Below, piece after piece: positions 1 through 64,000 of a stretch of DNA of 64,000 nucleotides. The translations under genes were made by a program, and so were the position numbers. Source of the stretch: Antedon mediterranea (taxonomy: Eukaryota > Animalia > Echinodermata); assembly GCF_964355755.1 (NCBI RefSeq), contig NC_092674.1:24862001-24926000 (forward strand), in the 5' to 3' direction. The notes under the pieces are model-generated. The model had not been told where the DNA came from, did not search any database, and saw nothing but the letters and a program-made list of their open reading frames with translations. The first letter of the stretch is position 1. The number at the start of each line of letters is the position of its first letter.

Positions 1-1640
1 ACCCATTCAGGTGTGAGTTTCGGGACAGAGGGTAGGGGACGTTTTTCTTTTAGGGAAGAGAGGATACAGATCCAAGACTGCTAGTTGCAAAACAGGTTCA
101 GTAAACCACACTACTTGTTATGTCTACTGCTGGGTTAGTATCCTGGCAATACAGTATATACTCATGGAGAAATACTTATTTAAGTGAGTGTCTTTACGGT
201 ATGTGGCCGATGAATGAGTAAAATATGAATATACTAGTTTGACACAAAAAAAACTAATAATAGCCTATATTCATATTTATAGACTAAAATCAATTTCCTG
301 CTTTATTAAACCCCAAACCAAAGTTTAAAAAAACGAATAATTATTTCAAAACATTTCCAAATAAGGCGCCCTCTTTTGAAAATTTTGTCTCAATATAAAT
401 GAAGCATAAACATAATATGAAAAGATATCTTTTAGATAACGCTAATTTTGAACTATATTTAAGTCAAGGACTTATACCCTAAAATAACATTGTCGCGTCT
501 TGGGGCCTAGACAATTGTTAAGCTAAAACGGTTTGGTCGCTTGCCAAGTCCAAAAAGTATAGTGCACCTGCCCAGACGACGTTTACAATCGGACAACCTG
601 TTGTATACACGGGTACAAATGAAGTGTGCAATATTGAATAACATTGATGTAAATTATTTGATGTGTATATTTCAGACAGAATCAATAACTTGACTGAACT
701 TTGGTATTGTTTATCGATCGTTCACTAGTACTACCCTGGGAAGTTTTAACCAGAAGGTGTTCCAGGGATGTACAAAATCAACACATAATGCCTACACATA
801 GATTACAACTTACCAGTGACATGGATCACAATGCGGTAAATCTCATATTTGCATATTGGATACCCTATTTGGGCACAAACCTACACCTATTTTAAAGCTC
901 CAGTATAATTAATTCAATACAGAAAAGACATTGTAACACGTTCTGTAAAGGCCAATGCTCAGCCCTACTATGCCTAATTTCCCTTCCCCAGCCTAAAATT
1001 CCCATCATTAGTTACCCATTATCATAAATAAATACACAATCTTATCAGTTTTCGAGAGTGTAGGCCCACCAATCGAGTCCTTATTATATGTGCATTATTC
1101 ATATCGATCGAGATTTCATTAGGCCTACGTTATAGCAATATGTGGTACAGTCTCTCGGTCCATGGCACATGGGCCCAACGACCTGAATACTATACTTAAT
1201 ATCAATAAATAGTAAATTACTGATTGTGTAATATTATATAGATTAAAATATGTATCGTTATACATATGATCATTTATTATGATATTTATTGCTTTATAAG
1301 CATAATATTATTGTTTATTTTATTTTACCAGGTATTAAAAGTAAGATTATCTATTTAGGTGGAAAAAGCAAAACTATTCTATTATATATGGACTGGATGT
1401 ATGTATGTCACCAACCTCAACATTTTCAAAAAAACACAAGGTTGCAAAGATAACAATAAGGTAGTGTGCCTACACATAGGCATTATAATACAAAAAACAT
1501 TTTAAACGTTATTGTTCGAATCATTAAATCAAGGGCATTTTAGGCCTACGATAATAATCATTTTATGACACATCATTTTTTTAAAGTTTCAGGCAGTCTT
1601 ATTTGTTCACATTAATAACAATTGGTTTTGTTACTTCATG

Positions 1641-1785
1641 AAGCTCTGTCAACTAGTCAAACTAGCTTGACCAAATAGGTGTAATGTACCCAAATATGGT
1701 AGTTATATGCCTAAATATGGTAGTGATATGACATCATCATGTCCATATATGGCCACATCACATTTTCATAGTGTAGACAGAGCTT
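1641..1785. mobile_element. MITE family A copy
   Basis: Degenerate TIRs aagctctgtc.../...gtgtagacagagctt; shares the internal core catatatggacatgatgatgtcatatcactaccat with five other copies in the window. Confidence 0.7.
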
Positions 1786-1789
1786 TAGT

Positions 1790-2490
1790 CATCGATTTGA
1801 TCGTCATCAACACCATCATACCACCACTGCCATCATCATTGTCATGTTATAGTCATGTCTATCATTATAATAGCGTCGGTATCATAATCATTATCATTAT
1901 CATAGTCATCAGTACAGTATCTCAATCATCATCATACCACTGTCATCATCATTGTCATAATCAATATTGTCATGCCTATCATTATAATACCGTCGGTATC
2001 ATAATCATAATCATTATCATAGTCATCAGTATCTAAAATATCATCATACAACTGTCATCATCATTGTCATAATCAATATCATAGTCATGCCTATCATTAC
2101 AATACTATCGGTATGATAATCATAATGATAGACATCAGTATCTCAATCATCATCATACCACTGCCATCAACATTGTTATAATCAACATTATTGTCATGCC
2201 TATCATTATAATACCGCCGGTATCATAATCATAATCATTATCATGAGTAATCAGTTTCTTAAACATCATCATACCATTGCCATAATCATTGTCATCATCA
2301 ATATTATAGTCATGCCCATCATTATAATAGCGCCGGTATCATAATCATCATCATTATCAATATCATAGACATAAATCTCTCAAACATCATCATACCACTG
2401 CCATCATCATTGTCATCAATATGCCTATCAATATAATACTATCATAATCATTATCAAGTCATCAGTATCTCAATCACCATCATACCATAC
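1790..2490. repeat. Degenerate (ATC)n-derived satellite with higher-order period of about 115-125 bp
   Basis: Recurring catcatcataccactgccatc...catgcctatcattataatac...ggtatcataatc units. Confidence 0.85.
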
Positions 2491-3857
2491 CGCTCATTCC
2501 TTTCATTAGCATAATACTGTATAGTTATCCATCTATATATTTAACATAAAACTAATCAGTGTTACAATGTCATCGTCATCGTCATTGTCGTCGTCACCGT
2601 CGTCGTCGCTGTTGTCATCGGCGCCGTCGTCATCACCACCACACACCAGCACCAGCATCACTATCATCAAACCATCCGATTGCGGCTGTACTGTATCTTC
2701 ACATTATGTCAATAGGCCTATGTGTCTAGTATCATAAGCAAGTTATGTAATACAAAGTGTCAAATAAACAGGTATCACCAAGAAAATCTAAAAACAGGAC
2801 ACTGAGCTCACCAGTATAGGAACCCGTAACAGTCTTTTGATCTTATGTCTGGCTGCGACAAATACCAAATACCAACAGTAGGCCTACTGTATATGTACAT
2901 ATCCTCAGCGGCGCGAAGTGTCTATTAAGGGCCGTGGAACTGATCTTGTCGCAGCCATAGATAGATAAACCCTTTGATCTCCGGAGCTCAGTGAACACTG
3001 TATCACAGAAATTACATATACTATTCAAATTATAGATAGACCTACAGTATCGAGAGTCGGGGATTGAAACCACTCTCTTCATCTTGTATTACTAGTTTTC
3101 ATAACCATCATTCAACAGCCTATCTAGTGTAAATCAGATATACATGCATTAGTATTGAACATTTTTCTTATTGAGGAAAGCAACAACTAAATCTGATTAC
3201 TATAAACAATAGCAATGTCATTCGCTTCTATGATTTATAGTTATTATTCGCCTATAAGGCCTATAGGTTAATTTAAATATTTGTTTTTTTTACAACTATG
3301 TACAATTATGTAATTGCACCTGTTATATTATATAATACCAATAATAATAATAGTATGCTCCCCAACAGAAATAAGACTAAAATGAACAACCACAAGCCAC
3401 TCTCTCTCAGAACATGCCATTTCCGGGAGCTTCTAGCATTATAGCATTGTAATTATTAAGGTTATATAATCTACTTGACTAACGCTTCATTTGTTTATAC
3501 TTTCAGATTTCTCCACGGTAATTACATAGTGTAAACAAGTATCAGACTTAAATTTTCTGAGAACAAGATAATGTAGGCATACTATTATTGCGATTTCGAT
3601 TAAGCGGCCCCTCAACGCGCACATCTCCTGTCAACCATCCGCTACTTGTCTAATTGGTCAAAATTTCAACCAATCAGATAACATAGGTCCCTAGATTCCG
3701 CTTAACTCATTGCGATCTAATTCAGACTACACCTCCAAATGAGCCTGTACAAGAGAACTTTGAGCCAGGACCCATTTGGATGTTCGAGGTTCGAGTCACT
3801 CGTAACTCAACTATCTTCTACGATTCTACCATTCGTATTACCAGTTATTAAACCGAT

Positions 3858-4121
3858 ATGTCGTCTAAAGCGGTAGCGGTAGCGATGAACAACGGTTCGA
3901 TGTACCAATCGGCTGATAAAACCACTATGCAGCGCCATGGTCATTGCTTTTTGTACCTGGTTGGGCTTTTTGTATGTTTTGCAACTGTTTGGTATGTTGT
4001 CAAACTGAAAACCGAAGTTTCGATAATGAAGACTCAGTTGACAGATCACACCCGTCAGATTGACGAACTCCGCCGAATGATGTTACAGGAGAGACCGTAC
4101 GGGATGCCCGATAGAAATACG
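3858..4121 (+). CDS. EDA-like TNF ligand (gene 1), exon 1: cytoplasmic tail, type II transmembrane helix, coiled-coil stalk
   Basis: ATG at 3858; hydrophobic segment CFLYLVGLFVCFATVWYVV followed by a heptad-like stretch; phase-0 donor ACG|gtaagt at 4122 matches the phase-0 acceptor at 11427. Confidence 0.85.
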
Positions 4122-4459
4122 GTAAGTTCGACAAAACTATATACCCCGGTGGTATAGATAGTACGAAAATTAAACGTAGGCCGTCCGATTTCAAATCTTC
4201 TTGGTTAAGTGTTACCAAACACGTTCGAATAAAATATATTTCTACAGTTTGAATATTTAAGCTTTCATTTCTAATCATGATTAGACAACAAAAATAAACC
4301 GAGATTAAAAAAATGTTTACAATGATTGTGTAAAATGCCTACAATAAAGAACAAAGTGCTTGTTGTTGTTTTTACGATGTGCTGTAGTACCCTTTCGCTC
4401 GGATCAATGCCCGGTTGATAACCCTTCGTTCACCGCCTATCGAAATAGATTTGAACTTG

Positions 4460-5010
4460 AAACACTAAAAAGACTATATTAATCGGAGAAATAACTTCAT
4501 ATTTCCTTTTTAAATTTCATTTCAGCAATTTCTTTAACGTCACACTTTCATTGTATCCATTTTAATCGAATGTAAAATGTTTAAAAAAACCAACATTATT
4601 CAACTGGCTAAAAATAATCATAACATAACATAAAAACTCATAAAATAAAAAAACACTAAAAAGACTAATCGAAGAAATAACTTCATATTTGCCATTTTCT
4701 TTTTTAATTTCACTTCAGCAATTACTTTAACGTCACATTTTCATTGTATTCATTTTATTCGAGTGTGAAAAAAACCATTACTTATAACTGGCTAAAAATA
4801 ATCATAGCATAAATCACATGTAACTCATAGAATAAAAAAACACTAACAAGACTCTATTAATCGGAGAAATAACTTCATATATTCCATTTTTTTTATTTCA
4901 CTTCAGCAATTACGTTACATTCTTATTTTATTCGAGTGTGAAAAAAACATTACTCATAACTGGCTAAAAATAATCATAGCATAAATCACGTAATGTAACT
5001 CATAAAATAC
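4460..5010. repeat. Three tandem copies of an approximately 190-bp unit in gene 1 intron 1
   Basis: aaacactaaaaagact...gaaataacttcatat...actggctaaaaataatcata recurs three times. Confidence 0.8.
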
Positions 5011-6016
5011 AATAAAAAGTTTACGCGGAACAATAGTTTATTTATTATACTTTACTACAAGGTTGGCCTATCAGCTTGGGGTCTATTTATAAAATAAAGA
5101 TTGGTACAAAACGATCGAAATGAAAAATAAAATGAACATTATTAACAATTTTAAATACAAAAATTTAGTTCGACCATAGTTTTACCGTGCATTAACAATG
5201 TTAAAGACATAGAGTAAAACTTGATTAAACATTAATTATAATTTATCATTTTAATATCTTAATTGTAAATATACCAAAAATGCAAACTAAATTTGTCTAT
5301 ATACTAAATATTATTCTTTCCTAGTTGAGAATAAATAAATGTTACTTAGGCCTATTAAAAAAAAGTATTTTTTTAATTTGGCTAGTTACAGTATTTTTTT
5401 TTTATCCAAAAACGAATATTTTAAACTCTTCTGATAATCAGTTTTCAATGCTTGTTTACATTTTTTGGTAAATGAAGTTAGTTTAATTAGGAATTCAGTT
5501 ATCTATATTTGTCCATCGAGAGATGGGTCACTCAAAATAAATTACTACTTATTACTATTATTATTAGAAAATACTAATTACTAATCAGATTGAAAACACG
5601 GAATCTGTTACCGGTCCTTTTATTTATTTTATTAACCATATTTACAGAGGATCACCAATGCAGGTCTTCATTCAAAAAATAACTGATATTAAGATGCTAT
5701 TATAATATCTCATTAGAATTTACTTTAATTATTGACTTTTAATGCCTACAGTAGGGTAAAATGATTTATTTTATCGATAAACTTAAAACAAAACTTAAAA
5801 CACCCCCACAACTTATTTTGTTAATTAACTATATTTGGAGAGGATCACCCCTGCAAGTCTTCATTTAAAAAGAACTGATATTAAGATTTTATTATAATAT
5901 TTCATTAGAATTTACTTTTTTGACTTTTAATGTCTAACGTGAAATGATTTATTTTATCGATAAACTTGAACTTAAAACATCTAGTTGCAATTAAAACTTA
6001 TTAAGCAAGAAGTGTT

Positions 6017-6153
6017 AAGATGTGTCTACACTATCAAACTTTATGTGACAAAAATGTGACGTGCCCATATATGGACCCAATGACGTCATATCACTACCAT
6101 TTTGGACACATCACAGTTTTTGTCAAACTAGTTTGATAGTGTAGACAGAGCTT
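6017..6153. mobile_element. MITE family A copy
   Basis: TIRs tgtctacactatcaaact / agtttgatagtgtagaca, flanked by TTA/TAA. Confidence 0.8.
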
Positions 6154-6407
6154 TAAAGTTATAATCGTGTCATTAAAATGAAGTAGAACAACTAACACAT
6201 TTTTATTAACCAATCTTTTAAAAAATCAAGCAATTTCTAAACCTGCAAAGGACAGCTTGAATTGAATTTATTTATATATATATATATTAATTTATAATAA
6301 TCAATAATAATTGGAAATAAGTTTACTTTTTTGTCGACTTAATGGGTTATCCAGGTATTCTTTTTATACATTGTATATTTTAACTTTTATGTATGAATAT
6401 CGAATAA

Positions 6408-6438
<31 letters not shown>

Positions 6439-9152
6439 TAAAACTATACCAATGATAAAAACTAAATGTATAATTAAACATAGGAAGATGAAATAATATT
6501 TTGTAATTTAGACAACAGTACAAAAATAAAGTATGATATAATATAAAGTATACTTTAGTTTAGACTACCTAATATATACGTAAGGCCTGCGTGTATAATC
6601 AAATTAATATTAGGTAGGCCTATCGGTAGTATATTCGTTTGCGAGTGTTTTACGCTGTGTATACCAACACTATAGTGTTTAGGGTCATTCCAGGAACACT
6701 AATTCAGCGTAACCCATAATGTACCGTACAGTACTACATTATTGTGTTGCGGTTATTATAAGAATTACAAATGAATCGACCACACGATGGTGCATGTTGA
6801 TGTTCAAACTGTAAATAATTTAAAAACAGATAATATCAAACTAATATATAATAAATAATGTAATAAATCAGTTTATAAATAGAGGTTTTTAAAATAGTAT
6901 ACAATACAAGTGGTAGTAAAGGGATACCAATCACTTATGTTTGTGAAAATCTCTTTGTTCATGGGACCAACGGCTTAACGCCTCATCAAGACAGTATTAC
7001 CCTCATGCGACGTTACTTGGTACCAAAGACAACAACATTAAAACTTGCTTGCTACTTTTTTCTGAATTAAATTTAATTTTATATAAAACATGGTAATAGT
7101 CAGATCTAGGAAAAGACAAGAATCGTTCGTAGAAAATAACGCTGCTCATGTAACATTACTTGTGAAAATCTTTTTTTGTCATTATTTAACCTAGTTCGCC
7201 TTCATTTCCCCCTATTTTTTGCGCGTGGGAGGAATTCCAGATAATGTTCCAATTGTACGCAAGTTCAGAATTCGTTTTAAAGTACGGAATTACGTACACG
7301 GAGAATAAACGTAGCCTACTATGGACATAGCACCCATTATGGAATGCAAAGATGTGGCGACCGAAATGTCTACAACGTGACCGAAATGTATGGCGTGTAA
7401 ACTTTAAAACTGTAAACTTGATTTGAATAGCTTCATAACCATTCTGAAACATTTTTAAAAAGATATAAAAACCAAAACGGTTCAAATGTTTTTCACACCT
7501 GTTCCGGCACGGTTCCGAATCGAACATCAATTTTTCGTTTTCACGACGCTCCACGCGGCTACTATGCGCCTATCGATATGCGCGTAGTCGCATGAAAACG
7601 AAACATTGACGTACGTCGTTCGATTGGATTTTTCAGTGCCGGAACGTACAGGTGTGAAAGACCCTTTAAGAAAAGATAAGAATCGTACAAAATGAAAACA
7701 AAACAAAAACGAATAGTTTTCAGGAAATCTTTTTCGACGAGTTGTATAAACATCTTATTTTTCCAATTATTGTGACTTCATTTAAAAAAAAAATTTTGGC
7801 GAGTGCTGCTTTTACTAAGTTTGATTCCTATAAACCAGTTGTAAGGACAAGTTGTCAAATTAATGCTATCACCGAAAAAACATGTATTTGAATCTATCAA
7901 TCAGTTTGAATGATAGGTATATATGGAGACAAAGGTCTATACTTACATTGTACTATGATGTTCTTTTCTATCAGTATTGTGTAAGTTGCATTGCTTGATA
8001 TCAAAACAAAGTCAAAATGACTCAATATTTACATAGATTAGAAATATTATCTCAATTATCTGACATATTTACTTTTCCCCCCATTATTTATGCTTGCAAT
8101 TTTGACAAAACAAATACATTTTAAATTTTAAAAGGCATTTAAGGTATTTAGACATATTCAATTCCACCCAAATAAATGTAATCTTGATTTTTAAAAAGTA
8201 TAAACTAATTTTAGGAGGGTTTTGAAAATCAACATTGCATCAAAAATGAAAAAAGGTTTTATTTATACAAATATAACCAATATAAACTTCAATACTGTTT
8301 TGTTTGCCCATTTACTACTGTACACTGAAACCAGATGACATTTTTCCCATTAAAATACATACATCAAAACATTTTCGTACATTTTCTTTTTATTTTGAGT
8401 CAAACAGTATACCATGCTACATTTACGAGCAAGCAATGGTTGGGTTGAATGAATTGAACATTTGGTAAACAAAACAAATGACATTCATTTTCAAGTTGCC
8501 AATTATTGTTGTGTTTTACTGTGACATTAAAATTAAGAAAATTAATTAAGGCGAAGTGAAGCGCAGCGTATTGTCGGAAACGCATGCGTGATATTCATTA
8601 TATTTTCCACGTAATACGAGAATGTGCGACATTAATTCAGAGAAATATTTGAATTGCTATAGTAGCTGCGCTTCACTTCGCTTTAAAAAATGATAGTTAA
8701 TACCGAATTTGGAAGCGAAAACTGTTTCTTTCGAAATGTAGATCCAACCAACAAGCAATTGATAAAATATACCGTACATCTTCTAATTGTAACCCTGAGT
8801 TATTATTCTTTGATTGTTTTTTTAGGGTGCGTTACTATTAGAAGGGGGTTTACTATTAGAGTAGTAGGTTACTATTGCTAATCTTAAATTAAGCACCTGA
8901 AAATAGTAACCCACCCCCAACTTTTCCGGTCAGCAACTCATAGCAAAATAATAAAAACAATAAAAAATAAAAAAACAGTACGAAAAACAAATTTGGTTGA
9001 ACTCTAACTTTATATTATAAACTCAAAAACACTCAATCCTTCCCCACTCCCGAGATCAACATGCATTATCTCCTTATTTTCAAAATATGGCTGCATCATA
9101 AGTTTTTGTGACTTTAGTAGTGGGTTATTATTATAGATTGACTTATATGATT

Positions 9153-9822
9153 GGTTACTATTAGAAGGGGGTTACTATTAGAAGGGGGTTACTATTAGAA
9201 GGGGATTACTATTAGAAGGGGATTACTATTAGAAGGGGGTTACTATTAGAAGGGGGTTACTATTAGAATGGGGTTACTATTAGAAGGGGATTACTATTAG
9301 AAGGGGATTTCTATTAGAAGGGGGGTTACTATTAAAAGGGGATTACTATTAGAAGGGGGGTTACTATTAGAAGGGGGTTACTATTAGAAGGGGGTTACTA
9401 TTAGAAGGGGGTTACTATTAGAAGGGGATTACTATTAGAAGGGGGGTTAATATTAGAGTGTGGGTTACTATTAGAAGGGGGGTTACTATTAGAAGGGGTT
9501 ACTATTAGAAGGGGGTTAATATTAGAGTGTGGGTTACTATTAGAAAGGGGTTACTATTAGAAGGGGATTACTATTAGAAGGGGGTTACTATTAGAAGGGG
9601 ATTACTATTAGAAGGGGGGTTACTATTAGAAGGGGTTACTATTAGAAGGGGGTTACTATTAGAAGGGGGTTACTATTAGAAGGGGATTACTATTAGAAGG
9701 GGGGTTAATATTAGAGTGTGGGTTACTATTAGAAGGGGGTTACTATTAGAAGGGGGTTACTATTAGAAGGGGGGTTACTATTAGAAGGGGGTTAATATTA
9801 GAGTGTGGGTTACTATTAGAAG
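9153..9822. repeat. Minisatellite, 17-18-bp unit (TTACTATTAGAAGGGGG), about 38 copies
   Basis: Directly visible, with a variant unit TTAATATTAGAGTGTGGG interspersed. Confidence 0.97.
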
Positions 9823-11426
9823 ATAGCCTACAGTACACAAATAACAAATGTATGTACTGTAATTGCTCTAAACGGAACTACAATTTACCCAAATTGTTTA
9901 CATCGTTAAATTTATATTACAGTATATATTGTAATTTAACCTTTTATAAATTCTACCTTAAAATATAGTTAACGATTACAATGTAACAAGGAGCTAGCTA
10001 ACATTGGAATTGGAATTCCCCATTTAAACACAGGCAAATATAAAAAAAATAAATAAAACAAATAGTTAAAACTTTAATAACTTTCGATTGATACAAATGA
10101 CAGTTATTTCTTCACCTTAATTGTCGCAAGGGTCTACTTTGTTTGTCATTACATGTCTGGGAGGAAATCCGGGTAAGGTTCTAATTTGATATTAAGAATA
10201 TCCTGGATTTATATAGCACCTAATGTTGTGAAACCTCTAAGCGCTGAAAATAATTACCCCGGTCATTTTTGCATCAAACACGTTTGGAAACTCCCATAAT
10301 GAGAAATTTCTGATGTATGTTTTTATATATTGGACCAAATAAAGAATAATAACAATGCAGCTAGTAATCAGCGCAAAGTTGTGTCTTGATCTAACCGGGT
10401 ACCCATTAGATCAAGGACGATCAAACTTTATTACAGAACTCCTTTTAAAGTAAGTAGGCCTTAATACACGGAGAAACGCACTATGAGCATATCATCCATT
10501 ATAGAATGCCAAGATGTGGCGACCGAAATGTCTACAACGTGACCGAAATGTATGTTGTGTAAACTTTAAAACTGTAAACTTGATTTTAATAGCTTTTAAA
10601 TTAGCGTAAAAAATTAAAAAAATCAAGAATATAAAACAAATTCCAAAAGACATGTTAAATATTATTAAAATTGACAGCCGATGATACGATTTACACACAA
10701 AGTTATTACAAAATAATCTGGTATTAATATTTATTTACACTAAATATTATTTTTATATTATATTGTTGTTATTGAATTTAAAATCAGAGATTTAAAAAAT
10801 ATTATGAGGTTGATTTGACCCACTTAAACAAAATTGTTTAACAATGTTTTTGTTGAATGGCATTTCAATTCAAAATAATGGATTAAAACGAATAAATAGT
10901 CGACAAGAAGATTTAAAGCTTCATTTTGTCTTTCTTATTAAATGAAATAATTTTTTTCCGTGGAAGTGAATAGGCCTACCATCAAAAATACAAAATGGCC
11001 TCAACGTTTATTTTGGAGGAAAATATAACTTTAAATAATTGATAGACCAAGATGTTACAATACAACCATCTGTTTGGTTTGTAATCTATGCCTATCAGTA
11101 GAAACCTCTCAGACAAATTAGTCACTGTACAAATGAAGAAATAAAGTTAACTTCTCAATCGAGATCTCCAAACGTCGTAATAACTGACCACTGCCGATGT
11201 CAGAAACGGAGTTGCGCCCTCTTTTTTCTTTTACTGATAACCCGTGTTTTGATGACATCATACAGAAATAGTATCCATATTAATATTATGTTCATTATCT
11301 ACAACATACAGAAAACGTATGTACTGTATGACCACAAACTTAGAAAGAAAAAATAAATGCACAGTAATAATAATATCAAATTAGATTACTAATTATTAGA
11401 TGCTAATAAAGTTATTTTTTTTACAG

Positions 11427-11736
11427 GACAACCAAGATCTCAATAACTTGGAGGAAGAAACATCGAACGAAATAGTTGAAGTGAGCATTGAGGTGGGGTT
11501 AGATGCTGAACAAGAACCAGACGACATCGAAGGAACACATTTAACCTTTAAGGCTTTCGGCGGTACGGAAGATGATTCAGAGGAGGAGGAAGGCCCGTTT
11601 GCACAAATATTACACAAGATCAAACGTAATGTGGTTGATGAGGAGGAACCGACAGAAAGCCCAGGTAAAAAGAAAAACAGGGAGGGCAGGCGAAAATCAA
11701 AAGATGAAAAGAAGAAACGAAATAATAACGGTGAAG
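11427..11736 (+). CDS. Gene 1 exon 2: acidic stalk, putative proprotein-convertase site KIKR, basic cluster
   Basis: Acceptor tttttttacag|GAC; open acidic reading frame DNQDLNNLEEE...; KIKR|NVV; basic KKKNREGRRKSKDEKKKR; phase-1 donor AG|gtgaat at 11737 (an alternative gtgaag at 11731 has the same phase). Confidence 0.85.
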
Positions 11737-14150
11737 GTGAATTCTAATCGTTCGTTGCTTTAATTTGTCGTGCCAGCTTATTAACTTCGCTATTTACACA
11801 CTTTTTTTCTATCAAGTCCTATGAATACCACGCACTACGTTTTGCCATTAACACCGCCAGTTTACATTCCCATATTCCATAAACATTTTTTTCAAAATCA
11901 TTTTAAGCTTTGTCAAATTTTATTTTAAAAGTACTATTCGTTTGCTTTGCATGATGTTTATTTTGCCATTTTCTAAATACTGACATTAATGCCGACGCTA
12001 GTGTCGAAATATTAAATTACTGGTACTGGTACTGGTTCAAATAACCGTCTCACAGAGACATCTGGTAGCCATTGACTTGAAGTTGGCATTTGGATGTGTT
12101 ACTTTTAAATGTAAGCCTACAGGTATGAGAGTGACTACTACCAAATTACACAGTCACAAAACAACTTATAAAACAGTTCATATTATTATAAATTAATTCA
12201 GGTCTTTAATTTCAGATGCCAACTATCTATCTAATTATCTATTTATAATCGTAAATTGAAGTTTAATTTTCATTTTCAATTAAACATTTACTAAATCCCA
12301 AATGTTTTCGATAAAAGTACGAAATTCGTTTTTTACATAAACGGCTATAACTTGCGTAGGCCTATAAATCTACTGGAACTGACTGTATTACAATAAAAAA
12401 AAAAACATGAAATATAAATTAGGGAAGATGAATAAACTCTTCCAAGACCCAGTTGATCCTTTTCAAGTTATTGCCACTTCTCGTCTATTTTAATTTATGT
12501 ACAGCGCATTGAGAGCTTTCTTTTAATGCGCTATATAAGAATGAACTGTTATCATTATACTTGGAAAAACCACGTTTGATTGTAATATATTCAATTGCGA
12601 GAAACTTACCAATATTTTTTTACAAAAAACTACCGTACAAGATGCGTATATGCCCAATTAACAGATACTTAATTCTCATTAATAATAATGAATAAAGAAT
12701 ATTTATTCGGGATAAAACAAAGTTGCTAATAATGTGACTTTTTAAATTTGTATAGTAAATCAAACAAACTGTTTATTGAGAGTATCGAAAGCTAATTCTA
12801 ACGGAAATAATTTTCCAATAAATAAATATATATACAAAATCAATAATCAAAATAAAAACATTCATAAAATACGCACATGCTGGTTTTTCCAAATCTTAAA
12901 AAAAAATAATAACAACAAAGTACAATAATAATACTAAAAATCCCAAGAATAGTGGTTTTTACGATTTTGTTTTTAAATAAAATAATATAAACAATTTTAA
13001 AAATACATAACATAATTTTTTATTGGATGGTGTTTTTAAATAAAATAATACCAAAAATAGTAATAACAATAACAAAAAAACCGGTAAAATTCACAGGCTC
13101 CTTATCTGGTTGAGATAATTATCTATATACGAAAGAATTACACGTAAAACGGATATAATTTACTTATATTTAGATTTTAAGCTATTTTCGACGCAAAATA
13201 CACAATTCTTACGTCATTACGGGTGGGTGTTCTTTTCAACCGGAAATTATTATAAATACTGTATATTAATATAATAAGCAGTAGACTAATATAGGCCTAT
13301 ATGATTTGGTACAGTTTAATAAAAAAAAAAGTGTGATCTCCTGTTTGGTTATTGTCATGACGAGTTGTGTAATACAATCCCCATAAGAACAAAACTATTC
13401 CCATTGCTCGATGACTATACATTCAGTTAACATCTTACCGACATCATTGTTACTGGCTACCTATGTAGCCCCATTACTCGATGACTATACATACAGTTAA
13501 CATCTTATCAACATCATTGTTACTGGCTAACTATGTACAGATGCGTGCCTAACCTGTTCGTATGTACTTTATTTTACCGGCAGCAACTGGGATAGGCTAT
13601 TTCCCAGTTGTAATCAAGTTTTAAAAAAATAATGTTTTTACTTCACTTCACAAAAAGACAAAATATATTCCAAAAAAAACCCACTGACTTCCAGTCAATT
13701 TGGCTATTTATTTGCATTAAATTAGTTTTTTAGGTAACACTTTTTTTGTTATCCAAATTTTGTGAATAAAAATTATGTGACATTAAACAAATTATTTGTT
13801 TCAGTGGAACAATATATTTTTAACAGCAAAATTTTCATTTTCCGCTGTATCGTATTAAGTTTGCAACACACAATTCAAAATATTGAACTTTCTCACTGAC
13901 TTGAACTAATAGAGTGAATAATTACTTACAACAACCGATTCCGTATTATACGTCAACAAATGCATTATTTACCTCTTGACATGCAGACATACTAGGACGC
14001 AAGCGTAAACGAAAGTAATTCTCTATCCAATCACGACGAAGTCTTGCATTGCGCTTGTAGGCCTACTTCATGTCCTTGTGTTGCGTCACAAGTGTTAACA
14101 CCTCTTCATGCCTTATATTCTGACTCCAATTTAATATAATTGTGTCTTTA

Positions 14151-14331
14151 AAGCGTGGTTCCCACTAGCGACGCAACGCAAGGACGTAACGCAACGCAAG
14201 TGAATTGACCAATCACAAGCGATGGCTTATTCGCTTGTGATTGCTATCTGTCTATAACTTCGCTTGTCATTGGTTAAAACGCTTGCGTTGCGTTTACGTC
14301 CTTGCGTTACGTTCTAGTGGTAACCAAGCTT
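14151..14331. mobile_element. MITE family B copy
   Basis: TIRs aagcgtggttcccactag / ctagtggtaaccaagctt, TA flanks; nearly identical reverse complement of 30773-30953. Confidence 0.85.
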
Positions 14332-15940
14332 TAGTTTTTATACTACTGTATAGATATTGGCTAATATTACTAATACATATAATATTACAGTTTACTATCT
14401 ATCCTATGGTACTGTGTTCTATTATACAAATACAGTACTAACTTTTGTATAATTATTATTTAACAAGTTTTAAATTAGATTAATATCTAACGAATTTTGC
14501 CCAACCTGATCAAAACGAAACAAGCACTATTCTAAACAAATAAAGCTGATTAATGGTAGTTATCTAATTGCACCAAGCGTTTTCATCTACTTGTATTGAG
14601 CGGATTACTTGATCTTAATGTCTCAACCGTTTTGGTAACATGTCCTAAAAAGTTATTATTTCTTAATGATAATACTTAATACATCCTAATTAAACAAAAT
14701 TAGTTATATAGCTATCTATACGATCTACATAGTTATTAATTAGTTTCGATGATATTTTTAAAACACAACGTAATTCAATATAACGAAACTGTAAATAAAA
14801 ATAGTATAGGCCTATTTCTAAAACAGAAAGCTACACGTAATTTAGCAACAATGAACAACTAAGCAATTCAAGATAGCAACAAAAAGACTAATAACGAATG
14901 TTTTTTTAGTTTTTTAAAACAAAATAATATATATCGTACTGTTATTACCAAAAACTTTTTTCAGTGTCTGTACATTGTATATAGTCATTAGACCTACTAA
15001 AAACATGTTTAAAAACTCCAATTGAATAACATTGTTTCGATAAGTAATTCGTTAGATAATTAGAAGAGATAAGATCAAACAGTCAATGCTGAAATGTCGT
15101 TCTAAAATTTTAAATTAAAAAAAATGTATAATATTTACATATCAGTTAATACCGTTTGCAGTTTATGTCCAAAATAACTATATACAATTAGTTAAATTGA
15201 ATTATTTTATTTATTCCTTCTCTATACTGAGTAGGAAAAGATGTTTCGAAAAGATAGCAAATCAAACCTATTCTCTGCTGAAAGGTCTTTCTCAAATTTG
15301 AAAAAATAATATATGTTCATGCTGTTGTTACTAACAATTCGTTTGCAGTGTCTGTGTTATAATAAATGGATAAATATAATCCAATAAATTATACGTTATT
15401 TATAAGAAGACCTAAGATAGATCTTTTTTTATTTAAAAGTATACAAAATATATGTTCATGCTTTGTTACTAATAAATATTGTTTGTCATGTCGGTTACAA
15501 ATAAATACATAGTATAAACAGGGAAGAGTGAAATAAATTTTACACTTCCCTGGTATCAATTTATTCAATGAAAATTACATAAGAAGAAGCGTTTAGATTC
15601 GATTTACTGGTGAAATTGCAACTAAAATATTATACGAAGTCATTAGAAAAAAAGTTTGTGGCCAAATTGTGACGCTGTAGGCCTACAAGACATATTCCGA
15701 GAAGTTATTAATCCAAAACATTAATGTAGATTTCATAATTTAGCTTTCAAGGAAAACCGTTCAAAAACAAATTTTGTTTGACAAAACTAATTTGCTATGT
15801 ATATAGGAAGAGACAGTATTTCTTTAAAGGTTCAGATTAATAAAAACCCCTCAATACTAATAGTAACTCTTTCTCCTTATAAAACTTATACGGTTTCCTA
15901 ACATCAAACTAATTATATATTATATTTCTTCTTTCCTCAG

Positions 15941-15970
15941 GTGACAATTCCCAAGAACCAACTGCAAAAA
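15941..15970 (+). CDS. Gene 1 exon 3 (30-nt micro-exon, GDNSQEPTAK)
   Basis: Strong polypyrimidine acceptor tttcttctttcctcag; donor gtatgc; phase 1-1. Confidence 0.65.
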
Positions 15971-17075
15971 GTATGCCCTTCTCTATATTCTTATTAGCTT
16001 AATTTAATCAATTTTATGTAATTGTGTACATGCAATTTCTTGTGATGACTGTTAAACGTTTGTTCTTTTCCAATCTAGAGCACAAAATATACAATAATAT
16101 TTACACTAATATGACACTACTATATCATAAAATTATATCTACTTACCTTAATAAAATGCTTATACTAACGTGTATATAGAATGGGTACTCGTCTTATCAT
16201 TCCTATCGAGATTAGTAAATATGAACGCTTGTAACCAGTCTTCTTTATGATAATCAAAGATGTACTTTCTATGAATTGTTTACCAGTTATTAAACAAGGG
16301 GATTCCCCATATAATTTTGGGTTCTACTAAGTGGTAAAATATCTTGTGTTTTATACATTATGCTTTACCCCTCCATTGTTAGTTAAATTTATATTACAAA
16401 TTCGGTCCCTCTTTGTTTACTCCGCCAATTGATTGTTGCACCTGTTTGGTATTACCAATTCGCAATATAATTCAAATAAAATATCTGAAGTTTACACAAA
16501 ATTATATATGACGCAGATTTTAAATGTAAAGGTGATTTACCTAAGCCAAAACTTGTCTATTGTTTTTGAAAGTGAGAAACGCTAGGCGTTTTATCCAGCC
16601 GCTCAGTGGTTTATCATAACGGAATTCTACTATGTCTTATTATGTAATTTTTTCTAAATGTCAGATGTCTGGGAATGAGCGAACATTATAAAATATTATC
16701 GAATAACATTTTGATCAATTCTGTAACATTTTCGAAATTCTAGAAATCTGTGGTTTAACGAAGTTTTTAAAATCGCTTCCATGCTTTAGAACATTTGGTC
16801 ATTACATTCATAACAAATGTTACATTCTTTCAATCATTGCAATTATTGATAACTCCATGATAATGATAAACAATTTTGGCAGTTTTACAATGTTTATTAT
16901 TTGCAGAAATTAGAATAAAATAAATTAAATCAAGGTAATAATGTCTACACTTTATTTGTGTGAAATATCGTTCATTTTGATAATTTGCCAAAATTACGAT
17001 GCATAATTTGTTTTCCAATATAATTGTATATTTTTGTAATGAATGAAAAATGTATAATATATTATTTCTTTACAG

Positions 17076-17105
17076 ATTGTAGAAGGGCTTGTAAAAATAA
17101 TAGAG
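17076..17105 (+). CDS. Gene 1 exon 4 (30-nt micro-exon, NCRRACKNNR)
   Basis: Acceptor tttctttacag; donor AG|gtaatt; phase 1-1. Confidence 0.65.
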
Positions 17106-17838
17106 GTAATTATGATTATAATTTTATCTATTTTTATCAGTTTCATCAAGCAACTTAAACTAATTACTTACTTACGTTATGAATTTTGTTTTGGACTCAT
17201 CTTCAAAATACATTTTTAAATAATATATATGTAGTTAATAATTCAGATAGAATCCGTCTTTAAAAATGCAATACTACTCAATGTAGGAAATCGTCTGTCC
17301 TAAACTCAATACATGTCTCGAACTCAACATTTTAAAGATAGTTAAATTTTTTTCTAATTTGAGTTTTAATAATTATATTGTATTTATTTTTATTACTATT
17401 AAGTGTTATATTTTTCTGTATTGTGTGTCTAATTTAAGCATCAAGGAAAACAAATTTCATGTTCGGCTTGTTGTGGTCATGACAATAAAGATTTATCTTA
17501 ACTTTTATAGCCTATAAATGATAAACAATGCATAGAACACTTTAGACAAAAAAACATTTTACCAATACTTTTAAGTAGTGTAAAGCTCACCGTGATTTAA
17601 AGCCATTGAATTGAAACAAAAGATAAGTTGATTTTTAAATATTGTAATAAAGAGGAGGAAAATGTTCAGAAAATGTAATACAACAAAGGCCTACATTGTT
17701 ATTATTATGTATTATTATACTTGATCCAATTCACAAACAAATGTTGGTAAAGCATAAATAAATAAACGACTGAAGTTAAAATTCTAATAAAAAAGTTTAA
17801 ACAATTGACTTAAACATTATTTGTGCTTTCTTTTATAG

Positions 17839-17882
17839 TACCTCCTGTCGGGTGTGGGCCATGCGCAACCAAACAAACCACG
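17839..17882 (+). CDS. Gene 1 exon 5 (VPPVGCGPCATKQTT)
   Basis: Acceptor ctttcttttatag; donor CG|gtaagt; converts phase 1 to phase 0 as the next exon requires. Confidence 0.75.
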
Positions 17883-18174
17883 GTAAGTTATCCATGATAT
17901 TATAATATTGTACATTTTGATCATATTTTGTTAGGCCTACTTTATCTGTAAACTCCTAATGTTGTACGAAGTCCAAGCGAACATATTCATTTAATGGAAA
18001 CGTTCTGCTGTAAGTAATACAGTACCATATTATAAAGTAAAAATACTTATTGGCTTATGTGAAATACTTAAATCACTTAAGTGTGAATGTTGAACACGGC
18101 CACATACTCCAGAAATACTAAGTATTTAAGGGAAATATCTCAATTTTAAGTGAGATTTCTCAGCCGATTCTCGG

Positions 18175-18360
18175 TACTGTATCTATTTCTGTATCATTAT
18201 CAATATTTGGTAATACAACATCACATTTGTTTCACATGCATCTAGCAGTAACCTAACCAATCTTACATGATACCGGTATCACATGTGATATAAATGAGAT
18301 GCTGTATTACCAAATATTCCTATGATACTTCGGAAATAGATAGTATGTGGAGATACAGCA
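18175..18360. repeat. Imperfect fold-back inverted repeat (probable MITE relic) in gene 1 intron 5
   Basis: aatatttggtaatacaacatcacattt pairs with aaatgagatgctgtattaccaaatatt; outer ctgtatct / agatacag. Confidence 0.65.
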
Positions 18361-18594
18361 CTGGTAATGGTGGATTTAGGTAGAATAAATATTGAATCCT
18401 GATTATTTTATTTTAATATACTCCTATTGTATTGTTAACTTCAGTTAAAAATAATATTACGAAGACATCATTGAGGATTATTCCTAAATTAGAATTCGTG
18501 TATATGAGAAGTATGTAAATGAGACGGGGTTTTTCAGAATCAAACGATATTTATTTTCGTTGATGTAATTATGTTAATTTATCTAACTCCGCAG

Positions 18595-18697
18595 AATAAT
18601 CATGAACACCATCACGAGCATGACCACGAGTCTCACCATGAGCATAAAGTTGGCAGCGTGCACTTTGTTGGTTACACCGAAAGCGTTGTGTCGGTTG
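18595..18697 (+). CDS. Gene 1 exon 6: His/Glu-rich linker plus strand A of the TNF homology domain (SVHFVG)
   Basis: Acceptor ccgcag; translates NNHEHHHEHDHESHHEHKVGSVHFVGYTESVVSV; VHFVG resembles EDA VVHLQG; phase-1 donor gtaagt at 18698. Confidence 0.85.
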
Positions 18698-19456
18698 GTA
18701 AGTCAACTTCTTTTGTTGACGCGTTTTTGTCATAACATATACGTTTGTACGTCATGACGCAATCGCTTTTGTGCTGTAAAGTTCAGTGTTTATATTGTAT
18801 TGTCATCTTTTTTATGGTGCTATATGTTTTGTTTAACAATTCTGTATTTTATTTGTTATATTTGTGCTTATTGTTCATCCTGTAATGCAATTTTCATCGC
18901 ACCGCATGTGTGGCTTCTTAATAATCATGCTACAATAGCATGTATTTAGTTACTCACTCACTTTACCCATTCAGCAATGCACAGATATTTTGTATATAAT
19001 ACAAGTAAAATAATACACACTCAAATGAATGAATTCAATATTTCGACAATAATTATAAAAAGTGGTAGACTGAAACACGTACAGTAAATATCTTAAATTA
19101 TGCAGTGTTTGTTAAAACAATTTTGTGCGACGCGAGGTTGGTGAAGTGTGTAAATTGTAATGTGTGACATAGCTTTTCTAACACTTGGCAAAAATAAAGA
19201 GTTTCTTTTCTGAATGGCCTAAAATACATTAAAGATGGAAGCAGCGAAAAGTTTACTTTAGAACATACTGTGGGTGTGTAATGAATGTTTTGTATTTGCG
19301 TATATGGAATGCATTCGGAAAGCCTGGTTGTTCTATTAATATGACACTATCAGGCTTTCAATGAATTGAACGAAATTATATTCATATCTCAATTTTTTTG
19401 TATAAGTATTCGGGATCACGCACATTGTTTGATTATTGTTTTCTTTTGTACATTAG

Positions 19457-19489
19457 ATGATGAGAAAAATCCAGATATGGCTTCTGTTG
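19457..19489 (+). CDS. Gene 1 cassette micro-exon a (DDEKNPDMASV)
   Basis: Acceptor ttcttttgtacattag; 33 nt; phase 1-1; donor GTTG|gtgaga; paralogous to micro-exons b and c. Confidence 0.7.
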
Positions 19490-19631
19490 GTGAGATTATT
19501 TTTATTTATTTATTGTACTAATTATGCATTAGGCTTAAATCCAACGATACAGAAAATTCAAACATTAATTCAATCGTGTACGCATATTACCACATCTTCG
19601 GTTTCGAAAATTCATTTTGTTTATTTTAAAG

Positions 19632-19661
19632 ATCCCATGAATCCAAAAATGAGAATAGTTG
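19632..19661 (+). CDS. Gene 1 cassette micro-exon b (DPMNPKMRIV)
   Basis: Acceptor ttttgtttattttaaag; 30 nt; phase 1-1; donor GTTG|gtgaga. Confidence 0.65.
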
Positions 19662-19679
19662 GTGAGAATTTTTGTGTAA

Positions 19680-20140
19680 ACATTATATATTTCGGCTGCT
19701 AAAAAAGTGATGTAACTTTAATCGTACTTCCCAACATTCATTTTTAAAAGCATGGCACACTTTGCAAAGAATCTTCTCTACGCATGCGTAGTAAATATTA
19801 TTTCGGCTGCTAATAACTATAAAAACGAAAAAGTATTTAAAAAAAAAGTGACGTAACTTTATTCGTATTTCCCAACATTCATTTTGAAAAGCATGGCACA
19901 CTTTGCAAACAAACTCCTCTACGCATGAACATTATTTCGACTGCTAATAACTATAATAACGAACAATTATTTCAACAACAAAAAATGATGTAACTTTATT
20001 CGTATTTCCCAACATTCATTTGAAAAGCATGTCACACTTAGCTAACAAACTCCTCTACGCATGCGTAGTAAACATTATTTCGGCTGCTAATAACTATAAT
20101 ACGTAATCGTATTTCCCAACATGCATTTTTGAAAGCATGC
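19680..20140. repeat. About four tandem copies of an approximately 120-140-bp unit between micro-exons b and c
   Basis: tatttcggctgctaa...cgtatttcccaacattcatt...aaagcatggcacactt recurs. Confidence 0.85.
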
Positions 20141-20428
20141 ATATTTTTCTAAACAAACAAGACGGGAAATAAGTTTGGAGTACATTACAATTATACTTTT
20201 TCTGCTTTACTGCACTTATTTAAATATACATATTTTAAGCTACAGTGAACTTTGTTTGGAATGAAGAAAAAAATGCCTGCGCCGGAAACATTTTTTTATT
20301 TTTATACACGGCGTTTGGATACAATACAAAGGTTAAAATACTAAAAGTATTGCAGTCAGGTGCCTACCACGGTCTTCAATACCACCATATAGATCTTACT
20401 TGTTTTATTTGTTCTATATGTATAATAG

Positions 20429-20461
20429 ATCGGCCGATAAATGAAGATATGGTTGAAGTGG
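20429..20461 (+). CDS. Gene 1 cassette micro-exon c (DRPINEDMVEV)
   Basis: Acceptor ...tataatag after a T-rich tract; 33 nt; phase 1-1; donor GTGG|gtgaga. Confidence 0.65.
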
Positions 20462-21405
20462 GTGAGATGATATTTTATGATTTTTTTTTCACTCTGCAAC
20501 AAAGATTCGTCTGATGTATCATTCAGAATTCTAGCTGCGACTTTATCATTCCAAAAAGTGTCACTTTGTTTGCTTTTACCTAGCATTCTGTTCCAAACAT
20601 AACCAATACATATAGCCATGCTAACACACGTTCACCAGCCTGGACAATTAATACTAGTTTCATAATCCACATAATTCATAATAATAATAATAATTCATAA
20701 TTCACAACTATATTATAGTTGTCATAATTACCATTGCTCCAGAATTAGATCAAATATATTCATTCTCAATGCCACATTCTCGATTGATTGATTGATTGAA
20801 TGGTTGACAGACTTACTAACTATCTCTCGTTTTACGTTATCTTTTCTGCATGGAATTCTACAATTCTTATCATATCATATATTGTTTGTATGTAGATATG
20901 ACCAACGAATTGACTTATAGACGAGGTTATCGACTAACTGACTGTGACTAACTAATTGACTAACTAATAACTGAGTGTGAATGTGACTGATTTTGACTAA
21001 CTAACTGGCTTACTGTGACTGTGACTGACATGATTGTTTTTTCTTCGGGCCATTCGACCATTTATTCATTCCACTAAATCACAGTTCATTACATATAATT
21101 AAAAGAAATATGGGTTTTTTTTTCAAATTAGACTAGACTTTAAAATTGACCAACATCATATGTTGTATTTCCGTCAAATTGTGTCATTTTGTTCAAACAT
21201 ATTTCACGTTTATTTTTTGTTTATGTTTACTGAAAAGCATTTTGAATAAAGTGCTTAAAGACAGAGTAAACGTTAAAGATACATTGATGATGTAACCTCC
21301 CCCCCCCCCCACTCAAACACATCAAAAATCAAAAAGTATGAAATCAAACTTTGAAAACACTTTTAAAATAATCCAAATCAAATTATTGGCACTTATTTTT
21401 TTCAG

Positions 21406-21530
21406 ATGGTCTGATTCCGTACTGGGCATATGCAGACTGGGTGGACGACTCTCAGAAAAAGATGTTTCACCTCAGCGAATTTGGAAACGTAACGGTATCA
21501 AGGGCAGGCATCTACTTCATTTATTCACAG
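21406..21530 (+). CDS. Gene 1 TNF-domain exon (strands A' to C)
   Basis: Acceptor ttttttttcag; DGLIPYWAYADWVDDSQKKMFHLSEFGNVTVSRAGIYFIYSQ with the TNF signature GxYFIYSQ; phase-0 donor CAG|gtaatt, the same junction position as vertebrate EDA. Confidence 0.92.
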
Positions 21531-22975
21531 GTAATTTGACATGATTTACTTTCTTTCTAAAAAAAACTTATTACAAAAAGAAAACAAACAGAAAAAAAGG
21601 AAAAAAAAGAAAAAATTGGAAACAACAGTACAAAAGGCACACATCTATCTTTTATTATCATTTATTCACTGGTAATTTGAAATTATTTACTTTCTTTCTA
21701 AAACAATTTTTACAAAAAGAAAACTAAAAGAAAAAAAAGACAAATTTGGAAACAACGGTACAAAAGGCAGACATCTACTTCATTTATTCACCAGTAATTT
21801 GAAATGATTTACGTTCTTTCTACAAAAGAAATTATTACAAAAATACAACAAACAGCAATGAACACAAAAAAGCAGATATCTATGCTGCACGCGGATAAGC
21901 TGTAACAGGGTTCATTATCATTACAACACTAACAGATTATAAATAGCATGCTATCGACATATTAAAAACCAGGTTAAACAAAACAAAAACATTTGGAATG
22001 TTATGGTCTTTCTTGTGCGATAATAAATCAGAAACTACTGTAGTATCCTGTTTATCATATTAATGTACGATCTTGGGCTTCAACCTTAAATCAAAAGCTA
22101 ATTTGTTTCCTCTATTTATTTATTTCATAATTTCAAATTTTGACAACAGCGCTTTTACCCACTAAGTAAAATGAGTGGGTTCAATTGTAATGTTTAATAT
22201 CTTGGATCCTGTTTTGATGTAGTAGTCAATATTACAGTTCTGTTATTTTAACCTTTATCCGTGTAGAGTGTGGGGAATTTTTTTTTTAATTTTCGCAATT
22301 GTTTTTCTACTTATCTGTTGATGTAACTATTAAACTCTTCTTATTTGCCTTAAAACGTCAACATTCAAGATATTAAATATTAATTAATTGATACATTGAA
22401 ATCAAAATATATTGCAAAGAGTTTACAAACTCATACTGTATTCATCAATCGTCGCAAAAACGGTATTAATTATTATGATATAATTACTGAATTTTACAAC
22501 AACGAAAAATCTTTTCACTGGGTTAATTTTTACTTTTATCACATTTTTTAATAATCTAATAGTATAGATGAGTTAGTATTGATATTCCTGTTGAAGTGTC
22601 AACCAGCGACCGACCAATGGGGTTATTCAAATTGAAGTCGCATATTTCCACTTCTTTAACTTTAGTTCACACGATGTAACTTAAGTTCTATGCATTTCTA
22701 TCTTGCTATTGCGCATTGCTAAAGTTTGGTTTCCAAAGACATTTTGACCAATCACAACGAGATGGATCATCCGAACTTTTGTTTGTGATTGGTCAACTCA
22801 CTTTGGTTGTTCCTTGTCGATGCACTGGGTCCAAGTGGGGACTAATCTTAACTAATTTTGTATGTTCTATACGCTTGTAAAAACATACACTTGGGAGAAT
22901 CGAGTGTCATTATCAGAAGTATAATTCATAACCGGAAGTGCTTAAGTTACATTAACATTAATACTGTTTGCTTAG

Positions 22976-23218
22976 GTTATGTACTACGATGGCGACCATC
23001 CGTTTGTCGGCCACAGTATTTATATAAACGACGAGCCGTTCGTAACCTGCACCGAATGCGTTACAAACCCAAATCTGAAATACAACACATGTTACATTGG
23101 TGGAGTGACGCGAATTCCAGAAAACGCTACAGTTGGTATTCGCGTTGGATATAACCGACGCGTCATACATTTGAGTAGCGACACTACATATTTTGGGCTG
23201 GTTGGATTAGGGAAGTGA
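22976..23218 (+). CDS. Gene 1 alternative terminal exon A (C-terminal half of EDA-like TNF domain)
   Basis: Acceptor tgtttgcttag; VMYYDGDHPFVGHSIYINDEPFVTCTEC...KYNTCYIGGV...DTTYFGLVGLGK*; aligns by eye to EDA (VYY...DEKPFLQC...YNTCYTAGV...TTFFGAIRLG). Confidence 0.9.
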   Translation, partial: VMYYDGDHPFVGHSIYINDEPFVTCTECVTNPNLKYNTCYIGGVTRIPENATVGIRVGYNRRVIHLSSDTTYFGLVGLGK

Positions 23219-23491
23219 TGAACCTAAGTCTTGATAAGATGATTATGCGTGCGCATGGTCTATTTTTCTTAAGGGACAATGGTAACACTTTGCACAAGCA
23301 GTCATACATACACTATGTCTGCTGTCGCAAATTAGAACATAGTGTAAATATGTACGGGAAAATGAGTTATTTTGTACATTGTATTGTAAGTTTATGACGT
23401 AATTAAGTTCGTCATGGTAAGATTTTGTCATCACAAATTATCCTTAAAATTGATCCATGAACTGAAACTGTGGCGTCTGTTTTAACTACAG

Positions 23492-23725
23492 GTACAGTAT
23501 TACGATGAGAATGATTTTACCGGACACAGTATCATGGTTGACGGTGAACCATTTGTCTCCTGTACCGAATGTCCCGTCAACAATTACCGCAAGTATAGTA
23601 CCTGTTACGTCGGTGGGGTAATTCGACTAGAGAAAAATGCCCAGGTAGGCATCAACGCAAATTATCGCACTAACATCAGACTCGCCAGTGACACGTCTTA
23701 CTTTGGTTTTATCAAACTTGTTTAA
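23492..23725 (+). CDS. Gene 1 alternative terminal exon B (duplicated C-terminal half of TNF domain)
   Basis: Acceptor ttttaactacag, phase 0; VQYYDENDFTGHSIMVDGEPFVSCTEC...KYSTCYVGGV...DTSYFGFIKLV*; intact ORF, about 55% identical to exon A in a manual alignment. Confidence 0.88.
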   Translation, partial: VQYYDENDFTGHSIMVDGEPFVSCTECPVNNYRKYSTCYVGGVIRLEKNAQVGINANYRTNIRLASDTSYFGFIKLV

Positions 23726-23920
23726 CGCGTCGATGTGTGGCTTGTTTAACGTATCGATGTGTTACTTGCTCGCGTCGATGTGTTACTTGCTTAACGCGTC
23801 AACGTGTTACTTGCTTAACTCGTCAACGTGTTACTTGCTTAATGCGTCAACGTGTTACTTGCTTAACGCGTCAATGTGTTACCTGCTTAACGCGTCAACG
23901 TGTTACTTGATTAACGCGTA
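23716..23920. repeat. 24-bp minisatellite (GTGTTACTTGCTTAACGCGTCAAC), about 8 copies, starting at the stop codon of terminal exon B
   Basis: Directly visible. Confidence 0.92.
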
Positions 23921-24218
23921 TATTAGTTTAGTAAAATGGCCATCTTCTTTGGCACAGTTTCATGGATCAATTTCGGATATTTATGAGACAAATTCTATCA
24001 ACTAATTATTAGAAGTATTCAGGAAAAGTAGAACCAACATTTTAAGTATACAGCTTAGTTCTTACTTGGATGGGAAATTAGTTTGACCAATCTGTCACTT
24101 GTGATATTGATCAAATTGCATTTTCGAGTTGTACGGCATTGCGTTTACGTTCAAAACAGAGCGTTTACATCATTGCGTTTACGTCCAAGTGGAAACAGAG
24201 CTAGACAGTTTATTTATA

Positions 24219-24234
24219 AATAAAGTGTAATAAA
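24219..24234 (+). terminator. Candidate polyadenylation signals for gene 1
   Basis: Two AATAAA hexamers (24219, 24229) are the first seen downstream of both terminal exons; none seen between exon A and exon B. Confidence 0.45.
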
Positions 24235-26454
24235 ACAGTATATTATTATATAATTATATATAAACCCATAGAATTTAATACAAATATCTTTATTTAAAAT
24301 CACAAAGCCGTTTTTAGGAAAACGTCGTTAAGATAGTAGGTGGGAGGTGGTCAGACAAATAATAGGTGTAAATTGTATTTGAATACTCATTTTCCCTTCT
24401 GACTCATCATTGGAACGAAAAACACATGTTGAATAACAGAGCGTTTTGTTAAGGTTAAAATTGACCCATATTTGTGAATATACAATTTGGGAAATCCCAT
24501 TAATCTTGTTTTAACTATACTTCTCAAACGCAGCGCATTTCGCAACTAATGACCTTTTAAAAATAAAAGAATAACAGCAACTCTTTCCTTTCTTTTGGGA
24601 AAATAGGGTCGGTGGTTGGAATCCAACAAACAATTTTGTTAGTCATAATGGTTTTTGTCTTGTTATATTTTTCTAAAACGTGAACATGGAAGTAAAAAAA
24701 ATATAGAATAAAGTAACGAAACAGAAAATTACGTCAGCAATGTGACGTCATCATTCTATTATTCTGAAATTAGTTGCAAAATGGAAACAAAAACTTTGAT
24801 CGAATCATTACAAATAATCAGATTTTATTAAAATAAAATAAATAAAATAAAAATAATTTATGGTTAACATTGAATTTTCCGGAAAAGGGGGATTTTTAAC
24901 CTTTAACCTTTAACCTTTAAGGTTTAGTTTAAATTGGTATTGATCATATAACTTCTTTTCTGTTACGTCCATGTTCACTTTTAACTAAATACTATTAATT
25001 TATGAAGTTTATCATTTTTGTAAATATTAGTTTAAGTTATTTTAATTTGTATTGTTTAACCACTGCCTTGTTTTTGTATTCTGTTCTGTGTGATATGCAA
25101 TATTTATTTTTCCAAAGAAGTTATTTCAGTTGGAGGGGTAACCATGTCTAAGGTGTTAAAAAAAAATTCACACTGGCGTTGTTATAGTATTGGACGTTGA
25201 TGCTATAATCACGCATTTTGTGTTATACCGTGGAGGTATTCATCCATGGTTATCTACCATATTCTCCCTACTGTATATATGATTTGTACGGTATCATCGC
25301 AAATACCGTAATGCAGTGTCATATATTACGCCTATCAAAGCCTAATTTAACCCAACCCTAACCAAAACATATAGTATTGCAGTTGTCACATGTTATATTT
25401 ATGAAACACTGTATGACATAATTTGCAATGATACTTGACAGATTAATGCCATTTGTGTAGATCGTACAAAGAATCGGGTGGTTATACAGTAACATTTGCA
25501 CTTTTCTTATTCCATTTGGACTTTCCAACAGTTTTTCTGTGAGGTTTTAAATTTCACCCTACACTAACTTCTACCCATTTAGCATGTTGATCATGATAGG
25601 ATTAAGTTCCAACAGAATATTCCTCGTAAATCTGTAACATTTTGTCAGTGATACTACGACGTTACGTGCGCGTACAAACATACGTACGTACGCATAAAAC
25701 TAATTCGTGCGATCACTGACAATTTAGGATACCTCGTGTACAGGCCTCAGTAGATTTTAATAATGTATATTATTTTCGTCTTGTAAATACATATTTTGAA
25801 ATAATAAAAGATATACCGTATACGTTGTGAACAACTTTGTTTATATCGTTCTAATAATTGAATTACGTAAACGAACGGAATGACTTGACCTACGTCAAAT
25901 ATAGAAAGCCGTAACCGTTTAATTCAGTCATATTGCTGATAATGACTCTTTTGATAGACGATGATAACTGTGTTAATATGAAGAAAAAATAATACGCAAG
26001 AATTTATTATATATATATTGATAATAATTATGATGATGATAATGCGAAGGTACTGATAATGATTGTGTGATGATGATAATGATGATGTTGATGATGAAGC
26101 AGTAATACTCCGGTGGATCTCGATGCCACGTATTTCAGATCATCACTGCCTGGTTCATACATCTACACCACCGAGTTAGTGTTGGATTCGAGACCAAGGA
26201 AGTTGTGCCTTTACTATACTAGACCTACTCTTGCCTTGACTATACTAGACCTACTCTGTCATAATAGTAATTGATATTCGAGAAATATAGTCTAAATTAG
26301 AGTTCATAAATATACTTATATAAAGTAAAATTGACGTCGGAGTATTAGGCCTAAATCAACACATCTGACCAATAACAGTATATATATATATATTGTATAC
26401 GGAATGCTATTCATGTCCCTTTAAATAATGTATACTGTCATTTCAAGGAATTTT

Positions 26455-26602
26455 AAGCTCTGTCTACACTATCAACTTTATGTCACAAACAATGCGATGT
26501 GCCCATATATGGACATGATGATGCAATATCACTGCTATAATATTTGTGCATAGCATTACCATCTTTGGTCACCAAACTAGTTTGATAGTGTATACAAAGC
26601 TT
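26455..26602. mobile_element. MITE family A copy
   Basis: Same TIRs and core; TTAA-like flanks. Confidence 0.8.
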
Positions 26603-29600
26603 AAGATACATTTTTAAACTAGTTTACACAACATCTCGTTATTGCTTTTTAAATCATTCTTTTAAACCTAAAGTATGCACAGAAGTTTGTTTTGCATAGC
26701 AGATGTACGTTATTATTGGTTGAAGGCTTGTATTCTTACTCCTGTGAACGATCAAAGTAGGCATATTGATCGAAACGTCGAGAAATCCAACTTTTCAGAA
26801 ATAAATACGTGGTGCAGGGCCTGCTTAATTCGAAGTAAATAAGTTCCAACTTTGTTTATTAATTTTTTCTTTGTATATAAATAATTGCAATTTCAGGTGT
26901 ACCACAAACCTTATATCACCACATCATTATTAGTTTTGTTGTCATTATTAATGTCACACAAAGAAATACATTATGAAAGTGAATATTTGTAAACAAAACT
27001 GTAAATAATATTTTTTAAATTCATTTATTAAAGAAATATACCAATTATACTCATGATGAGACCTAGTTAAGCCTCTTTTCCCAGGTAAGTCACTAACTCG
27101 GTAGGTACGGTACACAATTAACAATCTTTACATCGAAAACATTGTTCCGAAGGGCAACGGTATAATTATAATATTATATTGTTGTCACGTGGTTATTTAT
27201 GCTCCGGAATGTCACCGAGGCATTATAGGTGACAATTCATGGGTAGAAATCTTTTCTTATCTAGATTTTTGGGGAAATTAAGGGGAAAACTAGGGGAAAT
27301 CCCTCATTACCATATAAATAGAGACTGATAAGGCCCCAAAAATCCAGGTAATGTAAGGCAGACAGACATAACAAACAAAGTCCCGCCTACCATTTCCGAT
27401 TAGATAATGCACCAGTGATCACTGTGCATTGTATTAGGCCTAAACAAAAAAGCTACTGAATATGATTTTACGGGCCTGTCATGTGTCTACGCTTGGTGTA
27501 TTGCATTATCTATTTATGATCTTTGTTGGACTAAAACAATATTTGGATATTGATATCAGGGCCTCCTATTGGTCCTCATCAAATCTCAACAATAATAATG
27601 TATAATAATCATGTGATGAATCAAAATGCACCACACACCGAATGCATACAAATTGCAATAGCTAGAGCAGTTATAGCCTTCAACAATGACGTTTGCTTCT
27701 ATGGAAGAAGAAGATATAGGCCTATATTCAATCACATTGTGCATTGATGTAGACCCCCATACATACGTCCTTTAAATTCAAACATTGCAAATTTAATAAT
27801 GGAGACCAGATCCTTTTGAATGGTTTCTGTAATATTGTACATTACGCATCCATCCTGACTGGAAAATTGTACTGGGAAAGATATAGGGCGATAAACACCT
27901 ATGCTAGTAAACCAACACAAGACGTTTTTCAACAAAATTTTTAAAAAAGTATTAAAACAATTAAATTGCGAATTTCAGCGTGTAATTTGTTCTAAACGCG
28001 ATAACAGTATATTTATTAATTATTAATTCTGTATCTGTATTTAAAATGTAATTGTTCTTGTTTATCTTTCAATAATCTAAAACAACAACAAAATGTTTTG
28101 TAACTTATGACTATTCACTATTATGCATACATTTCTTTTATCATGGACCATTTGTAAGAACATTATTTTTAATGAAAATGTCATCCATGTAAAATAAGTT
28201 TATAGATAAATAAATAAATAAACAGTAGTACGTGGAGGATAGGACTGAAATGGTAATTCTGCAACGAAGTACAAAAGAGTACCGTAGGCCTACCAATGTA
28301 TTATGAATTACGCCGCGTAATGTTGAGGATTATGGTTATTGTACCAATTAATATTTGGGCCTATTCAAAGGATATAAAAGAAATTTCCCTTGTCATTGTC
28401 ACCAACTAATTACTAACTATTTGAAATATTGAAATGAGACATACAAGGAACTATACTAGGAAAAAAACACGTTTTATTTCTAAGTATCGTTACATCATGC
28501 GCGCTGTAGCCTACTTTCCCGAATTTGTAATATCCTGATTCCTATACTGATCGAAGAAGAAATTAAGATGTATTGTCCCCCAAAAACATAAACAAAATGC
28601 AGATTCATAAATCAGACTTTAAATAGACCATTCTGCAGTTTTAATAACGTTATTCACTTCTGTAGGAAAAAAAATTTCACTTACAAAAAGACAAAAGAAA
28701 CAGTTAATTTTAACCAAAAACATTTTCAGGTTAATAGATTTTTTCGATCCAGTTTTTGGTTAAAGTGAATAACTATTAGGTGATATTAAAATGGCATATT
28801 TAACAAATATATTATATCATTACAACATGTTAGGCCTACTTTTTAAAAACTCACAATTGGAGGAGATTATGAAGGCGTGTTGAATTCTTGTTTCCGTCGA
28901 GTAGACATATTTGCAATATAACACGTTTCATACTTTGTTATTCTGTTCTGTTTGTTATTATAGATTCTTGTATCTTTTTTAAAGAAGTAAGTTGTTGAAC
29001 TTGAACTGTTTGAAGCATCCTAAACTCATGTCTTACAAATGAACTTCTATAGAAATACTATTGTTGATACATAGGCCTAGAATTGGACATGGCACGAACT
29101 CCAAGTGCTGCTGGCCGTCTATAATATTCTTTCACATCACCTAGCTAGCAAAACACCAGAGTTTAGGCCTATAGGTCCATGTTTGAACACACCACGAACG
29201 AGCGCACACCGAACAAAACCGTTAACACTGACGTTTGCTGGCGATGTGAAAGAGGAATTCAGCGTAAAATATATAGCTGTAAACGTTAAAGATGTATTGT
29301 CCCCCTGAAAAAAAAATTATTAATTTTAATAGTTATCGGGGAAAAAATGTATTTACCTAAAAACTGTAACCGAAAGTAAAAAAATAGTCAAATTGGCTGC
29401 CAGTCAATGAGTTATTGGTTGAATTTAACCATTTATTTTGTAATTTTATACTGAGTGGAAACATTAATTTTTCGTTTTTGTTCTTACGGAACTGATTGAC
29501 TTTTTTAAAACTACAAAATAATCTATTCAAAGTCTGATTGTATTAATCTTTTTTTTTTTCATGTTTTTTCGGGACAATACATCTAGTACGGGCATTCTAT

Positions 29601-30344
29601 TGCCAATACTGATAGGCCTACTTTAAAAATTGTTGGAGATGATATGCCCTCTGCTGCACATTATTTATTTTATAACAACATACTGGAGAATACAATCAGG
29701 TAAAGGAAAACCTGTTTTGCCTTGTGGTCCTGTCTTAAATACAAAAAAAATCAGGGGAAAAATGTTTATAATTGAATTAATCAATATCAGTTTAAACAAC
29801 TGATATAAAATATAAGACAACAGCCAAATTATTACACTATTTTAAAATATAGCCTGAGCAACTTAGGCCTAAATATATTTGTTTTGTTTGGAAAATCAAT
29901 TTTAATAGAACCAAAGTTTATTAAGAGAAAAACACATTTTTGTTTTATAAATACTTTATGTTATTTATTTTGGGAGTTCGGGCCTTCGTAGTATTTCGCC
30001 GCTTCTGGTTACACCGTGATTTCATAGAATTACAAGCTAATCGGAAGAAAGTGGGATTTTGATCAGACAAACTATAATCTTTGTTTATAGTTCGTTTTAA
30101 ATTGTACCTTCGTGGAAATTCGGAGCTTCTGGTTAAACAGACATTTCCTGGAATAGCTATTGTGACACGCATGGGAATTGGGGTGCCCAGACGTGTTATT
30201 TAACCTGAGACAATACAATAGTCACACTTCCTGATACATAATAATTATACGAATCTCAAGTTCACCAGAGTCATAGGCCTACTATTAGTACTGTATTACT
30301 ATAGCCCTAATCAATTACTGATCTGTATAAAAGGTGTAAACATT

Positions 30345-31115
30345 AAAGTTTGGTTTGCGCTTGGACGCAATGTAATGACGAAAGCGCAACGTAAAGCTTG
30401 GTTCCCACTAGCAACGCAACCGACCCAATATAAGAAAATGCCGTTCCAATTATTGTGTTTACCCCCGCTTGCATGAAATCAAACCTGTTATGTTTGCAGC
30501 TGTTGCGTCGTCGGTTCCTACTTATGATTACGCAATACAGCACTTTGCGTCAATTCGTCGCTGAGTTGCGTCTTAAGCTTGGTTCCCACTAGCGACGCAA
30601 CGCAACGTAACGCAACCTACTCAACGTAAGAAAATTCCCTTCTGATAGTTGTGTTTGCCCCCGCCTGCGTGAAATCAAACCTGCGATGTTTGCAGCACTA
30701 TTGCGTCGTCGGTTCCCACTTATGATTACGCAATACAGCACTTTGCGTCAATACGTCGCTGCGTTGCGTCTTAAGCTTGGTTCCCACTAGAACGTAACGC
30801 AAGGACGTAAACGCAACGCAAGCGTTTTAACCAATGACAAGCGAAGTTATAGACAGTTAGCAATCACAAGCGAATAAGCCATCGCTTGTGATTGGTCAAT
30901 TCACTTGCGTTGCGTTACGTCCTTGTGTTGCGTCGCTAGTGGGAACAACGCTTTAGTGGGAACCACGCTTAAAGCTTGGTTCCCGTTAGGACGCAACGCA
31001 TCGTTGAAGCGCAACGTAAGCAATTTGACCAATCACAAGTGATGTATTATCCGAACTTGGCATTGGCATTGGTCAACTCCTTTGCGTTGCTCTTACGTCC
31101 TTGCCTTGCGTCTCT
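30345..31115. mobile_element. Stack of nested and adjacent MITE family B elements
   Basis: Left ends of type aagcttggttccc at about 30394, 30575, 30773 and 30972; right ends at 30953 and 30970; gcaacgcaac sub-terminal repeats. Confidence 0.8.
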
Positions 31116-31500
31116 ATTTTGAATCAATATTATCTAATCACTGCTAATATTAATGATAATTGATCAGCAAACCAATTTTGAATCAAACTTTTTCAGAGTT
31201 TGTTTTATATTATAATTTTTAATGTAATATTGATATAATTTATATTTTCTAGTGGTGGATATAAAACAGAAGTCACAATGTTGCCACCAAGAAATAGCGA
31301 TTCTTCGATTATATAGTGTTAATTATGATAGGCCATACTATACGATGTATTGGCCAAATACTGCATGACTTATTTTACTATTTTGCTATATTTCGTTAAA
31401 AAAAATTGTGTTCTAATAAATAAAACTGCAAGATCAATTAATCGATCCGCATTTGAAATATACCTTTATATCGGGGAACATTGAAATGATTGATTGAAAT

Positions 31501-31800
31501 ATTTATTTATACTGGGTAACCTCTTCAGTCAATGACTGGTCTCCCAGAGGGCCCAGTTGGTGATCAGTGGCTGTGATGTACTAATACACCGGGATAACCC
31601 CCTACTCGTCTCGAAAGATGTACTAGGTTCTTTAAAGTGCACACGAGCTAGATGTGTACACTGGACCTACGGTTTATAGTCCTTATCCGAGAAGACTCGT
31701 TCTACCACCAGAACCATGGAGTGAGTGAGCCTCGAACCCCTGCCGATGTTATAGCTAGGTAATTACGGTTCCACTGTCTTAACCGCTCGGCCACTCACTC
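31501..31800 (-). mobile_element. tRNA-derived SINE with Deu-domain-like core
   Basis: Minus strand: A box TGGCCGAGCGG, B box GGTTCGAG; core CGGATAAGGACTATAAACCGTAGGTCC...TAAAGAACC...TTTCGAGACGAGTAGGGGGTTATCCCGGTGT resembles the DeuSINE central domain; (TAAA)n tail. Confidence 0.75.
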
Positions 31801-32510
31801 ACTACATACAAAAATAATGCATCTGACTACTATACTAAATAATAACATAATGTAATGGATGTGGTACAACAACAACTAATTAACAGCAATTATATCGGTA
31901 GTAATAAACGCAATCAAAGCAATCAAGAAACAATTCGGCCATAACAGGATCCTAAGTCTGCAGAAAAAGGGTAATTCTCAACCAATTTCCAGCACCGTTT
32001 AGCAGTTAGTTCGTACAATAGTTAGTTAATTTATTTTTATAATATGATAAAAGAACGAAACCAAGGAACTAAAGGTTTGCTTATAGATTTGTCCGGGTGC
32101 AGAAAGTGTCATAGTTCTAAAAAAAATATCTGACCTCAGCCCCAGAAAAGAATATGATATCCTTGAACAAGAAGATCATTATAGCGTTCGTGACAGAGAA
32201 ATAATAGGTCCATACCAAATAGCCTTGGTTCTACAATGAAACATTTAATAACAATAATATACATTACTTGTCTGAGAGGGAAAGGACAATAGTTCATAAT
32301 TTTTTGATAATACCTACGGATATATAACATAATAGTACACTTAAAATAGAAAATATGATGGAGATTTCAATACAGTATATATAATATATGGTTTAATTAT
32401 TTGAACAAATAGTAATGATCATCAAAATGAGTGCAAACAAAATATGAAGAAAATTGAACAAAAAATATATTATAAAAGACATTTTTTAGAATTATTTTAT
32501 TATTTAAGTT

Positions 32511-32726
32511 ATTTACTTATACTAGGTAACCTCTTCCAGAGAGCCCAGTTGTGATCAGGGCTGTGTGTGTACTAGTAGTGTAACCCTCTACTCGTGTCGA
32601 AAGGGTTAGCTTCTTTAAAGGTGGACACTGGACATAGGGATGATCCATGGAGCGAGTAAACTTCGAACCCTTGCCGATGGCATGACTACGTAATTACGGT
32701 TACACTGTCTTAATCGGCCACTCACT
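32511..32726 (-). mobile_element. Degenerate, internally deleted copy of the same SINE
   Basis: Colinear similarity to 31501-31800. Confidence 0.7.
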
Positions 32727-33084
32727 TAAGCCTGTGTTGAGGTGGAGGGTTGGTGGTGGGGCGGAAGGAGCAAATATTAAATGTAATAGAAGTTATCTAA
32801 TTTAAAATATAAAACAAGTTAATCGGCAGCCATTCAATCAATCAATTAAATATTATGTATTGTATAAGAGCAATCGGAGAGTTTTAACCTACGCCAGAAA
32901 AAGTAGAAAGAGAAAATGAATTTTAAAAATATAGTGGGATTTGGTTCCGAATTCTGTAATTCTGCATACCTAGTGAATGCGCACAAACGTGCGCATGCAT
33001 ATATAAATGTATGCAATGCTTAAAATATAGGGCCTAATCTGAAACGAGGTGTAATTTCGTCAACATTAATTTTGTAAAAGTGTA

Positions 33085-33247
33085 AAGCTTTGTTTACACT
33101 ATCAAACTTTATGTGTCAAAAAAATGTGATGTGCCCATATATGGACATGATGATGTCATATCACTACCATATTTAAGCATAGCACTACCATATATAGGCA
33201 CATCAAACTTTTTTGACACATACAGTTTGATAGTGTAGACAAGGCTT
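33085..33247. mobile_element. MITE family A copy
   Basis: Same TIRs and core. Confidence 0.8.
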
Positions 33248-35975
33248 AAGAGCGCGTACACCCTTGTACATGCGTTACGCTTTTTTTCAATTCTCGTTTG
33301 ATAACCTGAAATGTATCAGGTTGTAAAGATATAATTGAAAGCGTGCGTGTAGAGCACGTAACTATTTTACTGTATACCCATTACTATAGTGAATATTTGA
33401 ATATAGACCTGCTTGGAAAAAAATCGTTTTGATGTAATCTTTTTGACAAAAAGACAGACAGGGTTAATCGGATACGTATTTGTTTCTCATTGGCGAAGGC
33501 AATACAAAATTACTGAAAATTTGAAAATATGTTGAAAATATGTTGAAAATATGTAGCAGTAATAATTAAATAATTACATTATTATGTACATGTAGCGAAT
33601 CATTATGTAGATAAGCATTAGTCAGTAGTATAGTGCTAGCGTTGTTTGTAATAAGTACTTCTCAGTAGGCCACAAATTATTGCCTAATATTGTGAATTGT
33701 ACCACCTCTGATGGATTCCCATTGTGAATGTTAGTGTTTTTTTCAACTGTGTACTTAACTTATGTTTTGATTTATCATTTTGATTTGTATTAATTTTTAT
33801 ACCTATATTGAACAACTTCAAACACAGTACCCTCCCACTCAAATTATTATTGAGTCATTTTCTATTTATAACGAAAACAATAAGTTGGGAAAAAACTACA
33901 GAAATGAACGTGTATTCCTTACTGGTGAGTAATATGCCTTTAGCAAATAACACTGAACATAAACACAGGTTGAATAGGATTGTGAAGTAGATATTCATTT
34001 TTTTTAAAATATATCACACACCATACAAATTGTGCTATACCAGTGAAGAATGACAGTTAACGGTTTATCGCACGGATCGGTATAAACATTAAATTACATA
34101 ACAATAAACTATGTTACCATCTAAGTTTTTATAATGTTCTGAAGCGAAAGCGGAGTTACTCTATTATTAAAATTTCTATTTATATTAAAGTACGAAAACA
34201 GAAACAAACAAGCAGTTAATGATTGTCTTTTTCGGAACAATATAAAAAAAATATTTAGAGAAATCCTCCTTAAAACAAACCAAAGACAAATTACTATTTT
34301 CTTTTATACTAAAAATAGACAAAACGAAATCTTTTCATAGAATTAATATGATAATACTATTATAAACATTTCATATTGATATGGTATTTGTATATATAAC
34401 ACACCCTCGATTCACCCTAAGCCAGGTGACGGGAAGCTTCTTCGAAGTGGTTCTCCACTTTCGAGACATTGCAACAACTTCCGTAGATCTGGCCGGCAAC
34501 TCTTCATGTACATTGCTTACACAGTGATAGTAGGCATAATAGTATTGAAAATATAAAAAAATAAATTAAAAAAAGGAGTGTTACTGTATATAGAAAGCAA
34601 TGTGTTTATCAAATAAAGGAATTTTATTATGGAATAAATCTACAAATGTTTATATATTTTGAAAACTATACAAACAATGTCTATTAGCAAAGTATACAAT
34701 ATGAGTATAAGTAATTATAAATATTAAGAACTTGTAAACCTTTTCTTCTTCTATTAACAAAAGTATGTCACCGGGTTTTTAAAAATTAATTAACTGAATG
34801 AAAATTTTGAATTTATTTGAATTTGTTGTATTTTGTTGAAAAACCTTTTGAAATCTATTATATGTTTAACCTGTAATTTAAGGGCAGAGAGTGAACCCAC
34901 ATATCGTAGGGAAGATCAATTCTCTCGTAATTTTTATTGCTTCCCTACTTTGCGTCATTAGAGCTGAATTTAATATATTTAATGAAATTGATATTTAAAT
35001 GGGGTTCTTTCTTTATAAGCATTTGCTTCTTGAGTTTTCTTCTTTTCTTTATTTTATTTTGTTGTCATATTGAAATGTTCATCGCTCAAAGAAAATAAAA
35101 GAAGTTGCTTGTCATTGTAATAATAATTACTAATTTATCAAACTATATGAACAAAAATGAGAACAATGAGACTAAATTGAAGATTGTTAATTGTACACTG
35201 TGAACGCGAACTGATAAAACACATTTTCGCTTTATCTTATAATAATATGTAGCTATAAATAAGATAAGCCATTATCGATAATGATATAAAATGTGATCTT
35301 TTATTTTTTTCATTTTTTTAATTATGCCCTGGCCTTTTCAATTTAAAAAAAGGGTTTAAAAAATAACAGTTTTTGCTGGAAATTCCTCCAAGCTCGATTA
35401 AGCTTAGATCATACGCAACGCAATTAATTTGACCAATCATAAGCGAAGGATCATCCGATAAAGTTGCTTGTGATTGGTCAAATTACTTGCAATGCCTCGT
35501 ATAATCAAAGCGGCGTCATATAACCTTTGACAATTCTTGCAGCTCGTACTACCACAGCGTGAAACTTCGAATTTAATTAACTGAAATAAATTAAACAACA
35601 TATCATAATCTAAATTGATAAGTTTTCGTCATAAACTAAAAATAAATGTTGAAATATAATTGTTATTAGAAAATTTAAATATCAGAAACTCAGTTTCAAT
35701 ACATTGCACTTGCTATTGGTTTTGATACTCCAATCCGTCACAACATTGTTATAATTTTTACGATGACACAATCGAGTGCCCCGGAACATGCATTATTTAT
35801 AGAATCCACATATTTCTGGGTATTACGCTGAATATTCATTAGGGACAAAACTATTATGGGAAAACTAAAATAAATAGAGTGGGATTAGAGAATCTCATCA
35901 CTTTGCTCCTGAATCATCACAACTCAAAACATACTTTGAAGAAGCTAAGAAAACGTATAGGCCAACTTAGTGAAA

Positions 35976-36239
35976 ATGTTCAGTCAGTTTGATATGCCAA
36001 GCAATGAAGTCGGCTCATCAGAAAAAGCCGCCAACGGAAAAGGACCAGAAGAGATGCGAGGAAAAAGTTCTTCTGCAAGAACGTACCTTAAACCGGTGGT
36101 TTTGGCAGTTTTTACAGTATTCATGGTCAGCATTTTCACGTGGCAAACAGTGTATTTGGTACGGGTCTCAAATAGGTTAAGTCTTGTGGAAGAAGCCGTC
36201 CCAACGTCCAGTACTTGGCTCGCGAGTGACGACACAGAG
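35976..36239 (+). CDS. TNF-superfamily ligand gene 2, exon 1 (type II transmembrane)
   Basis: ATG at 35976 (alternative 35994); TM segment VVLAVFTVFMVSIFTWQTVYLV; phase-0 donor GAG|gtaggt. Six-exon model gives about 301 aa. Confidence 0.85.
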
Positions 36240-37552
36240 GTAGGTCTAATCGCTTTATTTTTTAATTTTGTAGAGGCATTCGCTGACGTTTAGGCTTATT
36301 TAAGTGTACAATTAATTTGATGTTTAAATTATTCTCATCGATAATAGCATTATAATTACTATAGGCCTAGTATACTAAATAGTTGCTATTATTCATTTTC
36401 ATCATTATTTCACTTTTAAAGAAAGTCTAAAATCTTAAACAAATAAATAAAAAGATAAAAACGAATTGAAGAAATTATAAATGCATTAAAAACATGCGTT
36501 TACAAAAAAAAAAAAAAAGTAACGCTCAGAAACCGGGCTGGTTATTTATATAACAAATTGTTGTTCCTTGGCGACACATTTCAATTAAAAAACGTGAATT
36601 ACAAAAATAATTACAAAAATATAATGTATTTCAAAAAATTATAGCTGACATGGTCAATATTAACTTTAGAAACACACATCTGGGTTGATCCACTTAGATC
36701 AAGACACAACTTTGCGCTGATTACCAGCTGCATTATGGGAGTATGTTTCCATATGTGTTCCAAAAAAGTACTTGGGTAATAATGTTCAGCCCTTAGAGGT
36801 TTCACAACATTAGGCGCTATATAAATACAGGATATTATTATTATTATCCTACAAAAATAAAAAGTATTTGTAGGCTCACATCATAGTTTATTTATCATCA
36901 AGAAAATATTTTAAAATAAGTTGTTTCTTGATAGGATTTTGGTATTGCTTTTTCTTGGGTTAGTTATTTTTATACAAGTGCAGTTATTATCGTTATTTCT
37001 TAAATCCCAGCAGAAATCAGGACAAAATAACACCATTTGTTTAAAAAAACTACAGAATGTCTAAAATAAAAAATAGTCAGACATTTTTTCAGTAGTTAGA
37101 TAGTTCAACCTACCGTATCTAACTCCCCAAAACAGAAAAAAAACGTGCAACAAAAGTTGGGTGTGTGGTAGATAATAATAATGTAATAACAAAAAATAAC
37201 ACAAAAATGTTATAGAATGTTTTGCCACACTGTTTATTTTTCATATTTGTTTTAAATTGCCTCTGTCAATTATTAGATTAGTGTGAGTCGTATTTTCGTC
37301 TACAATACCTGTTGGATTTCGTAGTTACAGATACCAGGGATGTGTTTTTATAGGCCTACCTCCCTGCAGATACGTTTCCATTGTAGGGTTTATGATACAG
37401 CCACAGCAAGCACCCATTGTCTGAAACAGTATGAAGTCCTTAGTCCTAAATTACATATGTGAAGCACTGAGGGCGGTAGACATTATTTGCACAATTTTAC
37501 AATAACAACAATATTGTAAATTAATTTGATTTTATTCTGTTAAAATCTACAG

Positions 37553-37577
37553 ATAGAAGAAACATTTAAGAGCAAAC
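37553..37577 (+). CDS. Gene 2 exon 2 (25 nt, IEETFKSK)
   Basis: Acceptor ctacag; donor gtaagt; phase 0 to 1; forms KSKR across the junction with exon 3. Confidence 0.7.
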
Positions 37578-38337
37578 GTAAGTATATTACTTGTTTAATA
37601 GTATACAAATAATGAATGTTTTTTAGTGTAATGGTACAAATAATGTTACGAGGTGAATGATGAAAGTAATATTATTTCAACGAGACAAAGTCGAGTTGAA
37701 ATATAACCTTTCATCATTCACCAAATGCCATTATTTGTACCATTACACGAATATAAAACATTCATTATTTGTTTTATATAACATCTAAATAAATAGGTTC
37801 TTGTTATTTGAATCAGATTGAATAAAAGGTATTGATTCACATTGTTGAAACAGTAACATTTGTTTTTTAATAATAATTATATTAAATATTATATTTATTT
37901 GGATGTTATAATCACACTTCTACTGTAGGCCTAGTGTTAATTATGACAACAAACAACTAAACAATCCGATCCTTTTTTGTTGTTGTGACCCTATCAATAT
38001 ATATCAATATATATCAATATATATCAATAAAATACAATAAAAAGAATAAAAGACAATAACAAAAGTATCGATAATTATAACTGTGAAATTGTGGATATCG
38101 TTGTGCTACATACAAAATGTATATTTCATTAAACCAAGTGAATCAGACATAACTTGAATGTGTTTTCGTTGTTTTTAAGATACAAATTATCCTATTATTT
38201 AATAATATAAATATTATAATTAATTTAACGAGGGCACGTTTTTGACTGATGTAATGTTTGTATAATGTATATCTCTTCACCATATTGGGGAAAATCTGAT
38301 TGAAATTGAAATTACTATCATTTTCTCCAACATTTAG

Positions 38338-38387
38338 GATCAGTTCCGGATGGAGATTCTGTGCGTCACAACCGTCAACAAAACCAG
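38338..38387 (+). CDS. Gene 2 exon 3 (RSVPDGDSVRHNRQQNQ)
   Basis: Acceptor ttttctccaacatttag; donor CAG|gtaagt; phase 1 to 0. Confidence 0.75.
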
Positions 38388-38439
38388 GTAAGTCACCATC
38401 ACAATATCTCATACTATTTTAGCACACCGAGTTTCTCAT

Positions 38440-39095
38440 CATGTTCCATCTTATCTCACCTTACTTCCACCTCATCTCATTGTATCCTAGGCTCACTTTT
38501 TATCTCATCTAACCTTCCTCTAATCTCATCGTATCTTAAGCCTTACTTTTTATCTCATCTAATCTCCCTCTAATCTCATCATATCCTAAGCCTTACTTTA
38601 TCTCATCTAACCTCCTTCTAATCTCATCGTATCCAAGGCCTCACTTTTTATCTCATCTAACCTCCCTTTAATCTCATCATATCCTAAGCCTTACTTTATC
38701 TCATCTAACCTCCCTCTAATCTCATCGTATCCTAGGCCTCACTTTTTATCTGATCTAACCTCCCCCTAATCTCATCATATCCTAAGACCTTATTTTATCT
38801 CATCTGACCTTCCTCTAATCTCATCGTATCCTATGCCTCACTTTTTATCTTATCTAACCTCCCTCTAATCTCATCGTATCTCAGGCCTTACTTTATCTCA
38901 TCTAACCTCCCTCTAATATCGTCGTATCCTAGGCCTTACTTTATCTCATCTAACTTTCCTCTAATCTCATCGTATCCTAGGCCTCACTTTTTATCTCATC
39001 TAACTTCCCTCTAATCTCATCGTATCCTTGGCCTCCCTTTTTATCTCATCTAACTTCCCTCTAATCTCATCGTATCCTAGGCCTCACTTTATCTC
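38440..39095. repeat. Approximately 48-50-bp tandem repeat (tctcatctaacctccctctaatctcatcgtatcctaggcctcacttttta) in gene 2 intron 3
   Basis: Directly visible, about a dozen copies. Confidence 0.93.
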
Positions 39096-39421
39096 GTCGT
39101 ATACCATCGCATTTCCTATAACACCCCCATTCCGTTTCAGTTCAAACCCATCCACTTTCAAATTAATTAATGAGGTAATAATTTGCGGTAACATAATTGT
39201 CAAATCAAAGCACCATTAAAAAAAAATTAAAGAATAAACACCATAAAACCTATGATCGCATAGCCTAGAAATCGATACAAGTCAACGGCGGCTGTAACAG
39301 CAACTAGTAACAATTTGTCGCAGCCAATCATAAGTTCCTATCTCGGTAAGACTGTTAGATTGCCTGGATACAATGAATTGTTAGTTCTAATAAAACATGA
39401 TCGTTTTAATCTTGGTTATAG

Positions 39422-39518
39422 AGTGGTCGACAGAACTCACGACGATACATGACGTCACGAACTGTACCGTCTGTCCACCTTGTTGCCAACACCAAGTCTA
39501 ACGACCCTATTGAAGCTG
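39422..39518 (+). CDS. Gene 2 exon 4: TNF strand A (PSVHLVAN)
   Basis: Acceptor ttatag; SGRQNSRRYMTSRTVPSVHLVANTKSNDPIEA; phase-1 donor gtaagt. Confidence 0.82.
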
Positions 39519-39920
39519 GTAAGTTAACTCTTTTCTGGAAGTTTTCGCAAATGTAATTTGCATGTCGTTTACAGGATTCGAACCGCACATGTGTTTTTTC
39601 TAAATTTATTTCCTTCACTGTGTTAATATAAGAGGTTAACGGGAAAGAATCATGACCAGTCACCTGCAGTTAGTTAAAATTTGATGATTTTCTCAATATT
39701 TCGTTTCTACATGATTTTCTGTTGTTTTACTTAAACGTATTGTGACGTATTCGTTGAAGAAACCTCACATTATGACGAACGCAAGTGACATACGTATGGG
39801 CGGCCATTAGGGCCAGAATAGACAATGTATAAATATACAGAAATGACAAAACACGAACGCGATATAAATGTTTACTCTTTTAGCATTATGTTTATATTTT
39901 GATATTTTATCGTTGCTTAG

Positions 39921-40161
39921 AGAATTTTGTCAGATGGCGCAACGCTTCATCGGTTCTTCGTCACAGTTATCTACCAGTAATAGATGATACCTTTGTGAGG
40001 ATCGTAACATCCGGGTTTTACAACGTGTATGCACAATTAACAATGGAAATAGATGAAGCCGACCGAATGCATGCAAAAAAGTACGGGTTCCAAGTTACTA
40101 AAAGTGATCGTATTACCGGAGTTCACACGCCTCTCCTGACAGCTAGAGGTGTATTGTTTAA
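39921..40161 (+). CDS. Gene 2 exon 5: TNF domain core
   Basis: Acceptor ttgcttag; VRW...VRIVTSGFYNVYAQL (GxYxVYAQ motif); phase-2 donor AA|gtaaga. Confidence 0.85.
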
Positions 40162-40695
40162 GTAAGACCTACTATTTTACCTTTAATCAACTTTATTTAG
40201 GCCTAATGCTTAAAATGTGCATGTATTTGTACCAGGGAGGTGAAAAAAATAATAATTATTATTTTTTCACCTCCCTATTTGTACATCCATGACAGACATC
40301 TAGAATAAAGTAAGCGCTCAGATACTGGGCAAAATACAGTAAGCTACTAATACTTAACATAGGTCATACTATATATAGCATTAAACTATGTTCAGTAACT
40401 ATTTTAGATAAAGATAACTAGAGTTTGTGTAAACAGCGTTTGCCAACCGAAATGTTTGGTCTACTGGTACTGGAGCCTTAGGTTAGAGGTCTATCGAGAA
40501 AAATGTTTTTAAATAGTTGAGAGAGATTGTTTAGAGGGTTAGGTTTAGTATATTTATTTTATTATTTAAAAAATAATGCTAGCCGGACATAATAATTGAT
40601 CATGCGTAGTTACTGTAGTATTGAATTTGAAACCATCGGAGAATTTCTTACTGGAAGAATACCACTGAGTTTAATGTCTTATTTTGTATTTTTAG

Positions 40696-40924
40696 AATAG
40701 GCGGTGTCGGTGGAAGCCTACAAGCTGGCGTCGAGACCAAGCATACTAGTGGACAATTCTTTTTATGCAGAGGTCAAGAAATCGGTGTTAGAGCAGACCC
40801 AACATTTAAACTTGGGTTGATTCTGGTGTCCGATGTAAACACAATAGATTCATCCAGTTTTCTTGGCCTTTGGAAAATAAAAAATGCGTATTATGCTGAC
40901 GAGGAAAACAGATACTGCAGCTAA
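40696..40924 (+). CDS. Gene 2 exon 6: TNF strands F-H and C-terminal tail
   Basis: Acceptor ttttgtatttttag; ...TKHTSGQFFLCRGQEIGVRAD...SSFLGLWKIKNAYYADEENRYCS*; not in the ORF track (no start codon). Confidence 0.82.
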
Positions 40925-40943
40925 ACAGACGCTAGCTATTATA

Positions 40944-41261
40944 CTTGGTTCCCACGTTAAAGCTCTGTACACTATCAAACTGTATGTGACAACAAAATGT
41001 GATGTGGCCATATATGGGCATGATGATGTCAACACTACCATTATTTGGGCACATCACACTTTTTTTTATCAAACTAGTTTTGATAGTGTAGACAAAACTT
41101 TACATGTAACGCAAGGATGTAATCTAAACGTACCGAGAGTGATTTTTCCACCAATCGCAAGCGATGCATTATTGTTCAAACTGTCGCGCGCTTGTCGTCA
41201 ACTCGCGTTTTGTCGCGTTTGTTAGCGTCATTGCGTTGCGTCCTTAGTTGGAACCAAGCTT
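40944..41261. mobile_element. MITE family A (40960-41100) nested inside a MITE family B copy in the 3' UTR of gene 2
   Basis: Family B left end cttggttcccac is interrupted by a full family A element; family B then resumes and ends in ggaaccaagctt. Confidence 0.7.
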
Positions 41262-41676
41262 AATATACGATAACCAATTATGTTGGTTATATTATTTGCT
41301 ACATTTTACTGCCATTATATAAATTAGTTTAATTTTAAGCAAAAGTCTCAGTTATATCTGAACCATTCCGACCAAGAAGGATGCCACAATAAAGTGTTGT
41401 GAAGATTATTACGGTACTATAGGCCTAATCAAGAAATTTCTGAATTGAATGGTTGTATATTTATATGTAAGCGGTGTGAACATAATGATTCTCACCCTAC
41501 TGTACCTATGGGCTTCCTAGATAAAGACGATTATTTTTATATTTTGTGAATACAAAAAAACAATACAATTTTTGTATTATTTATAACTTCGTCCTTCCTG
41601 CTACAAACGTATACTGCCGTTTCACTTGCATTTACATTTGTATTTAATAATAGTAGTGTACCAACAATATAACTTT

Positions 41677-41746
41677 GGAATTACCCTAATTCTTTTGGGA
41701 TTCCCCTAATCCTTTTGGGATTCCCCTAATTCTTTTGGGATTTCCC
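41677..41746. promoter_or_regulatory. Four NF-kB-like decamers at exact 20-bp spacing
   Basis: GGAATTACCC (41677, kB-like on the minus strand), GGGATTCCCC (41697, 41717), GGGATTTCCC (41737); match or closely resemble GGGRNNYYCC. Function is not shown. Confidence 0.35.
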
Positions 41747-43726
41747 GTGAAAACAAGGGGAAATATAGTGTTTAAACTTACGGCCAGCCCTAGGGGATAA
41801 TCCTAATGGGAAACTTCGTTGGGCCTGAATGTTTCCTGGTGTAATTTCACTGTCGTTACCAAACACAAATGTAGGCCTATTCTGTCATTGGGTATGTTTT
41901 ACCATCTATTTTGTATGTATATCATGTTTCATTAATTATTATTAATTATATGCAGAAGAGACCCCTATGGTAATCTTTGCTAGCAGTTATGTTATTATTA
42001 CACATCAATGTTCTGTGTAAAATCTCGAATAAGTTGTTGTCATACCGCCCTCTTTTTATATGTGTTGGTTTCTTCACCTAACTTTTGCATTTTATTGAAT
42101 TATCAAAAGATAAGTTATTTCAAGTAAGAAAATCTCGAGCGGATACTTTCAAATCTCGAGCGTATACTTTGTTCACCATATTTTTGTTTGCCAACTTTTT
42201 AATTAAAGCCATTGTGTAGAATTATGCATGTCTTCTGCTATTTACCGAAGCTTGTCAACTGGTCTTTCTTCGTGAGAAAGATTTTCACTGGCATGAAAAC
42301 TTTTGCAAGATTAGCCTTGCTGTAGTGTATATTGCGACACTGCGACTTAAGAGCGGGCTAAGTATCTCAAATGTCGCGTTATCCTGTATAGTAAATTGTA
42401 AATAAAACGTTTATGTTGATTATATATATATATATATTTTTAGATTTAGCTTTAAAAATTCATTGAATTAGGATATTGACTATAATATACTGTTATAAGT
42501 ATTTAAAATTAAAATTTAAATAAACATGCAGTTGCAAAAATGACTGAAAATGATATTCTGTTTTGTGCCCATTTCGTTTTTGCTCATTTTTTTTGCATCA
42601 CTAATGTTTTCAGTGTTTTAATAATATTAAAAAACAACGTTTATATAATAATAATAACCCAGCGGGAGTTTTCGCTTTGATTGGCTGTGCTCAAATTTGA
42701 GTTAGTATTTACCGACAGACTGACCGAACAACCGACCGACATAGTGAGCTGTTAGAATCGCGGCGTTTGCACGCGACTAAAAAATAGATTCAACCTCAAT
42801 CAAGAATAGGTATGGCACGCCATGTGTGACGAAATGTTTTCTTTTTACGAATCACTTATTTAACAACCTAATCAGTTATTTAATATATTTAACCATTTCT
42901 GCATAAAAAAACTTCATTTTATTCGTCACGTGTCTGCGTCCGTCTAAAATAACAAGTACGCAGCGGGTGTGCAGTAATTGAAATGTCACAATATTTTGAC
43001 GCGTTTCAAGTGTCATATCATATTTAATATTCCGGAGTGTCTCATTCTGTAGAGGGCCGGAAACTTAATTCATTTGGTATAATACTTCACAAGTTTACCA
43101 CCTCAAAAAATCTAATTTTGACAAAGAAAAATGGTAGAATTCTAGAGAGAAGTTAACTGATAACATAGTTAACGAATATATTTGCAACACATCTTGTTTT
43201 GACAATTAAAATCCTGTGTAATCTCGGAAACGAGAAGAGGCATTAATCTCACTATCTCTTCTTCACTCTTCCCTGGTGGAATCTTGATTGATAAATTGAT
43301 AAACTGGAGCAACACAGTCCTTGCACCTGAATAATTTTACTGTGTGGTTGTTGCATTCCCCGATGATTTTTATTATTAATGACAGAAATCAGTCTGCAAC
43401 AAAAAGATTATATTAAATGCCTAGAGGGGCAATTGCTGAGAGGCCATTGGGTCTCACACTAGCCTTAGACAAGGCATGGTGTTTCTCACAGTCAGGATCC
43501 AACAGCACCATTGCCGAGGGGGAAGTTGCGGCAATCATCTAAACTGTTACAGTCTCAGATGAGGGTGGTTGGGCCTAGAGCGCCTCACAAATTGGAAGCT
43601 AACGATACGTTTAAGAAACTGTCGATTTACAAGGCAAACACAGTACGTAACTGAAAGTCAGTCGCAATACTTTGCAGATTTTCCTATAGAAACAAAATAA
43701 AAACACTATATACAGATACCTTTAAA

Positions 43727-43891
43727 ATGTATGTACATTTTTGCAAAAAGCATAGTTTTCTGCAGTTACTGTATTTAGTTGTGGTACTATTTCTTTGTGT
43801 GGATTCCATGGGTTTGAAAGGAAAACCAGGATGTGCAAGGTATTACTACGCAGAAAAAGTTTCACATCCAAAGAAAAACTGTCACCCAAAG
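43727..43891 (+). CDS. NDP: Norrin (Norrie disease protein)-like cystine-knot growth factor, coding exon 1
   Basis: Signal peptide LLYLVVVLFLCVDS then CARYYYAEKVSHPKKNCHPK, compared with human [20 protein letters not shown]; phase-0 donor AAG|gtaaga at the same position as the vertebrate NDP intron. Confidence 0.88.
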
Positions 43892-44374
43892 GTAAGAATT
43901 TCTTTTTATTGAAAGTTCACGTGCAGATTAGGAAGACATTGCAATCATCGAAAAGTAAACAAATAATATTATTAATTATTATCATTATGAAATTTCCATT
44001 TTATTTAATTGTTTACTTTCTTCTTTAATAAATACATACACTTTAGGATAAATTCGAGAAAGTAAAAAAGAGAGAAGGCAGAAGAAAAAAAAAGAGAAAA
44101 AGCTTGTGATTAGCAAATTAAAAAATTTAGCAAAAAATCAGCAAAACAAAAAGCAGCAAAACGGGTTACTGTATCATATACCGTTAATTATTATTAAATA
44201 CATTTTAACATTTAAAATTGAAATGTGCATATTTTGTGAGAAAAGCTTGCATGAAAATCCCATATTCAAGGAAATGTAACTAGATTGTGAAATTTGTGAA
44301 ATTATTCACTGAAAATACAATAATTAATTTTTCATTTTTTTGTTAATCAATGCAAACAAGGCCATATAGTTGGC

Positions 44375-44905
44375 TGCAGTCGCGTGCTCAGGTTAGTGTT
44401 TACCGACCGACCGACCAACCAACCGACCGACATAGTGAGCTGTAGTGACTAAAAAATGTTTTTATAAAGTTTGAAAAGGCAATGTTAAATCGTTATTATT
44501 ATCAATATTATCCCATACATAATATCAGCTTTTTATCAGTTTCTAATCCCGATTAGCTCACTATGTCGGCCGGTGGTCGGTAAACACTAAATGTCAGTAA
44601 ACACTAACTCAAATTCATATTTTTTCGTTATTTTGACAGTGGATATTAATACTTGGAGGCAAATATAAATGTTTTAAAAATATTAAAACATTTTTTAACA
44701 TTTTCAGTAATTTCGGTCGGTTGGTCGGTCGGAAAACACTAATGTCGTTAAACGCTAACTCAAATTCATATTTTGTTGTTATTTTGACAGTGGATATTAA
44801 TACTTGGCCTGGAGGCAAAGTATAAATGTTTTTAACATTTTCAGAAATTTCGGTCGGTCTGTCGGTCAGTAAACACTAACTCAAATTTGTGCACGCGACT
44901 GCAGC
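44375..44905. mobile_element. Fragments of a DINE/HINE-like non-autonomous element in the NDP-like intron (another copy at about 42690-42785)
   Basis: (ccga)n microsatellite, then catagtgagct, then a gcacgcgactaaaaa end, in both orientations; family assignment is from architecture only. Confidence 0.45.
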
Positions 44906-47014
44906 CCTGGTTTTTCATCGGAATCCAAATTATGTTTGTTGTTGGTCGAATAATTACAAAAGGAAATACATAAAATAGAATACTGTAGGCTACTGAATTT
45001 TGTTTTGAGAATACTTTTTTGTAATTATTTCATTTTGTATTGAATATTAAATCAAACAAACAAAAAATAACTTTAAAAAAAAATGTATTTTTGAACTGTA
45101 TTTTGATTTTTAATGTTATGACATTTCATGTTATGGTGACTCTGTTGCTTTTGGGGTCCCAGGACATGATGTCGAATAAATGAAATGAAACGAAAAGATG
45201 TTTTAATGTTTCACGTTTTCTTCAAGCATTCTTTTGTTTTGTAGGCTACAATAACTAGTTATGTATGTTAATGATTTTGTGAATGGAAATAAAGAAAGTA
45301 AAGCAAGAAGGCATTATGGCTTACAGTACACATTGTATAGTATGCTATCTAATTTCTCTACCAATAACTTTTTGCAAACAATTTTCATAAATTGATATTG
45401 ATATTTTTAGCGGTACCGTTATTACCGTAGGTAATTGGACCAGGTGGCGGTACCGCTGTGCCCCGTTGTATCATCTGCACCTTTAGATTAAAGGTAACAT
45501 AGGAGACCAGGTGATTCATTTAAAAATGACAATTTGTTCCCCGGATATTGGAATTTGAATGAGCTACTGTAACAAAAATGTGATAACTGCCCAACTTACT
45601 TGGCAACATGAGTACTTAGATTTCATACGTGTATCTTATAGATGAATCTATATTAAATAACCGGTTTGTGTGGGAATATTCCTGTATCTCTTTAGAGGTC
45701 ATCAGTGTATGGTACGATACCAGCTCACTTGGCGTATGATTTTATATATTTTTTAATATAGGAAATTGAGATCGCAGGAGTTTATAAATACAATTTTTTC
45801 TTTCTGAATTATTGAAGAAGCTTATATTATTAGCTCAACATTTTCGAATTTGAATTTTTTTTTTCACCATTTTGACACTCATTTAAAATGTTTGTAGTAC
45901 TTATTTTAATTCAATCTATTTAATTTTTGTTTTAGACTGGTATGCATGAAAAAATAGTAATTAATTTTAATTATTGATAGGAATATAGGATTAAAAATCT
46001 AAGTGTTCTTATAGTCGTTCGTTATCGTCATAAAAGGGCCTTAGGTCAACAAGTTTAAAGGTCTGTCTACATTGTTATTTTCATATAATTCTCTTCGCCG
46101 TCTTTCATTCGTTGACTATTATTGTTATTTCATTTCGTCAAACCGCGTATCAAAATGTATCTTAATTATTGAATTCTACTATTAATTAGTTTTACCGCTT
46201 ATTCGACCCGAGTGCGAAGGCCGGTGTACTTAGCATTCGTGCTCAACTTTAAACATGGCTAATTAGTACTGTAGGTCCGCAATTAGCAAGCAGTAATTTC
46301 AACTTGATGACAGCGTGAGTTACTAACGAGTTAACGATTACATTTTCTTAGGAACTTGTTAAGCTGGGCGTTACCAGAGGCATAAGGTTTGCAAGATCAA
46401 TTACAAGCCGCTGTTATGATAGCGAGAAGTTGGCTTGTCAAGAAAACATTTGTCACTTTGCTACGCTGACATTATACAAATGATTACTCGTTTGATGTCG
46501 CGATAAAAATCACAATCATTATTATGCCATTGGCTAATAGTACTTCCGATATTGTAACAGTAATAATAATATAATTTCCTAAATTGACATACCGAACAGT
46601 TATTTATTGTGTCCGCCTGGAGAATTTATTTTTAAATTGTACATTTTTTTGTTCAGAACATTTGTCTAAAATATTTGTGTTTTATTCTACCGTAATATAT
46701 GAAATGAGTTCTTTAAAATGAGAAACTGAACTCAACATTTTTCGCATTAAAATTAGAGCCGAAAAATGGATGATAAAGTTACGTTCCACCCTGATGTTCT
46801 TAATACCTAGGCCTAAACAACAAAAAATAATAAAGTTCATCCGATAGGCCTATGGATATGTCTATCATACAGATGCAGAGTACAAGGCAGACCGATAATA
46901 CGCCTACATTCATTTCGCGTCATCTCGGATATGAGGCACTTCGAAAAAGAAAAGTGCCCTTCTCCACTTATAACCGTTCTATAATTAATTGTAGTTGTTG
47001 ATTGTATTTTGCAG

Positions 47015-47260
47015 ATGGTGTTATTGACTCGCTGCAACGGATACTGCGCCAAATCGTCATCGGCGGAACCCGTCATCAGTTTTCGTAGCGTTGTTCGTCA
47101 TCCGTTTAAATATAACTGTCAAAGTTGTCAGGACCTAACCTCGTCCATGAGAGCAATACGCCTACAGTGCGCCAACAACGAACGAGTTTACGCCACCTAT
47201 CGGTACATACTAGAATGTTCATGTAAATCATGTCGAATCGATAGGCGCAGTAAGTCATAA
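47015..47260 (+). CDS. NDP: Norrin-like protein, coding exon 2
   Basis: Acceptor attttgcag; MVLLTRCNGYC...EPVISF...PF...C...AIRLQC...ATYRYILECSCKSC matches human MVLLARCEGHC...EPLVSF...ALRLRC...ATYRYILSCHCEEC; total 136 aa. Confidence 0.92.
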   Translation: MVLLTRCNGYCAKSSSAEPVISFRSVVRHPFKYNCQSCQDLTSSMRAIRLQCANNERVYATYRYILECSCKSCRIDRRSKS

Positions 47261-50200
47261 TTGCGCCGAGAAAAACTAAGAATAACTGAGCAACTGAAAG
47301 AAGAGAAGGGCTACGATTTCGGAACCAGCGTCTCATTTCAGAATACGGTTAAATCCGATGACGATTTATATTAGATCTACAGCGTCCACGGTTTCATAAT
47401 ACAGGCCTACGTTAAAAATAGCCTACTCGGTAACTTAGGCCTACACGGACAGAAGGAGCTGAGAAATGACATATTCCATGTTTACTTAGGCCTTATAAGT
47501 TAACGAAAATAAGTTTTTCAGAACAGATTCAGATTTGAATAATCTATATATTTGGCCTACTCCAATAGGTTTAAGTTCTGTTACGTTAGGAATATATATT
47601 TGTGACGTTATGGTATCGACACATAAGCATCGTCTATAGCAAAGAAAGCTGTTTTTCTTTCGATCGGTTAAAATGCCTGCAGATATTATGAGTAAAAATT
47701 GAGGACAATATTGTTTTAGCCTTTATATCTTGTGAAATTAATTCAGCACACCTGGCATTTATTGCCTAACGGACACCTGTGATTCACGGTCATTTACATC
47801 TGTAAATTTTGCAAATACTTACTATTTTAAAGAAATTACGCCAGGCATCTAAATTACATCTACTTATTTTGTATAATCCTTTCGCCAGACTATATATTCT
47901 TAAAAACAAATTTATCCGCATTTATTGCTTTTACAATTTGTTTTTATTTAAGGATAGCTTCAGGTTTAACATTTCTATTGGTTTTTTAAAAAGTAAATAT
48001 AAGACTTTCTTACAACATTCATAGTAGCCAATCGAGTGTCATGTGAAAAGTGATGCTTCAGGACTTTTCCGTAATGTTATAAGATAGGAATTTTACTGAT
48101 TTTCAACCACTTGCAATCATCACATGGGTATTTGTAATATAGTATTTCCTATATTGATGATTGTTCTTTCTTTATTCATGTCCTTTTTTAAAAGAAAATG
48201 TCACAAATGTACATATATGAGTCAATTTAGTTAATTTCCTATCTTGTAACACTAGAAAAGTCATGTAGAAAATGGACCTTATTTCATGATGTTAGTGGGG
48301 TTATTGTTGCATGCTATAAAGGTTTACATTTCATAATGTTAAACCTGGATCTACCACCCTTTAAAACTAAAACTGTATCAAGTGTTCTGAATGGTTCTTA
48401 TTCTTGTACCTGTTATACTTATGTATTCCATTCTGCAAATGGCGGGATCTCCGCTACTTAAAGATGCATTGTCCCCCTAAAAAAATAATAATAAATTAAT
48501 TAAATATATAAAATATACCGTTAATTGTTTTTAATGTTAAAGCACAGAACTCATATTATAGAGGTTCAGCTCTTGTTACCTGTGCAAAATATTTGATAAA
48601 GAAGTATAGTTCTTAATGTGGTTAGTTTGTGTATAGGCCTATATAGTTATTCTTGTATACATTTTTGCACCATAATACAATCTATTATTATCTTTAAAAC
48701 AAAATGAGTTTTAGAAAAAGAACAGTGCCGATAATTCGATTGACTCGGAGATAATTACCACATTATATCATTTTCTATGGGGGAGCTGTATCGACGTGGT
48801 TACAAGCTATGTTGGGTTAATTTAATTGGATAGTTCCACAAAATGTGGCTTGGCTTTCCATTAAGAACTGTATTTTAGTGTATATTACTGTATGTTATTT
48901 TTATTGTACATTCCTAGTGTTTTAATGTAAATAATGTTGAAATAAACTCTGGAATAATGAAATAATGCAATATTATGTTTCTCAGGTCTATTCTTAAAAT
49001 TCGAACTCACGCGGATTGGAAATGACACTGGGTATCAAGGAGATGGACATTTCGCTATATAATTCAATAAAGGTATACTATAATATACAGAATGACTTAT
49101 CTTAAGATGTTTGGGTTTCTAGTCTAAAACTGTAAATCGTACATACAAATGTAAGATACATCATTTAAATCACTATTTATATGTGAAGGTTCTTCGGAAG
49201 ATTTTGTAACGACTTAATGGTGAACAATTAATCACGACATAATCAGCTAAATGTATTACCTTAAAACCCACAGTGAACATAGACTACACATCCTGTCTCC
49301 ATATCTATTCTAGTTTATTATTATGCATTACGTCATTTATTAATAATTAATCATGCATAACGGATTGTAACTAGTGCCATCACACTGCAAAGAGTCTATT
49401 GTATGCTTGCAATTTAGCTTTATAGTATAACAATCATTGATATGTTCGGCCAAATCATGATACTGTATTACATTGCTGCAATTAGTCTATTGAATTACAT
49501 AGCATGGTGGTTGGCATCCCCTCAGTATGCTCTAATAACCACTAAAGCATAACAATGTATGTGGCACGGCTGCGGTGTACTGTCAAAACAATACACAAGT
49601 ACGGCACTTTCTGGTACAGTGAAGAGTGCAGCTAGTCATAGGATATTTATAGTTTTTCTAAAGTACCTCACAACAACAACAACAACAAGACAAATACTTC
49701 ACTACAAAAACTAATGTCACAACTACTTTACGCGTAATATTTTAATATGAATCAACAGTATTTCCCTTATATATGTCTGTGTATAATATGTGTATTATTT
49801 TTTAATTAGGAACAAGGATGTTACTAACTACACTATCACAACAACAGAAAGCAAACACTAACCATACGAAGCTTGGAACTATATTTGGGTTTTCCCCTGT
49901 AAATTTTGTTAACGACCACAATACAATAGTACCACTAGTCAGCATTTATACGGTCTATTTAGGCCTAACCTATGTTCTGTAACCTAAACTATTTTATTGA
50001 ATATATCAGCTTAGAATTATTATAGTGACGTTGAACATCTTTAGGAAGGCTCTGATTATTACATTTTCAATTAATATACTTATACAGTTTTAACGACAGC
50101 ATAAATTGGTCACTGATTAGAAGATGTTCTTAAATAGAGGGATGTGGGTATTGTGTTATAAGGTTTAACAAATACTAGAAAGTAAACAAAAAATATCAAC

Positions 50201-51008
50201 ATAATATAGCAACAGTTTTAAAGTTAGAAACGTGGAACTGATCATTCTGCCAGCATAAATTTAACCTCTGATTAACGTACTTAATTAGAGGAGTGAGTAT
50301 TTGCGTTATATAGATTATTATCAATAAAATATCAGTTAAAGTAAACAAAAAATAAGTACTATTTATAATAAAGTACGTTCTAGCTGGAAAAAAGATTCCA
50401 TTGTGCACTTTGACCTCAATCTTAATTCAATGGCATGCATATATTTTTCCAGATATTTTGGAAATCCCATCAATTACTAACAATACGTCAAGGGATTACT
50501 CGAACTTTGTTCTAACCCCGATTGTCTGGAGTAAAACACCAGAAATAACTCCTTGAAGAAAATAAAAAGACACGATATTCGATTTAACCTGAACTGGAAA
50601 GATCAAATTACTAAATTGTGGTTCTCAAATTGGAAAATCCAGTTACAATTGATTTCCAGTAAATAACACTAACATAATCATAAATTGTTGAGAAAATCGA
50701 ACACATATACAGTACTTTATAACAATAAAAATTTTCCTGAGACGAACTGAACCGCGATAAATAACATTATTTTTAATAGGCCTACAAAAATCTAGGATGA
50801 GCTTGTAAGATTGCTTATTTTCGAGAAAATACATTTTATCTAAAAATCTAAACGTTTTAAAAAATCGTGCAAAAAATATAGAAACGTGGTTTCTGGTTCG
50901 ATAGGTAGCCTACTAATAGTTGTTAAGCTTCTAAATAAAAAAAATGAGACGAGGAACTTGAGTTTTATAAGTTATATCTTCAAGATGAACAACACAGATC
51001 GTTACTCT

Positions 51009-51350
51009 AAAGCTTGGTTCCGTTCCCACTAGCGACGCAACGTATGGAATTGCCCTTCTAGTAAATGTGTTTTCCTCCGCCTGCGTGAAAGCAAACCTGC
51101 GATGTTTGCAGCAATATTTCGTCGTCGGTTCCCACTTGTGATTACACAAATACAGCACTTTGCGTCAATACGTCGTAGCGTTGCGCTACGTTGCGTCGCT
51201 AGTAGGAACTACGTATTAAGTTTGGCTTTGACGCAACGCAAGGAAGGACGTACGCAACGATATGGACAATTATATCAAGAAATGTCGCATGTGATTGGTC
51301 AACTTACGTGTACGCCATTGCGTCGTGTCCAACAAGTAGGAGCCAAGTTT
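51009..51350. mobile_element. Two adjacent MITE family B-related elements
   Basis: 51009-51210 matches the internal sequence of the element starting at 30575; it is followed by a second degenerate copy. Confidence 0.7.
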
Positions 51351-51414
51351 AACGTAATGAAGAAAGTCAAACGTAATGCAATGGCGGATCAAGAATTTTG
51401 AAATAGGAGAGAGT

Positions 51415-51448
<34 letters not shown>

Positions 51449-52261
51449 GGTATGGATTGGCAGGGCTTATAAATGACAAAATTAAATGCTTAAACTAGCG
51501 TCCTATTTTTGCACTGTAATCTGCCAAATTTAGGAGGGTCAGGCCGGGCGTGTACGCTATTTCATTGCATTCAATGGGATCTAAGCTTAACAACCTTTTT
51601 TCCTTCCTTATAGCATTACGGATGCATACACTATTTCTTCCCGTCTATTTACAGGAACTAATTCAGAAGTATAACCCAGGTCGCGAATAAAAGACTATTT
51701 GGTGATAAATTTTCTCTCATTGGACCTAAGTTATGGAATAATTTACCTATTTATGTACGTATAGCTCCAAGCGTACAATTTTTTAAGAAATTGTTAAAAA
51801 GTAAGGAATAATTTAGATTTGTCCTTGTACACTGCTCTAATTGTTGTCCTTTGCTTTGATCTTTTTTTGGAAAAGCTCTGTATATATCCATAAATTATAG
51901 TATAGTATACGCTATAAATATTAACTGAAAGCGATAACCAAACCTTATGACTGAAAGTAGATTCAACCCAATTATTCCGATTTCGGTTCGGAAGAACTAA
52001 CTTTCGTTTAAATGACTAAACAAATATAAGGGGACAATTCAGTATCAATGGAATTCGTCTAGGGGGAAATAAACATTAACTTAAACGTACGTAGTTACGT
52101 GGGGGCGTATCCATGTTTGTACAACTATTATATTTACGCCTACATTAAGCCCACGCCTTGTTCATTTTCTTTTCTTTATGTCGTGGGAGAACATTTACAG
52201 TACATAAATGAAGGTAATATATTTTTTTCAGGCGGAAATCATTAAAAGAAAACTGGGCCTG

Positions 52262-52428
52262 AAGCTTGGTTCCTATTTGGATGCAACGCAAGAAAATTGT
52301 AAGCAGAAAGTGAGTTGAGCAATCACAAGCGACTGTTTGGATGCTCTAAGGCGTCTTGATTGGTCAAAATAATTACTTGCCATGCGCATTATACGTTTTT
52401 ACGTTGCGTCCAAGTGGGAACCAAGCTT
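52262..52428. mobile_element. MITE family B copy
   Basis: TIRs aagcttggttcc / gggaaccaagctt; internal caatcacaagcga ... tgattggtcaa inverted core. More degenerate copies at about 22720, 24055, 35400, 53970 and 62200. Confidence 0.7.
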
Positions 52429-53432
52429 AGGATGCATTGGCGTACTGTATTTACATTATATCATGTGTTAACAGTAACAAATAAGTCAGTGTTTACTTTT
52501 TCATGTAGGCCTGAAATGAAATGCTCGTAACTGAATTTGAGTTTGTCAAACGTGTTTTAAAATAATATAATAACTATCTTCATTGTTTTCTACTCTTATT
52601 CTCTCCACTCTTTATTCGCCAGCCTGTTGCCTCATTTGTTTTTATTTCTTTTATTCAAGTCCAATCAGGCAGCGATTGTCTGCTTTTTATTCTTAGTTTT
52701 CTCGAAATACCCTTAGTAGTGTTGCCCGAAATATAATGATTGATTCTGGCTATTTTACTTTAAGTTTTGATTTAGCTTTTGCTTAGGCCTATTTAATTTT
52801 GTATCTCCATTGAGATGCAACCACTGATACCCACAGCATTGTCAGTTTTCCAGTGCTTATTTTATTTGTATCTCCATTGACATCCAACCATTGATAACCA
52901 CATTGTATTTGCGGATAGAATAAGTCTACATGAGCATCCATGTTTAATACATTTTATTTACGTGTATTTGTGCCTCGATCAGAGGCTGAAGAGATTAGAT
53001 TAGAGAAGAGATTAGAGAACTATGTATTACTGCTTTGCTGTATAAATGATTAAAATTAAAGAGATTTGTCAAGTTATATTTTGACTAACCGGAAAAACCA
53101 GTTATTTGTTTGATATCTATGGAACGCATTTCTTAGGATATATTGATTTAACCTCATAAAAATAACAATAATTACTCAACATTAATTATTATTCCGATGT
53201 TATATAAAGATATAAAGGATTTTCCGTCTGATTCACAGTGTATTGTGTAATTATATAAAGCGGCAAATAATGATAGCACACAATAGACATTGTATATGAA
53301 TTATGATTAATTTCCGGTAGCGTGCCATATTTAATTCCGAACCTCGTAGGGCGCGGTACAGTATAATACTATCAGGCTCACTGTTTGGAGATACAGTATC
53401 ATCACTTGCATCTAGGCCTCTAGTTCGCCATC

Positions 53433-53612
53433 ATGGTTGTTAAAGATACCGATAAGAACAACGGCGCATCATCTTTAAAACGTCTAACTCTGTTGTTTAC
53501 GTTAGCGTACGGAGGCATCCTCCTTTTGGGATGTGTCTCGTTGTATTTGTTTTATTCTGTTCACCAACTGAAGGAGGACAACGATTTATTGATAAGCGCA
53601 CTTGATAACGAT
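53433..53612 (+). CDS. TNF-superfamily ligand gene 3, exon 1 (type II transmembrane)
   Basis: ATG in context gccatcATGg; TM segment LTLLFTLAYGGILLLGCVSLYLFYSV; phase-0 donor gtaagt at 53613. Six-exon model gives about 271 aa. Confidence 0.85.
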
Positions 53613-53784
53613 GTAAGTACATTTAGTTATGCATGTTCAGGAAATTTATTTATAGGTCCATGCCATAATCATAGACCTAATTTATAGGTCCATGATCATG
53701 TAATTTGAAAAGTAATTTATAGGCATGTGCGCTATTATACAATGACATTAATCTGTTTTTATGTATTATATTTATAACCTACAG

Positions 53785-53833
53785 AATGGTGAAAGTAACT
53801 ACAGAGCGATAGTACGAAACAGACGTAACCCGA
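53785..53833 (+). CDS. Gene 3 exon 2 with furin consensus RNRR
   Basis: Acceptor cctacag; NGESNYRAIVRNRRNP; phase-1 donor gtaagt. Confidence 0.78.
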
Positions 53834-54690
53834 GTAAGTATCTTATGTATTGTTATATAATTATAACCCGTTGAGTAATAATTAGTAATTAAATATAATC
53901 AAAATATATTTCTTTACGCTAACGTAAATTGCGCTCTTGATACAATGTGTGACCCCTGATACTATGAAAGCACTTTGTTCCTACTGAGATGCAACGAAAG
54001 GATTTAAAGGCATTCGGATTGTCGCTTGTGATGGTTTCGTTGTTGCGTTGTGTGGAAACAGACCTTTAGTATCAAGTACATTAGAATGTACGTCATAATA
54101 GGGAAAAACATATTACCATTACGTCATAATATGGGAAAACATCTGACCATTACGTCATAATAGGGGAAAACATCTGACCATAATCAATTTATTATTGTTT
54201 CGAATATTACTAAATAAATCAATAGATTTATAATCAATATTGCACAAATCACTTGCAATACGGAGTAATACTAAGGTAATGACACAAGATGTCAAGATTA
54301 TTTTTAGAACAAACATTAGTCACATGTGTCATGGCTAAATAGATTTGTGATGCAATCAATAATTTCAAATAATTTTCTAAACAAATTTATTTATGTAGCA
54401 CCACTTTTGAAATTAAATATATGTTGTTTGATTAATTTTTATTTTCGGTCGGTAAATGTAGTTTTGTATTGCAATGTGCTCATAATTTATATAAGCAATA
54501 ATAATTTTAAATTGGGTGGTATATGTTGTTGCAGTTGAAATGCGTGTCCTTAAAGTTTGAAAACTATTTGCGGGGGTTGATGGTGATAGGCCTACAGCTG
54601 ATGAATAGCTGATTTATTAATGCATGTAGACGGAGTGTAGAAATTAGAATCGTATTTTGTTATTCACATGACTTATATTTATCTTTACAG

Positions 54691-54704
54691 GTTCAAACTA
54701 TCAG
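54691..54704 (+). CDS. Gene 3 exon 3 (14-nt micro-exon, SSNYQ)
   Basis: Acceptor tttatctttacag; donor CAG|gtaagg; supplies the required phase 1 to 0 change and mirrors exon 3 of gene 2. Confidence 0.7.
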
Positions 54705-54816
54705 GTAAGGCTTTTAAAATTATTCTATACGGTATAACCGTAAAGTAGGTCTAGTGCATGACGTCGACAGACTGTACATGCGCTAAGTTTCCAGCAGCAT
54801 ACGTGAACCATGGATG

Positions 54817-54970
54817 TTAAGCTATGTCTATACTGTCGAACTAGTTTGTGATGTACCCAAATATGGTAGTGATATGCCCAAATATGGTAGTGATATGACA
54901 TCATCATGTCCATAAATAGGCATATCACTTTTTTTTTGTCACATAAACGTTGATAGTGGTAGATAGAGTA
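54817..54970. mobile_element. MITE family A copy (reverse orientation)
   Basis: Same core in reverse complement; degenerate TIRs. Confidence 0.7.
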
Positions 54971-56729
54971 TTAGGTTAGGAAAGGATTTTTAGACTGACG
55001 CCCAAAACCAATGTTTGCACAAATGTGACTTTTTGCACATTCCACGGCTCAACATCCTGACAACATGCAAACAATGAAAGCAATGTTTAAATTTACATTG
55101 TTGTTAGGGGATAATGATAACGTACGGTTAATGACGTCAACACCGTCTGTCCCACTCGTTTGACCAGTTGGCGTATTGGTACTATAGCGTTGGAGGGCCA
55201 TTTATGTTTCCTAACTCCAACCCACCCCCCTCCCCCTGCTTCTGCGTAACGCATCTGGTTTTACGGTAAGGTATCTTATCCAGTTATGTGTAATTATCCT
55301 TTCACTCATTGTAGTTTTAATATTTAGAATTTTTCGGTACCCTGAAACTAAAATTCATTACAGTTTCTGTCCTGTTTCCGTTTTTTTTATGGGCTGCTTC
55401 GCTTTTTTTGGAATTTTTTCCCTCTTATTTTAATCATATTTACTGTTAATTTTATTTATTATGACATCATAAGAGAAATAAATTTTACTTTGATTGATTG
55501 AATGAATGATTATCGATTTACCGTATTAGCAGATAGAAGATTTGAACTACTCAGGCCTAATTGTAGCCTAGTGTGTTTTCTCCCCTTTGTTTTGAAAGAA
55601 TATGTGGGTTTTGTGGTGTATTAAGACAATTCGTTTTCTTTTTCATTTCCTATTGAAAATATTGTCTTAAGTCTAGCCTTTTGTTTACATACCAAAGGAA
55701 ATATAAAGACATAGTAGGCTGTATTGATAATTACATATGGTTAGATCATCGAGACATCTCAAGTATTCATTCATCCGCCCTCATAATATGCTGTTTAAGA
55801 ATATAAAATTTAAAAAACAGCGAATACTGAATAGCAAATGAAAAGTTTTACGGCATCGCAATTTGAAAGACAGACACCGAAAAGCCGCAACGCTAGTGCT
55901 AAACAATGGCAATGGTTTTGTGAAAGATAAAAACGGGAAAAGTCTTCAATGTATTGCTTTGTTAGGCCTCTACCTCTATGGTTAGGCATTGTCTCCCAAG
56001 CACCTTGAATCCGCCCCTACAATAAATTGATATGCCTCTATAAAGCAGGATTTCCTCAGCTTGAATGTATTGGAAAATAATAAAGATAGACCATGGTTGG
56101 GTAAACTGACTTGAAAAAGGCCTACGTCAGCAACAATGTACTTGGACTTTAATAATCGTCGCGTATCCGACTATAACCATTACGACGTACGTATTCGCTG
56201 TTATTTACGTCGACATAGGCCTACTCTTACCCGGCAATACCCGGTGGCTTTATCTATCCTACTTAACTTACCATGATGTTTTTGAATGCAAGAGTATTTC
56301 CATTGAGGATCCAGCTGGCATATTACGCAATAAGTAAAGGTTCGTAATCCAAAAAACTTTAGTACGTTCAAACAACAAATCCAAAATAGTGAAGGTTAAA
56401 TGTGAGGTAAATTAAACTCACAATAGTATAGAAAGCAGACAAAATAGTGAGTTAATGTTTTCAACTGATACATGCTAATTTCTGGATTGCTATCGAATAC
56501 TTTTTGCACTCACATCTTTCGCTTTTCAAACCGTCTACCGTTTAAACTTGTAAAAATTCTTGACGTCCGTTAATCAGCTGTTCGTTGCGATTACGTCATT
56601 AATGAATTTGAATATAATAATGTGTCCAGTTAGCGTGTTTGTCAATAAAGTAGTAACCTTTGTGACATTATTTAGTAGTTATAGTAATAATAATAATCCT
56701 AACATAGAAACTTACCTAACTATATTAAT

Positions 56730-57040
56730 ATGATGGTGCTGTTGAAGATGTTGATGATGACGATGTTGAAGATGATGGTGCTGATGAAGATGATGATGGT
56801 GATGATGATGATGATGATGCTGATGATGAAAGTGATGTTGATAATGATGATGTCGGTGATGGTGATGGTAATGATGATGATGTTAGTGATGTTGTTGATG
56901 ATGATGATGGTGATGATGATGGTCATGTTGATTGTGAGATGAAGAGGATTATTTAGATGTTGATTCGATTATTTTGATGATGATGATGATAATGATGATG
57001 TTGATTCGATTATGATGATGATGATGATGATGATGATGTT
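56730..57040. repeat. Imperfect (GAT)n microsatellite in gene 3 intron 3
   Basis: Directly visible. Confidence 0.95.
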
Positions 57041-57115
57041 AGTATACTTGTTTATGTTAACATTTTTTTTATTATATAAAAAAGAACCTTACCAAAAACT
57101 AAATCTATATTGCAG

Positions 57116-57191
57116 ACGAGTAGACGGCACTCAATAATGGTCGGTTCCTCGGCACACATGGTCGGTCACATAGAAGCAAGACTATCCCGCG
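57116..57191 (+). CDS. Gene 3 exon 4: TNF strand A (SSAHMVG)
   Basis: Acceptor attgcag; TSRRHSIMVGSSAHMVGHIEARLSR; phase-1 donor gtaggt. Confidence 0.8.
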
Positions 57192-57845
57192 GTAGGTATT
57201 TAGAAAATACGAATCGAGAATGTTTAAGCATGTTTGTTATAAGGTTATACAAAAACAATTACACTTTCCACTGTGTGACCTTTTTGAATCACCATCACCA
57301 ATAGCTCTCTGGTCATTTCGGGTCTACGTGAGAAATTGATACCTCCCATATCTGAAGTTATTTCTGATTGGTCAGAAGTATGTTATGACACGTACGAATA
57401 CCCGGATGCTCGGGATTTGACTGGGGATTAGAGATCGTTCCATTTAACACGTCGTCGCAGATAAACTACTTAATAATACCATTATTTTCTTTGTAAGGGT
57501 TTCTTCTTGTACTGTATTTAATATGTATCACTCTGTAGACCTACTTAATTGACCACCATTTTGCTTTATGAATGTTTGTATAAAACAACACGTTGTATAC
57601 ACATGACCTTCACCGATCATACGCTAATTATATTTATATTAAATGAGAGATGTATATTGTGCTATTGTTTACCACAAGTCTTTAGTTCCAGTATAGTTAT
57701 GACACGCCATACGTGTCAAAACGTCTTATTTATTTTTTCCGAACATTATAGTTTAATCACCGTCAAGATACCAACTCTGTTTGGATAAATGTGTAAGAAA
57801 ATGGGACACTGTATGTAAAATCAATGATTTGCCATTCATTTTCAG

Positions 57846-58113
57846 GACAATGGCTGACTTGGTGCTTTAGGAAAACATACAGCAAGCCGACTAACGCAAC
57901 AAATTGCGTTTCGACACTGAGTCACAGTGATTTTGTAGTTGCCGACGATAAGCGGACAATCACCATACCAAAATCTGGTTATTATTTTACGTACGCTCAA
58001 CTACTAACAACGGCAAAATCAAGTGCGACTAAGGGTTTTCAGATAGCAGCTATACCAGGAGGACGAATATCTGAAGCCTATCCGGTCTTGTCCGGTTACC
58101 AAACACAATATCC
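57846..58113 (+). CDS. Gene 3 exon 5: TNF domain core
   Basis: Acceptor cattttcag; WLTW...ITIPKSGYYFTYAQL; phase-2 donor CC|gtaatt. Confidence 0.87.
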
Positions 58114-58259
58114 GTAATTATCTATTTATACTTTTATATATATAAACCATAACATGCGGATAGCCGAGTGTATTTTTACCGTATACCAAGTGTTTAATTT
58201 AATATTATCTGAATAATATAATAATTATTATTATGTTTGCGTTTAAATTTACACAATAG

Positions 58260-58488
58260 GTTGTATAAGGATCATTCACCAACAGAAAGTAAAGAATCTT
58301 CATACGTTGGGGGCGCTATTTTCTTTTGTCAAGGGGACCTGATTGGAGTTCGTGCAAATCCGAACAATAACGAAGACATCACTCTGGATTCGTCTGAAGA
58401 AGGATCGTCTTACTTCGGAGCTCTCATTTTAAAAGAGATTCCTGCTCACCTAAATTATCGATATTGTGTTAAAACCTACAAATCATAA
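58260..58488 (+). CDS. Gene 3 exon 6: TNF strands F-H and C-terminal tail
   Basis: Acceptor acaatag; SSYVGGAIFFCQGDLIGVRAN...SSYFGALILKEIPAHLNYRYCVKTYKS*. Confidence 0.87.
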
Positions 58489-59938
58489 TTGTTTAAACTA
58501 GATGATGTGAGTGTCTGTCTACAATAACCTAACCTGGGCACAATATTAAACAACACGGTCTACGGACATAATTAACAGTGTCTATATAAATATGCTATTA
58601 TTAAAATATATTTACGGCATATCAAGGTGCTAAAAGCTTTCGCTCAATTTCAATATTCTCAAGAACTTTTTGACTGAATTGACTATACATAACTAATAAT
58701 GATATCAAGTCGTATCAAGTTCTTTTGTAATCATAGGTCCTAATCATAATGCTAACATTACATACAGTATTATTATAAGCTACCGCTTGTTGTTGGACCT
58801 TTGTTGATTGTCATTCCATTCTGTTTTAAGTAAAACACATTTACCAATCCACCTGTACCACCAATGAACAATGGGTACCCAGCTCGCTACGTATTTATAC
58901 CGTTATGCATTACGTCATTATCTAAATAAATCACTCATAACGAAAAGTAACAACGCCATCACAGTACAGTACACATTAAATATGTTGGTTTTATTCATTG
59001 TATTTTTATTATATATGTCTCTAGAGCTTAATAGATATTTTTGTTTTATGGTTAATCTATCATGCATATGTCTAAAATCTTTATGGAGCGATATTAAATT
59101 GCGCGTGTCTATTGATTAATACACGTTTTGATATTCTCGTAACTACGGTACTATGTCTAAAGGCAATACATCACGGACTGATTTATATCCAGCGATGGTA
59201 AAAATTTGGTCCATTACAAACAAAGTCCAACACGTAAATATTAATTGAACCTCCCTCTAATTTCTTTTACTACAGTAAATTTTATCTATATTACACAATT
59301 ATTATTATACATAGTTGCAGGTGCAAAAAAATGAAACAACTTACCAATTGAATTATTCACGAACAATTACTTATTTTAAGAGAACTCATTTCTTTTTTAA
59401 ACTAAAACTTTTATTTCAATTCTTGTATCTCAGACAGGACAATCCTGAATAAATGTTGTTTAAATAAATACCTTTTTAAAATAACACGTCGATGGGGTTT
59501 GAACCCTTGTGTTCAAGATTAGGAAGCTAAGCACCTACTATTCAGCCAGCCTCATCACAGCCGGCTCGTTCGACGTTTCATGCAGAAAACATGAATGATT
59601 CATTTTTTTTAGTATATATTATGCATTATTCATGATTTCTTCTGCCTAATAGTAATACCATTTCACATCTGCAAAACTTGTAACCAGGTTTGCATTGTGT
59701 CAATACCAAGTCGGGAGATCAAACCTTGTTACAATTTGTTAAAAGTTGTATTAATAATTTATGCAGATGTGAAAGGAGAATACAAATTTCGCGCCCATCT
59801 CATCGAAATTAGGTGATGGTGTTGTCTCTAGACATCCTCCGAGAGTAGGGTGAATCGAAAATCGGGTAGACATTCATTCACTTACTTACTATTCTTCATA
59901 TTCTTACAGAAGAAATACGCAGAAACATCTTAGAAACA

Positions 59939-60204
59939 TTATCCGGAGTCAATCCATTTGTAAAAACCAGCAAATTCCAAATGCGTTACTAAATCAGACG
60001 ACCAGTAGATATTGCAATTCTGGTCGATCACAGTGTATTTGAAATAAATACAATGACTTTGGCTCAAACATTGATGGGCGCAACGTATTCGAGAAGATTG
60101 CCTTGACGTAGTGATGATGTGGTTCGAATCATCAGACGACCATTCAGATTCTGGGGAAGTTTCTCCTGATTGGAAAATTCCATCGGTAGAGCACTTGTGT
60201 ATCT
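59939..60204 (-). CDS. Gene 5 last exon: PAN/apple-like domain
   Basis: Minus-strand acceptor tactttcag, phase 1; SRIRCAHQCLSQSHCIYFKY...CNIY has the CxxxC...C..F.Y...C pattern of PAN/apple modules. Confidence 0.78.
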
Positions 60205-60460
60205 CTGAAAGTACATTACAAAAGCAACAGACCAATTAAGCTAATGGTTTGGGAAAATTATAAATAATAATTTTAATTATAATAAAATGGCAATAAAGCG
60301 CTTATATTACACGTATGGAACACAGTTCCATCAATGAAAATAATATTTTCATACATACAATACAACAACTGAATATGCATCGTTTAGCTTTATGTAAAAT
60401 TATATAGATTTTTCGCAATCCTGGAATTCTACGTCATAGTATACAGCAGCTAAATCTTAC

Positions 60461-61111
60461 TTGTTTCATCTTTGTAGGCCTTCATTTCGGCTTCATTGAG
60501 TACCCTGTCAAATAGCTGAAGTCTTGAGAAACCCATTGATTTTTCAGCATCAACTTCAACTTCACCCGATATATCGCCGGGGTAAATAATAACTTTACCA
60601 AAGTTGATCGTAACAGACGAGAAAGACGTGTTAGCGGTGCGGACGATCTCTCCATCTCTCCAGATACTCATTTCACCGGCATCCCCGTCGAATGTTAAAC
60701 CAAGAAACGTCCACGTAGAAAGCTTCAAAGTATTGACTCTCATCATTTCACCATTACGACGAATAACTACTTCACACATGTGGAGAACATTATCGATAAT
60801 AGAGACCCGTATGTTAAACGCCGTGCCGCTTGACTCACCCATTTGAAAGATAGCTCCCTGAGTGGCGTTTGCAAACAAGTACGCAAACACTGTCAGTGAC
60901 ATTTTAGTAACTTGTCTCCATTCAGATGTTGATGATACTAGTACTCTTTCTGATGATCCACTAAACTCAAAGGCGCCATCGAGGACACCGTTATGGTCGG
61001 TAAAGTAGCGGTAGTTATCCGTGTCGTAAGCATGTGTAAGGATGTCTTTTATTCCGCATAGACTGTTTAGTGGCCAGAAAGTCACAGGGAGCAAATCTTC
61101 AGAAACCGACT
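60461..61111 (-). CDS. Gene 5 exon 6: LamG / concanavalin-A-like (pentraxin-like) beta-sandwich
   Basis: FWPLN...GAFEFSG...WTFLGLTFDGDAGEMSIWRDG...LQLFDRVLNEAEM; acceptor ttgcag; phase-1 donor A|gtaaga just before the in-frame stop. Confidence 0.85.
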
Positions 61112-61864
61112 CTGCAATAAATTTAAATTACCATATATAAAATAACTATAAAGTTAGATATTGAAGATGTATTTTCTCCTAAAAAACATAACAAATGGAG
61201 ATTATTAATAAAATCAGATTTTGAATATGCCATTAAATTAAGTTATTCACTTCCGCAGAAAAAAAACGAAAACAAAAAAAATGTTTTCAATTTTCACAAA
61301 ACCCATTGACTTTAAGTCGATTTGACTTTTTTGCTTTAAATCACAGTTTTTTTAGGTGAATAATTTTTGTTCCGATCCAATTTCATTCAAAGTGAGTATC
61401 TATTATGGAACATACAACAAAATATGGACAATATCTTTAACCATTTCATGTTATAAGGAAAGTACGACAGTTCTATGATGATTTAGGAGATTTTCCACAA
61501 AGACTTTAAAAATCAAATCTCTGGAGTTCTATACAATCAAAATGCTGGTAGTATGTGCAAATTTCGGAGTATTTACTAGGCGACGTGAAAAAGGTATGAA
61601 ACATTTTGTTTAGGTTATCAATAAAAGTAAAAGTTTTAATGAAAAGATTTAAAGTAATTGAAATTAGTCCCCAACAAGATAGTGGAGAGCCATCTTATAC
61701 TATAAAAAAACAATAACTCCTCATTTCAGAAGTAGTTCAAACGTCTAAATAAGATTATTTTCCTTCATTCATCATACACATTCATAAACATACATAAATA
61801 AGCAACATAGTGCAAAGAAAAAAAAATAAATATACTAAAAATCATCAACATTATTAAAACTTAC

Positions 61865-62077
61865 GGATATCATCGCTTTCCCCGTAAATTCGAATTTCGC
61901 AGACAGAAAATGCATTGTTGACACTAAGCGTAACGTACCGTCCTTCAGCTGGTGAATCACACGTAAAATCGATAATAGGACTTTCCATCACCATTTCTAT
62001 ATCTGCTGGATCACCACACAAAGTTTTATCCACCCTTATCGTAGAGCCATCTAACTGTAGCGCTATTCTTTTTTTTT
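61865..62077 (-). CDS. Gene 5 exon 5: C-terminal part of F-type lectin / discoidin-like domain
   Basis: LDGSTIRVDKTLCG...IDFTCDSPAEGRYVTL...FSVCEIRIYG (GRYV and CEIxIYG motifs); phase 1-1; donor gtaagt. Confidence 0.8.
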
Positions 62078-62482
62078 CTATAATTATAAAAAATAATCTA
62101 TAAAATCCCTATGGTGGTGCATGAAAATATACAAAACATGTCTAGAACATGCCGAAAATCAGGGAGATAACATAAGATAACTTCATGTGAGGCCTAATGT
62201 TTGGTCCCCACAACAGACTCAACACAAGGATGTAAGCGGAACGCAAACTATTTGACCAATCACAAGCGATGGATTCGAACTATCGCTTTTTATCGGTCAA
62301 CTCTATACGTCTACGTCTTGCGTTGCGTTTCTTGCGGAAACAAAGCATTAGAAAGTAGGGCTGCCGTATCACACACAGAGGGTTACGTATGGCACAGGGA
62401 TGGTAGAAAAATGAGATCCCTGTAAATGTATCTTCCTTATCGTTCGGCGTGAATCGTGAATCATTTCTGATATAAATCTTAC

Positions 62483-62569
62483 GTAAGCTCATAGCGTTGA
62501 TTACAGTTACCATAGTAACATTATATGTATCTCCAAGATCTACCGTTATCGATTCGCTAACACCACGGT
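62483..62569 (-). CDS. Gene 5 exon 4: F-type lectin-like domain, middle part
   Basis: DRGVSESITVDLGDTYNVTMVTVINAMSL (VDLGxxYxVxxVxxxN motif); acceptor caacag; donor gtaaga; phase 1-1. Confidence 0.8.
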
Positions 62570-62976
62570 CTGTTGGTTAGAGAACATCAATTATTATTGT
62601 AATTACAAAAACTTTATTATTAACATGCATTTATCTATCTATTCATTTAAATTTAAAGATATTGTTTGTACATTTGAGAAGGGGTGTGAACAGTGGCGTA
62701 ACGCAGAGCCTGCCATAGGAATCCCTAATGACCCTTCAACGCCGGAGGCCTCGGGTATTTTTAGCCTTTTCGACATACTGTTTTTTCCTCTGGACACTGC
62801 TCAAGGGCCACATCTGGGGCCGCTGGGTTTAGCCAGTGAGCGCTCATAGCCGTTACGCGTAATCCCACGACCTTCATATATCATTAGCCTGGCATTCGAC
62901 GCCTCTCTGACGAACGAGCTAAATTGCACTGACGGCTATGGCTCATTCAAACAACTTTTCGAGAGAGTTAACTTAC

Positions 62977-63105
62977 CATCTGTAGTAAAGCATTCAGTGT
63001 TCCATGTGGCAACCGTGTCCATTCCATCCGTTATTGTTGCCACATCACTGGCATAAATTTCGGACGAAGATGAAGCTTTTGCGGATTTACGAAGAGAAAG
63101 ATATG
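62977..63105 (-). CDS. Gene 5 exon 3: F-type lectin-like domain, N-terminal part
   Basis: YLSLRKSAKASS...ITDG...CFTTD (resembles NLALxKxAxQSS...AVDG...CxHT); acceptor ttttcag; donor G|gtaagt. Confidence 0.8.
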
Positions 63106-63416
63106 CTGAAAATACGTAAAGAAATAAATAGTTATGGTAGTAGTACTTAGGCCCATGAAGGAATTCGTCCGTTATAAGCTTAAGCAAAAGTTTATTAGGC
63201 CAATGCCAAAGAGTATTATTCGAGAGAATAGCATGTCTTGAGCCGCGGCGCTTTTAACGATTGTGGGGTATATAGGCTTGATTTTCAGTTGTGGCACGTT
63301 ACAATTGTTGTCATCATATACCGCAATCGTTTGCCGCAATACGATCTTCACTTTTCTACCTTTTTAAATGTTTTCTATATTCAACAAACACATTATTGAA
63401 TTCAATTGAATCTTAC

Positions 63417-63453
63417 CGGAATCTGCATCTTCTACTAAGATGTTAATCAAGAT
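63417..63453 (-). CDS. Gene 5 exon 2: end of signal peptide (ILINILVEDADS)
   Basis: Acceptor ttttattttcag; donor G|gtaaga; phase 0 to 1. Confidence 0.65.
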
Positions 63454-63749
63454 CTGAAAATAAAACATACTACTAATTCTATCTTTTTGTTTAGAAGCGT
63501 ATAATATGGTGGTAGGCTTTAGCACGGACCAATAACGATCGGGATACGTTTTCCGCTTTGTCGTCTAGAGACACGTTACTGAAGGGAAGACTGTTTATAG
63601 TTTCACTAGAAAGGTATCGACATAAAAATATCTAACAGCAAAAAAAAAAAACATACAAGTACTGTACAGAAATTCAAGATGAATTATCAGATAAAACAAA
63701 ATATGTAGGCCTTTGGCAACACACCAGTAGGCCTACTACTATCAATTAC

Positions 63750-63779
63750 CTTTATGATGATAATCAACAAATGACGCAT
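63750..63779 (-). CDS. Gene 5 exon 1: start of signal peptide (MRHLLIIIIK)
   Basis: ATG at 63779; donor AAG|gtaatt, phase 0; the seven-exon model is 1413 nt, 470 aa. Confidence 0.6.
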
Positions 63780-64000
63780 TTCACTCCTGTAATTTCACAG
63801 TAAGCCCTAGGTTTAGCAAAATGTTCAGCAAAATCAGAGAAAGTTAAAGAACATGACAGATAGCTTGGTACTTGGTGCATTGATCCTTTGCAGTGCTCAA
63901 ATTTGGTGGGATTGGGTGCAGGTGAAGCATCAGAGCCAAAATGTGCAACAACTGTACTGTATGAATACTGTCGTGATGTGATCTTACTATTTGTATTCAA

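Follow-up and report, generated by a model that had tools for sequence, protein, structure and literature searches.

The locus contains an EDA-like TNF ligand gene of the crinoid (feather star) Antedon mediterranea. In the 64-kb window (the whole stretch of DNA analysed), the translation of the exon chain matches RefSeq isoforms X1 and X2 in every letter. In the variable region, isoform X1 consists of exactly m1, m3, and last exon 1 (t1), and isoform X2 of exactly m1, m3, and last exon 2 (t2), so that the two differ in the last exon only. The features are as follows.

3858..4121, + strand: coding exon 1, cytoplasmic tail and transmembrane/coiled helix of a type II membrane protein (RefSeq X1/X2 translation; helix 28–77 in the structure model).
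11427..11736, + strand: coding exon 2, acidic/basic stalk (RefSeq chain; a contig of sequencing run X1 covers the exon and departs from the genome at the donor).
15941..15970, + strand: stalk exon 3, 30 nt (RefSeq chain).
17076..17105, + strand: stalk exon 4, 30 nt, two Cys (RefSeq chain).
17839..17882, + strand: stalk exon 5, 44 nt, two Cys (RefSeq chain).
18595..18697, + strand: c1, constant, His-rich linker, strand A, and start of the A-A' loop, with a phase-1 donor (splice ends, run X1 joints, structure model).
19457..19489, + strand: m1, cassette micro-exon, 33 nt (joints 18697>19457 and 19489>19632; in RefSeq X1 and X2).
19632..19661, + strand: m2, cassette micro-exon, 30 nt (joints 19489>19632 and 19661>21406; not in RefSeq X1/X2).
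20429..20461, + strand: m3, cassette micro-exon, 33 nt (in RefSeq X1/X2; a run X1 contig passes through it unspliced, with no joint listed there).
21406..21530, + strand: c2, constant, strands A', B', B, and the first half of C, ending at the YSQ phase-0 junction (splice ends, Pfam, run X1 joints).
22976..23218, + strand: t1, proximal last exon encoding 80 aa with strands C to H (RefSeq X1; a run X1 contig starts at its acceptor AG).
23219..23491, + strand: spacer, 273 nt, 3' UTR sequence in transcripts that use t1 and last part of the intron before t2 (free of AATAAA/ATTAAA).
23492..23725, + strand: t2, distal last exon encoding 77 aa, part of the 3' UTR in t1 transcripts (RefSeq X2; purifying selection versus t1; the t1 contig covers t2).
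24219..24851, + strand: cluster of candidate poly(A) hexamers, likely a shared 3' end (7 hexamers in 23726–25300).

The encoded protein has the features of an EDA-like ligand. An N-terminal hydrophobic stretch and a helix (residues 28–77) precede a TNF domain at residues 247–403, giving type II membrane topology. PF00229, the only domain listed, is detected on both t1 (5e-5) and t2 (1e-6), each over the Pfam cut-off, and the jelly-roll strands are modelled at pLDDT about 90. All 14 PDB matches at E ≤ 0.001 are EDA, Eiger, BAFF, or APRIL, placing the protein in the EDA-like group. Residues C349 and C363, the Cys pair of strands E and F that forms a disulfide in the EDA-like group, are invariant in a 21-row alignment. 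The stalk of RefSeq X1/X2 contains no Gly-X-Y run; basic clusters that may hold a furin site are present in stalk exon 2. Phylogenetically, the crinoid gene groups with echinoderm EDA-like paralogs (91/91) on a backbone without resolution, and a group of the crinoid gene and vertebrate EDA alone is rejected (p = 0.037). In the tree for vertebrate-EDA orthology, the 40 identical residues common to the isoforms force them together as sisters, and this grouping was not used.

The exon boundaries proposed for c1, m1–m3, c2, t1, and t2 in an earlier note on this DNA all hold: each exon follows an AG, and the internal exons precede a GT. Its statement that every combination stays in frame is borne out as well, with 16 of 16 exon chains stop-free up to the terminal stop. 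The c1–c2 intron contains 37 in-frame AG..GT candidates of 15–60 nt; three of them, m1–m3, clear a simple splice-site filter, the thresholds of which were chosen with the exons already known. This is more than chance would give: the same filter passes 2 candidates in 7,200 nt, 0 in 4,160 nt, and 0 in 1,439 nt of three other intron stretches. The micro-exons all have strong donors and lengths that are multiples of three, and each encodes 10–11 residues with a terminal hydrophobic four-residue stretch resembling the end of c1. The exon-plus-flank DNA score is 63 for m1/m3 against a shuffled mean of 23, and 38 for m1/m2 against a shuffled mean of 21.5 (p = 0.003 in both cases); these are the sole pairs below 0.05 among the 21 exon pairs compared. 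For m2/m3, p is 0.09. Comparison of m1–m3 with the 15–16-residue cassettes of starfish, urchins, and amphioxus gives p values of 0.02–0.05, uncorrected, in 4 of 15 pairs, which is no more than suggestive of homology. Local tandem duplicates that are clearly non-coding also lie in the region, namely three copies of the c2 end at 21491–21827 and 140-nt repeats at 19701–20158.

Run X1 is not recorded as RNA. Since its exon joints are exact, we tentatively regard it as RNA-like; introns are covered too, at depth 4–7 (pre-mRNA or DNA). Its contigs contain four joints among c1, m1, m2, and c2 at exact exon ends: c1>m1, m1>m2 (depth 17.8), m2>c2 (9.3), and c1>c2 (8.5). Thus m1 and m2 are included together or all three micro-exons are skipped, with the joints of the two forms at comparable depth. 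Among the junctions that the earlier note considered decisive, 18697>19457 and 18697>21406 are present, while 21530>22976 and 21530>23492 are not listed in this run, which leaves the body of c2 uncovered; the missing m3, c2>t1, and c2>t2 joints are not counted as evidence. Use of m3 and of t2 is indicated by the RefSeq models. The contigs give loop state and last exon separately, with no linkage between them. For runs X2, X3, and X5, all from one sample, the 15 entries listed (of 135) include no exon joint.

Three of the eight possible loop states are therefore seen: none, m1+m2 (both run X1), and m1+m3 (RefSeq). The gene does not follow a single constitutive path, and alternative use is seen in both modules, in the loop by the run X1 joints and in the last exons by RefSeq X1 and X2; with three of eight loop states, the splicing seen falls short of the 16 isoforms envisaged as an upper limit. 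As m1 is joined to m2 in one form and to m3 in another, and a form skipping all three exists, the micro-exons are stackable cassettes, not a choice of one from three. The same observations contradict, already for m1, the proposal of three mutually exclusive micro-exons combined with two last exons in a small Dscam-type cluster, which we consider very improbable. The tandem arrangement of paralogous same-phase exons would fit such a cluster, and m2 and m3 are never seen together, so these two might exclude each other. However, introns of 142 and 767 nt impose no steric block, and the inverted repeats are AT-rich only, with no clear docking site. Of the 78 inverted pairs, the 25 shown are mostly AT-rich and none is common to all copies.

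The last exons t1 and t2 are identical at 43 of 77 residues (56%), 44% of aligned residues being different. The three codon positions are identical at 48, 55, and 24 of 77 sites (pS 0.85, dN 0.42), and synonymous sites are saturated. Saturation, a dN of 0.42, and an intact frame argue that both exons have long been kept as coding; judged by its divergence, the pair is evidently an old duplicate. Fold residues are retained in t2, and the two exons differ in CD-loop length and at the positions equivalent to K340/T341. The run X1 allele differs by 21 gap letters, every one of them in the spacer and 0 in t1 or t2. The allele has 6 replacement and 4 silent differences in t2 and 2 and 3 in t1, counts too few to test; the higher replacement count of t2 may reflect weaker constraint.

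The acceptors of t1 and t2 are 516 nt apart, no poly(A) hexamer lies between the two exons, and a 2,154-nt contig of run X1 extends about 1.3 kb beyond 23768. The two are likely chosen by alternative acceptors ahead of one shared 3' end. The t1 contig of run X1 crosses the t2 acceptor without a break, which hints weakly at minor use of t2 in this sample. Splicing from t1 into t2 was considered and rejected: the sole GT near the t1 end is out of phase and is altered in the run X1 allele. When 2,963 six-frame segments were searched with a profile, no third last exon came up in the 64-kb window. An assembly artefact (t2 as a collapsed haplotype) or a second gene (t2 as what is left of a neighbour) has nothing in its favour and is refuted, and we give it practically no weight: one contig from another sample (run X1) spans t1, spacer, and t2, and 273 nt are too short for an upstream c2-like exon. 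In addition, t1 and t2 are 55% identical in nucleotides and are therefore not alleles.

Both variable modules fall where human EDA contacts EDAR, in two of the three patches of the EDA–EDAR structure, which fits the idea of the earlier note that they diversify the receptor-binding domain. Patch II is the A-A'' region (Q256–D273), in which D265G abolishes binding, and patch III combines the EF loop with the beginning of strand C (PMC9918506). By alignment, the micro-exon site lies 12 residues past the strand-A His, at about EDA N264–D265, and the c2/t junction (YSQ/V) falls on the position where vertebrate EDA-A1 and EDA-A2 differ. Single-sequence fold prediction was poor (mean pLDDT 46). The model built with an alignment has a core pLDDT of about 90, with residues 262–275 below 50 and a strand at 279–282. 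In this model, the last micro-exon before c2 forms a short strand and the preceding one is unstructured, so micro-exon choice would set the receptor-facing strand and the loop length.

We regard the observation itself, two duplicated exon modules that are open in every combination, as confirmed, and the interpretation in the earlier note as partly supported. On balance, we favour the reading that the gene splices two duplicated TNF-domain modules combinatorially and likely makes a few ligands that differ in the surface presented to receptors. In the first module, which lies between c1 and c2 (phase 1), micro-exons of 10–11 residues are skipped or stacked. Downstream, the donor after YSQ would take the proximal t1 or the distal t2 acceptor, likely with one shared poly(A) region, and the choice would swap the whole C-to-H half of the TNF domain. 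Exon duplication would thereby diversify the binding half, with promoter, membrane anchor, and stalk remaining common.

To judge from database models, this splicing design also occurs in amphioxus and in a sea urchin, likely with independent origin; these models go beyond the earlier note. In amphioxus EDA-like genes (RefSeq/GenBank models LOC144923575, LOC144883830, and B. lanceolatum XP_066267086-92; named EDA in CAH1245634/5), a loop cassette is combined with four last exons, and 8 of 8 combinations are present in one assembly and 7 of 8 in B. lanceolatum. Orthologous last exons are 84–96% identical between species and paralogous ones 35–64%. In the sea urchin Diadema (XP_071477452-6), a loop cassette is combined with two middle exons, in 4 of 4 combinations. 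The cassette lies at the same place in all three genes, and TNF-domain exons are duplicated in each. Unlike the crinoid gene, the amphioxus gene combines a collagen stalk with four last exons, the Diadema gene has the middle exon duplicated instead, and the cassette is triplicated in the crinoid only. In the models retrieved for the other echinoderms considered, each gene has a single last exon. Trees favour, but do not establish, independent duplications (support 91/88 and 82/83; AU p = 0.08). No second crinoid homolog was found (0 of 28 candidates for a t1 query; residues 240–401 of RefSeq X2 matched only themselves among 88), two metagenome scans yielded no homologs, and a literature search found no published description of the amphioxus or Diadema exon systems.

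The isoforms might instead act as a dimmer, with loop-long, loop-short, or t2 forms that bind poorly and damp active ligand in mixed trimers. DeltaBAFF forms inactive heterotrimers and beta-APRIL is similar (PMC9250527, PMC4349256); a 21–22-residue insert at a main EDAR patch could, from the model, simply block binding; and truncated last-exon forms occur among the amphioxus models. We consider this unlikely, though worth keeping in view, as binding halves that are duplicated and conserved separately are not required for inhibition; amphioxus retains four distinct last exons with 84–96% identity between species, and crinoid t2 retains its fold residues. Less likely still is near-neutral variation: inserts would be tolerated in the A-A' loop, tandem duplicates would arise often in this gene region, and t2 would serve as a little-used back-up exon under slowly relaxing constraint. 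The non-coding tandem duplicates (21491–21827; 19701–20158), the loop length from His to YSQ, which varies freely from 51 to 91 residues among relatives, and the excess of replacement differences in t2 over t1 are consistent with it. However, the saturated synonymous sites, dN of 0.42, and intact frame of t1/t2, the micro-exon lengths and strong donors, and the comparable depth of the m1+m2 and skip joints argue against it.

The combinatorial ligand panel, if real, has wider consequences. TNF repertoires are usually measured by gene counts, which would understate ligand diversity in echinoderms and amphioxus if one gene makes several ligands with swapped binding halves. Such natural half-domain swaps (35–64% identical, in an identical background) would be material to map determinants of TNF-receptor specificity. 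Amphioxus, for which EDAR-like receptors are annotated (PMC13367198), would allow a direct test of the idea. More tentatively, and with the balance somewhat against it, invertebrate deuterostomes may repeatedly have made one EDA-like gene a combinatorial ligand code by duplicating TNF-domain exons, the isoforms addressing different TNF receptors and the vertebrate two-residue EDA-A1/A2 switch being a miniature solution at the same junction. The crinoid finding itself sets the EDA-A1/A2 switch, together with deltaBAFF-type skipping, within a broader range of splicing events at two fixed junctions.

In the literature, we found no exon-duplication system in a TNF ligand; EDA-A1/A2 and deltaBAFF were found. 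In Dscam1-type clusters, tandem exon duplication varies a recognition surface under one promoter. The crinoid gene likewise has tandem same-phase paralogous exons, but the likeness, drawn in the earlier note, is loose: Dscam1-type clusters use one exon per transcript, a rule that holds here only for the last-exon pair, as the micro-exons are co-included or all skipped. Dscam1-type clusters make thousands of forms, whereas the crinoid gene makes a handful and its product is a ligand; no clear docking-selector pairing as in Dscam1 was seen among its inverted repeats. The exon skipped in deltaBAFF sits in the A-A' loop. DeltaBAFF lacks an in-frame exon and beta-APRIL is similar, so that in both a small exon of an EDA-related ligand is skipped in frame as in the crinoid (PMC9250527, PMC4349256). 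There, a single exon is involved and function is lost, in contrast to three stacked paralogous cassettes and a second module. In single-domain structural comparisons, vertebrate EDA is the best match to crinoid t1, t2, and the whole TNF domain, although EDA proper has a collagen repeat that the crinoid stalk lacks. The two-residue EDA-A1/A2 change arises by an alternative donor, and its variable junction is at the same YSQ/V point as the crinoid c2/t junction, where the junction alignment and RefSeq X1/X2 likewise place a splice choice in strand C. With this change, strand C and the EF loop take a different shape and the receptor is switched (EDAR versus XEDAR/EDA2R) (PMC9918506). Two residues are changed in vertebrate EDA, whereas the crinoid gene swaps the whole downstream half via a duplicated exon.

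All seven exons that the earlier note assigned to the TNF domain of the EDA-like gene are found in the window sequence at the positions claimed, with canonical splice ends. Its claim that every combination stays in frame also holds, as 16 of 16 exon chains are open; the gene contains duplicated modules that combine in frame. In a full-library search (80 matches at E ≤ 0.001), the top match is XP_071951137.1, isoform X2 of Antedon mediterranea RefSeq, and the only other member of its cluster is isoform X1. Both are letter-for-letter translations of one window chain that includes m1 and m3 and ends in t1 (X1) or t2 (X2). The isoforms are present in RefSeq already, without comment.

Exons of the EDA-like TNF gene. 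All except m2 belong to the RefSeq X1/X2 chain (translation identical).
3858-4121, +, upstream exon
11427-11736, +, upstream exon
15941-15970, +, small stalk exon
17076-17105, +, small stalk exon
17839-17882, +, small stalk exon
18595-18697, +, constant TNF-domain exon c1
19457-19489, +, loop micro-exon m1
19632-19661, +, loop micro-exon m2
20429-20461, +, loop micro-exon m3
21406-21530, +, constant TNF-domain exon c2
22976-23218, +, proximal last exon t1 (X1)
23492-23725, +, distal last exon t2 (X2)

The product is a type II membrane protein with no collagen repeat in X1 or X2, and it clusters with echinoderm EDA-like paralogs in a tree. The small stalk exons occupy the place of the EDA collagen repeat; two carry Cys pairs, possibly forming inter-chain disulfides. 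Two further type II membrane genes (35976-40924 and 53434-58488, both +) give weak TNF-profile matches (E 0.001-0.1, window-only search). Their single exons do not match Pfam TNF, and their intron layout is unlike that of the EDA-like gene. Together with the EDA-like gene they are read as a small TNF cluster. A Norrin-like cystine-knot gene (43655-47260, +; best PDB match Norrin, E 1e-22) sits between the two candidates, and a separate gene (59939-63253, -) has exons with PAN and laminin-G-like Pfam matches.

A simple splice-site filter, with thresholds chosen when the exons were already known, is passed by 3 of 37 in-frame candidate cassettes of the c1-c2 intron, namely m1, m2, and m3. Compared with shuffled sequence over the exons plus flanking DNA, m1 resembles both m3 and m2 (p = 0.003 for each pair), and m2/m3 gives p = 0.09; the three are therefore tandem duplicates. 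Run X1 is a sequencing run of a different sample, presumed to be RNA and distinct from isoform X1. Four of the eight joints listed in its contigs are exon junctions: c1>m1 and m1>m2 (depth 17.8), m2>c2 (9.3), and c1>c2 (8.5), the last two with one base difference beside the acceptor. The other four reflect introns or repeats that differ in length. Three of eight possible loop states are therefore observed: none and m1+m2 in run X1, and m1+m3 in the RefSeq models. Strict mutual exclusion of the micro-exons, which the earlier note had offered as one option beside independent cassettes, is contradicted by the two co-included pairs and the skip-all state, and we regard it as highly improbable. Splicing of m1 and m2 is of cassette type; use of m3 comes from the RefSeq models. 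No observed state contains m2 and m3 together, and these two may exclude each other. Between them (19701-20158) a 140-nt repeat containing a short palindrome is present three to four times; its copy number differs in run X1, and it could influence the m2/m3 choice. The c2 3' end and donor occur in three tandem copies (21491-21827), spaced 141 and 122 nt apart; neither of the extra two has an acceptor, and both seem degenerate.

Both t1 and t2 match Pfam TNF, and EDA is the best single-domain solved relative of each. No additional last exon is present anywhere in the window. The two share 43 of 77 residues and 24 of 77 third codon positions, and pS is saturated (0.85) with dN of 0.42, indicating an old duplication and, at the sequence level, long-term purifying selection on both. 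A 2,154-nt run X1 contig starts exactly at the t1 acceptor AG and covers t1, the spacer (23219-23491), t2, and ~1.3 kb more, and the spacer lacks AATAAA/ATTAAA, indicating that t2 is 3' UTR in t1 transcripts. The choice is thus likely between two acceptors upstream of a single 3' end. In the run X1 allele of this region, all 21 gap letters fall inside the spacer; t1 has two replacement and three silent differences and t2 six and four, with no stop in either. Neither c2>t1 nor c2>t2 is among the joints listed for run X1, but its contigs leave the c2 body uncovered, so their absence carries no weight; use of t2 is suggested by the RefSeq X2 model and t2 conservation.

In the EDA-A1/EDAR crystal structure, as described in an excerpt of PMC9918506, the A-A'' region (Q256, S258, A259, Q261, D265, and D273) provides the main contact patch, and a third patch comprises the strand C start and EF loop (Y310, Y311, K340, T341, and Y343). 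The micro-exon insertion point lies 12 residues past the strand-A His, near EDA N264-D265. Shark and ray EDA models differ there by three residues, consistent with an intron common to EDA and the crinoid gene; human EDA presumably has an intron at the matching position. The CD loop is one residue longer in t1 than in t2, and the two differ at K340/T341-equivalent positions. A predicted structure (21-row alignment) has a confident core; residues 262-275 are disordered in it, and m3 ends in a short strand (279-282). As c1, m1, m2, and m3 all finish with a similar hydrophobic four-residue stretch, whichever immediately precedes c2 would, judging from this one model, provide the loop strand.

We consider it probable that a shared poly(A) region, loop strand exchange, and changed receptor preference together describe the system. 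Splicing could instead be an inhibitory dimmer of the deltaBAFF kind, which we find rather unlikely, and near-neutral variation is more doubtful still. An artefact is hardly credible. The system is real and reaches further than the earlier note could tell; its logic is cassette, not mutually exclusive, and its function is putative.

The relatives were compared as protein models. In amphioxus, an EDA-like gene combines a loop cassette of 11 residues with as many as four last exons, which begin after YSQ. All eight cassette-by-last-exon combinations occur among 10 isoforms of one hybrid assembly, and seven of eight among eight B. lanceolatum proteins; a second hybrid assembly has three full and one truncated last exon, each with and without the cassette. 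Two older models fuse several last exons in succession, as tandem last exons would produce. Between species, orthologous copies share 84-96% identity; for paralogous copies the figure is 35-64%. Last exons b, c, and d (P0137, P0131, P0132, and orthologs) have lost the strand-F Cys, and b both Cys, whereas these are retained in exon a, in EDA, and in the crinoid exons, a sign of structural divergence among the copies. The Diadema models (P0142/P0099 and related) combine a 16-residue cassette with two versions of a middle TNF-domain exon (42% identical; four of four combinations). These amphioxus and urchin systems come from database models. In a second B. lanceolatum gene the loop carries one of two different inserts or nothing; an insert present in Asterias models is missing from the Acanthaster X5 model, and Lytechinus models vary by 1-3 residues at this point. 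Among the isoforms retrieved, part of the total, every gene of the starfish, urchin, and hemichordate clusters has a single last exon. A tree of 38 last-exon rows and 77 columns places t1 next to t2 as its sister (91/88) and unites the 12 amphioxus rows in one clade (82/83), with no star on either node; a test of topologies in which t1 or t2 instead joins amphioxus exon a does not reject them (p = 0.08). Independent duplication in crinoid and amphioxus is favoured by these sequences; an old duplication masked by conversion is the less likely reading.

In the full-text literature searched, mostly the main text of non-subscription papers, we found no account of TNF-domain exon duplication for any of these animals; an earlier mention is possible. 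The available portions of PMC7674686 ('splic' and 'isoform', 0 each), PMC13367198 ('splic' and 'exon', 0 each), PMC2772990, and PMC6001812 do not treat the subject. That splicing tunes this ligand group is described, in the portions available, for deltaBAFF and beta-APRIL (PMC4349256, PMC9250527) and for EDA-A1/A2 (PMC9918506). The EDA-A1/A2 difference sits where the crinoid c2/last-exon junction aligns.

Follow-up and report, generated by a model that had tools for sequence, protein, structure and literature searches.

In the crinoid Antedon mediterranea, a gene for an EDA/Eiger-like TNF ligand is annotated with two alternative, homologous last exons, A and B. We conclude that this pair probably reflects an old tandem duplication, with one donor spliced to either last exon and with two resulting ligands that likely differ in receptor preference. 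The gene lies in the 64,000-nucleotide stretch of DNA that we analyzed (the window; Table 1). Nine upstream coding exons (3858 to 21530, all with GT donors), followed by A or B, yield translations that equal RefSeq proteins exactly: isoform X1 (XP_071951134-6, three accessions, 404 aa) ends in exon A, and isoform X2 (XP_071951137, 401 aa), from the same protein cluster, ends in exon B, which is 100% identical to the end of that protein. Because the exons of the window reproduce both isoforms exactly, both forms are already present in automatic annotation. RefSeq derives alternative isoforms from transcript alignments.

Table 1. Exons and associated features of the Antedon gene, with positions in the window.
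Feature	Position	Strand	Basis
Coding exon 1, from the ATG: coiled stalk preceded by a short cytoplasmic tail and a type II transmembrane helix	3858..4121	+	RefSeq match; helix 24-77 in both structure models
Coding exon 2: acidic stalk in which KIKR (152) and KKKR (183) are basic, putative shedding sites	11427..11736	+	RefSeq match; cleavage putative
Three small Cys-containing stalk exons, without collagen repeat	15941-15970, 17076-17105, 17839-17882	+	RefSeq match, Pfam/motif scan
Exon for His-rich linker and TNF strand A	18595..18697	+	RefSeq match, structure models
Three microexons of 30-33 nt, similar to one another, for the loop that follows strand A	19457-19489, 19632-19661, 20429-20461	+	RefSeq for first and third; middle an unannotated in-frame candidate
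Shared exon: N-terminal half of TNF domain, ends FIYSQ, common GT donor at 21530	21406..21530	+	RefSeq match
Alternative last exon A, 80 aa, RefSeq isoform X1	22976..23218	+	Pfam, RefSeq, model, contig fork at acceptor
273-nt spacer, free of the poly(A) hexamers scanned; serves as 3' UTR in isoform A and as intron in isoform B	23219..23491	+	Hexamer scan, contig
Inverted repeat, 5' arm, 45 nt, imperfect; ends 27 nt before acceptor B, overlaps candidate branch point	23420..23464	+	
Alternative last exon B, 77 aa, RefSeq isoform X2	23492..23725	+	Pfam, RefSeq, model
Inverted repeat, 3' arm, in 3' UTR past exon B	23955..23996	+	
Two AATAAA hexamers (24219, 24229), candidate shared poly(A) signal	24219..24234	+	Hexamer scan

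The initial annotation had described A and B as intact, diverged terminal exons for the C-terminal half of the TNF domain, and that description holds. Each has a phase-0 AG acceptor, an open frame and its own stop (TGA in A, TAA in B); with separate stops, the two are mutually exclusive at the protein level. A manual count of about 43 identities (about 55%) agrees with BLASTP, which aligned the pair with 43/78 identities (E 5e-29). The donor at 21530 from which both acceptors were thought to be served is a GT, joined to A or to B in the exact RefSeq chains, and the gap between the exons, noted earlier as free of AATAAA, contains none of the 14 poly(A) hexamers for which we scanned. Taken singly, exons A and B score 23.6 and 28.9 bits against Pfam TNF (PF00229, cut-off 23). 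When an EDA-type profile was compared with the 1092 six-frame ORFs of the window, only A and B reached about 87 bits, the next match being the upstream exon at 37. We observed no alignable similarity between the flanks of A and those of B (local scores 18 and 14). A and B are adjacent homologous exons of the same phase behind one shared exon, the arrangement that defines a tandem duplicated exon substitution. That the second exon is instead an assembly artefact, or a remnant of a neighboring paralogue, is scarcely credible and already largely refuted. Local gene duplication has occurred here, as two more TNF-like genes lie downstream in the window; however, A, the gap and B all lie on a single contig of an independent run, synonymous saturation shows that the copies are not haplotypes, and no second exon for the N-terminal half lies between or near A and B.

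The encoded protein has a hydrophobic helix near residues 29-48 followed by an extracellular stalk, a type II single-pass topology as read from sequence, and at its C-terminus a TNF homology domain (40 and 44.5 bits for PF00229, whose cut-off is 23). Both isoforms gave complete jelly-roll models, with pLDDT mostly >90 over the TNF domain (residue 290 on). Foldseek searches with the isoform B model returned EDA-A2/A1 as the best matches, followed by Eiger (E 4e-13 to EDA). Among solved structures matched by sequence and structure, ectodysplasin A was likewise best, then Eiger and APRIL/BAFF; in one comparison EDA was outscored solely by a three-domain APRIL-BAFF fusion, which sums its domains. 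Vertebrate EDA-A1/A2 and the Antedon protein are alike in being type II membrane proteins with a C-terminal TNF domain and an exon junction after FIYSQ. By contrast, vertebrate EDA has a collagen repeat and a furin site, whereas the Antedon protein has no Pfam collagen match, no Gly-X-Y run, no collagen-like exon within 4122-18595, and no strict R-X-K/R-R site, its basic motifs being KIKR and KKKR. In a tree, the Antedon protein fell inside an echinoderm group (88/94), with the branch to vertebrate EDA left unplaced. On these comparisons of sequence and predicted structure, we class the gene as EDA-like, not as EDA proper.

The A-B duplication is old, since synonymous sites are saturated. Over 77 codon pairs, the pairwise rate check that had been suggested for A and B gave a pS of 0.93 (saturated) and a pN of 0.32, with a bootstrap range of 0.23-0.47 for pN/pS, a ratio that by itself cannot show current selection on each copy and for which Antedon is the sole crinoid compared. 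The exons are identical at 47/77 first, 55/77 second and 24/77 third codon positions, and agree at 3/16 fourfold sites. A profile built from 54 non-Antedon relatives, whose own members score 67-118 bits (median 94.8), gave 101.8 bits for A and 96.8 for B, values typical of the family. The two exons agree at 29/38 conserved but only 14/39 variable columns of this profile (p 0.0005), and at 33/52 positions in predicted strands versus 10/28 in loops (p 0.02), with differences falling mainly in loops, including the strand-C/CD region, on which the specificity of EDA depends. Synonymous sites are saturated, yet frames, core residues and fold are intact, as expected from the earlier proposal of long-term selection on both copies; the pairwise and profile comparisons together argue that purifying selection acts on both.

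Transcript evidence came from four of five listed runs, compared over positions 3850-23849, the records being assembled contigs, not split reads; run X1 we guessed to be RNA. In run X1, a contig of depth 39.5 starts at 22974, and an intron contig of depth 5.4 has an end that fits 23003 if placed on the right, or 22769 if on the left. Ends at 22974 and 23003 are those expected of a splice fork when the upstream exon and the intron have their two letters just ahead of acceptor A in common and contigs are built from 31-letter words (the k of Logan contigs). DNA runs X2, X3 and X5 have equal depth on either side of acceptor A, and a contig of X5 spans 22742-23178. We strongly infer that the fork in run X1 represents spliced RNA entering exon A; the run also holds intron sequence. 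Runs X1 and X5 both read C for G at position 23033, which changes codon 20 of exon A from Glu to Gln. The high-depth contig of run X1 crosses the gap and exon B unbroken, including at 23488, the expected place of a fork for B. This fits an A transcript with B in its 3' UTR and a B form that is rare in the run X1 sample; contigs drop rare forms. The same contig has 1313 further letters, reaching about 25155 if colinear, although contigs cannot mark the end of an RNA. For splicing to B, the evidence is the RefSeq model. A contig that runs from A through the gap to B, together with two annotated isoforms, is consistent with the initial view of competing 3' splice sites and a shared downstream 3' end; the A and B mRNAs would differ by 516 nt of 3' UTR.

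These data also bear on whether exon B is rarely spliced, or was recently silenced within the 3' UTR of the A transcript, with RefSeq isoform X2 representing splicing noise. We consider this very unlikely. The missing fork at acceptor B in run X1 would fit, as would the predicted pairing of the acceptor B region (see below), the longer B branch in all three of our trees (0.48-0.71, versus 0.36-0.45 for A), and the 34 columns at which the exons differ, where B matches starfish at 5 and A at 11. However, B is intact after synonymous saturation, and a long-dead exon would have lost its frame. Moreover, at the 20 most conserved columns B has the family mode at 15 and A at 14, and B is predicted to fold with high confidence.

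Compared with most other acceptors of the gene, A and B have weaker pyrimidine tracts (58% pyrimidine, 42% T). Acceptor B and exon B are bracketed by an imperfect inverted repeat of 45 nt, which grows out of a perfect one of 15 nt and whose 5' arm overlaps a candidate branch point, read by eye from the consensus. This repeat has a score of 45, which was reached by 0/2000 shuffles and by 1/251 other like-spaced pairs in the window. A fold of 23219-24250 gave pairing probabilities of 0.89-1.0 at 23447-23459, and neither arm has a further copy in the window. From the modeled fold, pairing of the arms may mask exon B; alternatively, the arms could be a repeat relic. A z-score of -8.65 was set aside as inflated by a palindromic tandem repeat. 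The tandem repeat (23703-23939) has a partly palindromic 24-nt unit, starts at the exon B stop and folds into long hairpins. A weak inverted match between 22830-22848 and 24052-24070 was dropped as part of a dispersed repeat.

The variable 3' region of PGRP-LC in Drosophila, as described in PMC6191721, resembles the Antedon arrangement in that one gene has tandem 3' cassettes that give recognition variants. There, cassette choice is steered by RNA pairing of one docking site with several selectors, as proven by mutation (PMC6191721). By contrast, PGRP-LC is a receptor with a competing docking site, whereas the Antedon gene encodes a ligand and has a single predicted duplex bracketing B. We found no docking site of the PGRP-LC/Dscam type in the intron at 21531-22900, whose pairing with the surroundings of A or B did not exceed that in 20 shuffles. 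At 21478-21858, the 3' end of the shared exon and its donor are triplicated in tandem into the intron in units of about 130 nt, the two extra copies being decayed, with altered donor contexts.

We propose that an old tandem duplication would have left an EDA/Eiger-like gene with two intact last exons, and that the common donor at 21530 would be spliced to A or B, giving proteins with the same stalk and first half-domain and a different second half. The 3' splice sites of A and B would compete, both forms would share one 3' end further downstream, A would be the default, and pairing of the inverted repeat around B would help to hide B. The A and B ligands would then bind different TNF receptors, or bind them with different strength, and mixed trimers would be possible. 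The conserved strands make mixed A/B trimers plausible, as does the solved structure (4zch) of a single-chain APRIL-BAFF heterotrimer obtained by engineering.

Given that both ligands are made, the balance tips somewhat toward a difference in receptor preference, by analogy with human EDA. According to PMC9918506, Val307-Glu308 of human EDA lengthen strand C, and Tyr310, Tyr311 and Tyr343 form an EDAR patch; in the form without Val307-Glu308, the tyrosine patch and the EF loop are reshaped. Receptor choice depends on the EF loop and on the end of strand C, with splicing switching between EDAR and XEDAR (PMC9918506). Antedon exons A and B differ from each other at these places, namely just after YYD, where the change includes an indel of one residue, and in the stretch leading up to the equivalent of Y343. 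The vertebrate difference is one of two residues; by contrast, about 80 residues are swapped in Antedon, by means of duplicated exons. It is also possible, although unlikely, that both exons are used but the ligands bind alike, the pair being kept for regulation (tissue use, 3' UTR length, stability or glycosylation). Consistent with this, two of the three EDAR patches of human EDA lie in the N-terminal half (PMC9918506), the half common to the A and B forms, and both exons keep tyrosines equivalent to Y310, Y311 and Y343. In addition, the two C-halves have equal net charge (-1), the A form has an extra N-glycosylation sequon at 374, and the mRNAs differ in 3' UTR length as given above. On the other hand, 35/78 aligned positions differ, mostly in loops, and at this place a two-residue shift is enough to switch the receptors of EDA (PMC9918506). 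Repeated duplication of the same exon in amphioxus also suggests that the protein difference matters, in favor of a difference in receptor preference.

To place the Antedon pair among its relatives, we used a combined A and B profile, which matched 125 proteins at E up to 0.001; 20 of the invertebrate matches and later finds were looked up by cluster. We found no homologue in another crinoid among the candidates searched (exon A, 0/28; exon B, 1/9, this being Antedon), which is weak evidence of absence, and a four-sequence profile matched 5/3305 candidates, from Antedon and Asterias only, with no second crinoid. Two of the ten multi-isoform genes in view swap the C-half, namely those of Antedon and amphioxus; most of the other eight were seen only in part. 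Vertebrate EDA matches read FIYSQ-VE-VYY or FIYSQ-VYY, and genomic read-through matches place the last intron there.

The nearest relatives by path are starfish genes (Asterias rubens LOC117298882, A. amurensis and Acanthaster), which have the same junction and a TNF domain diversified by splicing. Unlike the Antedon gene, they have a single C-half, swap a strand-A segment and have a weak collagen repeat. Of the 22 isoforms in the two Asterias species, 21 carry the same C-half and the remaining one is truncated. Their variation lies instead in strand A, for which two homologous segments alternate, and in the loop segment that follows, which is either kept or skipped. A second TNF gene of B. 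lanceolatum alternates segments in the loop after strand A.

The amphioxus gene LOC144923575 and the B. belcheri model KAI8515188 are like Antedon in having alternative homologous C-halves after the same YFIYSQ. In LOC144923575, three different full C-halves and a truncated form follow the common YFIYSQ exon; among the isoforms compared (X1, X2, X3, X8, X9 and X10, with X4-X7 outside view), X1, X2 and X3 swap C-halves. KAI8515188 strings three C-half types in a row, one of which is a fourth type. The amphioxus array therefore has at least four types; of these four, two are without cysteines that are otherwise conserved. Unlike the Antedon gene, the amphioxus gene, known here from automatic models, has a collagen repeat, more copies and separate duplications.

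We inferred three C-half trees from 36 and 59 rows of about 80 columns, an alignment short enough to leave deep nodes open. A and B were sisters in all three (97/90, 94/93 and 94/92), a relationship recovered by 96-98% of bootstrap trees. Among the labeled rows, those from amphioxus, five in number, formed a group of their own. Approximately unbiased tests rejected the grouping of A with amphioxus X1 (p-AU 0.016), of B with the other amphioxus exons (0.004), and of A with starfish and X1 (0.019), but not that of A with starfish alone (0.061). Hence, the crinoid and amphioxus exon duplications likely arose independently, as judged from these alignments. A duplication predating crinoids, in which either A is the orthologue of the single starfish exon and B was lost in starfish or all copies descend from one ancestral deuterostome array, seems to us quite improbable. 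It would be compatible with the unrejected A-starfish grouping, with A being nearer than B to the starfish exon, and with the open deep nodes; however, the sister relationship of A and B, the rejection of all three groupings of crinoid with amphioxus exons, and the one C-half of the Asterias isoforms all speak against it.

Swaps of this kind are a known class. In a human catalogue, 77/236 tandem duplicated exon substitutions are homologous C-terminal swaps; such events retain core residues and have commonly arisen by convergence (PMC9741552). By contrast with the human terminal swaps, which are often exposed tails, the Antedon swap replaces half a globular signaling domain. The main text of that catalogue contains neither "TNF" nor "ectodysplasin" (PMC9741552), and "splicing" is absent from the main text of three papers on TNF-family evolution (PMC12843592, PMC7674686 and PMC11762692). 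A full-text literature search, with most subscription papers and supplements outside its scope, returned no account of such an arrangement in a TNF ligand. Amphioxus TNF genes were reportedly treated by Huang et al. in 2008, and the EDA pathway is said to have been surveyed by Pantalacci et al. in the same year; the amphioxus exons may already have been noted, or counted as separate genes, in earlier literature. The Antedon pair is, then, a real tandem-exon substitution of a known class, and its recurrence in EDA-type ligands is apparently undescribed.

On its own, the crinoid pair is an ordinary tandem-exon swap; what makes it significant is that a second lineage shows such a swap at the junction of EDA-A1/A2 too. 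Usually discussed for vertebrates only, EDA-A1/A2 serves as the standard case of a ligand for which splicing selects the receptor. In two distant invertebrate deuterostomes, duplication of a whole exon at that junction diversifies an EDA-like ligand, so that it becomes testable how the switch arose. We tentatively suggest, as a speculation that may well fail, that the intron in the middle of the TNF domain of EDA type is a recurrent switch point at which the crinoid (two exons), amphioxus (four or more) and vertebrate (the two-residue A1/A2 choice) lineages independently gained control of receptor specificity by splicing, the Antedon duplex around B setting the ratio of forms. If so, a single gene of an invertebrate deuterostome would provide a set of TNF ligands, which mixed trimers might multiply further, and gene-counting surveys would miss such sets. 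TNF repertoires counted by gene understate ligand diversity. The A and B forms are natural half-domain chimeras with which to map the surface of the TNF trimer that sets receptor choice.

Several other features of the window were observed. The three microexons of the Antedon gene (Table 1) have near-identical donors and are thus another set of duplicated exons within this TNF domain; the segment that Asterias skips or includes matches them. A second, divergent TNF-like gene at about 35975-40924 (+ strand) has a membrane-helix exon and two exons that weakly match the EDA-type profile (E 0.007 and 0.03), with no Pfam match for any single exon. A third, at about 53424-58460 (+ strand), has two exons that match the EDA-type profile, 57797-58114 (E 0.0002) and 58261-58460 (E 0.002), and near 53424 what is probably an exon for a membrane helix. 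Between these two genes lies a cystine-knot exon (46985-47257, + strand; PF00007, 24.5 bits), which by its motif is putatively norrin-like. A laminin G-like ORF of 225 aa lies at 60453-61127 on the - strand (PF13385, E 0.001, below the cut-off), with more exons near 59942-63253.
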